This document shows, in pieces, positions 1 through 64,000 of a stretch of DNA of 64,000 nt. Made by a program: the position numbers and the translations under genes. The stretch lies in contig CM039005.1 in the NCBI GenBank assembly GCA_017499595.2, forward strand, positions 2,480,001 through 2,544,000, in the 5' to 3' direction. How positions within the stretch are numbered: the stretch's first letter is position 1; each line of letters opens with the position of its first letter. This DNA is from Psilocybe cubensis. Its lineage: Eukaryota. Under the pieces are notes generated by a model. It made no database searches and was not told where the DNA came from. It worked only from the letters and a program-made list of their open reading frames with translations.

Positions 1-100
1 GGCCAAGGCAAAGGGAAAGGCCCAGAACCCTAATTGAGCTTGATGTCATGTCCATCAATGATGGCCCAAAGCCTAATTCTGATTAGATCAATGATGTCAC

Positions 101-591
101 ATCAGAATCATCCACATATGGATAGAATTAAGTAATCCAGAACAAGTATAATATAGAACCAGCAGAATTTATGATGTAGAACCAGCAGAATTTTATGATG
201 CAGAAGCAGTAAAATTTATGATACAGAAACAGTGAGATTTATGATATAGAAGTGGCAGAATTTATGATGTAGAAGCAGTGAAATTTATGATGAAGAATCA
301 GTAGAATTTATGATGCAGAAGCTGTGAAATCTATGATATAGAACTAGCAGAATTTATGATGCAGAAGCAGCAGAATTTATGATGCAGAAGCAGCAGAATT
401 CATGATGCAGAAATAGTAGAAGTTATGATATAGCTTTAAAATGTAATGATATAAACTAGAAGAATTATGATACAGCTTGAGGTTAGTATATATTAGGCCA
501 CTAATGATGCACATCATTAAACCTTAAGCATACTACAGACGGTTTTAGGCTTTTTGTCCTGTTTTATCATATAAAGTGGTAGGGACTAGTG
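101..591 (-). mobile_element. End of a non-coding DNA element with a CACTAGT-type terminus at 591 (left extent not resolved)
   Basis: Reverse complement of 565-591 is CACTAGTCCCTACCACTTTATATGATA, matching the termini at 57234 and 63709; preceded by a subterminal tandem array. Confidence 0.65.
150..480. repeat. Subterminal tandem array, ~23-bp unit (agaagcagcagaatttatgatgc)
   Basis: Many degenerate consecutive copies; a similar array in reverse orientation lies at 63850-64000. Confidence 0.85.
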
Positions 592-608
592 GTTGCTGAG
601 GGTATCCG

Positions 609-845
609 CAGCTGACTTATGTCGCTGAGAGTATCTCCCCAAATTTGCCGCAGCTGACTTATGTCACTGAGAGTATTCCCCCGCATTCCCAGCTGACTTA
701 TGTTGCTGAGAGTATTTCCCCGCATTCCCAGCTGACTTATGTTGCTGAGGGTGGATCATTTCCAAGCACGCTCTTCAAGACTTTTGTCGGCTGACTTATG
801 TCGCCACATCATATATCCCGCTGGATACATCTTGCTGACTGAGTG
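609..845. repeat. Short tandem/dispersed repeat, core gctgacttatgtYgctgag, ~40-bp spacing
   Basis: Core seen near 611, 652, 692, 731 and 790. Confidence 0.8.
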
Positions 846-1144
846 ATATTGAATGCGAGAAGCCTTGTGGTTGCTGGCGCAGGTTATTTGTATCGTTGTG
901 CTGAATATTTTGTTTTAGATGCCTTCTATGTCAAAATCTACCAACGAGAGCGACAACGTTTAACCAGGTATGTACATTCTTACAATAATGTAGCATTACT
1001 CAATCTACAACGTCTAGCAACCTATATTGATGTATATGGGTGAAAGCGCAACACATATATGCATCTTGCGATTCTGGAGCTGCATTGGGGATCTCATCGT
1101 ATGTTTCCTTCTATTTGAGACACAGTATACTGACATTGCTTTTA

Positions 1145-3340
1145 GCATTTTCTTCTACAGATGTGCTATCTATTGCTGAATTTGACTGGCTCCCATACAA
1201 GATCCCATCCCTTGACCACACATCCTTTAGTGGCGTTGACAAGAACAACAATCCCATCCCTACCAAACATTTTATCATGTCCCCTAACATGCCTGAAATT
1301 CCCGATATCAGGCGGAATTCTCATGATGTCACGATACGTGAAGATGGACGTTATGGATACGCCAACTTTACTCTATGCCCCTAGTGGTATTTCCAAGGGA
1401 CTTACTACCTTCCTTTCATCTGCCAAAAGCCTTATGATTTGAAAGGTGCCCAATACCACATAATATGGTATGACTTGAAGCCTAGCGATTTTGTGGCGGA
1501 TAATACATCAATTGTTGCTGGTATTGGGTGAATTCGTCCTGCTCTTCTCAACAAGTTTGTAAAGGAGCGCAAAGCACTCACAGAAAAGGCCAATGTGCTT
1601 GAAAGCAACCCTTGGTTTACCTTTGGTCAACTCGCAGAGCTTCGGTACAGTATACAATCCATGCTGTTTGCCACCATTGCTCTTCAATGTGCTCCTCAGA
1701 CTTACCAGATGACTTTGCTCACCATCACTGCTTTTCAACGCCACTTCTTGGAGGCCATCACCTGTTATGACTTTCTGACCAAATTCAAAGACATGAAAAT
1801 TAATGTCTTGGTAGAACCGGAGGTTGATGCCTCCATCATGGGTTGCATTACAGCATCTGTTGATATTGCTATTGAAATGTACTACAGCAGCATGCCAGTT
1901 TGGTTGGTGCAAAGGCCCGAAGAAATCTCCATGAAAACTACAATCATTGGTACACTTGGCTTTTCACCAATTCCAGGAATTATTTTGCAGCACATGGCGG
2001 GAGCAAACCCCGTTTTTTCTGGGGATGCTAGTGCTGTTCACAATTGTGCATGCCAGGCTCTCAAGATTGGTAACATTTGTCTTGGTCACAGCTCTTTTAT
2101 GGCCCACCCTGGAGAATTTGCAAATCCTTCAGGTATTTTTTTTCTTTTCTATTGCCTCTACTTCACTGATTTTTTTAGGGAGCTATTACACGCCATTGTA
2201 TAGTCAGCCTTTAGGACCTACTTCAAACACCCCTGCTTCCAATGATTGTCCTTTAATTTCAGCTACACCGGTAACATCCACCACTTCTGTCCAGTAGGCG
2301 CCGCCTCAAATGTCAACTACCCCTGCAACCTCTGCCCCCTCTGGCCAGCAGGCATCGTCGGGTTCTTGCCTGTCTATGTTTATGCAAAGTATGTATGTCG
2401 CCAAAGCACTTTCTGTCAACCAGCACAAATTCTTCTATAAGCCTGTAGAAGAATGTCCAACTGCAAATGCATCATGATTCTCAGTGTTGCAAAATGTGTG
2501 AATTGACCCTACACTCATCTTGGACCACCCATTTCTTCATTTCTATTGTGGTTATGTGTTTCTTGACTCCTACCTCTTGGTTAGAAAGGACTTAAATACC
2601 AATCGTGGAAAGACGTATCTGCTTGCCTGGCTTTGTGTTTGACCAGCATGGATGGCGCGATTAATGGATGCAACCATTCAACAACCGTATCCTCTTCCGC
2701 AATCATGGAAAGACTACTAACCAACACATCGTCAAAAATACTGATTATGCCCTACCGGCAAAAAGATTCCAAAAGACTGAGCGCACAACAGGCAACCCCA
2801 TTGACCACTTTGGTCTCCATGTCCGTGATTATCACAATGCCTCGCAAATCCAGTGGAGGGGCAATGTCATTGGGTATGCTGGCTCCACAGATCTTGAAGG
2901 AATGCACATCAATCCTCAGATTCCAAAAGAAGTCACCTATGATCTTTTTGAACATAACTTTTGCTTTGAACTTCTTGCCTTGGACAGGTCCATCTTTCCT
3001 TGTTATACACTCTCTGACCAATTGTCACTTTCCCAAGACACTATGATCACTCAATGTTTTCCAGGTAATGCATTGATTAATGCAGAGTGGCCTGCTTGAA
3101 ACAAGGGTCTAGGTGCCCATGTCTAGAAGGATTGCATGCGGTATGTTGAGGCTTTCCACAAATTATTAAGGAATTGCCCTGGCTCTGGGGCAGTAGCTTT
3201 GAAAAACATGCCTGCATTGATGTCTAACAGTTCTGAAACAAAAGTTCTTGCCGTTGAAAAGGTTGCACAGCCCTTTTATTGCCAGACTTTCTTTATTTTT
3301 TTGGTTGTGCAGCTAGTGTTCCCCATCAAAGGCCTTGAGT
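1145..3340 (+). pseudogene. Degenerate multi-exon hypothetical gene of a type often found in agaricomycete TE-rich regions
   Basis: Chained ORF fragments (1040-1384, 1595-2203, 2668-3099, 3136-3372) broken by stops; motifs EDGRYG and NFCFELLALD; family recognised only from memory. Confidence 0.5.
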
Positions 3341-4147
3341 GCATTTTTGCTTTGGATCTTTCTCTGATGTAGTGAGTTATTTTGTTTTTTTCACATATTA
3401 TTGCCTAATCTAATTCACAGGTACAAATATATATATCTTCTTTGTTCTCCTTGTACATAGAACACACATATGAAAAAGTGAAACGCAGGATCTTGTGCAA
3501 TTACCCGCTCGCATTCCATCCAGCAGTCTGAAATAACAAATTTATATAAGGCTGACTGGATGTTGCAATTTTGCGCTGCAATGATTTTCCAAATTTCCAT
3601 CTCCACTTCACGCAGAACACGGAGGCGACAATTACCAAGCACTTTTGAGGCCTAAAGGAGTGCATTAATCCAAGTTAAACTGGGAGGATGTGGATATACC
3701 TACTTTAAGCAGCTGCTCCCGGTCACATTTCTTAGAATACCAAGATTTATTCACAAAAAGAAGGATGGGGAATATGAAAAGGGCAACATGCAGAGGAATT
3801 TTTAAATGAGATGGCATGACCTCTGAGAGGAACAATGCAGCATCAGGATGGCCGCTTGCACTAGGGTATGTTGAGCAGATTGTATCAATGAATAGAGGAA
3901 AGAAAACTTACTAGAGATTAGCAAGAGTAGCCGTGTCTGTTGGAATGTCTGGTAGAACGTGTTTATTGTCCTTCATACCACGCATTCCTGACAAGATTTG
4001 GTAGTGTAGCGAGGCGCAGTACATATTCCCGATTATTTTCCCCACAACACCCTTGAAGTGGTTACGTGCCAGACAGAGTATTAGCGTTGATTCCGAGAGC
4101 CCACCCTGGGTGAAAGCGGATGACGGATGGCGTGTCACTGATAGAAG

Positions 4148-6903
4148 GAGTGGTGCCTACCATTTTTTTGATAAAACAATAGCAAGTGTTAGCACACTCT
4201 TTTTATAACTGTTGATGGTTTTATCACAAAGCAAAATAATGAGAAGATTAGCCCATTTCTCATAAGTTTACTTCGCTTTTTCAAAGCCTTTTTCATTAAA
4301 TAATACAATGCTTTCTCATTATCTTTAGGGCGCTTTTTCATTACCTTTTGATTAGATACCAGCCTGGTTATTTGATAAGATATTTCTACATCTATATATC
4401 TTATCTATGCTTGGTCATTTCTGATGCCATGCCATCAAATCAGGAACACTGTGGGTAATTCCAGGCCATGTCTATCAATACATCAAAGCTATTATTAAAT
4501 AAACTTTTCTCTCCTTGGCCCCTTGGTCTATAAATAGTGCTCATCCTATGCTACTTTTGTGCATTGCTGGCAATGGATTGGGCGCTTTTGGGGGCATTTC
4601 TGGACCGTTTCTCTTGGTGTTTTTTGGTAGACCTATAGTTTTAATGTGTCCCAATCCGAATATAAAATCAAAATTGCAATATCTTTGCTCATCATTGTGC
4701 AATTAAGCGTACAATGTTTTGGTCAAAAAGCGCACCTTTAATAGCATCCTCCAGGGGTTGGTATGCACCATTTTGACTATGCCATTATTTTTTATTTATA
4801 ATAAATGGAGTGCATGCCAAGTTTCAGCTCAATTAGAGCAGTGGAACCTATTGAGCTAGCATATGCATCCTACCTCTCCTCCTACCCCTTGTATGAATAC
4901 ATTCCTGATCAGATAAATTCAAGCCCAACTGGTATAATGTAGGCGCCTATTATACCAATTTTTTGAGCCTAAGATATTGATGAAATTCCAAGATTAAAGG
5001 GTACTACTCCCCATTCTCTCCAATTTATTATGGGACAGGATGTGCTTCCAGACTATTGATCAAATTGTAGATCTATTACTAAGAGTAAATAGAGCTCAAA
5101 ACCCACCCTTGAAAACCCTCTGCAGCAAGGAAATATACTGATTAAAGGGGGGTATGAGGAAAGGTATAGTAGGCTATTGATCAGGCTATATCTCTACAAA
5201 TAGTTCATTATAAAAAATATTCTTGATGTCTACAGATACCTACAAGTTCCTACTAAATATTATTCTCAAGGTGCAAAAAGATCCATCCACTAGATGAGAT
5301 GCTGCAGAGAGAATACCATTCTTTATCAAAATGCACAGTATTTTCGCATTTACCATATATAAATGTTCATCATCAGATGATATAAAAGCAGGATAGTATA
5401 GCCTCAAACTGTAGCTTTTCAGAACATTAAGGATGTTGTGCATTGGATCAGTGGTTGTTGAGATATGGAAAGAAAGGTGTTCAAGAACCCATCAGAGACC
5501 CGGATGGATATTGGCCTTTATTTATGCTTTGTTTGTGGTCACCTCTTTGGCCTTTCTCCAAGATACATTTTGACATATCTCAGCTCATACTCATCAGACT
5601 ACCATGATTCTATATACCACAGATAGGTATCATTTAGGCCTACACAACCGAACCATTTATGTATTTTTTGGATGTTATCTTTTCTGCCATATTTCGCTTT
5701 TTGTGTATTTTTCTTGATGGAAGGTATTCCTTGTCTAGCATCTTAGGAACTTGTTGAGGAGCTTTCCATCATTAAGACAACATGTAGCGAACGTAAATAC
5801 CTACCCATAGAGGTATATTATATGAATAACAGTGCGGTGGCTGCAATGATACACCCATATTATGCATGTTATACAATCTCACTTCAGTTGTCCCACAAAT
5901 AATCTGTTCCTTACTATGTAAGGTATTCTAAGGGTATGTTTTGTGTTTCTGGTATCTAGTGGAGTAACTGTATTAGTTTCTATCATATGTATATGGCCAT
6001 CCTATCTCATAATAAAATAAACAAAGTCTGGAGAGGAGGGAGAGTGGTACCCTTCAATCTTGGAATTTCTCCAAGATCTTAGGCTCAAAAAATTGGTATA
6101 ATAGGCGCCTACATTATACCAGTTGGGCTTGAATTTATCTGATCAGGAATGTATTCATACAAGGGGTAGGAGGAGAGGTAGGATGCATATGCTAGTTCAA
6201 TAGGTTCTACTGCTCCAATTGAGCTGAAACTTGGCATGCACTCCATTTATTATAAATAAAAAATAATGGCATAGTCAAAATGGTGCATACCAACCCCTGG
6301 AGGGTGCTATTAAAGGTGCACTTTTTGACCAAAACATTGTACGCTTAATTGCACAATGATGAGCAAAGATATTGCAATTTTGATTTTATATTCGGATTGG
6401 GACACATTAAAACTATAGGTCTACCAAAAAACACTAAGAGAAACGGTCCAGAAATGCCCCCAAAAGCGCCCAATCCATTGCCAGCAATGCACAAAAGTAG
6501 CATAGGATGAGCACTATTTATAGACCAAGGGGCTGAGGAGAGAAAAGTTTATTTAATAATAGCTTTGATGGATTGATAGACATGGCCTGGAATTACCCAC
6601 AGTGTTCCTGCTTTGATGGCATGGCATCAGAAATGACCAAGCATAGATAAGATATATTTATGTAGAAATATCTTATCAAATAACCAGGCTGGTATCTAAT
6701 CAAAAGGTAATGAAAAAGCGCCCTAAAGATAATGAGAAAGCATGGTATTATCTAATGAAAAAAGCTTTGAAAAAGCGAAGTAAACTTATGAGAAATAGAC
6801 CAGTCTTCTTATTATTTTGCTTTGTGATAAAACCATCAACAGTTATAAAAAGAGTGTGCTAACACTTGCTATTGTTTTATCAAAAAGATGGTAGGTACCA
6901 CTC
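4148..6903. mobile_element. Symmetric foldback-like non-coding element: ~875-bp inverted arms, ~1-kb spacer, GAGTGG termini at both ends, no TSD
   Basis: 4148-~5022 is the near-exact reverse complement of ~6029-6903; flanks ATAGAAG and CCCCATT differ. Confidence 0.9.
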
Positions 6904-6964
6904 CCCCATTGCTTAACTCAAAGATCAAAGCAATATATTGTGAACTTGTGTTTCTACTGTCAAC

Positions 6965-9044
6965 ATGACCTCTGTTACTACCACCGCTGTGCTCTCGGAC
7001 ACACTTCCGTCGTCTATTCTGAAACTTGATGCGACTGGCGTGAACTGGGCAATCTTTTGTGTCCGTTTCCAGGACGCTGTCAAGGCGAAGGGTCTCTGGG
7101 ACCACTTCAATGGCTTGTTGACATGTCCTGAAGTGTCCGACGTGTCCCCTGCTCCTGTGGTTGCACCTGTGACCGCCCCCAAAAGCGCACCTGCCACCTC
7201 TGCTGCGGTACAAACAACACCAAAGCCTACTGCCAAGGACCTTGCTACACAGCAGAAGTGGGACAAGGACGAGTTGTTGGCAAAATATCTGCTCACGCAG
7301 AAGATTCCCGACTCTACGTTGATGCACATTCACTCAAAAAGCACCGTCCGCAAGTGCTGGGAGGCCATTGTGGCCGAGTACACGGGGAAAGGTGCATATG
7401 CACAAACGGATCTTTGTATCCATTTTCTCGAATCGAAGTGCCTGGACAAGGGCAATGTTTGCGAGTTCCTAGACAACCTGCAAGTGAAACGAGAAGAGTT
7501 AGCATTTGTGGGTGTTGACATTGATGAAAAAGATTACCGTTCTGTTATCATTTCATCTCTTCCTATCAACCTTTCCAATTTTGCGTCAAATCAACTTGCT
7601 TTGGCCCGTTTGTTTGCCCCAACAAAGACTCTGTCTCCTGACGTCCTTATTTTTCTCATCTCCGAGGAATTCGAGTATCAGAAGATGCAGCGCAGCCAAC
7701 GCACGGTAAAGTTGAAGAACAATAACAAGGACAAGGCCTTGTCCATGGGTGTTGCGTTGTTGAAAGGCAAACCGGCCAGGAAATTGACTTTGAAACGCAA
7801 CTCAAAGCCACGCAGCGCCTGTTATAACTGCAGCAAAAAGGGGCATTTCAAGCAAAACTGCCCGAAGCCGCTGAAAGGCAAGAAGTTGAATGACAACTCG
7901 GCAGGCAACAAGAAGGCCGGCGACGTACACGCCGTGCTCAAAACAGAGTCTGACAGCGACGGTGTGCATGCTGTGTTCACGGCAACTGTTTTGGAGGCAG
8001 ACTCTCTGCCGGATCTCCAGTCTGTGTCAAAGACGGATTTGGAGAATGAGGGGGAGGCGGATGATGAAGGCAAGGCCGCGCTGAAGGACGGCAACCAGTT
8101 CTCGGAGGTGGGAAGTGATGCGGGTGACTTTGATGACCCCGCATGGGACTCTGATGAGTTCTTCAAGCTGTCAGATGACGTTGAGGAGGATGCACACACT
8201 GTGATTGATGAGATCAGTGCAACACTTGAGTCAACAGCTGCAAATCATGCACCTTGTGTGGAGATCTACGACTCTGGGTCCACTCGTCACATCTCGCCGT
8301 ACCGTGAGGACTTTGATACCCTCACGGAAACCTCTCCTCTATCCCTATGTGCTGCCAATAAGGGTGAATTCTGTGCTATGGGGGTTGGATCAATGACTAT
8401 TAATGTCCCCAGCGGGGTAGATGTCAACAAACTGACACTTACCAAGGTCCTGTATTCACCTGAGGTCGGGTATACCCTCATTTCCATCAGACGGCTCAAC
8501 CAGAATGGCTTTTCAGCCACGTTCGGCAATGGCAAATGCACCATTACCGGCCCCGAGGGCGAGCGCGTGGGCAGCATCCCCATCAACTCAAAGGGGATGT
8601 ATCATGTGGCACATGAAGCTGACACTGCTAATGCTGTGGTCAAGCAGATCATGCTCGACCAGTTCCACTGTCAAATGGGCCATATCACGCCCGAAATGGC
8701 GAAGTGCCTTGTCAAAAAGGACTTTGTGACTGGTGTTCGTCTTGCCACAGCCTCAAATAACGAGGCCTTCTTTTGCAAATCGTGCATCTATGCAAAAGTG
8801 ACGCGGCGGCCAGTGGCAAAGGAGCAAGGTGGTGAGCAAGCGGCGGCGTTTGGTGACGAGATCCATTTGGATCTGTGGGGACCTGCACCGGTAAAAACGA
8901 AGGGTGGTAAGCGCTACTACGTCACGTTTACAGATGACGCTACGTGACTCACCCGATTGTACCTGCTCCGTCTCAAATCCGACACCTTTGAGGCCTATTG
9001 CGAGTACGAGGCATGGCGCAAAACACAGTTTGGTATTCGCATCA
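6965..9044 (+). pseudogene. Copia gag-protease-integrase (N-terminal part), in-frame stop at 8945-8947, truncated at 9044
   Basis: Zn knuckle CYNCSKKGHFKQNC, protease IYDSGSTRH, HHCC region HCQMGH...CKSC, integrase DLWGP...YYVTFTDD. Confidence 0.9.
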
Positions 9045-12000
9045 GACTGGTGTGTGCCACTTATATCCTACAGTGTGGTGAGTGCCTACATGGCAATGTG
9101 CATTTTCACCACGTTTTAATGATATGAAATCATGGATTATTGCTGTAAGTTATAGCTAAATGGTATATCTTTCAATACTGTAACACAGCTAAGTAATTGC
9201 AAATCATTAAAAGGCTTGTAATCTACAGTAATTTGTCAATAAGATATCATAAAGTTGCTTGTAAGCTACCACATTCTGGAATCAGATCATTAAGATCATT
9301 GTAAATTACAGAAGAGTAGTAAATATTATATGATATCATTACTTGTAAGCTACCATACCCTGAAGCAAAATCATTAGGGTCACTTTAGTCTATAGAAATG
9401 CAATAAATGCTAGATCATATCATTCCTTGTAGGTTACCACATGATGGAATGAGATTATTCATTCCTTTCTGATTAGATATAAGCATGTATCTTATCTGTG
9501 CTTGGTCATTTGTGATATGATGCCATCAATTCAGGAACCCTGGCTAAGTCTGGATCCTGCCATCAGCTCTATCAAAACTATTATTAAATAGACATTCTGA
9601 TCTCGGCCCCTGGGTCTATAATAATGCTCATCCTATGCTACTTTTGTGCATTGCTGGCAATGCATTGGGCGCTTTTGGGGGCATTTCTGGACCATTTCTC
9701 TTGGTGTTTTTTGGTAGACCTATAATTTTAAGGTGTACCAATTCGAATCTGAAATCAGAATTGCAATATCTTTACTCATTATTGTGCAATTAAGCGTACG
9801 AGGTTTTGGTCAAAAGGCGCACCTTGAATAGCACCCTCCAGGGGTTGGTATGCACCCTTCTGACTATGTCATTATTTTTTATTTATATTAGATAGAGTAC
9901 TTGCCAAGTTTCAGCTTAATTGGAGCAGTGGAATCTATTGAACTAGAATGTGCACCCTACCTCTCCTCCTACCCCTTGTATAAATGCCTTTCTGATTAGA
10001 TAAATTTAGGCCCAACTGGGGCTGGGTAGGCGCCCATTATACCAATTTTTAGAGCCCAAAATATTGGTGTAACTTCAAGATTTAAGGGTACTACCCCCCA
10101 CTCCCTCCAGAACTTGTGTATTTTATTATGGCATAGAATGGCTATTCCCAGCACATATAGATATGTAAATCTGCTCCATATAGTACCACAGACATAATAC
10201 ATATCTTTGAAACATTCAGGATGAAGGGGAACACCTTGGTTATGAGGCTAATAAGAAGGTAAAAGGCCAAAGAGGTGACCACAAGCAAAGCATAAATAAA
10301 GGCCAATATCCTTCCGGGTCTCTAATGGGTTCTTCAACACCTTTCTTTCCATATCTCAACAATCACTGGTCCGATGCACAACATCCTTGATGTTCTGAAA
10401 AGCTACATTTTGGGGCTATACTAACCTGCTTTTATATTTCCTGATCTTGAATGTTTATATATGGTAAATGCAAAAATACTATGCATTTTGATGAAGAATA
10501 GTATTCTCTCTGCAGTGTCTCATCTAATGAATGGGTCTTTTTAGAAACTGAGAATGATATTTAGGAGGCACCTATAGATATCTGTAGACGTCAAGAACAT
10601 GATTTATGACAAAGTATTTGTAGAGATATGGCCTGATCAATAACCTACCATACCTCTCCTCATACCCCCCCTTTAATCAGTATGTTATCTTGTTGAAGAG
10701 GGCTTTCAAGGGTAAATTTTGGACTCTATGTATTGTTAGTAGTAGATATACATGTTTTTCAATGGTTTGAGAGCCCATCCTATCCCATAATAAAATACAC
10801 AAGTTCTGGAGGGAGATGAGGGTAGTACCCTTAAATCTTGGAATTTAATCAAGATTATGGGCTCTAAAAATTTTTAAAATGAGCGCCTACTCAGCCCTAG
10901 CTGGGCCCAAATATATCAGATCAGGAAGACATTTATACAAGGGGTAGGAGGAGGAGTAGGGTACACATTCCAGTTCAATAGGTTCCACTGCTCCAATTAA
11001 GCTGAACCTTGGCAGGCACTCTGCCTAACATAAATAAAAATAATGGCATAGTCAAAAGGGTGCATACCAACCCCTGGAGGGTGATATTCAAGGTGCGCTT
11101 TTTGACCAAAACATTGTATGCTTAATTGTACAATAATGAGTAAAGATATTGCAATTCTAATTTCAGATTCGGATTGGGACATTTTAAAACTATAGGTCTA
11201 CTAAAAAAAACCAAGAGAAACAGTCCAGAAATGCCCCCAAAAGCGCCCAATCTATTGCCAGCAATGCACAAAAGTAGCATAGGATGAGTGTTATTTATAG
11301 AGCCAGCAGCTAAGAGAAGAGGCAGGAACAGGGCCCTGATGTAATGGCTGTCAGCCCTAATTCTAATATATTTAGTCCGAGTTCCACGGCTTGCGCTCGT
11401 TCATATTTGCCAGAAAAATATCTATCAGTAATTATGTTTCCTGTTCATTTTTGACATATTTGCCTGGAATATAGACTTTGGGGTTGCCTAATCAGGGAAC
11501 CCCAAAGTCTATATACCTCAAAAATATGTTGAAAATGAACAGGAAACATAACTACCGATAGATATTTTGCTGGCAAATATGTATGAGCACCAGCAGTGTT
11601 CCTGGGCCAAAAATAGTGCTAGATTCTTGCCTAATTATAGATAAGATTAATTACACCAGTTAAATGAAATAAATTTATAATAAAAGTGCACCACAATGAA
11701 ATCAATTAATACTAATGAAAGCACCATAATGAAATCAATTTTTAATGAAAGCGCACAGAAATGAATTCAATTAACACTAATGAAAGCACACCACAATGAA
11801 ATAAATAAATTCTAATGAAAGCGCACCACAATGAAATGAGTTAGTGATTTAATAAAATGAAATAAGCTCTACTAGCAATGAAACAGATGAGGTTAAGAAA
11901 CCGCCAGGTGTGTGTAATGAAATGAAACAGTACTACTGCAGGCACTCTATTGAAATAGTAAGGTAACTTAATGAAATGGTTTCAAAGATGTAAGGTAAGA

Positions 12001-12061
12001 TAACAAATTCCTGTGTAACTAGTTACCTTAAATGTATGATACCAAGTGGAAGCTACTAGTG
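9045..12061. mobile_element. Asymmetric non-coding element: GACTGG end, palindromic core (~9605-11300), CACTAGT end
   Basis: Begins GACTGGTGTGTGCCACTTATAT exactly where Copia integrase stops; ends ...AGTGGAAGCTACTAGTG where Copia RT resumes; internal arms ~9605-10140 and ~10780-11300. Confidence 0.85.
11385..11598. mobile_element. 214-bp hairpin MITE with CACKG termini and 3-bp TSD (TTC)
   Basis: Almost wholly palindromic; TTC at 11382-11384 and 11599-11601; empty site (gagttcctgggcc) present in the related copy at ~58043-58062 (reverse strand). Confidence 0.8.
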
Positions 12062-12912
12062 GAAATCATTTGCGATTGCGCTGCGCTGCGCATCGCATTT
12101 TCCTATCCCAATGCTCATATATCGACTCCATCATATGTTGATATAGCCTTCAAGACCTCAAGCCCGTCTCGCTTCCCATGGATCCAAACGCCCAACTCAC
12201 ATCTGCTCAATCCCCGACCACCACAGCTCAGTTTGCGAAAATGCACGACATCCCGTATCACGAAGCCGTTGGATCGCTAATGTACGCGTCGCTTGGTACG
12301 CGTCCCGACATTGCGTATGCCGTTCAAACCGTCTCATGCTTCTCGACAAACGCCGGCGAGGCTCATTGGGAAGCCGTCAAACAAATCTTTTGCTACTTGA
12401 AGGGCACAAAGGATCTCTGGCTGTCATATGGAGGACAACAGAGGGAATTAGCAGGGTATGCAGATGCAGATGGGAGCATGGCCAAGGATCGGCATGCTAT
12501 CAGCGAGTATGCTTTCATTTTACATGGTGGCGCAATCTCCTGGTTGGCGAAGCGACCGGAGATCATTTTGCTTTCGACAACCAAATTGGAATACGTCACA
12601 ATCACTCACGCTGAAAAGGAAGGTCTCTGGCTGCAATCCCTCCTCAAGGATCTCTTCCCATCGACTCTCAACACCACTGTCTTGTTTTCCGATAACCAAT
12701 CCGCCATTGCGCTCACAAAAGATCATCAATATCACGCTCGCACAAAACATATCAACATACGCTTCCATTTCATTTGCTGGTTTGTTGAAAACGGTTTGAT
12801 TTGCCTTGTTTATTGCCCAACCGACAACATGGTCGCCGACGCACTCACGAAGGTGCTTCCGTTGCCCAAAGTCAAGCATTTTGCGGCCGAGCTAGGGCTT
12901 GTATCCGTTTGA
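12062..12912 (+). pseudogene. Copia RT C-terminus and RNase H
   Basis: Motifs PYHEAVGSLMY, TRPDIAYAV, GYADAD, SDNQSAI, HARTKHINIRFHFI, VADALTK. Confidence 0.92.
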
Positions 12913-12919
12913 GGAGGAG

Positions 12920-13341
12920 TGTGAAATATTTGATACGCAAACACATCGAGCACTTGGCGCATGTACAATAGCCCTGCCCAGGGTATCCACAAACCGCCAC
13001 AAGTATGTACAATTTATGTATTATTTGTATTCTATCTTTTGTTCTGTTCAATCTCGGGCGCTCTCGCCACTATTCCATTTATCTTGCTTAGTAGTTCTAC
13101 TACAAATATTCCCCTTGTTTGATATTCCTTATTGTGTATGTACATAGCAATACGCACATATAAAATGCATATCTTTGTTCACTCAAACCTCAGTCGTTCT
13201 GCTCAAACACGACTGAGGTGAGATTCTCTTATTTGTTTCTTGTTTACTTCTTACTTACTTTGTATAAGTTTGTACTAGGTATTTACACAATATACAGTCA
13301 TTCTGCTTGAACACGACTGAGTTCGTACTAGATTTCTTACA
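12920..13341 (+). repeat. Copia 3' LTR (end approximate: 13341, alternatively ~13289)
   Basis: Starts TGTGAAAT right after the PPT; candidate end ...ATTTCTTACA; partner LTR is absent, so the boundary cannot be confirmed. Confidence 0.6.
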
Positions 13342-13369
13342 TATCGTACTAACGTGTCTGTTCTCATTA

Positions 13370-14213
13370 GGCATTTGTCTATGCGTCAACCTTCTGGGGA
13401 AGACTGAAGACAATGATCAGACCCCTGGTCAAAAATGCATATGGCCTCGAAGTCCCGTCGGAGGTCATTGCCGCAAATCCCAATATGTTTGAAAATCAGA
13501 TGGGGGAGATTGAATATATTAAGGACAGGGTAGCATATTGGCTATTCAATAGTAAATACTACCGGAGTGTTGCCAAAACCTGAGTGAGTTTGCCGTCCAT
13601 TTTACCTGGCTTACCACTCATTGATTTGTTTCCAGTATCACAATGTCCCATTTGGACATCCTTTTGTGAAGAAAATCTGTCTGGACTTCTTCTACCATCC
13701 TACAAAAGGGGTTGCAGTCCCCATCAAAGGTCTAGAGACAAAGATGGATTTCTTCAAGACATCGCTTCCCCCACAAAGCATTTGCGCTTATGGCCAGTTG
13801 TGTAGTTCTGATTTCTCTCCTGCTATTGGCACTGCCTTGCTAACAAGCATTTTGCTGTAGATTCACAACTGTCTTGAGGAGTGGAGGGATGGGATTGACC
13901 CTGCAAGAGGTGGTCCATGTTTGGGTATTGAATTCAAGGGAGAGGAGTACTCCCTGAGGTATGATGCCTGCATGTTGGTTGCAGTAGAGGCAGAGAAGGA
14001 TACCTTGAACCAAGGTTCTTGCTTGGCTCGCTTATGTAAGGAAGTGGCTGAGGAAGGATGGTGTGTATCTTTTTTTATTCATTTCTTTCTTTGCATCATT
14101 TAGATCTCCATAATCAGTGCTATCATGAGGCCTACAAAGAACCCCCCCAACCCTTATAGGATGACTCTCCATTCTATTCCACAGGAGGAACTAGATTACG
14201 GTCCAGAAGGGTA
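13370..14213 (+). pseudogene. 5'-truncated intron-containing hypothetical gene fragment, possibly DUF6532-like
   Basis: Spliced reading gives PFGHPFVKKICLDFFY...HNCLEEWRDG...FKGEEYSLRY; domain assignment from pattern memory only. Confidence 0.35.
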
Positions 14214-15418
14214 GTTGGGTGAATAAGCAGGATAGCTGCCGGGTGTGGATTAGAAGATACCATATTTAGATTGTCACGTATTAATAGTTATGCATCTACT
14301 AATAGAAACATGTTTGGTCCGATCCAAACATAGATTATCTATTTTTAAAATTGCCCATTTTAGTCAAAAATGGTTTGGTTTTCAGTGTGATATTGGCACT
14401 TGCAGGAATAGCCACATAATACTATACAAATGAAAGTGGATACTATATATGCCTTTGTACCTATTTGCAGTGTGTTATGATGTGCTACAAATCTGTGGTA
14501 GCATGCTACAATTTGTATGTCAATTGTATACAGAGGAGTATGGACCATGGTAAGCATGCTACACGCCGCTACACAGCACTTGCGTTATAATATAGATCAT
14601 TACAGAGTACCATGTCACATTGGTACCAAGCTACAGGTACATCAGTGTGTGTTACCCAAATGGGACCGTTACTATGGGCACTACAGAATTACGTATCACT
14701 ATGAATCATTACCTACTTGGCCCCGGTATTGCTGATGTAGCAGAATATATATTTCGAAGGACATTAGAATATAATAAACCTTTATGTCATAAACTTGAGC
14801 ACTTTGCTCACTTGGGCTTTTAAGTTCAGAGTGACGCTTGGATTGGGGAGTCAGCTTGGCTCCACTTTGCCTCACCAACCTGCCAGTTGAGCTTATACTC
14901 TGGGTGGTATAGCAGGTTGGATTGGGCTTAGTCTCGCCTCAATCATTCTGTTAAATACCAGTTGCTCTGGACTTACCCAGTCTTCTTCTTTTCAGATACT
15001 ACTGAAAGTTTGGATCTTGAAATTGGGCTCTACCATGCCCAAAACTCAACGAGCATTGTTTCCCATCCCGGACAATGCTTTTGGTGTGTTTGTACTTCAG
15101 ATGAATCGTGTCGGATGCGTCTGGCGTCACGTGACTTACCATGCCAATCACACGCGAGATCCTCTCTGAAGGAGCCATGGGCAAGCCCAAGGCACCACAG
15201 GTATTCTGTGAATCACGATTTACCTGAACTCATTCACTTGGACATAGAAATCTAGGCTTGTACTACCAGCGGGTGTGTTTGATACCCCGCTTTCCTGCTT
15301 CCAATACAAAAAGCCGTTTAGCTTATCTTCACAAGTGGGTGGCTGTGTAAGGAAATAACCAGGTTTGCGATTCGCGTCGGAGTTTCAAAATTCACAAGAC
15401 TTCTGCTAAGAACTCCTC

Positions 15419-18313
15419 ATGTACCCAATCATTGCGAACCCATCACCCCCGAGTGAATACAACCTGTTGATTGCACAACTCATGAAGAACCCCCACTATC
15501 CCAATGGGTGGAGACAGTTGATAAATCTAGCAGAACTGTCAAAGGACCTAGAGAAGATCAGTAAATTGTATCAACTGTTCCTCAGTCACTATCCAAATAT
15601 GTAATGTATGTTTCTGCGGCTTGGTCCTGCTGGGTTATCTTTTCTTGACCAAATCTGTATATACTCAGGCTTCAGCCCAGATAGCGTACATAAAACATTA
15701 TGTCAACCGTGATATGTTAGACAGCACAGAAGCCTTGTTCAAAGAATATCTTGTTTGGTTACCGTGCATAGAGCTCTGGGTCTACTACTTAAACTATGTA
15801 TGTGCGGTAGGTCAACTGGGAAACTCTGTCATGGTTTTGCTCTATAACGCGGAGGATACATATTTTCTCAGCAAACAAAATACAGAGCTGGCCCAATGGG
15901 ATACCGTCCGGATGTTGTTTGAGTTTGCTCTGAAGCATGTTGGTGAGGATAAAGAGAGTGGTGTAATATGGGGGGAGTACATCAAGTTTCTGCAGTCTGG
16001 AGGGGTGCGTCATGTTCTGGCTCTATTAACAGCTACAGTATTTGGTAAATTTTGTCTGCAGGCAATAATGACCTTGGACCAACAACAGAAGACCAACTGC
16101 CTGCGGAAGGTATTGCACCGCACCGTTCAAATACCCCTGGACAATGTTGAAAGCCTATAGCGCAAACTCGAGATGTTTGAGAATGGCCTGAATAAAATTA
16201 CAGCCAGAACTCTTACCAGCGCACATGCATGCTCAGACTGTCCTGCGGCAAATTATCAACTACACTGGACCCTTGTTTGCAAATGAGAAGGACTCATTAT
16301 TCCTGCCATCTCTCCCAAGGTTTGACCCATTGGACCGCGCACTTGTTGGAAAATGGAAAGCCTACATCAAATGGGAAGAGAGCAACCCGTTAAAGCTTGA
16401 CAACAAGGATAAATCCAGGCTAATTTCACGCATTCAGGGTGTTTATCAAAAGGCTGTAATCCGCATGCGGTATTATACCAAGATATGGCAAGAATAACAT
16501 ACCACACAGTTCCATAAATGTGCTAACATGTTGCCAGGTTCATGGCCTACACATGGACAAACAGTATAGGCAAGAACAACAAGGCACTTTTGATTCTGAA
16601 AGCTGGCCTGGATGCCAATCCCTCAAGGTACGTTCTATACTTACACCACTTTGATAAATCTGTGCCAAAATTCTCTTTTCCATAGTTTTCTCCTCAACTT
16701 TGCCTATGCTGAGGCCCTAGAAATCAACAAAGACCACGCAGAGGTGCATGCCACATATGAGAAATTCCTCGGTATTCTTCGTGCCAACCTTGACAGACTA
16801 AAAAAAACTTCAAAACCTGATGCCACCGCGAGCGGTTCTTAGCGCAACAGCACAAAAGCCCCATCATCGGTTGTGCTAGCCATCATTTCTGAACCTCGCT
16901 CAAATGTCCCGTTGGTCAGTTTACAAGAATTGCAGGAGGACAAAATGCCAAAAACCACTGAATTGGAAAAGCACCGCACCGAATATGGGTTAGCATGGAT
17001 TATGTATATGTGTTTTGGAATGAGAGCGGAAGATGTGAAGGCCTTTCAAACAATATTTGGGAAGGCGAGGCGTGATCTTTGGTTGTCTTGGGAGATCTAT
17101 GAGGCTGCGGGTACGATGTGTTTACTTGATACTACAACTAATAAATGCGGTGCTGACTTGATTTTTTCTCTTTAGTGTTGACTGAATATCACTGTTCTGA
17201 TGATAAAGGTGTGGCCAGCCGGATCTTTGAGAAGGGCATGGAATCCTTCGGCAACGAGATTGACTTCGTGCTACGATATTTAGGCTTCCTGATTTCTATT
17301 AATGATAAGAATAGTGAGTTGTGATTTGATTGATTGGACAACCAAGACTGAATTATGATATTATTTTTCAGACGCCCGAGCACTCTTTGAACGTGTTATC
17401 ACCACTTTTGAACCAAACCGTGCTCGCCCACTATGGGAACAATGGGCTTGGTATGAGTATCAATATGGAGATCTGGAGGCAGCTCTAAAGTTGGAAAAGA
17501 GGATGGCAGTAGTGTATATGTCTGGTGTGTTTCTATTACTACAACGTTCTATTCTTCTCATTTCAAAGTATCTTAATATTAGACCCTCCAATCAAATGAT
17601 TGGCCCAACAGCATATCTACCTGAACACTGATGTGATTGCTGACCAAGACCTTGGGTTTGTCCTTGCCAGCCAAGCAGCGGCGTCTGCGGCATCTATGTC
17701 TTTCAACCGTGTGGAGGCTTCTTAGCACTCCATCTTCCTATCCACCAACTCCCAGAACAACTTACAGGCCTACCGCAATAAAAGGCCGTTCTCACCTGAC
17801 TACCACACCAAGCGCCCAAGCAATTACAGCGCGACACACAAGCACAGTCGGCCATTGTCACCTCCACGAGCTCGGCAAGATCAAGAACATGATCAGGAAC
17901 GGCGGGACAGTGAACAATGGGATGGTGCTCCGTCAAGAAGAAGGTCCTCACCTCCCCTGCCAAATTGTGACAGGGACGACCACCCACCTCCACCACCGCG
18001 CCATTGGTTTGACAATAAATGCCAAGTCACTTTGCCTGTGATTGTCCCTTGGTTCATTGAAAAATTACCCATGGCGTCCTCATTTGACAGTGCGTCTAAT
18101 GTTTTATATCATGTTCTTTTTGTTTAGTGGCTTGCTCAATGTTGACATGAGTGTTTCGTAGGACCTGTATTTAGAACTGACGATTTGATGAACCTGTTCC
18201 GGACTGTTGTCATACCCAGCACCTCTTTCCTGCCTAAATATCCTCATAGAACTCACGGATGTCCGCCCACACGCAGCGTCAAGGTGGATTCCTACAAGTC
18301 TCATGCATAGGTG
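15419..18313 (+). pseudogene. RNA14: Rna14/CstF-77 (HAT-repeat mRNA 3'-end processing factor) pseudogene with introns
   Basis: ELWVYYLNYV, FEFALKHVGEDKESGVIWGEYIKFL, VQIPLDNVESL, WKAYIKWEESNPL, ASRIFEKGM, GPVFRTDDLMNLF; in-frame stops (e.g. 16158-16160, 16840-16842). Confidence 0.85.
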
Positions 18314-19554
18314 AAGACACACAAGTTGTTGTGTGGGCCAGTGCGTTGCATGGCAAATACAAGTCCCTTTTCCTAAGAATACATTTGTTCTTCAAATTTG
18401 TTGTCAATTTTTATGCACATTATATTATTATATTATTATAATATTAACAATGGAACTTGAGTCTGTACATAAGTAGCTGTAAGTTAATATACGCAAGCCT
18501 GAAAATTTTCTATAATGGCATACAAGCGGGCAATACTGTCCTCCGTCTCAAGAGCAAGTATTGAAGACAATGTAAAAACTGATTGCTGTTGTGACAAGAT
18601 TCCGTCCAATGTTTGTTCAGATATATTTGTAGAACGACAGCGTTACATACTGACGGACGGGGAAATTCCGCGGAATTCCGTCCGCCACGTTGCGCTGTGT
18701 AACACTCCAGTGACACACTGATAATTATTGTGTGGCACTCAGGTATTGCGCTGTATAGTACTGTGATGCACTAAATCTATACTTGTAGCACTTAAGTGTT
18801 ACATCCTAATGTATATATCTGCACTAGTAGCTGCCACTTAAATCAATCATAATGTGCTGAGTGCCTACATGGCGATGTGCATTTTCACCACGTTTTAATG
18901 ATATGAAATCATAGATTATTGCTATAAGTTATAGCTAAATGATATATCTTTCAATACTGTAACACAGCTAAGTAATTGCAAATCATTAAAAGGCTTGTAA
19001 TCTACAGTAATTTGTCAATAAGATATTATAAAATTGCTTGTAAGCTACCACATTCTGGAATCAGATCATTAAGATCATTGTAAATCACAGAAGAATAGTA
19101 AATATTGTATGATAGCATTGCTTGTAAGCTACCATACCACATAAGACAGTTTAGTTTTAACGTACATTACCTAAGATTTAATATCTAGGAGATTGCGTGA
19201 AACACGGTCTATTTTTGCTTACTAGCAATCTAGGAGATTGACATGATGTACGTGTCATTTAGACTAGAAAATCATAGCGTGGAACACGGGCCATTTAGCC
19301 TAAATGGCCCTGCCACCTATCTAGCTCAGAAAAAAAACATTCCGTGAGCCTGGCAACACGGAAAAAGAACATTCCGTGAGCCTGGCAACACGGACAAATA
19401 CTGTTCCGTGTTTTTGATTATTTTTGAATGCATGAAAGACCAATGACTTTGATGCATAATACCAATATCTTACATATGTATATTCAATGTTTATAATGTT
19501 TTGTTACTCAGTGAGAGACTAAATATTGACAGCTTGATTATACTTCGGCGGAAA

Positions 19555-20158
19555 GATGTGTTCCGTGTCAAAAACACAGAGGAAACTGGTGTTCCATGTC
19601 AAGGATGTTCTGTATCAAGAAAACCCTGTCAAAAACGCGGTGGAAAGTGTTATTCCGTGTCAGATGCATTCATGGTGGAACCTGGATGTTCCATGTCAAA
19701 AACACGGAGGAAAATGGTGTTCCATGTCAAAAACGCGGAGCAGGGGGTGTTCCGTGTCAAAACTTAGTGGAAACTAGTGTTCCATGTCAAGTATGTTCTG
19801 TATCAAGAAAACCCTGTCAAAAACACGGTGGAAAGTGTTATTCCGTGTCAGATGCATTCATGGTGGAACCTAGATGTTCCATGTCAAAAACACGGAGGAA
19901 AATGGTGTTCCGTGTCAAAAACGCGGAGCAGGGGGTGTTCCATGTCAAGAACTTAGTGGAAACTAGTGTTCCATGTCAAGTATGTTCTATGTCAAAAAAA
20001 CCCTGTCAAAAACGCGGTGGAAAGTGTTATTCCGTGTCAGATGCATTCATGGTGGAACCTGGATGTTCCATGTCAAAAACACGGAGGAAAATGGTGTTCC
20101 GTGTCAAAAACGCGGAGCAGGGGGTGTTCCGTGTCAAGAACTTAGTGGAAACTGGTGT
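19555..20158 (+). repeat. ~189-bp tandem units built from ~27-30-bp subunits (gttccRtgtcaaaaac), left TIR
   Basis: Unit starts near 19582, 19770 and 19959. Confidence 0.9.
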
Positions 20159-22049
20159 TTGAAAAGACAATTTTCTGAGTAAAGTGCATTCATAATGAAA
20201 AGTGCATTTATGTCAAAACAGCATACATGGTAGAAAGCATATCTATATCAAAATATACCTTGGTGTAATGTGTCTCTTTGTTGAAGTAATATATTGTTAT
20301 TTGTTTGGCTTTGTGGTGTTGTCTAAAAATATAACAAATAAGGATTTTCCGTTGTGTCATCAAGCTTGCTTCCTGAATCTATTAATAGTGCTCATCCTTT
20401 GATACTTTTGTGCATTGCTAGAAACCCATTGTGTGCTTTCTGGAGCACCAATGTGTCGTTTTTCTTTGGGTTTTTTGGTAATTCTATACTGAATATGAAA
20501 ATGAACTTATAATATATCAACATATTTCTGTGTAATAAACTGTACAATATTTGATTAACATGTTTTTTTTTAGTAGCATTTTCAAGGGGTTAGCCTGGAT
20601 CTTTTGAACTATTTCATTATTTTTTAATTAGGTTAAATAGATTGTATGCCAAGTTTGAGCTCAAATAGAGCATTTGAATTGATTGAACCATAATGTGTAT
20701 TCTACCCCTCCTCCTCTCCCTATATCAATGCCTTAATAATCAGATAATTTGAAGCCCAACTGGGAAGTCATAGGCATCTTTTACAAGAGCTTTTAGAACC
20801 CAGAATCATGATTAAATTCCTAGTATGAAGAGTAGTATTCCCCACCTCTTGTAAATACTGTATATTCTCTGATGGGGCAGAAAAAGTCTTGAGCTCTGAA
20901 ATAACATCTTAGAGCTACTTTACAGTATGTTATTAACATAGGACAGTATCTAGGAATATATTATATACAAAGAAACAGCTTGGGTAGGAAGCTACAACAA
21001 AGAAGTTGTGTGGTGTACATAATACAAGCATAGCTTCCTTTAAACTAGTCTATATTCCACAAAATGGACATTTATAAGTAGCTATCAATGTCCCTTATAT
21101 GTTACAGTAATACATGTAGGCCTTTCAACCAACCCTCAAGATGGTAGATGAAGAATATTAAACATATTCCAAGAATAGACAAAATGTGATATATACAAGC
21201 AAAGACATTGGTTATAAAATAAATGAATAGTACAGACCTGTAGCTCTAGAAAATACCTACAGAAAGTTAAAAGGATCATGAGATTCCGAGGTGTCTGGAC
21301 TGAGATATGTCAAAATGTATCTCAGAAAAATGTCAAAGTGGTGACCACAAACAAAGTATAAATAAAGACCAATATCCATCCGGGTCTCAGATGGGTTCTT
21401 TAACATCTTTCTTTGCATATCTCAGCAACCACTGGTCTGATGCACAACATCCTCTATATTCTGAAGAGCTAGAATCTGGGGCTACACAAATCTGCTTTTA
21501 TATATATTGATCATGGTCATTTATATATGGTAAATGGAACAATACTGCATATTTAATAGACAATGTTATTCACCTTGCACCATCTCCCATAATATATGTA
21601 ATTTTACACTTATTGACAAACATGTTTAGAGAATGTATAAAGGTATATATAGCTGTCAAGAAGATAGATTATTGTAAGGTGTTTGTAAAGATATGATCTG
21701 ATCACCAACACTCAACATTTCTTATCATGGCCACCTTAAATCAGGATGTTCTCATTCTCCAGGACAGCTACAGTACCATGTATTTGATAGTAGGCACTTT
21801 GAACAGCAAATAAACATAGGTAATAGATGGCTAAAACTCTATCTTGACAGATAATAAAAGATGCTGTGTCAGAAAAAGATGGGGAATAGTGCCACCCATG
21901 ATAGGAATTTCACATCAGTTATTGGCTTTAAAATTTGGAATAATGGGTGCTTAATATGACCCAGTTGTGCTTGAGGTTATCTGATCAGTAAAAGTTTGAT
22001 ACAAAAATGTTTTCTTTTTGGTGGATGCAGTTGATATGGAATATTCTTT

Positions 22050-22945
22050 TCCCCCATGGATGCACTTGACATGGAACATCCTTGAAATAGAACATCTCTT
22101 TCCACCAAGTTGTTAAGATGGAATATCTCCTTCCACCATGTTTTTGACACGGAACACCTGTGCTTTGCGTTTTTGACATGCAACACCTGTGCTCCGTGTT
22201 TTTGACATGGAATACCACTTTCCTCCGTGTTTTTGATATGGAACATCCTGGTTCTACCATGGATGCATCTAACATAGAATAACACTTTCCACCACGTTTT
22301 TGATATGGTTTTTTTGACATAAAACTTACTTGACATGGAACACTAGTTTCCACTAAGTTCTTGACACAGAACACCCCCTGCTCCGCGTTTTTGACACGGA
22401 ACACCATTTTCCTCCGTGTTTTTGACATGGAACATCCTGGTTCTACCATGAATGCATCTGATACGGAATAACACTTTCCACCGCGTTTTTGACAGGGTTT
22501 TTTTGACATAGAACATACTTGACATGGAACACTAGTTTCCACTAAGTTCTTGACACGGAACACCCCCTGCTCCGCGTTTTTGACACGGAACACCATTTTC
22601 CTCCGTGTTTTTGACATGGAACATCCAGGTTCCACCATGAATGCATCTGACACGGAATAACACTTTCCACCGCGTTTTTGACAGGGTTTTCTTGATACAG
22701 AACATCCTTGACATGGAACACCAGTTTCCTCCGTGTTTTTGACACGGAATACATCTTTCCTCCGTGTTTTTGACACGGAACACATTTTTCCGCCGTGTTT
22801 TTGACATGGAACATCTAGGTTCCACCATGAATGCATCTGACACAGAATAACACTTTCCACCGCGTTTTTGACAGGGTTTTCTTGATACAGAACATCCTTG
22901 ACATGGAACACCAGTTTCCTCCGTGTTTTTGACACAGAACACATC
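22050..22945 (-). repeat. Same ~189-bp array, inverted, right TIR (more units than the left)
   Basis: Repeated gtttttgacaYggaac; reverse complement of 19555-20158. Confidence 0.9.
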
Positions 22946-25900
22946 TTTCCGCCGAAGTATAATCAAGCTGTCAATATTTAGTCTCTCACTGAGTAACAAA
23001 ACATTATAAACATTGAATATACATATGTAAGATATTGGTATTATGCATCAAAGTCATTGGTCTTTCATGCATTCAAAAATAATCAAAAACACGGAACAGT
23101 ATTTGTCCGTGTTGCCAGGCTCACGGAATGTTCTTTTTCCGTGTTGCCAGGCTCACGGAATGTTTTTTTTCTGAGCTAGATAGGTGGCAGGGCCATTTAG
23201 GCTAAATGGCCCGTGTTCCACGCTATGATTTTCTAGTCTAAATGACACGTACATCATGTCAATCTCCTAGATTGCTAGTAAGCAAAAATAGACCGTGTTT
23301 CACGCAATCTCCTAGATATTAAATCTTAGGTAATGTACGTTAAAAATAAACTGTCTTATGTGACCATACCCTAGAGCAAAATCATTAGGGCTACTGTAGT
23401 CCACAGAAATGTAATAAATATTAGATTATATCATTCCTTGTAGATTACCATATGCTGGAATTAAATCATTAAGATCATTGTAAATTACAGAAGAGTAGTA
23501 AATATTATATGATATCATTGCTTGTAAGCTACCATACCCTGAAGCAAAATCATTAGGGTCACTTTAGTCTATAGATATGCAATAAATGCTAGATCATATC
23601 ATTCCTTGTAGGTTACCACATGATGGAATGAGATTATTCATTCCTTTCTGATTAGATATAAGCATGTATCTTATCTGTGCTTGGTCATTTGTGATATGAT
23701 GCCATCAATTCAGGAACCCTGGCTAAGTCTGGATCCTGCCATCAGCTCTATCAAAACTATTATTAAATAGACATTCTGATCTCGGCCCCTGGGTCTATAA
23801 TAATGCTCATCCTATGCTACTTTTGTGCATTGCTGGCAATGCATTGGGCGCTTTTGGGGGCATTTCTGGACCGTTTCCCTTGGTGTTTTTTGGTAGACCT
23901 ATAGTTTTAAGGTGTACCAATTCGAATCTGAAATCAGAATTGCAATATCTTTACTCATTATTGTGCAATTAAGCGTACGAGGTTTTGGTCAAAAGACGCA
24001 CCTTGAATAGCACCCTCCAGGGATTGGTATGCACCCTTCTGACTATGTCATTATTTTTTATTTATATTAGATAGAGTACATGCCAAGCTTCAGCTTAATT
24101 GGAGCAGTGGAATCTATTGAACTAGAATGTGCACCCTACCTCTCCTCCTACCCCTTGTATAAATGTTTTCCTGATCTGATACATTTGGGCCCAGCTAGGG
24201 CTGAGTAGGCGCTTATTTTAAAAATTTTTAGAGCCCATAATCTTGATTAAATTCCAAGATTTAAGGGTACTACCCCCATCTCCCTCCAGAACTTGTGTAT
24301 TTTATTATGGGATAGGATGGGCTCTCAAACCATTGAAAAACATGTATATCTACTACTAACAGTACATAGAGTCCAAAATTTACCCTTGAAAGCCCTCTTC
24401 AACAAGGAAACATACTGATTAAAGGGGAGGTATGAGGAGAGGTATGGTAGGTTATTGATCAGGCCATATCTCTACAAATACTTTGTCATAAATCATGTTC
24501 TTGACGTCTACAGATACCTATAGGTGCCTCCTAAATATCATTCTCAGTTTCTAAAAAGACCCATCCATTAGATGAGATACTGCAGAGAGAATACCATTCT
24601 TCATCAAAATGCACAGTATTTTTGCATTTACCATATATAAACATTCAAGATCAGGAAATATAAAAGCAGGATAGTATAGCCCCAAAATGCAGCTTTCTAG
24701 AACATCAAGGATGTTGTGCATCGGACCAGTGATTGTTGAGATATGGAAAGAAAGGTGTTGAAGAACCCATTAGAGACCCGGAAGGATATTGGCCTTTATT
24801 TATGCTTTGCTTGTGGTCACCTCTTTGGCCTTTTACCTTCTTATTAGCCTCATAACCAAGGTGTTCCCCTTCATCCTGAATGTTTCAAAGATATGTATTA
24901 TGTTTGTGGTACTATATAGAGCAGATTTACATATCTATATGTGCTGGGAATAGTCATTCTATCCCATAATAAAATACACAAGTTCTAGAGGGAGTGGGGG
25001 GTAGTACCCTTAAATCTTGAAGTTATACCAATATTTTGGGCTCTAAAAATTGGTATAATGGGCGCCTACCCTGCCCCAGTTGGGCCTAAATTTATCTAAT
25101 CAGAAAGGCATTTATACAAGGGGTAGGAGGAGAGATAGGGTGCACATTCTAGTTCAATAGATTCCACTGCTCCAATTAAGCTGAAACTTGGCAAGTACTC
25201 TATCTAATATAAATAAAAAATAATGACATAGTCAGAAGGGTGCATACCAACCCCTGGAGGGTGCTATTCAAGGTACGCCTTTTGACCAAAACCTCGTACG
25301 CTTAATTGCACAATAATGAGTAAAGATATTGCAATTCTGATTTCAGATTCGAATTGGTACACCTTAAAATTATAGGTCTACCAAAAAACACCAAGAGAAA
25401 TGGTCCAGAAATGCCCCCAAAAGCGCCCAATGCATTGCCAGCAATGCACAAAAGTAGCATAGGATGAGCATTATTATAGACCCAGGGGCCGAGATCAGAA
25501 TGTCTATTTAATAATAGTTTTGATAGAGCTGATGGCAGGATCCAGACTTAGCCAGGGTTCCTGAATTGATGGCATCATATCACAAATGACCAAGCACAGA
25601 TAAGATACATGCTTATATCTAATCAGAAAGGAATGAATAATCTCATTCCATCATGTGGTAACCTACAAGGAATGATATGATCTAGCATTTATTGCATTTC
25701 TATAGACTAAAGTGACCCTAATGATTTTGCTTTAGGGTATGGTAGCTTACAAGTAATGATATCATATAATATTTACTACTCTTCTGTAATTTACAATGAT
25801 CTTAATGATTTAATTCCAGCATATGGTAACCTACAAGAAATGATATAATCTAATATTTATTACATTTCTATGGACTACAGTAGCCCTAATGATTTTGCTC

Positions 25901-26889
25901 TAGGGTATGGTAGCTTACAAGCAATGCTATCATACAATATTTACTACTCTTCTGTGATTTACAATGATCTTAATGATCTGATTCCAGAATGTGGTAGCTT
26001 ACAAGCAACTTTATAATATCTTATTGACAAATTACTATAGATTACAAGCCTCTTAATGATTTGCAATTACTTAGCTGTGTTACAGTATTGAAAGATATAT
26101 CATTTAGCTATAACTTACAGCAATAATCCATGATTTCATATCATTAAAACATGGTGAAAATGCATATTGCCATGTAGGTACTCACCACACTGTAGGATAT
26201 AAGTGGCACACACCAGTCATATCTGACACTTTGGTCATAGATATTATTTCTAACGCCTACATTCCCTGGCTAAAGATTCCAGCACATAATCAAATTATTG
26301 GGGAGCTTGCTCCCCTTTGTACTGGTGGGGACCCAAAATGCTTAAGCACACATGATCCACCAGTATTTTGATCGTCACCCCGTGCGAAAATGGCACCCTG
26401 TGCAAACCTAGCAGGGAGACCTGCCGACATTTGTGATGCGGCAAGATTCTACTAGAGCATGCCAGGTACTGGCATAGCAAATTAATTGTTCTTTTGGGTT
26501 TGCCGGTGTGTATCAATAGGGGGAATTTCTCCTTGTGTGCTTCCAAAATCTTTCATCAGCCAGATTGCTTATGTGAGGCTTTCCAGACGGAAAGTCTCAC
26601 ATAAGCAGACAAGTATGTTGTAATCAATCCGGCCATCACTGGATCAAATGGTAAACACATACCTCATATATACCTCAATATGAGTCTTTCCTCTTTGCTC
26701 ATACCTCGACTCTGGTCCATTGCAGGCGGTTGGAAAGTGACTCAGGACTACGGGAGGATAGGTTGGAGTGAATCAGGGGAGACCTATGAATGGGAGACCC
26801 AAAAAGGTACGCATCCATGTCTCTTTCCATTATTTAATTGCCCTAAAGTGTTTCCCATTGCCTGCAGTGTCCCAACAACATTCTTCAAA

Positions 26890-27790
26890 ATGCCTGTAGC
26901 TCCAGATAACCTCATGTTTGCAGCTGGAAAGCTGGGTATGTATATTTACGCTGCACTCTTGCGCACATTAATTGAAACGAAACCGAACATTAATAGATGT
27001 GGGATTCTGAAATGGCGGTATGCTGCATCCAACTTGTTACAGTTGGACCAATTCTCATCATTTATCCTAGATTCTTCTTAGTAAAAGGGGGCACTTGATT
27101 GAACTCTTGTATATCCTTTTACCACCTGGAGTGACAATAGGATCCATCGTTAAATTTGCAGTACACCAGAACCATGCCGAGGAGAAAAAGCAAGAAATCG
27201 AATTTTGGTCTTTTCAGGAGGATATATTGAACCACTTTAGGCAGGACTTGCCTGATCCACCAAAGCTATTGGTGCGCGCCTTTAATTCCTTTTGTTTTTT
27301 AACGTTGTTCTCATAACTATCCCTCCAAAGGTTTGCCACATCACACAGACGCCAGCCACGCTGGAATGGCCACCTATCAAACTAGCGACAGCCAACTTTG
27401 GTCTCTCAATATACACAAAAATGGCGAATGTCTCTCATCTGTCTCATCTCCTTTGACCAATACCTCTACAAAACATTCCGGAATGGACTTCAACACTGAC
27501 TACTTGTTCCAACTCATTCTTCGCACTATAGCCGGAACATACCCTTTGAACGTGCTTAACGTCAAGACACACACTATGTCGGACACCTCTAGAATTTCTG
27601 TATGCTTTGGAAATGTGCAGGACCCTCTCCTGTTGGAGAACGCAAAAATAGCATTGAGTGAAATGGGTGGGAAGTGGAGTGACAAAATTCAGATTGATAT
27701 GTTGCACTTTACATGTACAACTCCAGCAGCTGTGTCGATAGGGGAAAATGCGACTGGAAACACAAGCAATGCTCTTTCCACCCATATGTG
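26890..27790 (+). pseudogene. CHS5: Chs5 (exomer scaffold) N-terminal/FN3/BRCT fragment, degenerate and 3'-truncated
   Basis: AGKL..., LLPPGVTIGSIV...HQNHAEEKK, FQLILRTIAGTYP...KTHTMSDTSRISVCFG, EMGGKWSDKIQID.LHF.CT; frameshifts. Confidence 0.75.
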
Positions 27791-27799
27791 TTGTTGCCC

Positions 27800-28400
27800 A
27801 CCGATGCCTCCGCTCTCCTGCCACCGCTCTCACAATGACAGCATCCGCAATCTCCACTGACCCCTCTGCTTCTCTCTGCCATTGACACCACCCCCACCGT
27901 TTATTCAATCTCAACAAGCAGCATTGTCTGCTGCTTGTGTTCTCCTGTCACTTTGCCACCCCCTCCACGTCAACAAGCAGCCACGCTGCTGATTCAACTT
28001 TGCTCACTCCAATCTCCCCACTCACCTCTCGACGACTAGCAGGCTGCCGCCTACTCACCCTCCTTCCAACAACTAGCAGCACTTTGCTGCTGGTTTGTCT
28101 CTCGTGCCCCGCTACCCACCCCTCAATGTTGTCGCCGCCACCACCGCCATTTTCCAACGACCAGCAGTGTGATGCTACTGGTCCTTTTTCTTCACCGCCC
28201 ACCCACTCATTTTCAACAACCAGCCTGGGCTGCTGGTTACTCTCCGCCTCCAACGCCACCCTCACCGCTCACCCTTGCAATGAGCAGCTGGCTGCTTGTA
28301 GTTGTTGCTGCCATCATCATTCACCCCCGCCGCCAACCTCTTGACCCTGCTTCCCTATCTGATACTGAGCAGCCAGATTGGCTGCTCTTATCACTCATTC
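27800..28400 (+). repeat. C-rich low-complexity repeat, loosely related (inverted) to 37840-39170
   Basis: Shared blocks such as acgaccagcag...tgctactggtcc...ttcaacaaccagc versus the reverse complement of 38930-39020. Confidence 0.45.
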
Positions 28401-30117
28401 CCAGTTTGGAGGTGATTCTTGCATTGGACATTGCCGTCAATTGGTATTTTTATACATTATAGCTATTGTTTTTGTAAAAAAAGTTGAGTCTACGGATGCA
28501 GCTAGATTTATTACAGAATAGTGTATAAAGTGAAGTCACAGAGAATCATGCTGAGCTACCACAGTTTGTCTCACCTATTTGTGCTCCCTCGGACGACAGC
28601 GTCGAGCTTGAGCACAAAGATGGACGATAGCATTCAGTTTACCTTCTCTGGTTTCAGACTCAGGGGACACTTCAATGAACGACAGCATCCACTATGAGAA
28701 AATCAGTACCAGACAATAGCGTCCAGACAGAGCCCCCACTCAGATGACAGCGTCTGATGTGAGGGTACCAGAGAAAACTACCGCACGTCCCAGCGCACTG
28801 TTGTGCGTGGAAGGGCACGTCTCTGCACTTCCGTGCACACCCATTAGACACAATCTGAAGGCTAATTTTAGTATTGCACAATCAGTTGGGCTTCATATGT
28901 CAAACATAGACTTCCATTTTTAACGTCTATTCCAAAAGTTGTTCACAACTGATTCCAAACCCGACCGGGCCTCAATTCTCAGCTTAACTTCAACTATTCA
29001 TCAATTAACTGTAGCTATGCCCAAATTCCACCCAATTGGAACCCTCATTTTCACCGCGCACACGCCCACACACGTCCCTCCAGCCACTCGCGCACTTCCC
29101 TCAGCCACTTGTGCGTGTCTGGACTCCGCACACATCCAAACACTTGCACGTCCCATCACTGTGCGTCCCTTGCTTCCCTTGCTTCCCCTGCACGGTAAAA
29201 AACCTGTGTCCCCACAGTAGGGGAGGAAGAATCCAAAGCTTCCCCAATTTGGGTAAGACTGTATTCTTGGAAATAATGTTCTTGCAAATTGGGGTGGGGA
29301 ATAGCAGATGATGAAAAGGTGTTGCTGTTAGCACTTGTTGCATGACTATATTGAGACCACGGAGCAGCTAACGCCTCCCAATGTGGATCCATTAGATCAG
29401 GTTTGACCGCAACAAATGGGTTGGTGGAGAAAGCAGGTGGAAGTGGATGAGGCGCAAGAGTGACAGTTGTGTCTGAAAGGGGAACTGGTGGGTTACAGCC
29501 AGGGGCAACCACTTGAGATAATTCATAGGGAGATAATGCAAAAGAGTCGTGGAAGGATAAAGAGGGCGGGTGATGGCCAAAAAATCCACTCTGGTCAGAT
29601 AATTCTTGGGAGAATAACGCCGCGGGGTTGCGGAAGGAATTGAAACAAAAAAAATTCAGAAGCTCTGTCAATTTAAAAAGAATTGATCTTTCCTCTTGAT
29701 GAATGGCAGCTATTTCTTTTGCGACAAAGTCAATACATCTATTTGTTCCTTTAGCATCTAGCAAATATGCAGCCAACACAGCCCGCACCTTAACGCCTCT
29801 TCCCCAGTGAAAGGCTCTCTCTTGGGTCTTGTATAATGACAGGTAATTTCCTTGTCTCCATAACTCATGCAGAGAACCTTTTTAGCACCATCACACCATA
29901 TTTTTTTGGCGGCGGCATTAGTCCTACACAAGCAGTTCCAATAACAATAGGCAGACAAATGTTGATATTGAACTTACGCATGCTCCTAGAAACAAAAAAT
30001 ATTCAACTTGACATATTAGAGACAAGGTTATAGGCAAGCTCACTAGAAACTCGAGTGGGTTTCATAAAATTCTCTTTCTTTCTTCTTGTCGTGGGTGCAA
30101 GTCAAGCTATGGATTAG

Positions 30118-31686
30118 TGTCAGGGTACGTATTGGTGCTACCCCTATCCGTTATTGTTATCTGTTACGGTCCCACACTGTCATGCCTTGTTCTATCTTTG
30201 TGTTTGGTCCCACGTCTATTGTTCTCCTGTTTCATCTATTGATAGTTGTCATATGTTGAGTACTCTGGTCCGGGAAGTAGTTACTCCGGTCTCCATGTAT
30301 ATATAGGGTCCTGGGGTCAGTAGTCAGACCCCAGCTTTGATATCAACTTGGTCTTTGGGCACTCTTCTCTCTTGACTTAAGTTGATTCCTAACAGCATAT
30401 CGAAGCTACCCAACGTTGCCCTGGTACTCTATCCACTGCAGCGCTCGTCTACTCTACTCTACCTTGCCTCCATCTATTATACACCATGGCCGACCCTCCT
30501 TTGCCTTACGATGGGTTTATGACGATGTCCCTTGAGGACCGTTTTGCCCTCCTCTTTAAGGTGCAGCAAGTCCGGTTTGATGCCAATAAAAAGGTTGATG
30601 ACCAACTGTCTGCCATCGAGTCTAAACTCGAACGCCTTACGGCCTCTCTACCCAAACCGCCTGCCACTCCCACTCCCTCTACTCGTGCACCTTGCACTCA
30701 ACGCACCTCTAGGAGCACCTACCTCTACCCCTACTACAGGGCCCCCGCACTCCCAATCCATCTGCTCTACTACTACCAAAGCCGCCCTCGAGAAGATTGT
30801 CGCTACCCTGTCTATTGTGGACAAACAGGCTGGCCACGTCATAGGGCGTGCGGGAACTGGCTTATGCCAAATCCACAACATCTTGCATGCAAAGATCTCG
30901 GTCTCCCCTGTTGTCACCTCTGGTTTGCGTGCCGTCACTATCAGGGGCACCACTCGTGAAGTCGGTGATGCTCTCTCTGCTATTGGCAAGCGGATTGCCC
31001 GTCATTGCATCCGCAACCCTAGGTCCAAGAAGCCTAAACAGCCTCCTGCTCCCACTGCCGCCCCTCCTACCCTCGTCGTTGAACCTCCTTCTCCTACTCC
31101 AACCTCAAGCTCTACCCCAACTACGCGGACATCCTGTTCCGGGACGGCTTCTCCGCATTTGCCCACTCCTACGGCTGTTGACACTTGCTCCAGCCCATCC
31201 TTGTCGCTTGCCCCTGGTTCGCCTATGGAGGTGGACGCTCTCAGGGCTCTGCTACAATACTCTGACGGTTACTCTCGCCCCGGGCCTGTTCAGCCTAGGG
31301 AGGGAATTCAGACCGCACGTCGTGGCGGTGGACCGCCTTGTGTCTTTGGTGCAAACCGTCCACGGTGAAGACCAGGTCGTTGGGACACCGACCTTTAGAG
31401 GGGAGGTGATGTCAGGGTACGTATTGGTGCCACCCCTATCTGTTATTGTTATCTGTTACGGTCCCACGCTGTCATGCCTTGTTCTATCTTTGTGTTCGGT
31501 CCCACGTCTATTGTTCTTCTGTTTCATCTATTGATAGTTGTCATATGTCGAGTACTCTGGTCCGGGAAGTAGTTACTCTGGTCTCCATGTATATATAGGG
31601 TCCTGGGGTCAGTAGTCAGACCCCAGCTTCGATATCAACTTGGTCTTTGGGCACTCTTCTCTCTTGACTTAAGTCAATTCCTAACA
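30118..31686 (+). mobile_element. Non-autonomous mini LTR retroelement (TRIM-like) with 277-bp LTRs, 5-bp TSD ATTAG, self-priming primer-binding site (PBS) and a KH-domain ORF
   Basis: LTRs 30118-30394 and 31410-31686 (TG...CA); ATTAG at 30113-30117 and 31687-31691; PBS 30397-30407; PPT ttagaggggaggtga 31395-31409. Confidence 0.95.
30486..31368 (+). pseudogene. Helical/coiled-coil N-terminus, type I KH domain, Pro/Ser/Thr-rich tail; one frameshift near 30700-30720
   Basis: ATLSIVDKQAGHVIGRAGTGLCQIHNILHAKISVSP...RAVTIRGTTREVGDALSAI fits the KH pattern with a GxxG loop; the N-terminal part lies in a different frame (ORF 30486). Confidence 0.8.
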
Positions 31687-32959
31687 ATTAGTGGGAGCAG
31701 TGTACAATAGGAACACAAAGCAAAAAAAAAAGGTTCTTATGTCAAACTAAACTATTCACTTCTCTTTCTCCCAAAGGCACGAGGCATCTTCAACGGTCAA
31801 ATGATAGTTACCACTGCTATTATTTAATGAAGAGTCTCCATGCTGGGTTTCATGAGTGTTCTTACCAGATAAAGTCTATTTGGTTCAAGTCCAGGTACCA
31901 ATTAAAGGATTGTTGGCCACTAGTAGTGTTTTAACATTCTCGATCCTAGCTAGATATTCGTCAAGTTTGGCAGGATATAAACAGACAATTAAGGACCTCT
32001 ATCATTTACGTCATGCGTGTGCAGCATAGAATCAGACTTGGTAGGAAAGAATTCACCAGGACTGTGGTAAATAACAACTAAACTACAGGTCATTGCCATT
32101 CTTGGCAACTGGTTCTTGATGATAAGGCGGAAATGCATTCCTTCCCATTCCAGAGCTGCGCAAGACAAGAGCTGCTTTTGGGGCTCAATGACTCTCAATA
32201 ACCCTTGTTCAATGATGTTGTTATAGGCTGACATTGATTGAGATAGACATCTACAGAGAGGTTGTAGTAAATCAGGGATATGCCGGTGAGCTGGATAAGG
32301 ATTGGCTTGTTCCACTATTGCTTTCAGTTAGCACCATGGCCCTAACTGGGCCCTGTTTTACAGATCAGGGTCACAAACAAACCATGAGCTTGTTTTAATA
32401 TGGCCAGCCCATGGACCCACAGCCCTTCCTACAAGAGTTGGGACTTTTTATCCTTCAACCTGTTTGGAAGTTTGCTTTGGTCTTGTATCAAAACTTTAGT
32501 CTCGGCCATTCTCGCAGATATGAGGCCAAAAATTGGGCATTTCGTCCCTTTCTCGTGGATTTGAGGGTGCCACAGGCCGACCATTGTCCGGATCTGGCGG
32601 ATTTGAGGCCAAAATTGTGGATTATTGGGATTTTTCCAGGGTCAAAGAATATTTATACATTCTAAATTCAGTTTAAATGGAGAGAAGAAGATAAAAACCA
32701 TCAAATACGCCCAAAATGTTTCTTGAATCTTCCAATACAATCCGACAACCCAACGCAGGTAATAACGGATACAGCATGTCGTGGCCCAAAGAACCCTACA
32801 TTGACGTACTTTTTTCAGATCATATCCCCTTTATAAACTGACCTCAGGTTTTAATAAGCAGGCCACCCCTCACCGTTGATTATGTTCTATACTTGGGAGA
32901 GAGTAGATGACCTTACTTTTTTTGGTAAAAAGAGCACATTTTCTGCTTTGTTGTGCTTC

Positions 32960-33588
32960 GCAGGCCCTCAGGTATACTTGCATCTCATTTTCTATTCATG
33001 TAATTTATATTTGTTGTTTGTTGTTGGCAGGCTGTATAATCTGTAATATGTGCCTTTATTGGAGGATTCTGCCACACTACTTACAAAGTCCATGTTCCAA
33101 TGCTTGCTGGCAGGACAGGCATCAATGTTTCTGAAGATCTTGATGTTTTTCTTTGGCTCCCAGGGTGCAGGGTGGCAAAATTTGATTCTTCGTGTTGTGT
33201 AGAGGTTCAAAGCGAACTTTCTAATGGCGTGGAGAAATGTACTTATGTGTTAATTCATTACGACCAGGTGTGCATTCTCAAACTAAACTTGTTTTAGTCT
33301 ATTGGTCCATTCTAATAGATTCCAGAATACACTGGAGGGACTACATCCAGCTCTTAATTATCTTGTAGAAAAGCTTAGTGGGCAAAAAGCTAACTGGTAT
33401 GGTGAGATTTTGGTGGTGAAGACTCAAGCTTCAGGAAGAAAGGTTTTGGATATGGAAGCATCGGATTTTGCTCTGATTCCAGGCATGATTCAGACGTGGG
33501 TATACATTTCCCTTGCCCTTGCATTTTAACTCAAACATGATATGAAATTTCATCAGGTTGCTGCGCAGCTACAAAACAGCACATTGAC
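32960..33588 (+). CDS. Possible small intron-containing hypothetical gene
   Basis: ORFs 33100-33297 and 33302-33529 joinable by a GT-AG intron; WYGEILVVK...VLDM motif; start unclear. Confidence 0.3.
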
Positions 33589-35533
33589 AGTTTAAAACAG
33601 GATGGAAGAAGACATATAAAGGTCCCAAAGCAGGAATATTATATGTGTAATTCAAATATTGCCTTCCGCTGGCATAGACGTTGTGTTCAGTCTTCCTTTT
33701 CAGTGTGTGTTAACTCTTCTCTTTGAGGGAGGCCCAGTCTGTCGGATTCTGAAAACTCCTTATTGAGTTTATCTGTCCTCAATTGCTCCCAAAGTCAAAC
33801 GAAATTTGGGAGACAGAGGTGATGCTGTAAAGCACTTTGTCTGTCATTGAAAACTTATTGGCTTGTTATGAAAGATATTAAAGAGGTATAATGTGAATAC
33901 ATTAGGAACAGATGGGTTCAAGTTATTGAACAACTATAATGAAACTGACAAATTTACATGCAAGGCCAAACAAGGGTTGGAGAGCGGAAAAAACGAAATG
34001 TGTAACGAGTGATTATAACAAGTCGTATACTACAGTAGTTTCAAAAGACAAGAGTACTGTTTATTATAGGGTTGGGAGTAAAAAGAAAGATTGTGTGTGG
34101 GAATAGAATTTGCAATTTAAACACAGGCTGTGTGTTAGGGCGGTGGAGGGATAGTGATAACAATGTGCAGCCCAATTGCGTATCGTTGTAGGGAGCGGCA
34201 CTGTTGCCAGGGAGGGTGGTATAGTGGGTTGGCTTGAGTAGACGGAAGGAAGGTGGCAGAGGGGGATGACACGGTACGCAGGTTTCTGCATGTATTGTTG
34301 TGGGTGCCTTGTTATGGCTGGACGCGCAGGAACATGTCCAGGGTCAGCAGTGGCGGGCGGTGGAGGATGACACGACACACGATTTGCAGTGTCGTCTTTG
34401 ATATAAATGGCCGCAGCGGCAGCGGCTACGTTATTGCTAAAGAGGTGATCTGGAGGAAACACCGCACAATTAGTGTGCGTCGTCGCGTTTGGATAGAGGC
34501 GGGGGAGGGACGGACAACAACAACACGCAGTGCTCTGCGTGTCGTCGTAGGTGTAGAGGAGGGGACAGGCGGCGTTAGAGTTGAGGGGAGGTGCCAGTGC
34601 CAGGTGCCAGGGCGTGGAGGCCCTGTGCTTTGGTGCAGTGAGCGGCGGCAGTGGCAGATGATACGATATGCAGCAGTTGTTCTGCGTGTCGTTTTGAACT
34701 TAGAGGGCGGCGGCGGTGGTGGGATGAATGCCACGTTGGGCAGGCCACTGCATGAGCAGTGGGTGGAGAGCGTAATAACAAGTGCAACCGGGTGAATGGT
34801 GTAAGACACACCTCCATGCGGTTGTTGATGTTGTTGGGGGAGAACAGAACGATAGCGGCGGCAGACACGGGTGCAAAAAGCAACACGCAAGGGATAGGTG
34901 CGGATGCGCTGCGCATCATTGCAATGGGGGCACGACGCGCAGGCCGCTGGCCAGTTGTGTGTTGTTGTGGTCGGAAACAGAGGCAGAGGAAGAAGAATGA
35001 GAATTACACATAGGAGCAACTGCGTGTCATTGTTGAGGGACTAGACCAAGCGGTGGCGGCGGCGCTGAGTGCAGAGCATGCCGGGCGTCATTGTTAGCAG
35101 AGATGGGGACAGCAGAGGCATCAGATTGGAGGGACATGGCAGCGGAATGTTTGCTACCTTGACCGCAATCGGACACAGGCTACAGCCCTGGCACATTTGT
35201 TGTGGGAGGACCGAGGGGGGCGGCTGGGCTGCAATTTGTTTAGTGAAGAAAACAAGTGTTAGGTGCACCTTGTGGGTCTCCCTCACTGTGGGGCTGGGCG
35301 CCACTCCCTTCTGCTGGCGTGCCGCGTTAGGACTTGTCTTTGGGGCACATTTGCTGCTCTTCAACTTCAAGGCTCTGCAAGCCTTGCCTGAAATTGGGCA
35401 GATAAAAAGACCCATCCTCCTTTGTCAGACTTGTAACACATTGCCTCTTAATGCCTAGTAATTCAAATTTATTACATGTTATCATACTATACTAAAACCA
35501 ATGTTCTCCATTTCAGTTTTCCTACGCTTTAGG

Positions 35534-36650
35534 CTAAGCAGCAAGCAATCCAATTTTCAGACATTTGTATCTTCTTTCAATGGCCCAGTCAGATTGAACC
35601 TCCCATTTGACCCTATTCTTGCTGTAAGTAAGGATCTCCATGAATGATGGATTAGTCTGGGATAGATTTTCAACTGTTGCTGCCAGCTTTTGCTGCTTCT
35701 CCATCTTAAGGGCGGCCAGAATGGCGTTGCAGCTGTACTTTCCCCCTGAGGCATAGGTCCACATCCCCCAAAATCTATCCTTTCCAAGTTTCAAATAAGA
35801 CTCCATAAGGAACTATCCCTTATTTATGAGCATTATAAAGGGTCTATGTATCAAAGCACTCACACTGCAATTCCTCCATGTTTCTTTCAGTAAGGTCCAA
35901 TAGTTACACTTTGGATACAAGTATTTGTACACATTTCCCCAGTGTTTTATTGGAATACAGATTCCTTTGATTTTCAATGGGGATTTCTTGGCAACCCAAT
36001 AAATGGATTCATTGTCCCAGAATGTGGCAAGACTATTGACGCAAGAGGAACTGAAGGCAGGGGGCTTGGGCACGTCTGCTACCATGTATTCTAATGCCCC
36101 CTCTTTCAGAACTAACTTCTTTGCTACAAATTTGTTAGCAGGAGGCGAAAGAAATAGAGGCCTCTAGAATGCACTTTCATTAAGATAATTGACCCCATCC
36201 TCAAGGGGGGATGAATTTGCTTCCAAAATCTCTGCATCAGAGGCCTCCCCTCTGCCCACATTGACTCTGCTTTCCATTGGTCTAGTTTGCTCTAGAGAAT
36301 ATTCCGTCTCCAGCAGCTGTGTGGGATCTGGATTCTTGAGGACCTTCCTGGACTACGGTCAAGAATACAATTAAATTAACAGACGGAAACTAGGATCTGG
36401 GAAGCAAATCACTAACCCAGTCCATGATATCAAATCCCTCTGACGTGTGGTCCAGAGGATTGGATTGATGAAATGGAGCTGAGTTGCGCTCCTTCCAACG
36501 CTGAGTGGATAGTTTCGATGTTTTTGAATATTTTGAAGGGCCTTTGTGCTGGCGGAGATACACTGGCTGCGGTTGACTATGATAGAAAACCTAGGGTGAG
36601 TCTAAATCTTGCCCTAGGCGCAAACAACTTACTTCAAGATGGATTCCCAA
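35534..36650 (-). pseudogene. Degenerate hypothetical gene downstream of, and co-oriented with, the tyrosine recombinase
   Basis: Protein-like segments FWDNESIYW...SPLKIKG..IPIKHW..VYK and GKDRFW...AILAALK separated by intron-sized gaps; stops upstream. Confidence 0.45.
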
Positions 36651-37839
36651 CGGTTTTCTGGAATGTTAGAAAAGGCAATCAGCGCCTCTTTATATCCAGC
36701 CTTATTTCTAGCCATGACTTTTAATTTTAGAATAGAGCAGAGGTCTTTCAATTTTTGTAGACGAAGGGAATCTCTAACAATCATTTGCTAGTCAGTATCC
36801 TTTTAGAGCAAGTTATTTTTGGCGTCTATCTCTCTGTTTGGGCCTGTAGGGAGGCGGCAGAGGTCCGGATTCAAACTTGACATATCTCACTGAGTCAAAA
36901 AAGGAAACAAGGAAGTGTTGTTAAATGTAGATGTAAATATTTGCCATTATATTTGTTCTGGTATATACTCAAAACTGGGGTAGTTGATTTTTTGAGGCCA
37001 GACGTCTTGGCATGGCATCAGGAATGCCTGTGTCCAAACCTGGAAAAGCTGTTTCCGGTCTTCATCATTCCAACCCCAAGCTAGGATCTTGATAACATTC
37101 GTTGTTCAAGCCTGTTAGGAACAACTTCCGGCTGAGGGTGATGGAGACTTTAGTCTCTCCCGCAATCAGCAGCCAAATCAAGACACCCCTGTGCTACGGA
37201 CCAGCACCTCTATTGCCGCCCGCATCCTTATCTCTCCACAACCACGACTACGGTTGGCGGGACAGCTCAGGTCTAAATCAGCTTTGAGTTGTGGATTTCA
37301 AGGGTTACACCTAGGGTCTTTGGTACCGCTGCACATTAATATCCAGTAGGGTTAGCTGCAACAGAGCAAATGCCATCCCGCATTGTGGTAATTATATGGC
37401 ACTCAGATGTCCGAGCAATTAGTTGGTCTGTATGTCGTCCGTACGTTTTTTCCATGGTTTCAGAAAGACTTAAGTAGTAGTTGGTGGGTCCTCTTGCAAA
37501 TGTTGTGCAAATTGCCGGTGAATGTGTTGTTTACATGTTTGTGGTGCTCTTAGAACTTGAAATATTGACTTGTCTAGTGCAGGCCATTGCTAATATGTGT
37601 AGAATGTACGAGTCTTGAGTTGGTTTATAAAAATATACTATTATTCTCCAATATAAATTGCAGTGTAGTTTCTATTCCACACAAGTCAAATTTGGATGTG
37701 AATCCTTGTTAACATTGCAGAGTCATCAGCATATTTTCTTACAACAAGAACACCCTTGACAAATGGGACAAAATAAAGACTTATAACATTTACAAGGCGC
37801 AACGGTAGTACAATACACAAGAGAAAAAAAAACCAGTAG

Positions 37840-39170
37840 CGTGAGGCCGCTGGTTGAATTAGGAGGAGAGGGTGGTGGCAGTGAATTAGGGGGGAGAGGG
37901 TGGTGGCAGCAGGCTGATCACGGAAAGGGTGGTGGACCGCAAGGGAGGCAGAGACAAACCAGCAGCAGGCCTGCTGGTTTCCGAAAAGGTGTGGGTGCAA
38001 GGAAAATGAACCAGCAGCAAGACACTGTTGGCTGTGGAGGCAGTTCGTGGAGATGGTGGTGGCAGCGGTGATATGAAGTGGGGGGTGACGGTGAGGTGGA
38101 GAGTAACCAGCAGGGAACGAAGGGGCTGTTGGTTGTCAAAGTAAGTTGGGCACAATGAGAACGAACCACCAGCAAGACCACTGGTCGTGGAAAAGGGCGG
38201 TAGCAACAACGATCAGCATGCGAGAGACTGGGCGGAAGGGGGGGCACAATCCCAGACGAATCAGCAGCCGAGACAGTGGTGGTTGTTGAAATGAAGTTTG
38301 CGGGAGGAGAGAGAAACGGCAGCGGCAGCAGCGACGACCAGAAGCATGCTGGTTGTCAAGAGACGGGGCAGCGTCCACAATAACCAGCAGCACCGTGGCG
38401 CTGCTGGTTTTGAAAAAAAGTTGTACAGGAGGCGAGGGGGTGGTAAAGCTAATGGTTCTAGGCAAAAACGGGGGCAGCGGCATTGACAACCAGCACGCTG
38501 GTGGTCATTGAGAGGCTGGGCAAAGGGGCTTGGGCAAGACGGCATCCACAACAATCCAGTATTGAGCTGCTAGTTGTCGTCAACATGGGGTGCGCGGGAC
38601 AGGGGAACGAACCAGTATTCATTGAGGGGTGGGCGGCAACAATGGCGACGAACAACAGACTGATGTGTCTGCTGGCCATTGCGGACGACGAACAACAGAC
38701 TGATGTGTCTGCTGGCCATTGCGGATGGGAAGTTAGGGATGGGGAGAGGCGGCAACAACAACAACAACAACCAGCAGAGCAGTCTACTGCTCGTTGGGGA
38801 TTGGGGGAGGCCGCTTTCGCTAGTGGGGTGGGCAGGGAGATGAACACTAGATAATGCTACTGTTTATGGACCGGTTGATGGATGGCGGCGTTGGCGGCAG
38901 TGATGACGACCAGCAGCCTACTGGTGCATCCACAACAAACCAGCCTCAGCTGCTGGTTGTTGAAACGGGGTGCCCAGGAGGAGGGGAATGGACCAGCATC
39001 GTAATGCTGCTGGTCATTGAGGGCTGGGCGCCTGCGACAACGACAACGACAGACAGACAGACACAGCGGTCTGCTGATCGTTGGGGAAGGGGGGGAAGTG
39101 GCTTTGGCTATGGCGGACTTGTTCGCGGCGGAGCTGTTTGGGTTAATTTTGAGGTCAGTCTCAGGCGGTG
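37840..39170 (-). repeat. G-rich low-complexity tract including an exact 40-bp tandem duplication (38646-38725) and (CAA)n
   Basis: Seen directly; many overlapping non-protein-like ORFs. Confidence 0.6.
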
Positions 39171-40864
39171 TGAGATGGACTAACATGCACCTGGTGGGTC
39201 TTCCATTCCATGGGTCTCCCCTTGAGCAGCCCTCCCACTTAATGGCAAATGACGGTGGTGTCTATTTCCAATGTTCAACAGTTGACACATGACTAGGCAA
39301 CTACTTGCGCCCCTACAGGCGTTATGTTACTAAGAAAGGCGCCTATCAAATTTATCAATATCAATATTAACGGATTGCACAGTAAGAAATCTGAACAATT
39401 GTGAAGCACTAGTGCAATAAAATTTTGACTGTATCAAATGTTATACGATATATTCTATCTAGTCTAATGTCTGCTGTTATGGATAGGTTCAAGCATGCCA
39501 ACAAGTTCTACCGCATGTGTAACATTTGAGTGCAGGCTCTCGATCTGGGTTGAGATAGTCTTCCCTTGCCTGTTCCTGTCCATCTGTCCAACTGATTAAA
39601 TACCATACAACAGTAAGATGTGTAAAGTCTGGGGCCCATCCTCCCCAATTGCATATTTGGATGATAGACCAACACTTATTCCGGGCAAACCATTGGCACC
39701 CCCCACAGCGCAGGCTATGGGTACCAAACACCCCAGGATCTTGGTTTATATCCACTAAGCTGTTTCTAAAGAATTCCAAAAAAGTTGCCTATGACTTTAA
39801 TTTACTAGCTTTTAATGGAATTCCTTTATTGAATATTGTAGAAATGGCTCACCATGTGCTTTATGTCGTCCATTATTGGTCTATCTTTACTATCAATATT
39901 AGAAAAGATGTAACCAGAGGTAATTTCAGATAACTGTATCCATCTAGCCAATGTGCAAACTGGGCAAAGATGCTCTTCATCAGAGTGAAACTTGTATAAG
40001 TGGAAAGGTTTACTGCCTACTGCAAATCAACAATTTTCCCCCATGGCAAAGAAAAATAGGCAAACCAAAAGGAGAGTTCTTGTGGGAACGGAGAGAAAAG
40101 GACAGATAGTCTGGATTTTCATGATCAAAAATCAAGTCCTCGACTCAGAGGGTTAGCACCTCGTCGCTTTTCAATAGACAAACAAAAGCCAGTGTGATAA
40201 CAGAGTGTACCAGAGCACAGGCCAAAGGTCCTTCCCACCGATTTATGTTCCGGAATTTGGAAGCCCTGGGTACTTGGTCCAGAGGTACAGGGGCCAGATT
40301 CTTAGCCTTCATAGTAACTTTGTAGATAGAATGGATCATAACATTGGTTATGGCCCGGGAGCTTTGGGAGAGTTCTCCATTTGCATGCTTGTGGTGCCAA
40401 GAAAAATATACTTCTAAGCAACAGGGATAAGGCTGAGCCCAGAGTGAATCTCACCTTGCGTTTTTTCAAGGCAACCATGTATCTAGAAACGTCAATAGAT
40501 GTAGAAGGATTACCCTCATAGCCCTTCCCATTTGGGGAACGTTTCCAAGACAAGGTACCATGTTCGGTATTTCTACCAAAGCCGTATGTCATGGCTGCTC
40601 TCATCTTTATTGCAATTGTATAGGTTTACCGAATAACATGGGGCTCTTTATTGGAGCCATTTTTTGGATTGACATTGTTGCATCTTTTGGAATGCCATTT
40701 AAAACTAATCCAGAATTTTAAAACCTGGGACTTACTCTGCCATGATCCATCCTACAATAAGGGCAGGTGTTGAGGATGGAAGTAAATCCATCTCAAATAT
40801 GGATGTGTCAGGCGAAATTTCTTTATTGGTACAAAGGTAACGATCGAAAGCATTCATTAATCTA

Positions 40865-42469
40865 CAGTGGGCAAAAAAACCGTTCAAGTGTTGGTCACGT
40901 ATAAAAAGATTAATTTATAACTTTGAAATTAAAAATGTTAAAAATATAAAATTATTCACAGATATACTATATGGTGTTAGCTAAAGGATGACACACTGAT
41001 CATGTGATTTGTCCAAGAATTGACCAAACAGCAGCATACACAATTTGCTAAGTCATTCGAACAGTTTTTTTGCTAGTAATTTAAATGCTATAAACTATGT
41101 ATTATTACATGATTTTGTTGATATACCAAACAACTATCAATAAAATCATGTGAATACATGTTGAATAGGTATATAATAGCTACAACCAACCTCTTTATCC
41201 CCCCAATCAAGCATGAAACCCCTCTCTAAAGCAACTATTGTTACTATTGTCTCTCTTCTTACTTCTGATCACTCCTATGCCTCTATCAAGGCCCAGACTG
41301 GAGCTAATGCTAGTTCTATCACCAAGATTTCCCAAGACTACTGTCCTGAGGCAGTGGTTTCCCATGGAGGACGCCCAAAGAAGCTGACTAGTGCCAATAT
41401 CACCTATACCAAGTGTGGAATTCGAACTGAACAAATCAAGAATGCTGTGCAAGCTGCCAAGTCTCTGGCTACTATTAATGGCCAGAATATCAGTCTTTAA
41501 ACAGTTAGAAATGCACTCAAATCAACTGGCATGGTCTCAGTGGCAAAACAAAAAAAGCCTTTGTTATCAAAAAAGCATAGGAGGGCTAGATTGGAGTTTG
41601 CAGAAAGGCACTTGGAGTGGACTGTGGATGACTGGGCAAGGGTCTGGTGGTCAGATGAAACCAAAATCAACAGATTGGGTTCAGATGGCAGAGATCAGGT
41701 GTGGATAGACAAGGAAAACAGACAGGACCCCAGGAGGATCAAGCAAACTGTGAAGTTTGGAGGAGGAAACTTAATGATGTGGGATTGTATGGGATGGGAA
41801 GGAATTGGATTTGCCACTAGAATTGATGGGAAGATGGATGCTCAGTTATACACTGAGATCCTAGGTGATGAGCTCTTAAAATCCTTGGAGTGGTATGGTC
41901 AACAGGTAGAAGATATCCACTTTCAGCAAGACAATGACCCCAAGCACACCTCAAAATTGGCCAAGAAATGGTTTGAAGAGCAGAATTTTAGGGTCCTCAT
42001 ATGGCCTGCACAATCTCCAGATCTCAACCCTATTGAACATCTATGGGAATAACTCAAAAGAAGACTCAATGAACATGAAGTCCCACCAAAGAGTATCCAT
42101 GAACTTTGGGAGAGGGTTGAAAAGGAATGGAATAGAATACCCAAGGAAGTGGTGCAGAATTTGATTGCTAGCATGCCTAGAAGGTGTGCAGCAGTGATTA
42201 AGGTCAAGGGTGGACATACAAAGTACTAGTAGATATGATTTATTGATACTCAAGTGTTTAGCAAAAAAACTGTTCGAATGACTTAGCAAATTGTGTATGC
42301 TGCTGTTTGGTCAATTCTTGGACAAATCACATGATCAGTGTGTCATCCTTTAGCTAACACCATATAGTATATCTGTGAATAATCTCATATTTTTAACATT
42401 TTTAATTTCAAAGTTATAAATTAATCTTTTCATACGTGACCAACACTCGAACAGTTTTTTTGCCCACTG
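40865..42469 (+). mobile_element. Tc1/mariner DNA transposon, 1605 bp, ~210-bp TIRs, TA TSD
   Basis: TA|CAGTGGGCAAAAAAA ... TTTTTTTGCCCACTG|TA; TIRs 40865-~41075 and ~42258-42469. Confidence 0.95.
41213..42229 (+). pseudogene. Tc1 DD34E transposase with two in-frame TAA stops (41498, 42050)
   Basis: WSDE, FQQDND-(34 aa)-E within WPAQSPDLNPIEHLW, C-terminal GGHTKY; single frame throughout. Confidence 0.93.
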
Positions 42470-43087
42470 TATTATCAAATTATTAAATAATTAACTTAAT
42501 AAAAAGGTAAGGGACTGGGTGAACTTTTGCTTGCCTGCAATAATTCTTGTCGGTCCCTTGGGTAACTTCTATTGATTGGGCTTTTACTATTTCTTCAAGA
42601 GATTTGTTGGAAGTATCAGCTTCAGATGCCTTGATCAAATCTTGTCAGAGCAACACTATAATCAGTGTGACAAGGCCACCAACAAAGATCAAGCAAGAGA
42701 GAGAGAGAGAGCGCAGAGGGAGAGTAAGAGAGCAGAGAGAGAATAAGAGAGTGAGAGAGACTCAATGATTCTAAGAGATCACACCAATGATAGTGGATAT
42801 CCTAAGAGATTGAAGCTGAAGCTACAGCTACCTACAAGTCCAGTATTTATACTCTACAGCTATTCTAGAATATTCTCTACATTACATCATAAAGGAAGGT
42901 TAAAGAATAAAAGTGACATTATATAGAAAAAGGATGAGTAAGACTAGGAATCATATAGAATTTACTAGAAAGAAGTGGAGCAAGAAGGCTGTGATGAAAG
43001 AAATAAACTATCTAATCAGATAATTGATAAGGAAAGGATAAGATAATTCTGTGAAAATAAAGAGGGGAAACTGGAGAAACCCTGACA

Positions 43088-46000
43088 TCACCCCCTTTCT
43101 AAGGCACATTTTCCACAATGTGCACATGGATGGGTTAGCTTAGAGGGTTTAAGAAGAGGAGGAGGTTCAGTAAAGTTAATAATAGGAGTGAAAGAAAGTC
43201 TATCAAAGGTCACAGCAGAAATCCTTCTAGGTGCTGAAGGATGTTTGGCATGGAAGTCCTTGATAGCCTTAGAAGCATTTTTCAAATGCTCTGCAGGCTC
43301 TCAAGTGCATTCTTCATTAGGATAGTTCTTCCACTTGACCAAATATTGAAGTTTGTTTCTAAAAAGTCTGCTGTCCTTGATAAATTCAACTTCCCACTCA
43401 GGATTTTCTCCTTGAATGACAGGAGGTGGTCTAGAAGGAGGCTTTCTTCCTACAATATCTGGGTGATAAGGTAGAAGTTTAACCACATTGAACACTGGAT
43501 GGATTTTCATAGTAGATGGCAGCTTAAGCTCATAGGCATTAGAGCTAATAACTTTGGTAATTTTGTAAGGCCCATATCTTTTATCATCCAATTTCTTGGA
43601 GGGTCTATCAGTTTTGAGATCCTTGCCATCCAACCATACCAAATCCCAACTTTGTACTGAGTTGGAATACCTCTGTGTCTATTATAGAATTTAGCCATAT
43701 CATCAGCAGCTTTTCTAAGTGCAGACTCTGCTTCTTTCCTGGCTTATTTTTCACAAAGGTATCCACAGTGTCCATTTTACTATCTCTAAGGGGTTCAGTG
43801 CTCATTCTGGGATGTCTGCCATTATTGAGCATGAATGGTGTCTGCCTGATTGAAGCCTGAACTCTATTGTTATAAGAGAATTCAGCTAGAGCTAACCATT
43901 CAACCCAATCATCTTGCCTATGGTTTATAAAGAGTCTAAGATACTGCTCAATTTCTTGGTTAATTCTTTCAGTCTGACCATCAGTTTGGGGATGGTAGGC
44001 TGTAGATGAGGCTGTCTGGATACCAAGTATTGAATTGAGTTCTTTCATAAACCTTGAGACAAACTGTGGACCTCTATCACACAGAATTTTAATGGGTAAG
44101 CCATGGTGTTTCCAGACATAATCTCTGTATAGTCTGGCTGTCCCTTCAGAAGTGACTTCATCTGTAGTAGGGATAATGTGGATCATTTTACTAAGTCTAT
44201 CCACAACCACCATAATGGCATTATACCCTTGACATTCTGGTAACCCCATAATAAAGTCCACAGAGATGCATTGCCAGACATCAGAGGGAATCTCAGTAGG
44301 AATTAAAAGGCCAAGAGGTTTGGCTGGAAAGGTTTTGGTTCTGTTGCATCTATCACAACCTCTGGTATAGGCTGCAATAAAATGTGACATTCCTGGCCAC
44401 CAATAATTCCTAGAGACTAGCTCAATTGTCTTCCATTTCCCTGGATGTCCAGCAATGAAAGCATCATGGTGCAGTTCCACAATTTTTCTTCTAAGATCTT
44501 TGTTTTTAGGAACATACACCTTCCCCCTGTAGAGAATAAGGCCTTGTTCTTCTGACCATTCCTGTCCTTCAATCTTCTTGGTAGAAGATTTCTTAAGCTC
44601 CTGAACTGCCTTGACCATCTTTTCATCCATCTTCTTAGCTTCTCTAATCTTCTTAAGAAGATCATTTTCTGCACCAGTAATAGTAGCATGACCCTGCTTG
44701 AGAGCCTGGATTTTAAAGTAGGAAGGTTTGAGGAGAACTACATTTTGGTTATTATTCTCTCCCTTTTTATGATCTGGTCTCCTAGACAAAGCATCTGGCT
44801 TAAGAGATCTTTTACCAGGCCTATGATGAAGAGTAAAATCAAATCTGGACAGGAAGAGTGACCATCTGGCTTGCCTTCTGCTGAGCTTTTGGGCAACCAT
44901 AAAGTACTCTAAGTTTTTGTGGTCTGTCCAAATCTCAAAGGAATGTTGGGTTCCTTCAAGATAATGTCTCCATTCATCTAGTGCTCTGATAATAGCCAGC
45001 ATCTCTTTGTCATGGATCTCATAATTCCTTTCTACTTCAGATAGACTCTTAGACATAAAGGCTACAGGATACCATTTCCCATCTGATCCTTCCTGAGATA
45101 AAACAGCCCCAGTAGCATAATCTGAACTGTCTGCTTCAACTTTATATGGCTTGTTATCATCAGGGAAAATCAAGACAGGTGAAAAAGTGACTTTCTTCTT
45201 TAACTGGTCAAAGGCTTCCTGCTGTCTAAGACTCCATCTCCAGACTATTCCTTTCTTTGTCAATTCATGAAGGGGCTTAGCAATGTCTGCAAAATCCTCT
45301 ATGAACCTTCTATAAAAATTAACAAATCCCAAGAATGATTGGACATCCTTGACATTTTCAGGTTCAGGCCATTTAGAAACTCCCTCTACCTTGACAGGAT
45401 CCATCTCAATCCTGCCTTGTGAAATGATTAGTCCAAGATATTCAATCTTTTCCTTTTCAAATTCACATTTCTCTGCTTTAAGGTAGAGTTTGTTCTGTTC
45501 TAAGATTTGCAGAACTTGCTTGACTACCTCTCTATGATGATCAAGAGTCTCAGTGAAAATTAAAATGTCATCCATGTAGACAATGACAACATTTCCATCA
45601 ATGAGCTCAATAAAGATATCATTCATCATAGTTTGGAAGGTAGCAGGACTATTGGTTAAACCAAAGAACATGACCAATGGTTCAAACAGCCCTCTATTGG
45701 TTCTAAAGGCTGCTTTCCATTCATCTCCCTTTTTGATTCTGATATTGTTAAATCCCCACCTAACATCAAGTTTGGTAAAGTATTTGGCTTTGCTGAGTTT
45801 GGTGATAATGTCAGAAATCAATGGAAGGGGGTAGGAGTTCTTGATGGTCATTTCATTCAGTTTTCTATAGTCCTGGACAAGCCTAAGAGATCCATCCTTC
45901 TTCTTGACAAAGAATACAGGGGAGGCCATAGGTGACTTGGAGGGTCTAATCCTGCCAGACTTCAGATTTTCCTCTAAAAAGGCATCAAGTTCCTTTTGTT

Positions 46001-46949
46001 CATTGGGAAAGAGAGGATAAATCTTGGATCTATAAGGTTCAAAACCAGGTTTCAGCTCAATAGCATGATCCCAAGGCTTCCTGTCTGGTAGCCTATCAAA
46101 AGATTCCTTTGAAAAAACACCTTTAAACTGGTAATAGTGCTTAGGGACAGTTTCTTCAAAGGTTTTCTTAGGAGAATCAGCTTGCTGATGAGACTCTTCT
46201 GCTAATCTTTGAGACATAGTAGAAGTAGCATTAATAGACTGCTTCTGAGGATGAAGGTATGAGATGAAAATTCTGTCCTCAGGCTCAATCTCAGAATCAG
46301 AAGAATCTTCAATAGAATCATCTTCTTCTTTATCAAATTGAGGGAGTTTCCTCCTTTTGACTGCAGCTATTCTCTGCCTCTTTCTTCTGGCTCTTTTGGC
46401 TTCCATTTAGCAGTCAGAGGGACATCTAATAAACTGAACATCCCCTGTCTTCCAATCAACATCTGGATTATGGTGCCAAAGCCAAGTATGTCCAATGATA
46501 GCAGATTTGTCTCCCAAGTCACAAATAGCAAAGGTGGCCCTTTCTGTATGGTTCTTGTGTACCATAATTAAGTCTACTTCCTCATGGATAGAGCCACTCT
46601 TGTTGAGAGTACCATCAACATTATAGACTGGAATGGCTCTAGGAAGTTTCCTTGTGTTGAGATTATGATACTTCACAAAACCAGAATGCAGAAAGAGGCC
46701 AGTAGCTCCAGAATCAAGCAAAGCATCAACAGATAACCTTTTCTCTGTGTCCATTGTCTTTAAGATGACAGACAAATGGGTAGAGGTTTTAGGATTATGG
46801 TTGAGGATGTAGATCTTTTCAGGGAAGGTAGAAAGAGAGGAAGAAGAAGACATGATTTCTGCACCAGAATCTGAAGACTGAGGATCAAGTCTGTCAATTT
46901 CATTTTTTAGTACATTAAATTTATTCCATTGGGACATGTCTTTCACCAA
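43088..46949 (-). pseudogene. Gypsy Pol (PR-RT-RNaseH-IN-chromodomain); stop at 46407-46409 and 3' frameshifts
   Basis: ALLDSGAT, VYMDDILI, EADSSDYA, ISVDFI...CDRGPQF...GQTERINQ, RYGPYKI, WEVEFIKDSR...QYLVKWKNY. Confidence 0.93.
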
Positions 46950-46957
46950 TGGTGCTT

Positions 46958-48067
46958 CTAAAAATTTTTCTTTTCCTCATCTTTCTGCTCCTTGCCTTCC
47001 AAGATTAATTTCCCAAAATAGTCAGCCAGTTCTTCATGGGTCATAGCATTGATGTTAACTGATGACCTGCAGTTTACAGCCTTATGACCAGGCTTTGTGC
47101 ACTTGAAGCAAATAATTGGCTTGACTGACTTCCATCCAGAGTCAACCTCCATGGGAACTACATCTGGTTGCTTTGCCTGAGCACCAAAAGTCCTTGAGCT
47201 GCTGTTGGAAAAGACTGGAGGATTTGGAGTAGGCTTAGGAACAGCCTTGGGAGTTGGGGCTTTAAGAAAGGGAGAAGAGGAGAAGGAGGAAAGAGACTTG
47301 GTAAAGGCCTCACTCTGCCTCCACTGCCTATCTAGCCTAGTACTCCATTTAATCCATCCATCCAAGGTTTTGGGCATGTCAGGAACATAGTAGACTGCAT
47401 TCCTGAGATTTTCATTAAGCCCAGCCTTGAATTGGTCTACCAAAGCAGCATCATTATACCCAGTATCTGAGATCAGAGCCCTGAAGCTAGCAATATACTC
47501 ATCAGCAGTCTGCCTGCCTTGCTTGAGCATGTGCATTTTATGCTTAGCTGTGTTGGAGGGGTCTGGATCTGCAAACACTTCCCTAAATTCATAAACAAAG
47601 TCAGCCCAAAGACCTTCTTGGGACTGAGCATTGTCTATTACTTTAGTCTTCTCATATGCCCACTTCCCAGCAGTACCTCCTTTCATATGAGATAGAGCAC
47701 AAATAATTTTCTGAAAGTTATCTGTAATCCCTTTCCCATAGAAATATAATTTGAGCTGACTGAGGAAGTTTTCTGCCTTCTCCATAGAACCATCAAATGG
47801 ATCTGGAGGTGAGACTTTAATGACAGAGTGTGAACAGGAAGGGGCAACATGAGGGGCAGGGAAAGAGTGAATATCTAGAGCAGCAGGTGGTGGTGGTGGT
47901 GGTGATGATGGTGACTGACTGACTGGTTGCTGAGGGTGTGGTGGAGTGGATGATGACTGCTGCTGCTGTCTAAGAAAATTCAACTCTTGGGTAAGGAGCT
48001 GGACCTGATGCATGAGCTCTTCCACAGAAGAAGAGGTGGGAGGCAATTGGGAGGGGTCCATGTCCAT
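46958..48067 (-). CDS. Gypsy Gag (retrotransposon gag domain plus CCHC knuckle)
   Basis: PDPFDG...FLSQLKLYF, LKQGRQTADEY, FKAGLN, VVPMEVD, CFKCTKPGHKAVNC. Confidence 0.92.
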   Translation of the reverse strand: MDMDPSQLPPTSSSVEELMHQVQLLTQELNFLRQQQQSSSTPPHPQQPVSQSPSSPPPPPPAALDIHSFPAPHVAPSCSHSVIKVSPPDPFDGSMEKAENFLSQLKLYFYGKGITDNFQKIICALSHMKGGTAGKWAYEKTKVIDNAQSQEGLWADFVYEFREVFADPDPSNTAKHKMHMLKQGRQTADEYIASFRALISDTGYNDAALVDQFKAGLNENLRNAVYYVPDMPKTLDGWIKWSTRLDRQWRQSEAFTKSLSSFSSSPFLKAPTPKAVPKPTPNPPVFSNSSSRTFGAQAKQPDVVPMEVDSGWKSVKPIICFKCTKPGHKAVNCRSSVNINAMTHEELADYFGKLILEGKEQKDEEKKNF

Positions 48068-50997
48068 GGGTAGGGGTAGGTAGGCTCTCTGATGTGTGTG
48101 TGGGAGAAGCTATCTACTGAAAGTGCCCTTGAAACTATACTAAGTACTCTAAAAAAATATCTATCTACTGGATACCCAGTTGTCACACCACTCAGGGCTC
48201 TAAACCTAGGATCACAGGGTTACTGGATATTTCCTAGACCACCAAAAACAGAACACTAGTAGGACTGTGTCTGCCCCAACAGTTGGTATCCCTATCTACT
48301 AAGTTCACACACAGCACACAACAGAGAGTAGGAAAGATGGTGAGCCAAAGGTCTTGAGGAAAAGGTCTTGAGGAAGATGTTGAAGGTTGGTGGAGAGGTA
48401 GAGGTTGCTAAAGAGATTGGTGAAAGGGTTGGTGAAGAGGTTGGTAGAGATGAAGAGTTTGGTGTTGAAAGAGAGATGGTGGAGTTGTCTTGAGAGAGCT
48501 TCAATCTTCTGTCAGGGCAACACTATAATCAGTGTGACAAGGCCACCAACAAAGATCAAGCAAGAGAGAGAGAGAGAGAGAGAGCAGAGAGAGAGTAAGA
48601 GAGCAGAGAAAGAATAAGAGAGTGAGAGAGGCTCAATGATTCTAAGAGATCACACCAATGATAGTGGATATCCTAAGAGATTGAAGCTGAAGCTACAGCT
48701 ACCTACAAGTCCAGTATTTATACTCTACAGCTATTCTAGAATATTCTCTACATTACATCATAAAGGAAGGTTAAAGAATAAAAGTGACATCATATAGAAA
48801 AAGGATGAGTAAGACTAGGAATCATATAGAATTTACTAGAAAGAAGTAGAGCAAGAAGGCTATGATGAAAGAAATAAACTATCTAATCAGATAATTGATA
48901 AGATAATGAAAGGATAAGATAATTCTGTGAAGATAAAGAGGGGAAACTGGAGAAACCCTGATACTGCCCCCTGTTTGATTCCCCCACCAGAAAATAAGGA
49001 CCATGAAGACCCTTGTATGTATTTGGAACAAAAAATGCTTTCATTATTTGAGTTAATAGGAATTAGTACTTGGGCTCTGTGGCCCAAGCGTTTGCTACAG
49101 GTACCATGCACCACGCTCTCCTCCCCTCCTTAAATTTCCTCCCAAGTTCATCCAGCAGTAAATGGACTGGGTCTTTGATATATAGGGGTTCTTATAACCA
49201 CATTTGTCTGTATCATGAGGGACATGCTGCATAGTCCAAACGTCAATGGCCGTTGCCATCCAGGTTCCCTCCTAAAGATAGGTTGCGTTATATTTGCATT
49301 TTTGGCATTTTTGGTGGGCTTTCGTTACAATTAATGTAAAATCTTCCACTTGCTGACTGTTCACGTCAGCATTTTATTTCTACAGTTGTCCTTGGTACAG
49401 AGGAAAGAGCAGTCCTGGAGACTCCAGTTTCTACTCTTACTCAGGCCATGCTGATTTGTAAAATCACGCTGTTGGTTAGTTTGGTTTTGGCAGGGGACTG
49501 TTTGATGGTATAGCATTGCATTACTTTATTTCCAAAATGATCTATCTAATGATTTGCTACCTAAAGACGGTTGCTCAAGGCATGTTATTGCGATCCCTGC
49601 CCTCCTTTGGTTTAGAACTGCAGGTGAGTAGGCAGCTTGGTATATCTCAAATTATACACTAACTAGCATCGATATATTGAAAAGGTGGTTGATGTGTGGC
49701 TGTTATGTTAAACAGGAATTCTACTATATTTCAATCCGAAGAATTCAGGCCTTTGACAGCCATTTTTATGTCTTTCACACTGGGATTAAATCTGTCGTGC
49801 GCTTGTAAGCCTCTGACATTCTTTAATACATCAATATATTTTTTAAATATATATGCAGACTTGATTGTTTGCAAGATTTGCCAGGTCGACAACCGTGGGC
49901 CCATTAAAGTAATGTTGGGATAGAAAAATATTGGGCGGTCGGCAGTGATTATAGCTTTGCAATCCACAACAATATACACTGCAGTAGTCAGCAGCTGCAT
50001 GACCGTGTACCTCTTCAGATCTACGGCCTACTATTCTCTGGAGTGTATCGTGAGTTATATGCTTTTAAAGATTCTCAATCACATTCAAACATTCTCTCTA
50101 GATGGTTCCCCTCATTGCATTAATCCACATATATTCTTTATTGAGTTTTTGGCTTTCTATTGTTGGAAATAGTAATGGGGTATTGGATTACATTTCCTCT
50201 CTTAACATAGTTCAGGGCCAAGGAATTGCAGAAATGGATAGGGGAGATAGGGGAGTTGTTCGTTTTGCCATAGGCACGGAGTCTCAAGAGGACGCTAGAT
50301 CAACTGAAATTACAAAAAATGCTATGGAAATGACTACAGTCAGGGGTCTGTCTCAAGCAGATGATTAATCAACAGTAGTGACTGTTGTCAGTTTGTTTTC
50401 CATTTATTAAAAAGCTCTTTTGAATTTTGAATAGCTCTGGACTCCTAACTTGAGAATTTTGCTGGCGTTGCCATCTTGATGAATGTGGCTGAGGTAAGAA
50501 GGCCCAAATGAGGCAGGCAAGCTCGCTTGTTTTCTTTACCTTCTTTCTTCCCTTTTTTTCCTTAAAGCCCTTGCATAGGCATCTGCAAAAGGCTTGACCC
50601 TTTGTAGAGAATAGCCGACTTAGGCAAACATAAGCACAGCACAGGCGCAGTTTGTCTGCTCCAGCAATGGAGGAAGCAGGGGAGGGAGCAACATTGTTGC
50701 AAACTCTGTTGGACTGAAGCACAGCACAGGCGCCTTCCAACATCTCTTTTAGAGAGCCTCTTTAAAAGGTCCTTTTTACCCAACAACATTCTTGATCCCC
50801 TTTTCTCCCCTTTGCCGTACTACATCTGCTTCTCCTTATTCTGCACCGCAAGAGCTTGTTGTTCCCCAGCATGCCTCCAACAAACATTCTGCTTGTTGAG
50901 TCTGCTTTCTCGACGACAATGGCGTGGGACAATATCAAGCTGAACAGGGGTGTGTTGCAGCATAGATGGAATCCCCTTCACTATAATTTGTTCACTT

Positions 50998-52047
50998 ATG
51001 GCCATGGAGGAGCGTTTTCTGACTGCGGCACTTGATGATCTGATTAGACCACTGGATTAACTGTCGCTGCTCGTGGTAAGTACATACAATTTGCCATTTA
51101 CGTCTGCAGACGCACGACTTACGCATTCCACAGATTCATCTCCTCCAAAACAAAAGGGAAAGGCAAGGGCAACATCTCTTCCAGAGCTTGGAAATGTTGC
51201 GGTGCATCGAAACTCAACAAAGTCTGGGGGGGAATGTCTATAGGATGGCGCTGGATGTTCCCACTGGCAAGGAGCATGTATCCCTAGAACCTTGGAATGC
51301 TGTTCTGACGACACCGGAACTTAGGCAGGAATGGGACCCAGCTGCGGAAAAGGCCCACTTGATAGAGCTATTCAACCGTAGCAGTCAAATATCCAAGACA
51401 AACTATACTCTTGGTTGGCCTGCAAAGTGCGTTGCTTGTACATACTGATTATGCATATCTGATTTCTTGTATTCAGCCCATGTGACTCTGTGACAATCTC
51501 CCGTGCTTTCTACGACTCCACTACTCTAATTGATATATCCACATCCCTTTCACGACCTCCAGATGAGCCTGCCTAACTCCGCCCATCCCTCCTTATGTTA
51601 GATCCAATGTCCAACGTGCGTAGCTTATCCTCTTAATATCTAACTTCGAATTCAAGCTTGTCCTAGTATTCTCTTGGTGTATACAACATATCCAACCTAT
51701 ACCTCCCGCCTCTCCAAACAATAAGAAATCAGGTTTGCCAGGAAGAATACCATTGACGTGTTTTTGGCTATACAATTTCTAAGCTCTCTGGGGCTTTGGT
51801 ACATCAATGGCGGCGCTGACTCAACAGTTGGCAACAATGACCCTCAAACATTTGAATCCTTCCCCTCCCTTTGCGGCCAACGCCCACTTCCGGATGTACC
51901 GGGCTCTTGAGAGGACACAAATGACAATGACTGCGCCGGCGTGCAGATCAGGGTTAGAGGCATATACGCCACCTTTCTTGACAACCAGCAGCTTAATGCT
52001 GCTGGTTCCCTCTCCACCGCCCCTTCTCTCTTCTTACATACTGACAC
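50998..52047 (+). pseudogene. START/Bet v1-like lipid-binding domain gene fragment, truncated by the KDZ element terminus
   Basis: LTTPELRQEWDPA.E.AHLIE...ISKTNYTLGWPA(N)PCDSVTISR...LIDISTSL..PPDEPA*LRP; introns retained; stops. Confidence 0.7.
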
Positions 52048-52520
52048 CACATAGGACAGTTGTATAATTACATACCTTACGATATATTTAAAATTGATGA
52101 ATTGACGTAATGCACGGGGTGATTTACATTAAGTACTAAACTAAAAATACCCCGTCCCCTATGGTCCAGCTGGAACGGCTAATTTTTCTCTTGCCACACG
52201 GGCTATTTATAAATAAATGGCCCCCTCGCTGGCCCATGACGGACCATGATATTTGCTCCGTCTGCGCATCACGGCAAAATTCGGAGCCGACTGCTCGCGG
52301 GACCCGTCCACGGGCCGTCATATTCTGCCCGTAAATGAATCACGGGATCAGTCCAAGCCATAATATTAGCTTGCAGTACCTTATCTAGTCCGAAAGTTAT
52401 GCTTGACGCGGGAAAATATGAGCCGTGTTTGAAGAACCCAGGACATAACATACCCAAAAATTACATTAATCAGTGCCTCCAATAATCAATTCACCTACCA
52501 ACCCACTGTTTTCAAACATA

Positions 52521-53761
52521 ATGAGTCAGCCCATTAATATGACCCAAGCCCTTTCTACTTACATGCAATCATACATGGCAAGCAAGGTCAACAACGTAAT
52601 GCCTACATTGATTCCGGAAGATATGACTGCCAAAACATTGTATGAGTGTAATCTAGCTGTTGAAATAATTCTGGAGGCCCACTCAAATCAAGGTAAGTGC
52701 TAAAGAAATTTACCAAAAAGTCAAGGTCTCAGACTGCCTTATACCACATTAGAGCAAACTAAATGGAATGCAAACAATTATGTTGAACACTTGTCAGAAC
52801 ATTGCACTGGAAGAAACAATGCCGTTGAAGACAATCTAAAAAATTTATTTCCACCAATACATCTTCCAATGTTGTATTGGTGCAAATCCGGAACTGTGGC
52901 TAATAGTGAGGGGAACATTCTGGCATGGTATTTGCCTGGAATCTTGATAGAAAGATGGGTGGTGAGTGCTTTAAATAAATGTCAGGTAAATATCTGAAAA
53001 CCTCAGAATTCTACATGGAAAATGCTACAAAATATTGAAGGTCTCATTCGTATGACCCCTTCATCAACTAGCTGGAGGGCCAACAAAACTTACTTCAGAC
53101 ATGAGTCTGCCTGGCTGCGCCCAGGAAATGCCAACTTTTCACCTGCTTGGTTTCAGCAAGGGCATGAGGTAGGGTGTTTTATTCTTTCTGTGATTTATTG
53201 ATTTGAATGCTTTGGCAGCAATCCAATCCATTGGAGGTTTTGGCTGATCTCACACATCTCAACGGACTATCATTTATTGCCAGTCTAATGACTACTTTGG
53301 CATTGATTGGAGCCATCCTAAGCATTATTCATCTGGCAAAGTTTTGGGCCGGAATGGAGTTCCTCGAGCGGATATCGTCTCAACCCAAGATCATTCACAA
53401 GGCTGAACTTTTGAAGCATATCCTTACTTTCTGGACTTCCCCCTCTGGCGTCATCAGTATCATCAGCAATAGAGACACGCCTTTTCATTGTGACAATGGG
53501 TCTTGTCACCCATGGTATGATTTGCTCATGCCATTGGGCAACTATGAAAATGGGAGAATTGAACTTCCAGGCATTGGCATAAGGTACAAGTATGATCCAA
53601 CAACATTATTTGCAATTTCAGGAAGAGTGCTACAGCACGGGGTAATATGTGATGGAGACAGAGCAGTTTTAGCCTTTTATATGCGTAGATTGGTTTTGGA
53701 ACGACTAGGAGTTAGCAAAGTGGGATGGTCAACTTTCTCCAATATTCTTCAAAACTTGTAG
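52521..53761 (+). CDS. Fungal TET/JBP-family 2OG-Fe(II) dioxygenase; predicted exons 52521-52692, 52753-52961, 53007-53168, 53219-53761 (361 aa, open)
   Basis: ILAWYLPG, FSPAWFQQGHE, NRDTPFHCD (HxD), LQHGV (distal His), GDRAVLAFYMR (2OG-binding Arg); GT-AG introns keep the frame. Confidence 0.85.
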
Positions 53762-53775
53762 ATTTTAAATTGATC

Positions 53776-55545
53776 TCAATGCAAAGTATTGAAATTGTTA
53801 TTTAAATTGTAACCACCGTCTTGATCTTCATCTTCATAGCTCCAGTTGTTATAAGATTGTGTTTCATCATCCAAAACTTCTGAGTCTTCCATCACGTCCG
53901 AGAACTTTTCAAAATCTTCTTTATCTTCAATTTGTTCTGCCAATTGTTCTAAATAATCTGCAGAAACGAATGTGCCAGAAGAAAAAGAGGACACACAGTT
54001 GTCATTATTTTCTCGATAATCATTCAAGGATGCATGTGAATCCAGAATAAACATGTCGTTTGCGGAGGAAGTGGAAGCCAAAGGGGCAAAAGGTTTGGGC
54101 GGAATAACTTTCGGATCCAATGTTTTGGCGGCAGTGTCCGAAGCCGTTTGAACATTGACAACCCTGGATGGTGGTGTAGAATACAGCCAAGGGGGGTGGA
54201 AAGGAAGCTCTTTCAAGGCAACAAATGAATAAAAGATGCCATTAATACAGAATGAGGCATCATTCATTTGAGAAAGAGCATTGTATTGCATTTCGGATAG
54301 ACAAGCATTCTAGCCATCAGATTTTGGGTGTTCTGGATGCTGAAGCTTGTATTTGTCGGGGAGTGGAAAGTTATTCTCAAAGGAAGGCCTCCCATACTCG
54401 TAAGCTATGTTTTCTATAATTGAATATTGGCCCACCAGGTCGGAAAAGTGGGCTACGGCTTCATCGGCAGTTTTCCTCATATCTGCAAGATTGAGACAAA
54501 GATTGGCCAAAGATCTCATAACATGTGTAAAAATTGGCTGCCCGCATTTAGGACAGTATGGAGGCCTATGGTCCGAGATGGCAATGGGAGACATATGATC
54601 CCGAGTATTGGCAACCGGCAGGGCAGCGGAGCGGCTTGCAGAAGCCTGTTTGGAATCCTGAGGTCCTGAAGCAAAGCTAACCTTTGACTTTGATGCTGAA
54701 GCTTGTGGACCTGTTTTTTTGGAACTTCTAGAGCTTTTTTGATGATTTAAAGCTGAGAAAATTGACTAAATAGGGTGAAGGGCATCCGCCGAAGGTTGAT
54801 TGGGGTAATTGGCTCCCGGCGTGGGCCTTTCAGAGTGCTGGGCTGCCGCCGGAGCAGCGGAATGGGTTTGTGCCGCAGACTCAGATGGACCACCTTTCTT
54901 GCTCAACTTGAGCTCTTCTGCATATCGCGGGAGGACAATCTATGTAGATTTATCAACAAACAATTATATGAAATAAATATGGTTCTATAGGTACCTTATT
55001 CCAAAACTCTCTGACCTGAGACTCAATTGTGATATCAGAGACTTTCCAATCTTCATTGGCTTTATGTCCAGGTTCCCACCAGTAGCCCCATGGTTTTGTT
55101 GATTTTAAAATATTGTTATCTTCCTCTGCTGACCAGCACTGGTTAATTAATTGAAAGAGAACTGCATTGTGATGGGGATTGCTATTGAGAACAGCATGGA
55201 CCGATTGGTTAAGGATTTCTGCTATAAAGAAGGAGGTGTCGACAGCAAATCCATTTATATAACAGTATCCAAGCACTCTGAGAAATATAGCCTGCAATTC
55301 CATATAAATAAATGATTAATTGAAAGAATAATCTCACTTACTGCCTCTCTTTCCAACAATGAGAGCCATCTTGCCAAAGTGTCCAGCGGCACACTTGATG
55401 CTGAACTAAGTAACAATCGGTATCCAGTTTGGATCCAAGCACCACACAAATGAACATGCAGCTTTGCTAAAGCACGTCTTTCATCGTAGCTGAGAAGATA
55501 GTGTTCATCTTTAGTAGGGGGATTGAAGATACAAGGAAGGCTCAT
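53776..55545 (-). CDS. Unknown multi-exon cargo gene between TET/JBP and the transposase (possibly degenerate)
   Basis: Consecutive protein-like minus-strand ORFs 55255-55545, 54953-55303, 54310-54594 (CPKC) and 53776-54291 (acidic tail). Confidence 0.5.
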
Positions 55546-57409
55546 GGTGGTCTTGTGGCAATATTGATCAGTTAGTTGGAGAAATATATAGATTACAAGT
55601 TTAGTAAATAGAACAGGTGACCTAATTTGTAGTTATAAAAATCCACACGGAGGGATAGTTTCCGTTTATCTTCTAGAATTTGACATCGGCGGCCCACCCC
55701 AAGTCATTCCACATTGCTATCTGCTTCTGACAGAAAGCCCTATGACCTGCCAAGCGGTCCGGAACAATTTCATGCCGTTTCTTCCAAGTCTTGGCCATAT
55801 GGACATAAAATCTCACCATCTATTCCATTTCTTTGTTTGTCAGGGATAGTTCTTATTTCCATCTGTTTCTTTGAGCCCTAGCTCTCAGCCAGTTAAGACA
55901 AAAGACTTGCAGATTTTAGATAGTTTGTAGAGTCAAGAGAAAGATAACTCACATTCATTGACGTATAATTGGTTATCGGCATTGAGTCCTTGGCGGGATC
56001 TCCAAATCCAACTAAGCCAGTCGGAACTGCTGCCCCGAACATTCAGATCCAAAATTGCTGCGCTGTGCTTGCAATCATGGTCATATAAAACAGGAAACTC
56101 CCTCCGTATCTGCATAATATCCTCTTCGGAGTGGCCAGCAATGCGAATCATTGCTATCCAGTTTGCGTTGTAAATCTTTTTGTGCAATTTCCAAGATGCA
56201 TTCAACAGTTTGACTCCGTCCCATGCGCGGGTGCCTGTGTATACCAAATCTGCCATGCGGACTTGATATTTATATTGCCACGAGAGCTGAATGAGGGCTG
56301 ATCTAACTGCCTCAAGACAATCTTCAGCATGGCCCTGGCGAATGTGTAACTTGAGTTTTTGCAGCCCTTTAAGTTGGTGAGCCATGCCTTCTTCAAGATC
56401 TTGGAAATAATCATCAAGCAGTGCTGACAGGAACGGGAGAGGTTGCCGTTCCGGATCCGCCCGGATAATGTTGACATTCCCAATGTTGGCTATCTCATCA
56501 TTGCTGACTTTGTTGTTAAGAACTGGGGTATTAACTTCTTGAATACTCTCCAAAGCCTCTTCCCCCAAGAATGTCAATGCAGTACGGCTGAAAGCCTCGA
56601 CTCGTGTTCGCATTGACCGACATTTATTAACCAAATCAAGCTGTTGAGCTGTGGATGGATGAGTTCCAAGTTTGCGAACATGGCTTCTTAGCTCTAATCT
56701 GTAGGGTATAAAAATATATAAAATTCAAAAAAATAGAAAACATACTGAGCTTGTTCCAATTTCAAGCCAGATGAAATCCAAGCAGCCTTGCCTGTAGCTC
56801 CGGAGGAAGTCAGCTCCATATTTGAGAGATGTAATTCAATTTCTTGTCATCCGGCAGCAGTTTTCACTTTGCTTGCCATTACTTGACTCATAGCATTGGA
56901 TACTCCTTGATCCCAATCAAACTCGGCCTGTTTGATTTCTTGCTCCCATGTGTCAACTAGCTTGGAAGGTTGTTGTTCCGTAAGATTTCGGTAGAATGCT
57001 TCTGTTATGCCGGACTGTTCAACGGCCCGCTTGTACTTGGCCGCTATGGTGGCAGCTTTGCAAACATGAAATATTGTTTTTTTCCAATTTGAATCACCCA
57101 TGTGGTCATCCAGAACTTCAGCGCGGTGTGCAGTGGTTGCCAAACGAGTACTTTGGGAAGTATCATTGAGGACGGACCAGAGAGGTTCCAATATTTCTCC
57201 ATCAATAATTCCAACGCCCGGAATGTAGGTTGACACTACTACTTACCACCTTATATGATATAACCTGACAGTATTTCAGCACAACCTCATGTTAAATTGC
57301 CAGCATATGTATAATATGAAAAATTGTGGTATACTAAGTATGAAATATATTATTTGTATTGCCAGGGTATTTTTCATATGCACTGACAACTGTATATTAT
57401 TTATTATTC

Positions 57410-57668
57410 TGTGCCAGCAAGTTTATCATAAGCCGCTGGCACGAATATTTCATTGGTATACCAGCACATATATTATTCTGTGCCAGCGAGTTTATCATAA
57501 GCCACTGGCACAAATATTTCATTGGTATACCAGCACATATATCATTCCATGCCAGCCCCATATCATTCCGTGCCAGCAAGTGTATCATAAAACACTGGCA
57601 GAAATATTTCATTGGTATACCAGCACATATATCATTCCGTGCCAGCAAGTTTATCATAAGCCGCTGGC
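57410..57668. repeat. ~69-bp tandem units containing tgccagc...gctggca mini-palindromes
   Basis: Units start near 57411, 57480, 57570 and 57639. Confidence 0.85.
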
Positions 57669-60524
57669 CACTAGTAGTTTCAATTTTATATTATTATATC
57701 TAGACAACTGTCTACAGGCAAACTGAACTGTTATCCAGTAATTCATATCATTGTTTATCTAGGAATTTCATTACTATTGGGCATTTCATTCCTAGACAAA
57801 AATATGATATCAAACCAATTGATTTCATTACTTATTGGCTTGATTTCATTTCAATTGAAGGCTGTTTTATTCCACTATTATCAACGATTTCATTGCAATT
57901 TCATTTCTATCTTGAAGTATTTCATTAATATTTAGAATTGATTTTATTAGCTGTAGAGGTGATTTCATTATGATTTCATATCTAATCTTATGATTATCTA
58001 GGCTTGATAATCCTGTACTAGATTAATTAGTGCATGCTATTTTTGGCCCAGGAACTCGGACTAAATATATTAGAATTAGGGCTGACAGCCATCACATTAG
58101 GGCCCTGTCCCTGCCCCTTCCCTTGGCTCCTGGCTCTATAAATAACACTCATCCTATGCTACTTTTGTGCATTGCTGGCAATGGATTGGGCGCTTTTGGG
58201 AGCATTTCTGGACCGTTTTCCTTGGTGTTTTTTGATAGACCTATAGTTTTAAAGTGTCCCAATTCGAATCGGAAATCAGAACTGCAATATCTTTACTCAT
58301 TATTGTGCAATTAAGCGTACAATGTTTTGGTCAAAAAGCGCAGCTTGAATAGCACCCTCCAGGGGGCAGCATGCACCCTTTTGACTATGCCATTATTTAT
58401 TATTTATGTTAGACAGAGTACATGCCAAGTTTTAGCTCAATTAGAGCAGTGGAACCTATTGAACTAGGATGTGCACCCTACCCCTCCTCCTACCCCTTGT
58501 ACAAATGCCTTCCTGATCAGATAAATTCAGGCCCAACCAGGCCTGGGTAGGCGTCTATTATACCAACTTTTAGAGCCTAAAATCTTGGTGCAATTCCAAG
58601 ATTTAAGGGTACTACCCCCCACTCCCCCCAGAACTTGTGTATTTTATTATACAATAGGATGTGCTCTCAGACCATTGAAAAACATGTAGATCTACTAATA
58701 ACAGTACATAGAGTCCAAAAGTTACCCTTAAAAGCCCTCTGCAGCAAGGAAACATACTGATTAAAGGGGGGGTATGAGGAAAGGTATAGTAGATTATTGA
58801 TCAGGCTATATCTCTACAAATACTTCATTATAAAAAATATTCTTGACGTCTACAAATACCTACAGGTCCCTACTAAATATTATTCTCAAGGTTCAAAAAG
58901 ATCCATCCTCTAGATGAGATGCTGCAGAGAGAATACCATTCTTTATCAAAATGCACAGTATTTTCGCATTTACCATATATAAATGTTCATGATCAGGAAA
59001 TATAAAAGCAGGATAGTATAGCCCCAAAATGTAGCTTTTCAAAACATCCAGGATGTTGTGCATTGGACAAGTGGTTGCTGAGATATGGAAAGAAAGGTGT
59101 TGAAGAACCCATCAGAGACCCGAATGGATATTGGCCTTTATTTATGCTTTGTTTGTGGTCACCTCTTTGCCCTTTCTCCGAGATACATTTTGACATATCT
59201 CAACTCATACTCATCAGGCCACCATGATTCTATATACCACAGGAAGGTATCATTTAGGCCTACATGACTGTACTATCTATGTATTTTTTGGATATCACTT
59301 TGCCAGTCATATTTTGCTTTTTGTGTATTTGTGCCTCATTGAGGGTATTCTTTGTCTGGCATCTTAGGACCTTGTTGGGGAGCTTTGCATCATTAAAAAA
59401 CCATGTAGGGGGCGTAAATAACTACCCAGAGAGGTATATTATATGAGCAACAGTGCAGTACCTGCAGTGATACACCCATATTATGAATGTTATACAATCT
59501 CACTTCAGTTGTCTCAGAAACAAGCTGTTCCTTACCATTTAAGGTCTTCTAAGGGTATGTTTTATGTTTATAGAATGCAAAATGTTAGCTGGATAAGTTT
59601 TTATCATGTCTATATGCCCATCCTACCTCATAATAAAATACACAAGCTTTGGAGAGGATGGGGAGTAGTACCCTTTAATCTTAGAATTTCACCAATATCT
59701 TGGGCTTTAAAAATTAGTATAATAAGCGCCTACATTATCCCAGTTGGGCTTGAATTTATCTAATCAGGAAGGTATTCATACAAGGGGTAGGAGGAGGGGT
59801 AGAGTGCACATCCTAGTTCAATAGGTCCCACTGCTCTAATTGAGCTAAAACTTGGCATGTACTCCGTCAAACATAAATAAAAAATAATGGCATAGTCAGA
59901 AGGGTGCATACCAACCCCTGGAGGGTGCTATTTAAGGTGCGCTTTTTGACCAAAACATCGTACGCTTAATTGCACAATAATGAGTAAAGATATTGCAATT
60001 CTGATTTCATATTCGGATTGGGACACCTTGAAACTATAGGTCTACCAAAAAGCACCAAAGGAAACGGTCCAGAAATGCCCCCAAAAGCACCCAATCCATT
60101 GCCAGCAATGCACAAAAGTAGCATAGGATGAGCACTATTTATAGACCAAGGGGCCGAGGAGAGAAAAGTTTATTTAATAATAGCTTTGATGGATTGATAG
60201 ACATGGCCTAGAAGTACCCACAGTGTTCCTGATTTGATGGCATGGCATCAGAAATGACCAAGCAAAGATAAGATATATTGATGTAGAACAATCTTATCAA
60301 ATAACCAGGCTGGTATCTAATCAAAAGGTATTGAAAAAGCGCCCTAAAGATAATGAGAAAGAAGGGTATTATCTAATGAAAAAGGCTTTGAAAAAGCGAA
60401 GTAAACTTATAAGAAATAGACCAATCTTCTCATTATTTTGCTTTGTGATAAAACCATCAACAGTTATAAAAAGAGTGTGCTAACACTTGCTATTGTTTTA
60501 TCAAAAAAATGGTAGGTACCACTC
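57669..60524. mobile_element. Nested asymmetric element: CACTAGT end, palindromic core (~58125-60155), GAGTGG end
   Basis: CACTAGTAG at 57669; ...GGTAGGTACCACTC at 60524 as at 6903; imperfect flanking match (gctggc/actggc) within tandem repeats. Confidence 0.8.
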
Positions 60525-60845
60525 ACTGGCATCAAATGAGAAATATGGCTGACATTCTATAAAAAATGTGGGTGGCATGGAATGAGAAATTTGGTTGACA
60601 TCCAATGAGAAATACGGCTGGCATCCAATAAGAAATACGGCTGGCATTGAATGAGAAAAGTGGGTGGCATGGAATGAGAAATTTGGCTGATATTTAATGA
60701 GAAATTTGGCTGACATTCTGTGAAAAATTTGGTTGGCATCCAATGATAAATTCGGCTGATATTCAATGAAAAATATGGCTGGCATCCAATAAAAAATAGG
60801 GCTGGCATTGAATAAAAAATGGGGCTGGCATTGAATGAAAAGTGT
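60525..60845. repeat. ~21-bp tandem array (ggctggcattcaatgagaaat)
   Basis: Consecutive degenerate copies seen directly. Confidence 0.85.
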
Positions 60846-63708
60846 CACAGCTTTTTGATAAATGGCTGGTAGGATATCTCATTTATTTACCACAATTTTT
60901 CATATCTTTATTCACTAACAGATTTACATGAGGTTGTGCTGAAATCTAGTCAGTATATATCATATAAGTGGTAAGGACCACTCAGGTTGAGGCATACTTG
61001 TATAAGCATTCAGATTTATGCCCATGGATGTGGAAAAGACCAATAGCAAAGGTTATTTTGACAGAGGGGGGCCAGTGCATCTTTGTAGAGTCAGTCAGAT
61101 GCTTCATGAGATTGACGCAATATTGGCAGTTGATATCGTAAATTTCCAGATGCCTAGTGATGCCTTTAGTATTTGTTGTTTCCCTTGCCTGTGTTAAGGA
61201 CCAATCCATGTGCATTTGCTTCTTTCCTTTGTCGAAATCAACAACACTGTTAGGACAAAAGCATCCATGTCTTGCACACGCATGGGCGCCTATTCCTCTA
61301 ACTCGTTTTCTAGGGCTAACTCTATTCTCTGCTTTTTGTGCATGGTAGTTGTGACAAGTTGGTTCCTGGAAAAGTTGTTAATTGGAAGCATGCTGAGCTG
61401 CGGCGGGAGCATGTTAGGCCGCGGCAGCAATACACTTACCCATTTATAATGTGGTGCCAGAGAAATAGCTTCCTTTATATGCTCCTTGTATGGCCCAGGA
61501 TTGGTCATAAAACCTTCTCCAACACTGAGCCAGACATCGTCTCCCTTGTTTTTTTGATTCAAATGATTGGCTTTGAAGTTTCCATCTGCCACATAGCTAC
61601 GAATATAGATATCACTAATATAATGTGAGCTTAATAATTGAATAAAGGTATTCTGCTTACCTATTGGCTTCAAGAACCCAGTTATCAGATAGATTAACAC
61701 CTGGCTGTGGACATGCTGGACAGAACAATGTCAAGGACCCTCTTTTATCTGGCTTGTTTCTGGATGGAGGTTCAGGTGACATATTATTTGGGTCAGAATC
61801 ACCTGGATCAACTTCCAACCGGGATGTTGTATCATTCCGTTTGGGAACTTCGTTTGGTTCCGATGGTCGGGATGAAGAATTGTTCCGTGTTTGCCCTGTT
61901 TCCAGAGATGTTATTGAGCTGAAAGATTCCTGATTGGGATGCATTTTGGAGCCTTGTTGTGGGTATTTCAACTCCATATAAGCCTTTAGAGCCTGTTTAG
62001 AGTGTCCTTGACCGTGTATTTTGTGCAATATAAGGTTTCTGTATTGGCGACTAAGCCTTCTCAGTTCCCAATAGCGGTTCAGAACCTTTTTGGGAAATGA
62101 AGATGAGGTAATGCGTCTGAGCTTTTGATAATATTGATAGCCCAAGGTTTTGCATTCAAGGTTGGTAACCCTAAAATCCTCTAGCATGTCCAGTGTAAAC
62201 AAGGTTCGGATATTCTGAAAACTAGTAGCAAAAAGACCCATTTCCAGATATTGCAAATCTAAAGGCAGCACGGCAGATTGGCAAGTACAAGTCCAAATGG
62301 GTAGATAGTGTACTCCGGATGTATGAATAATAACTTTGAATGGGATACCGTCATTATCTTCTGCCCTTGGATGGGGTTGATCGTGGAAGCTTGTATCAAG
62401 TTCTCCATACAAGTTGATATCCTCATTGTCTCCATCATCCAGTTCAAACAGAATTGGGATTTCAGGATCTGCAAAAAGCTGAGATGTGAAAGACTCTTTG
62501 TCATTGTTTGCTGGGATTGGACCAATGTCATGAGTATCCGTAACTTTGGCGGCATCACGAGTCCCGCTCCTGTAGTATTCATTGGCGGCATCATGATTCC
62601 CGCTCCTGCTATATTCATTGGCAGCAAGTGATGTGCCGCTCCAATAGTTGTTTTTAGCGGCAGATTGAATCCTGTTTCCAATATATCCTTCGGCTCCAAT
62701 GCTTGTCCTGTGGGTACTCTTGTTTAAGGGCAATTTTACTGGACACTTCTTTCCATTATGACCAAGATACAACCTAATACCTACTTCCCATAAACCTCCA
62801 GGACAAAAGTACTCCCCTGTCCATTTCTCGACTCGGTGAAATGGAACCAGTTGATGGTTTTGTCTCAGACAGTGAGGGCAAACAAGCTGAGATCTGAAAC
62901 ATTCAAGGCATCTCTAACATTCCGGGAGTCTTTGGCATTGCTGGCATTGATTATCCCAACGCGGAGAAGGCGCCTCCCAGCCAATGAGTGTCCCGAGGTA
63001 TATTTCTCTTTTTGGAAGCCACTCTCTAAGGTAGTCATTTTGAGACTAAGATAATAATTTGTGAGCAAGAACATCTCAATATATTGACACAGATATACCT
63101 TTTCTCTTGTCCTAACATCCTGTAACTCTCTCAAGTTGTCAATTACCTGCTGGTCTGTCAGATCTTCCGGATAGTGAGGTATGTTTACTTCATCTATATT
63201 GTGTTCAAAGTGTTGTAACATGTTTTGGGCAGGTGGAGGAATAGAAGTGGAAGATTGGCTTGTATCAGGTCTATATTTCCTTGGCCTTCCTCTTTTCCTT
63301 CAAGCCCCAGAAGACCAGCTTGCCTCCTTGGGGCCGTTGCTATCTGATCCATTACCTGGCACAGTATGAAAGCCTATGGAAGTGGGAAGCAAAGTGTCTG
63401 AGCACCTGTGAATTTCATTCTAAATACAGTATTCCATTGATAGCTCTTCACCATGTGCATTAAATTTATTTTAGTCTACATAATCTTTTTGAGGGAAAAA
63501 ATAGCTTTCATATGACCTATCTTGCAAGAAATTTGGAGAACTGTAGCCAATTTTATGAACAAGTTTTATTTTAGATGTGCAGAAAATGGTTGTGATCCCA
63601 ACAGAAATGCATAATGTGATCTACATACAATGACCTTTCAAAACCACTCTCCTGAAGTATTTTGGCCATAACTCTCCATGCACATACTCCCTACTCCTCC
63701 GGCATATA

Positions 63709-64000
63709 CACTAGTACCTACCACTTTTTATGATAATACTTGGGCAATTACCCGCACACTTGTTTATATGGTGGGCACCTTTTTATGATATATATCATTA
63801 CTGCCCCAACCTATATCATATTACTGATATCAGTATTCTGCATCATTGCACTTAAAACCTATATCATAAAGACTTTATCATAGCTGCCCTAAGTCTGTAT
63901 CATTACTGTTTGAATCCGTATCATTAATTTTCCAAGCTCTATCATTAATTTTCCAAGCTGTATCATTAATCTTTAGAAGCTATATCATTCTTTTGTGGAT
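63709..64000 (+). mobile_element. Start of another CACTAGT-terminus element running off the window, with a ~21-22-bp subterminal array
   Basis: CACTAGTACCTACCACTTTTTATGATA at 63709; tatcattaattttccaagct repeats at 63915-63990. Confidence 0.7.

Follow-up and report, generated by a model that had tools for sequence, protein, structure and literature searches.

The window, by which we mean the whole stretch of 64,000 nucleotides of the Psilocybe cubensis genome analysed here, contains at positions 30118-31686 a complete LTR element of 1569 nt, with an interior of 1015 nt. The features of the element, together with those of a gypsy element elsewhere in the window that is discussed below, are as follows.

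30113..30117 (no strand): target-site duplication, 5' copy, ATTAG, 5 bp
30118..30394 (plus strand): 5' LTR of 277 nt, TGTCAGGG...CCTAACA
30298..30305 (plus strand): TATA-type box TATATATA, the presumed promoter, with a similar box at the equivalent place in the aligned loci
30333..30343 (plus strand): self-primer arm AGCTTTGATAT, with which the transcript is presumed to begin (start of R), and which differs from its 3' LTR counterpart by one C>T at 30338
30397..30407 (plus strand): primer binding site (PBS) ATATCGAAGCT, 2 nt past the LTR and complementary to the LTR arm
30486..30714 (plus strand): N-terminal part of the ORF, with a predicted long helix and a Pro-rich linker, from the ATG at 30486 to the point where a deletion ends it
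30714..30715 (plus strand): site of a 14-nt deletion private to the window copy and the cause of its frameshift, recognised from X14 reads
30715..31368 (plus strand): C-terminal part of the ORF, read in the +1 frame and consisting of a basic stretch, the KH domain, a basic stretch and a P/S/T-rich tail, with the stop codon at 31366-31368
30808..30984 (plus strand): type I KH domain with GRAG as the GxxG loop, from Pfam KH_1, the structural model and Foldseek
31219..31239 (plus strand): tail motif SPMEVDA, conserved in the family alignment
31397..31409 (plus strand): polypurine tract (PPT) AGAGGGGAGGTGA, adjoining the 3' LTR
31410..31686 (plus strand): 3' LTR of 277 nt, with an intact arm AGCTTCGATAT at 31625-31635
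31687..31691 (no strand): target-site duplication, 3' copy, ATTAG
42643..48963 (minus strand): full-length self-priming Ty3/gypsy element encoding gag with CCHC, PR and RT-RNase H-IN, of a candidate helper type

The two LTRs are identical at 267 of 277 positions (96.4%) and have the ends TG...CA (TGTCAG...AACA). The structural marks of an LTR retrotransposon are all present, namely paired LTRs, a target-site duplication with a corresponding empty allele, a PBS and a PPT. A first-pass annotation of this DNA had described the 277-bp LTRs, the ATTAG duplication, the PPT and the 1569-bp unit, and all four are borne out. PPT-like tracts also precede the 3' LTRs of the related loci L009, L017, L024, L033, L037 and L043, and that of the window gypsy. 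No second copy of the mini element was found within the window itself.

The insertion can be recognised directly in raw reads from the DNA of a second strain (run X14), 17 of which join position 30112 to 31687. The 1574 nt that they skip are exactly the 1569-nt element plus one 5-nt duplication, and this is therefore a real insertion, in keeping with the earlier suggestion that the element moved as a unit. The presence of the insertion is polymorphic between strains. In the same reads the depth is approximately 330-480 over the interior and approximately 30 on the flanks, which implies roughly 11-16 copies (about a dozen) in the genome, and reads clipped at the LTR ends run into many different flanks. 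The read depth, the varied flanks, the existence of at least seven P. cubensis gene models of the KH mini-element family, and the 45 related metagenome loci all show that the element is multi-copy and not single, as the first-pass proposal of a family had anticipated. A further element, L017, is flanked by the duplication ACAAC and interrupts a gypsy gag, between residues 217 and 223.

The reads also explain the state of the ORF. In X14, 83 of 197 reads carry 14 extra nucleotides after 30714, and a further 75 are clipped there. The window copy has thus suffered a 14-nt deletion, giving a frameshift between the N-terminal and KH parts. Its LTRs differ at ten positions, all of them transitions and eight of the ten at CpG. 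With its frameshift and its CpG-biased transitions, the window copy is dead and decaying. The ORF described earlier does contain an N-terminal helix, a KH domain with GxxG and a P/S/T-rich tail, but its two parts lie in different frames.

Pfam analysis of the frame 30580-31368 identified KH_1 only, at 24.3 bits (cutoff 21.5) and E 2.6e-5, and the intact relative P0001 gives KH_1 at 35.7 bits. Both are above the curated cutoff, and the assignment as a type I KH domain stands, as does the observation that the interior contains no RT, integrase or capsid. In the structural model of P0001, a helix at residues 16-53 and the KH domain at residues 97-177 are predicted with pLDDT above 90, the rest being disordered. 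The modelled KH domain has strands at 109-116, 141-144 and 152-159 and helices at 117-124, 126-138 and 161-177, all with pLDDT above 90, and is thus predicted to adopt the beta-alpha-alpha-beta-beta-alpha KH fold with GxxG between two helices. The GRAG sequence is invariant or almost so across the family. The overall layout is an N-terminal helix, a basic linker, the type I KH domain, a basic stretch, and a disordered P/S/T-rich tail which contains a SPMEVDA-like motif and ends in QTARRG. A two-copy model of residues 1-60 scored 0.02, which permits no call either way.

Foldseek matched the model only to KH structures, the best being hnRNP K KH3 and PCBP2, with a TM score (target) of 0.83-0.90 and an rmsd of 1.2-2.0. 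The sequence match to the KH domains of PCBP and hnRNP K has E of about 1e-8 with 20-33% identity. These are accordingly the closest known domains in both sequence and fold, and share the intact GxxG loop; however, PCBP and hnRNP K are host proteins with multiple KH domains, whereas the mini-element protein has a single one. The nearest solved KH domains, those of PCBP and hnRNP K, are poly(C) binders. The sense-strand ORFs of the family average 36% C, compared to 21% in gypsy gag-pol, and this high C content may merely follow from a protein rich in Pro, Ser, Thr and Ala. It may be that the KH protein binds its own RNA or that of a helper. The KH domain may be a captured one; a donor gene was not identified, the matches beyond the family being generic multi-KH proteins with about 30% identity.

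The 11 nucleotides of the PBS, ATATCGAAGCT, match the reverse complement of AGCTTCGATAT, in the 3' LTR, at every position. The arm in the 5' LTR pairs with the PBS at 10 of 11 positions plus a G-U, the C>T change being one that retains G-U pairing. Counted from 30298, the first base of the TATATATA box, the arm starts 35 nt downstream. The PBS that had been reported is thus present, 2 nt after the LTR, but it is not of the tRNA type and instead complements the element's own LTR. A tRNA-type PBS was considered and dropped: there is no TGG after the LTR, and the self-complement accounts for the site. ARAGORN found no tRNA genes in the window, which has no bearing on the PBS.

The same arrangement is found in most of the related loci. 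In 31 of the 45, an arm following the TATA box is complementary to the PBS over 10 nt or more without a mismatch, and in these 31 the PBS lies 0-3 nt (mostly 2) past the LTR end ...ACA. The chance level is 0.023 hits per locus in shuffled sequences. One of the remaining loci has a single mismatch, and nine have less than 470 nt upstream, so that the arm falls outside the contig; in the other 4 of the 45, which have sufficient upstream sequence, no arm-PBS pair was found. There are about 18 different duplex sequences among the loci, and the changes are therefore compensated. The duplexes were counted by a script, indels in the arm making column-wise counting of pairs in an alignment unsuitable. 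As background to the scan, there were 10 further plus-strand hits elsewhere in the loci, and the minus-strand control gave 14 hits in seven loci. The minus-strand hits fall mostly in tandem repeats. In predicted folds of the leader the arm pairs with the PBS in 10 of 10 cases (z from -2.1 to -4.8), and in the minimum-energy fold of the window leader the same pairing is predicted with z = -3.5. From its position after the TATA box, transcription would start at the arm, which would then form the 5' end of the RNA. Two runs presumed to be RNA (X16 and X17) yielded no alignments to the element, and this has no bearing on whether it is expressed.

The full-length gypsy in the window appears to prime in the same way. 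Its PBS AGATTGAAGCT lies 2 nt after ...CCCTGACA and complements AGCTTCAATCT, which is found approximately 30 nt after TATAAATA. The junction of the PPT and the LTR start is AGGGGGTGA followed by TGTCAGGGT in the gypsy, as against GGGGAGGTGA followed by TGTCAGGGT in the mini element. The LTRs of the two have nothing in common beyond the termini, the PPT and the type of PBS (best BLAST E 0.74). On these grounds the gypsy at 42643-48963 is a putative representative of a candidate helper type.

Members of the family were found in the Agaricomycetes Psilocybe, Agrocybe, Dendrothele, Termitomyces and Sphaerobolus (Geastrales), and in the 45 metagenome loci. There are 41 protein relatives, several in P. 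cubensis and the others in three further Agaricales; the P. cubensis set includes an intact copy of 298 residues, several other gene models being truncated or chimeric. Among protein clusters at 50% identity there are 150 matches, of which 56 have E <= 1e-10. In a protein atlas the matches were limited to KH clusters of Basidiomycota that fall below the threshold, with scores of 0.84 and 0.79, and these are a lead at most. In 10 of the 45 metagenome loci the KH ORF lies between diverged LTR pairs. Another eight contigs have overlapping ends and units of 1.25-1.6 kb, for which collapsed LTR elements, circles with one LTR and tandem arrays are all suitable explanations. A strict scan for the KH motif found an ORF that is complete from ATG to stop, with at least 249 residues, in 20 of the 45 loci, and no ORF in 16 loci, in which it may be broken or may only be variant. 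The size of the element across the family is about 1.5-1.9 kb, and the single conserved ORF makes up some 85-90% of the interior.

No capsid, protease, RT or integrase was found in the family by Pfam, which returned KH_1 only for the window ORFs and six relatives, among them three members of about 770 residues. The set of Gag, protease, RT/RNase H and integrase that marks an autonomous Ty3/gypsy or Ty1/copia element is thus absent. The full-text papers searched contain no description of the family, Repbase, Dfam and GyDB lying outside this search, and the available part of PMC10282164 does not mention KH domains.

On the basis of these observations, the mini elements are a non-autonomous but protein-coding LTR family of Agaricomycetes, and we hypothesise that it is a satellite of self-priming gypsy elements and uses its KH protein as an RNA adaptor. 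We estimate the probability of this reading as about 60%. A satellite retroelement family had been suggested in the first-pass annotation, and this gains support from the fact that no member is fused to RT, integrase or capsid, and that the LTR ends, PPT and priming match those of the window gypsy. Of the three outcomes named there as refuting the proposal (a single, neutrally decaying copy, no KH profile hit, an already catalogued family), none was observed, the third as judged from the papers searched. In the mechanism that we envisage, transcription would start about 30 nt past the TATA box of the LTR, and the first 10-13 nt of the RNA would fold back onto the PBS. The RNase H of the helper RT would then cut the duplex of arm and PBS to generate a primer, as occurs in Tf1, Tf2 and Tj1. 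RT, integrase and the particle would be supplied in trans by a self-priming Ty3/gypsy element. The KH protein would bind its own C-rich RNA, probably in cis during translation, this being the most speculative step, and would deliver the element RNA to helper particles or retain it there, in place of packaging by Gag and its zinc knuckle. A Gag-like PMEVD motif in the tail may provide the link between the KH protein and the helper. The PMEVD-type motif, which is short, occurs in 98 of 107 gypsy Gag homologues, where it sits 15 residues before the zinc knuckle, and in 39 of 71 KH proteins, compared to 0.3-0.5% of shuffles.

An alternative is that the KH ORF is a useless passenger, a fragment of a host mRNA or gene that came to lie between LTRs and is decaying neutrally. 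The window copy, frameshifted and full of CpG transitions, would fit such a proposal, as would the truncated and chimeric gene models in P. cubensis. However, a dN/dS comparison of the kind recommended in the first-pass annotation gave values of 0.18-0.57 for the ORF (P <= 0.013) in 24 of 24 pairs, with dS up to 0.96, and neutral decay is therefore not borne out. As judged from these comparisons the ORF is under purifying selection. Moreover, the LTR/PBS type and the ORF lineage are inherited together down to protein identities of about 35-40%, complete ORFs survive in 20 loci and in the intact P. cubensis copy, and no LTR-free host orthologue stood out among the matches. A passenger is thus largely refuted and very improbable. 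The remaining alternatives accept a functional protein, and differ in what it does. One is that it is a remodelled gypsy Gag, in which the capsid core has been replaced by or lost to a KH domain, and which co-assembles with helper Gag through the N-terminal helix and the C-terminal motif. Gypsy Gag runs from an N-terminal helix through a Pro-rich segment, the core, a second Pro-rich segment and PMEVD to a basic nucleic-acid-binding end, and the KH protein keeps a similar order with KH as the core. PMEVD is the only segment that matches in a profile-profile comparison of the two families, hhalign giving a single hit of 16 columns over it, and BLASTP aligns PPSPYDGFM with PPDPFDGSM, where the capsid region begins. 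However, both matches have weak statistics, the profile hit with a probability of 1.3% and E 0.039 and the BLASTP match with E 0.12, and the PPSPYDG match is limited to the Psilocybe and Agrocybe branch. Pfam gives no hit to Ty3_capsid or Retrotrans_gag in the KH members tested, and the CCHC pattern C..C....H....C is absent from the family consensus and from 15 aligned members; the capsid domain and CCHC knuckle of a Ty3/gypsy Gag are therefore both missing from the KH protein. We regard an origin from Gag as improbable.

It has also to be considered that the elements are indeed satellites, while the KH protein does not act as an adaptor for packaging but aids the element RNA by other means, such as stabilisation, nuclear export, translation or a shield against silencing. 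PCBP- and hnRNP K-type proteins regulate the stability and translation of mRNA. A conserved single-KH protein under purifying selection would fit this equally well, particularly one that has no recognisable particle-forming domain, and no contact with helper proteins is seen in the present data. However, a protector acting in trans would be of equal help to competitors and to the helper, and long-lasting purifying selection would then be less easily understood for the protein of a parasite, unless its action is in cis; and the Gag-like PMEVD motif would have no explanation. Such a role is therefore rather unlikely, and we prefer the RNA adaptor. A more specific form of this preferred reading can be put forward tentatively. 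The satellites may have exchanged the whole Gag-Pol programme for a single adaptor, a protein with a coiled-coil and a KH domain, which acts in cis to mark the C-rich, self-priming RNA that encodes it and, by way of PMEVD, enters helper gypsy particles or is processed in them; and the arrangement may have persisted at least since the split of Agaricales and Geastrales.

Non-autonomous LTR elements are usually seen either as non-coding hitchhikers, such as TRIMs and LARDs, or as crippled autonomous copies. The KH family has kept exactly one gene, which is neither gag nor pol, under purifying selection across two orders of mushroom-forming fungi. This raises the question of what is the minimal protein for a retroelement parasite that competes for the machinery of its helper, and KH in that role would be a new route of RNA recognition for LTR-type elements. 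There are also some practical consequences. At present these ORFs are annotated in Agaricomycete genomes as genes of the host, under 'hypothetical' or 'K Homology domain-containing', and should be relabelled as transposon genes. The insertion polymorphism between strains suggests activity recent enough for use as a marker, and the roughly 18 compensated duplexes of primer and PBS would be a natural set for studies of Tf1-type self-priming outside fission yeast.

The closest parallel for the priming is provided by Tf1 and Tj1, in which the PBS is complementary not to a tRNA but to a segment of the 5' LTR taken as the start of the mRNA (PMC4600332). The mini family likewise has a PBS complementary to an LTR segment downstream of the promoter; however, Tf1, Tf2 and Tj1, of the Tf1/sushi group, are autonomous, with Gag, PR, RT and IN, whereas the mini family has no pol and would depend on a helper for the cut by RNase H. 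In overall architecture the mini element resembles TRIMs and SMARTs, which are described as small non-autonomous elements that have a pair of LTRs together with a PBS and a PPT, make 5-bp duplications and are moved in trans by autonomous Copia or Gypsy elements; TRIMs are there defined as shorter than 1000 bp and as having no proteins responsible for mobilization (PMC10886601). The mini element shares the LTR pair, PBS, PPT and 5-bp duplications, but at 1569 bp and with a conserved ORF the window element falls outside the definition of a TRIM.

Dependence on a partner is also known from BARE-2 of barley, which is partly coding, and from LARDs, which are non-coding; both rely on others for some or all of their proteins. 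The mini family is similarly bounded by LTRs and would be similarly dependent. Elements of the BARE-2 type keep remnants of a canonical gag and/or pol, and we know of no BARE-2- or LARD-type element that has a KH protein as its only gene. The protein itself may be compared with LINE-1 ORF1p, which has an N-terminal coiled-coil, a domain that binds single-stranded RNA and a basic or disordered end, and which prefers its own RNA. The layout of the KH protein, with a helix, an RNA-binding domain and a basic and disordered end, would be analogous, although LINE-1 belongs to another class of element, its domain has the RRM fold rather than KH, and the helix of the mini-element protein is a predicted one. 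If the specific form of our proposal is true, the KH elements would be the LTR-world counterpart to LINE-1 ORF1p, or to a satellite virus with no gene other than that for its own packaging factor.

The mini element in the window is a complete, compact LTR retroelement, which consists of the following parts.

30118-30394, forward strand: 5' LTR, a direct repeat of 277 nt
30397-30407: primer binding site (PBS) ATATCGAAGCT, 2 nt past the 5' LTR, the exact reverse complement of AGCTTCGATAT
31397-31409: purine tract AGAGGGGAGGTGA, adjoining the 3' LTR
31410-31686, forward strand: 3' LTR, a direct repeat of 277 nt

The LTRs agree at 267 of 277 positions, start with TGTCAG and end with AACA, and the pentamer ATTAG lies directly outside both. 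LTRs, target-site duplication and abutting polypurine tract (PPT) are thus as the first-pass annotation described. Within the 1015 nt between the LTRs lies a single long reading frame, split into two pieces, whose only Pfam domain is KH_1 (24.3 bits, cutoff 21.5, E 2.6e-5); this bears out both the KH assignment made earlier from sequence and the reported lack of reverse transcriptase (RT), integrase and capsid. No second copy of the element was found within the 64-kb window.

The element is mobile and multicopy. Public sequencing runs were mapped to positions 29618-32186. Run X14, raw DNA reads from another strain under the same species label, covers the flanks about 30-fold and has fixed differences from the window. 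Seventeen X14 reads join 30112 to 31687, skipping 1574 nt; since this is the combined length of the element (1569 nt) and one 5-nt target-site duplication, they show the unoccupied site. Depth across the interior is about 330-480, corresponding to roughly 11-16 copies at 85% likeness or more, and is greater over the LTRs, which suggests that solo LTRs are present. Reads clipped at the LTR ends run into many different flanks (consensus agreement 0.36-0.54), and the single copy that would have spoken against a retroelement family is therefore not what is seen. Contigs of run X1 have flanks identical to the window and break at the element.

The window copy is dead. It lacks 14 nt after position 30714 that other copies possess (an insertion in 83 of 197 reads, with 75 further reads clipped at 30714), and this shifts the frame between the ATG (30486) and the KH domain; the intact relative P0001, a protein of 298 aa, reads ...TSRKERPAAPTSTP... 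across the deletion point. The LTR divergence of 3.6% probably overstates the insertion age, because all ten differences are transitions, eight of them at CpG. Differences of X14 from the window are likewise mostly transitions (189 of 196). The mutation pattern of this copy fits cytosine-methylation-driven repeat decay. The CpG observed/expected ratio is 0.66 in the element against 0.44 in the whole window. Mutations that the population reads show to be private to the window copy, and the differences between its LTRs, are nearly all C>T or G>A, mostly at CpG.

A word-index protein search returned 41 relatives, at least seven of which are gene models from separate P. cubensis contigs, with others from Agrocybe pediades, Psilocybe cf. 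subviscida and Dendrothele bispora; many are encoded on contigs of 1-2.8 kb. Exhaustive searching yielded 150 clusters at E <= 1e-3, of which 56 reach E <= 1e-10. Family-type matches are nearly all single-KH proteins of 100-410 aa, and weaker matches that span three or more stretches are conventional multi-KH proteins. Two more taxa, Sphaerobolus stellatus (Geastrales) and Termitomyces sp., came from a profile search. Three long forms (P0083, P0101 and P0113; 759-781 aa, on contigs of 3-6.5 kb) are lengthened by an additional 400 aa rich in Ser, Thr and Pro and share a conserved block at the C-terminus (…SDAES…); KH_1 is their only Pfam domain.

Scanning metagenome contigs gave 45 related loci. 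In ten, the KH ORF is flanked by direct repeats 68-374 nt long that have diverged to 83-99% identity. Another observation is that eight loci (L001, L002, L003, L005, L007, L019, L032 and L038) have overlapping contig ends with an implied unit of 1.25-1.6 kb, roughly the size of an interior with a single LTR, which would reflect collapse of identical LTRs in assembly, 1-LTR circles or tandem arrays. The LTRs start with TGTAAGGGG, TGTAACGGG or TGTCATGGG, and a purine tract precedes the 3' copies. One locus is an insertion into a gypsy element.

L017:1142-2998: mini element with 363-nt LTRs, 97% identical, and the 5-bp duplication ACAAC

This mini element interrupts the gag gene of a gypsy element, with aligned Gag residues 97-217 upstream and 223-344 downstream. 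Copies with distinct target-site duplications, which the first-pass annotation had proposed to collect, exist (ACAAC here, ATTAG in the window). Other family loci also adjoin transposon genes.

The KH gene is kept by purifying selection. Twenty of the 45 loci have an ORF that is complete from ATG to stop, spans 249-362 aa and contains the KH core motif, the other 25 being cut by contig ends, broken, or outside the strict KH pattern. Nei-Gojobori dN/dS is 0.18-0.57 in all 24 pairs compared within five subgroups, with dS of 0.09-0.96 and one-sided Fisher P values between 7e-26 and 0.013. A KH ORF carried as a neutral passenger, or the neutral decay considered earlier, is contradicted by these ratios and by the number of complete ORFs. 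LTR/PBS type tracks protein subgroup, and so the element is inherited as a whole unit.

An AlphaFold2 model of P0001 (61-sequence alignment; mean pLDDT 68.7, pTM 0.38) has a long helix at residues 16-53 (pLDDT 90-95), a KH domain at 97-177 with the order beta-alpha-alpha-beta-beta-alpha (pLDDT above 90), and a basic linker and a tail, both disordered. Foldseek and profile searches of solved structures returned KH domains only, the best being hnRNP K KH3 and PCBP1/2 (target TM 0.83-0.90, E about 1e-8 to 1e-6). Conserved segments are RRxSRK...APTSTPTT before the KH domain, GKRIARRRIRNPR after it, SPMxVDA within the tail and QTARRG close to the C-terminus.

The PBS reported earlier is indeed present, 2 nt past the 5' LTR, in the form of a probable self-primer: the TGG expected of a tRNA-type site is absent after the LTR, and the site is complementary to an LTR segment, the arm. 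The arm AGCTTCGATAT occupies LTR positions 216-226, begins 35 nt downstream of the first base of the TATATATA box (30298), and is unaltered in the 3' LTR (31625-31635); the 5' LTR copy (30333-30343) has one C>T, with which G-U pairing to the PBS is still possible. An excerpt of PMC4600332 describes the same arrangement in Tf1 and Tj1, where the mRNA 5' end folds back onto the PBS and acts as primer.

A script looked for perfect complementarity over 10 nt or more between a PBS that begins 0-4 nt past ...ACA and a partner 20-220 nt upstream, and found the family-type pair in 31 of the 45 loci. The arm is preceded by a TATA-like box and a run of CCCC. For L015 and L042, the arm was identified in the 3' LTR because the contig truncates the 5' LTR. 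About 18 distinct duplex sequences occur (for example ACCTTGATAT, AGCTTTGAAAT, AACTCGATTAT, ACTCTGTTAT and AGTCTTGAATT); all are complementary, and changes on one side are thus matched on the other. Shuffled loci gave 0.023 matches per locus and minus strands 14 matches in seven loci; ten additional plus-strand matches elsewhere in the loci fall mostly within tandem repeats. Among the 14 loci with no perfect pair, one has a single mismatch, nine have under 470 nt of sequence before the KH match, and the remaining four show no arm-PBS pairing. The single match in L011 was rejected as AT-rich low complexity. On folding of the leader, the arm pairs with the PBS in the minimum-energy structure in 10 of 10 cases (z -2.1 to -4.8).

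The window is a transposon-rich region, and two further features in it are listed here.

About 42643-48963, reverse strand: full-length Ty3/gypsy element, LTRs about 455 nt, 95% identical
61657-62913, reverse strand: ORF with a CxC2 cysteine cluster, a type associated with KDZ (Kyakuja-Dileera-Zisupton) transposases

A repeated sequence roughly 1.7-2 kb long occurs in four copies, 74-98% identical in pieces (4514-6537, 9601-11314, 23780-25494 and 58122-60158), and an ORF between the first two (6944-8947) has copia-type gag, zinc knuckle and pre-integrase domains; the repeats may be very long Copia LTRs and solo copies. Tandem arrays of 23-nt period lie at both window ends (169-467 and 60503-60870) and of 189-nt period at 19558-20137 and 22192-22949, the latter within an open frame of 325 aa that matches nothing in Pfam.

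The gypsy element has open frames for Gag (Ty3_capsid, CCHC knuckle), protease and RT-RNase H-integrase. Its PBS AGATTGAAGCT lies 2 nt past ...CCCTGACA and is complementary to AGCTTCAATCT, about 30 nt after TATAAATA, so that it too appears to be self-priming with a Tf1-type PBS. Its junction of PPT and LTR start (AGGGGGTGA then TGTCAGGGT) matches that of the mini element (GGGGAGGTGA then TGTCAGGGT). The LTR bodies of the two are unrelated (best E 0.74), and the window gypsy element therefore represents a candidate helper type rather than the helper. The stretch directly before the gypsy 5' LTR also resembles a polypurine tract (AGGGGGCAG), a hint that the arrangement may be tandem or recombined. 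In P0003, a P. cubensis gene model, a KH tail is fused to a Tf2-type integrase SH3 fragment (19.5 bits, below cutoff), probably through nested insertion.

The data themselves show the element's layout, its mobility and copy number, the family, the compensated complementarity of arm and PBS, purifying selection, the KH fold and the lack of capsid and pol; beyond these, we rank three steps of a proposed mechanism by confidence. Transcription would start at the arm, with a Tf1-like primer cut by helper RNase H, the step held most firmly; a self-priming gypsy element would perform reverse transcription and integration, which comes second; and, least confidently, the KH protein would bind the element's own C-rich RNA in cis and bring it into helper particles. 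Sense-strand family ORFs average 36% C (n=24) against 21% in the window gypsy gag-pol. Two rivals to packaging concern this last step: the KH protein might serve in RNA protection, or it might be a remodelled Gag. Among 107 homologues of the gypsy Gag, 98 carry the pattern PM[EDQH][VIL][DGS] (typically VVPMEVDSGW) 15 residues N-terminal to the CCHC knuckle; among 71 full-length members of the KH family, 39 have it C-terminal to the KH domain. It is carried by 0.3-0.5% of shuffled sequences. Profile-profile comparison of Gag with the KH family gave one match, exactly this segment (probability 1.3%, E 0.039). As a lead, the motif could be a shared docking site, a shared protease site or a remnant of Gag ancestry.

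A search confined to full-text literature, with the repeat libraries Repbase, Dfam and GyDB lying outside it, found no KH-encoding LTR element; the KH-related papers listed concern, by title and opening of the abstract, host KH proteins or unrelated topics. The mini element resembles TRIMs in its LTR-PBS-PPT-LTR layout and in presumably being mobilised in trans, but falls outside the TRIM definition, as worded in an excerpt of PMC10886601, by its size and coding. It is like Tf1 in its self-priming layout, but the absence of an RT prevents its assignment to the Tf1/sushi clade. In architecture, its KH protein may be likened by analogy to LINE-1 ORF1p.

Follow-up and report, generated by a model that had tools for sequence, protein, structure and literature searches.

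Position 52048 is very likely the TET-side end of a Kyakuja (KDZ) transposon, and a foldback element lying elsewhere in the same window is, as part of this explanation, a Kyakuja derivative that was moved in trans, with a sister family as the likeliest mobiliser. The window is the whole stretch of 64,000 nucleotides that was analysed, and the main features in it are collected in Table 1. The transposon at 52048 is a DNA element of the cut-and-paste type, in which the end is followed by a TET gene on the plus strand and then by a converging CxC2-KDZ gene on the minus strand. Its assignment to Kyakuja was made from domains, end motif, gene layout and the length of the target site duplication (TSD) rather than from a transposase tree. 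The host is an agaric, and the closest named proteins come from Psilocybe.

The terminus at position 52048

The original prediction placed the end of a TET-carrying KDZ element at 52048, and the terminus is now well supported as that of a TET+/CxC2-KDZ (Kyakuja) transposon by contig joints, TET loci from metagenomes, an alignment of ends and an independent profile. The 14-nucleotide match that had been reported is real, with CACATAGGACAGTT at 52048 and CACATAAGACAGTT at 19138 agreeing at 13 of 14 positions. An inverted CACATAAGACAGTT is also present at 23362 and again agrees with the 52048 sequence at 13/14 positions. When one mismatch is allowed, CACATARGACAGTT has exactly three matches in the window (52048, 19138 and 23362) compared with 0.06 expected, and three matches were reached in none of 100 shuffles. 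A terminus of the CA..TG type (CACATAnnnCAGT type) is present for this transposon at one end only, that at 52048.

Public sequencing runs provide evidence of a different kind. The analysis covered four of nine runs (X1, X5, X6 and X8, with X2, X3, X4, X7 and X9 left out), and read depth rises in the bin containing 52048 in all four. Among the loose contig ends listed, the joint of an X6 contig falls on 52048, and an X1 contig that carries another flank meets the element at 52046, with 2 bases shared. The junction as it stands in the window is crossed with 0 differences by contigs from X1 and X5, two runs that belong to different studies; X1 is possibly the source sample.

Scanning metagenome contigs for TET yielded 58 loci, of which 37 reach the TET N-terminus, and the 26 of these 37 with at least 560 nt of upstream sequence formed the testable set. 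CACATAnGACAGT occurs within one mismatch on the TET strand, 389-673 nt upstream of TET, in 10 of the 26 loci (seven families), and in 0/26 on the reverse strand, which served as a control; the distance from the 52048 motif to TET in the window is 473 nt. One family includes four sister copies (92-98% identical) with four flanks, and their divergence starts exactly at the motif. CACATAnGACAGT is not present at one mismatch or fewer in 16 of the 26 loci, where five start at a variant of CACATATGG, two start at CAGTTAGGG, one is truncated where its contig begins, and eight have no visible terminus. A second TET family starts CACATATGG(G/A)AGC, and a third starts CAGTTAGGGCAGT. Twelve loci extend as far as KDZ, and in each of them it lies downstream of TET on the opposite strand, as it does in the window.

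A profile made from six metagenome ends alone finds position 52048 with E 6e-10, and its only other matches in the window are the two ends of the foldback, which are weak (E 1.3). The alignment of TET-side ends is nearly gap-free over ~170 nt, and ACGG-type boxes, which are candidate transposase-binding sites, recur in it near +66, +113 and +150.

Several other observations were made on these ends. Three local junctions suggested that insertion favours targets whose flank ends in AC, but only 3 of 18 flanks fit, which does not support the idea. At a Kyakuja end in locus L011 (positions 80-113), the terminal motif is doubled in tandem, with two CACATA starts 22 nt apart. A TET alignment scan of viral contigs found no relative.

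The original prediction further held that the element makes a 7-bp TSD. This length stands for the lineage, given the foldback, elements C and E, and the published families (Hiltunen 2021; Kojima 2025), whereas for the copy at 52048 it is predicted only, because the far end lies beyond the window edge. A further nested insertion, seen at 63709-64000, starts upstream of the transposase gene, and thus another element would be met past the right edge before the far end of the Kyakuja transposon is reached.

Genes on either side of the terminus

The TET gene matches Pfam Tet_JBP (E 5.9e-11) and CcTET (E 2e-20), keeps the iron-binding H-x-D, and has S and D at the positions of CcTET G331 and D337. 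Its closest named protein is 86% identical. In the transposase gene, the KDZ domain (PF18758) flanks insertion E, covering profile positions 52-168 and 170-217, and CxC2 (PF18803) lies upstream of it (E 4e-19). Among scanned KDZ homologues 14 of 15 carry CxC2, and intact Pleurotus KDZ genes all do so according to the portion of PMC7641404 that was available. The features expected of a Kyakuja member, namely a KDZ domain, a CxC2 cluster and an AG-type-like TET with H-x-D, are all found here. Two lesions break the KDZ gene, insertion E and a change of frame near 55909, and this copy of the transposon is dead because element E sits inside the KDZ domain. Contigs from X5 and X6 carry the E-free form, with a single AGGTTGA at the KDZ site.

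Upstream of the terminus, a START gene had been thought to break off at 52048. Its homology in fact stops at ~51846, about 200 bp short of the terminus. When homologues were aligned (residues ~53-262 of a 1,821-aa homologue), 49 of 67 ended at 51845 and none went past 51929. An X1 contig parts from the window at positions 51115 and 51846, and these are also the exact limits of the alignment with a 4,888-bp contig from X6. Since the break point was wrong, the proposal to look beyond the window for the remainder of that gene was misdirected. The 200 bp from 51847 to 52047 have no match to START homologues and no more than short, weak matches in the window, and the region 50400-51846 resembles a patchwork of gene fragments.

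Table 1. Coordinates of the principal features in the window
Feature	Position	Strand	Description and evidence
Decayed START-domain gene fragment	51115..51846	+	Residues ~53-262 of ~1,800; homologues, contig breaks
Predicted left copy of 7-bp TSD, CTGACAC	52041..52047	+	From the sequence and the Kyakuja TSD length
TET-proximal terminus	52048..52223	+	13-bp terminal motif CACATAnGACAGT and ~170-bp nearly gap-free subterminal array
TET/JBP dioxygenase gene, AG-type-like	52521..53761	+	4 exons; Pfam, CcTET match, tblastn exon map
CxC2-KDZ transposase gene	55667..63045	-	Tail-to-tail with TET; Pfam, tblastn of homologues
Element E, non-autonomous insertion in KDZ domain	57234..60983		3,750 bp; ends CACTACTAC.. 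/ GAGTGGTCC..
Element C, host of foldback	18822..26218		Ends CACTAGTAG.. / GACTGGTGT..; exact 7-bp TSD ATATCTG
Foldback element	19138..23362		4,225 bp; TET-proximal Kyakuja type at either end; arms 19138-20159 and 22339-23362
Foldback left TSD, ACCATAC	19131..19137	+	
Foldback right TSD, ACCATAC	23363..23369	+	
Foldback empty site, one ACCATAC	25905..25911	-	Opposite arm of host element C
Non-coding central module of foldback	20365..22004		67-74% identical to cores of elements A, B, C and E

The foldback element

The foldback is a non-autonomous element of the Kyakuja type, present in one copy in the window. Its host, element C, is itself a larger element with inverted repeats, and the foldback lies within one of the two arms. 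Its arms of ~1,022 bp are 97% complementary, with one difference in the terminal 420 bp, and their inner part consists of ~189-bp tandem units. The clean 7-bp TSD attributed to it was confirmed by the duplicated sequence on both sides together with the empty site within the window. The next base of the empty site is C, so that an 8-bp TSD is formally possible, only with asymmetric foldback ends; the symmetry of the ends favours 7 bp rather than 8.

No match was found in 19138-23362 when 150 KDZ homologues were searched by tblastn. The long open reading frames of the foldback sit in its tandem repeats, and the core is interrupted by stops in all frames, which rules out a coding function for this shared module. 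Because the foldback has no coding capacity, it must have been moved in trans. The core, which has an internal inverted repeat of ~500 bp, has counterparts at 4513-5712, 9602-11306, 23780-25486 and 58121-60159, and it is shared by elements of two different end types.

A mechanism can be proposed for these elements. KDZ transposases are RNase H-like (PMC5751038, as far as the available portion goes). The enzyme may bind the subterminal ACGG-type boxes, and it would then cut at CAC...GTG and integrate with a 7-nt stagger, which would give rise to 7-bp TSDs. The TET enzyme probably strips silencing methylation, as Kojima has proposed. On this explanation the foldback is a gene-less derivative with the TET-side end type at both extremities, and tandem repeats may have stretched its ends into inverted arms of 1 kb.

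Relationship between the foldback and the 52048 family

Looser similarity past the 14 nucleotides had been described over ~75 bp. The similarity is real, and this length is too short, since the two ends are collinear over ~180 bp. At offsets 14-180 there are 97 identities in 171 positions, a score reached by 0 of 1000 shuffles, and offsets 75-180 alone give the same result (0/1000). Later offsets were reached by 8/1000 shuffles (180-300) or carry no signal (300-450; 749/1000). The 180-bp score was also reached by none of 4,934 other window segments. Overall, the foldback and the KDZ end at 52048 are 58% identical over 176 nt, which is equal to the identity between that KDZ end and locus L007. 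The claim that the foldback is a non-autonomous partner therefore holds loosely, in that the ends are related and a transposase is lacking, but 58% identity is no closer than that seen with other fungi. Since this identity is only at the cross-species level, the foldback was probably mobilised by a sister Kyakuja family that shares its genome and not by the 52048 family.

The alternative that fares best has an even chance of being right. It holds that the Kyakuja family, or its sister, has ordinary terminal inverted repeats (TIRs) of ~255 bp, and that the foldback is an internal-deletion derivative whose arms were amplified in tandem later. The depth of raw X8 reads is ~330 at 52129-52257 compared with 155-212 in the interior (~1.6-2.1x), and contigs from X5 and X6 leave the element at 52302 with the same continuation. 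Also, the available parts of the literature report Marasmius Kyakuja elements with 80- and 400-bp TIRs (PMC8290104) and TIRs of 236-241 bp for Cryptococcus KDZ1 of the Dileera clade (bioRxiv 2024.08.15.608186; PMC12810828). However, Kyakuja-1_LB and Kyakuja-2_LB are given without TIRs in the accessible part of Kojima 2025 (PMC12730594), the loose end at 52302 and the extra depth could come equally from other non-autonomous copies or from a sister subfamily, and no metagenome locus reaches the far end. TIRs of this kind would fit the main explanation, and a step in which the end was doubled would thus be dispensable.

A direct partnership between the non-autonomous foldback and the 52048 family, as originally proposed, is unlikely. 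Both have the same terminal motif and, at an offset of ~148, a CACGGGC..TTTA..TAAATGGCCC block, and when the foldback was compared with 25 scored ends over offsets 14-180, the window KDZ end ranked highest (z 6.7), followed by L007 (z 5.8). Nevertheless, their identity does not exceed cross-species values even though the foldback looks young (1/420). Diverged KDZ/TET relatives are present in the runs (short shared stretches, 200-370 loose-ended reads), and Psilocybe is known to have a TET that is 61% identical. Furthermore, TSD length alone cannot tie the foldback to the 52048 family, because a second end type with 7-bp TSDs shares the foldback core.

A much weaker case can be made for a foldback from another superfamily (CMC/CACTA, hAT7, P or MULE) whose match to the KDZ end arose by convergence or chance. 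CAC..GTG ends and long arms do occur in CMC elements, such as MarorCMC-6 with 4,252 bp and a TIR of ~1,240 bp (PMC8290104, available part), and hAT7 elements also give 7-bp TSDs. This origin is very improbable, given that those CMC families for which the same material gives a TSD have 3 bp (PMC8290104), that the hAT7 ends compared start CAACGG or CAGCGA, and that the foldback shares ~170 bp of collinear homology with Kyakuja TET-side ends. Even less credible, and in effect refuted, is the notion that an artefact of assembly or an internal breakpoint lies at 52048, because, although the window shows no TSD partner for CTGACAC, contigs of two runs span the junction unchanged and the motif is the exact start of sister families whose flanks differ.

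A second end type in the window

Another class of ends, which starts CACTA.T.. or GA.TGGT.. and continues with CCAC/CCAT, accounts for at least 11 termini in the window: 591(-), 4148, 6903(-), 9045, 12061(-), 18822, 26218(-), 57234, 60524(-), 60983(-) and 63709. Elements C and E have unlike ends and exact 7-bp TSDs, that of E being AGGTTGA (57227-57233 and 60984-60990). No TSD surrounds element A (4148-6903) or element B (9045-12061). This second end type possibly represents another KDZ lineage. It was found at E below 1e-6 in 3 of the 58 TET loci, in or beside TET+ elements of other fungi (L021:3723, L023:2899 and L047:11670), and no TSD-bearing partner end was found for these three. Its occurrence at the TET+ elements of other fungi indicates that it is widespread, or that it favours Kyakuja DNA.

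Unrelated features were also noted in the window. A Copia-like element (6950-12910, recognised by eye) is interrupted by element B, apparently with part of pol lost and without a TSD at the insertion. A Tc1-like element with 213-bp TIRs lies at 40863-42471 (Pfam DDE_3, HTH_Tnp_Tc3_2) and is adjoined by an LTR retrotransposon at 42638-48972, whose LTRs of ~470 bp are 95% identical. Minus-strand fragments at 39489-40625 resemble a tyrosine recombinase by eye and have no Pfam match. An Rfam search of the window found nothing.

Comparison with published KDZ transposons

The view that termini and TSDs of fungal KDZ elements are less well defined than their proteins is outdated, as the available parts of two reports already give both (PMC12730594; PMC8290104). 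TET+ Kyakuja elements are described with 7-bp TSDs, CA..TG ends and CACATAnnnCAGT termini (Kojima 2025; PMC12730594, available part). In a comparison that covers the first 400 nt of each row of Table S1 of PMC12730594, and therefore 5' starts, 11 of 38 Kyakuja consensuses start CACATA and 8 fit CACATAnnnCAGT by eye. The element at 52048 most resembles Kyakuja-1_LB, which starts CACATATGACAGT and likewise combines KDZ with an AG-type-like TET, CA..TG ends and a 7-bp TSD; its terminal 13-mer agrees at 12/13 positions with the window end and also with the foldback (PMC12730594, available part). The 38 Kyakuja rows include no Psilocybe family; the text gives the two Laccaria families as lacking TIRs, and no non-autonomous Kyakuja is described in the portion of PMC12730594 that was accessible.

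Non-autonomous members are known from Marasmius oreades. For MarorKyakuja-1 to -7, the available part of Hiltunen 2021 (PMC8290104, Table S3) lists a 7-bp TSD for six and a 7-8-bp TSD for the other. Five families are marked non-autonomous, three of them with TIRs (200, 28 and 22 bp), and an autonomous family has a 400-bp TIR. These elements are like those of the window in TSD length and in having non-autonomous members. They differ in starting CCCAATGAGG, CCCAGTGAAA and GAAAAGTAGG rather than CACATA, and the non-autonomous ones measure 0.5-1.6 kb, whereas the foldback measures 4.2 kb and has 1-kb arms (PMC8290104, same portion). MarorCMC-6 parallels the foldback in layout and size (4.25 kb, TIR of ~1.24 kb), but it has a 3-bp TSD and CACTGGG ends and belongs to another superfamily (PMC8290104, same portion).

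Cryptococcus KDZ1-3 and KDZx1 are also KDZ transposons with TSDs, and KDZ1-3 have 139-241-bp TIRs and have been observed to move (bioRxiv 2024.08.15.608186 and PMC12810828, each as available). Unlike the window element, they are Dileera (CxC1) or Zisupton-like (CxC4, SWIM), their TSD is mostly 8 bp, and no TET is named for them in the available parts of the two papers. The available literature gives an 8-bp TSD for the Chlamydomonas CBA1 insertion, which is assigned to Kyakuja-3_cRei, and the works used for comparison also include 10.1101/2022.06.16.496473, likewise available in part.

Other assignments were considered and rejected. Zisupton and Dileera make 8-bp TSDs, in contrast to the 7 bp of the foldback, C and E. 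Abr1 is a precedent for a 7-bp TSD. It was set aside because it is classed as hAT-type in the accessible portion of PMC10051438. The Zisupton/Dileera terminal motifs also differ, with CACATA starting 0 of the 11 consensuses among those listed in the available part of PMC12730594 and with Marasmius Dileera elements starting CACCT (PMC8290104, available part). The 2-5-bp TSD of CMC/CACTA elements (PMC12730594, available part) does not agree with the 7-bp TSDs seen here.

Implications for Kyakuja biology

Because the 7-bp TSD, the terminal motif and non-autonomous relatives were already published, the value of these results is in that respect confirmatory. What is left as new is the conserved end architecture, a foldback that possibly has a single end type, and a second 7-bp-TSD end type sharing the foldback core. 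In the literature searched, which did not extend to Repbase, figures or subscription papers, no account was found of a Kyakuja foldback that has CACATA ends and arms of 1 kb. The known Kyakuja families gain a well-bounded member from an agaric that resembles Psilocybe.

The TET-side end of ~170 bp, conserved across fungi with its three ACGG-type boxes, offers concrete candidates for the sites at which a transposase that has been little studied would bind, and the foldback represents a natural minimal substrate. A bolder and rather doubtful interpretation is that the parent lacked TIRs, that the foldback was moved by means of two TET-side ends, and that its core has been carried between two unrelated end systems. 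If this were true, one end type would suffice for Kyakuja transposition, which would bear on how the ends of TIR-less Kyakuja elements are paired. There would also be modular swapping of ends, CACATA-type in one system and CACTA.T/GA.TGGT-type in the other, among KDZ-dependent foldbacks that insert into Kyakuja transposase genes as well.
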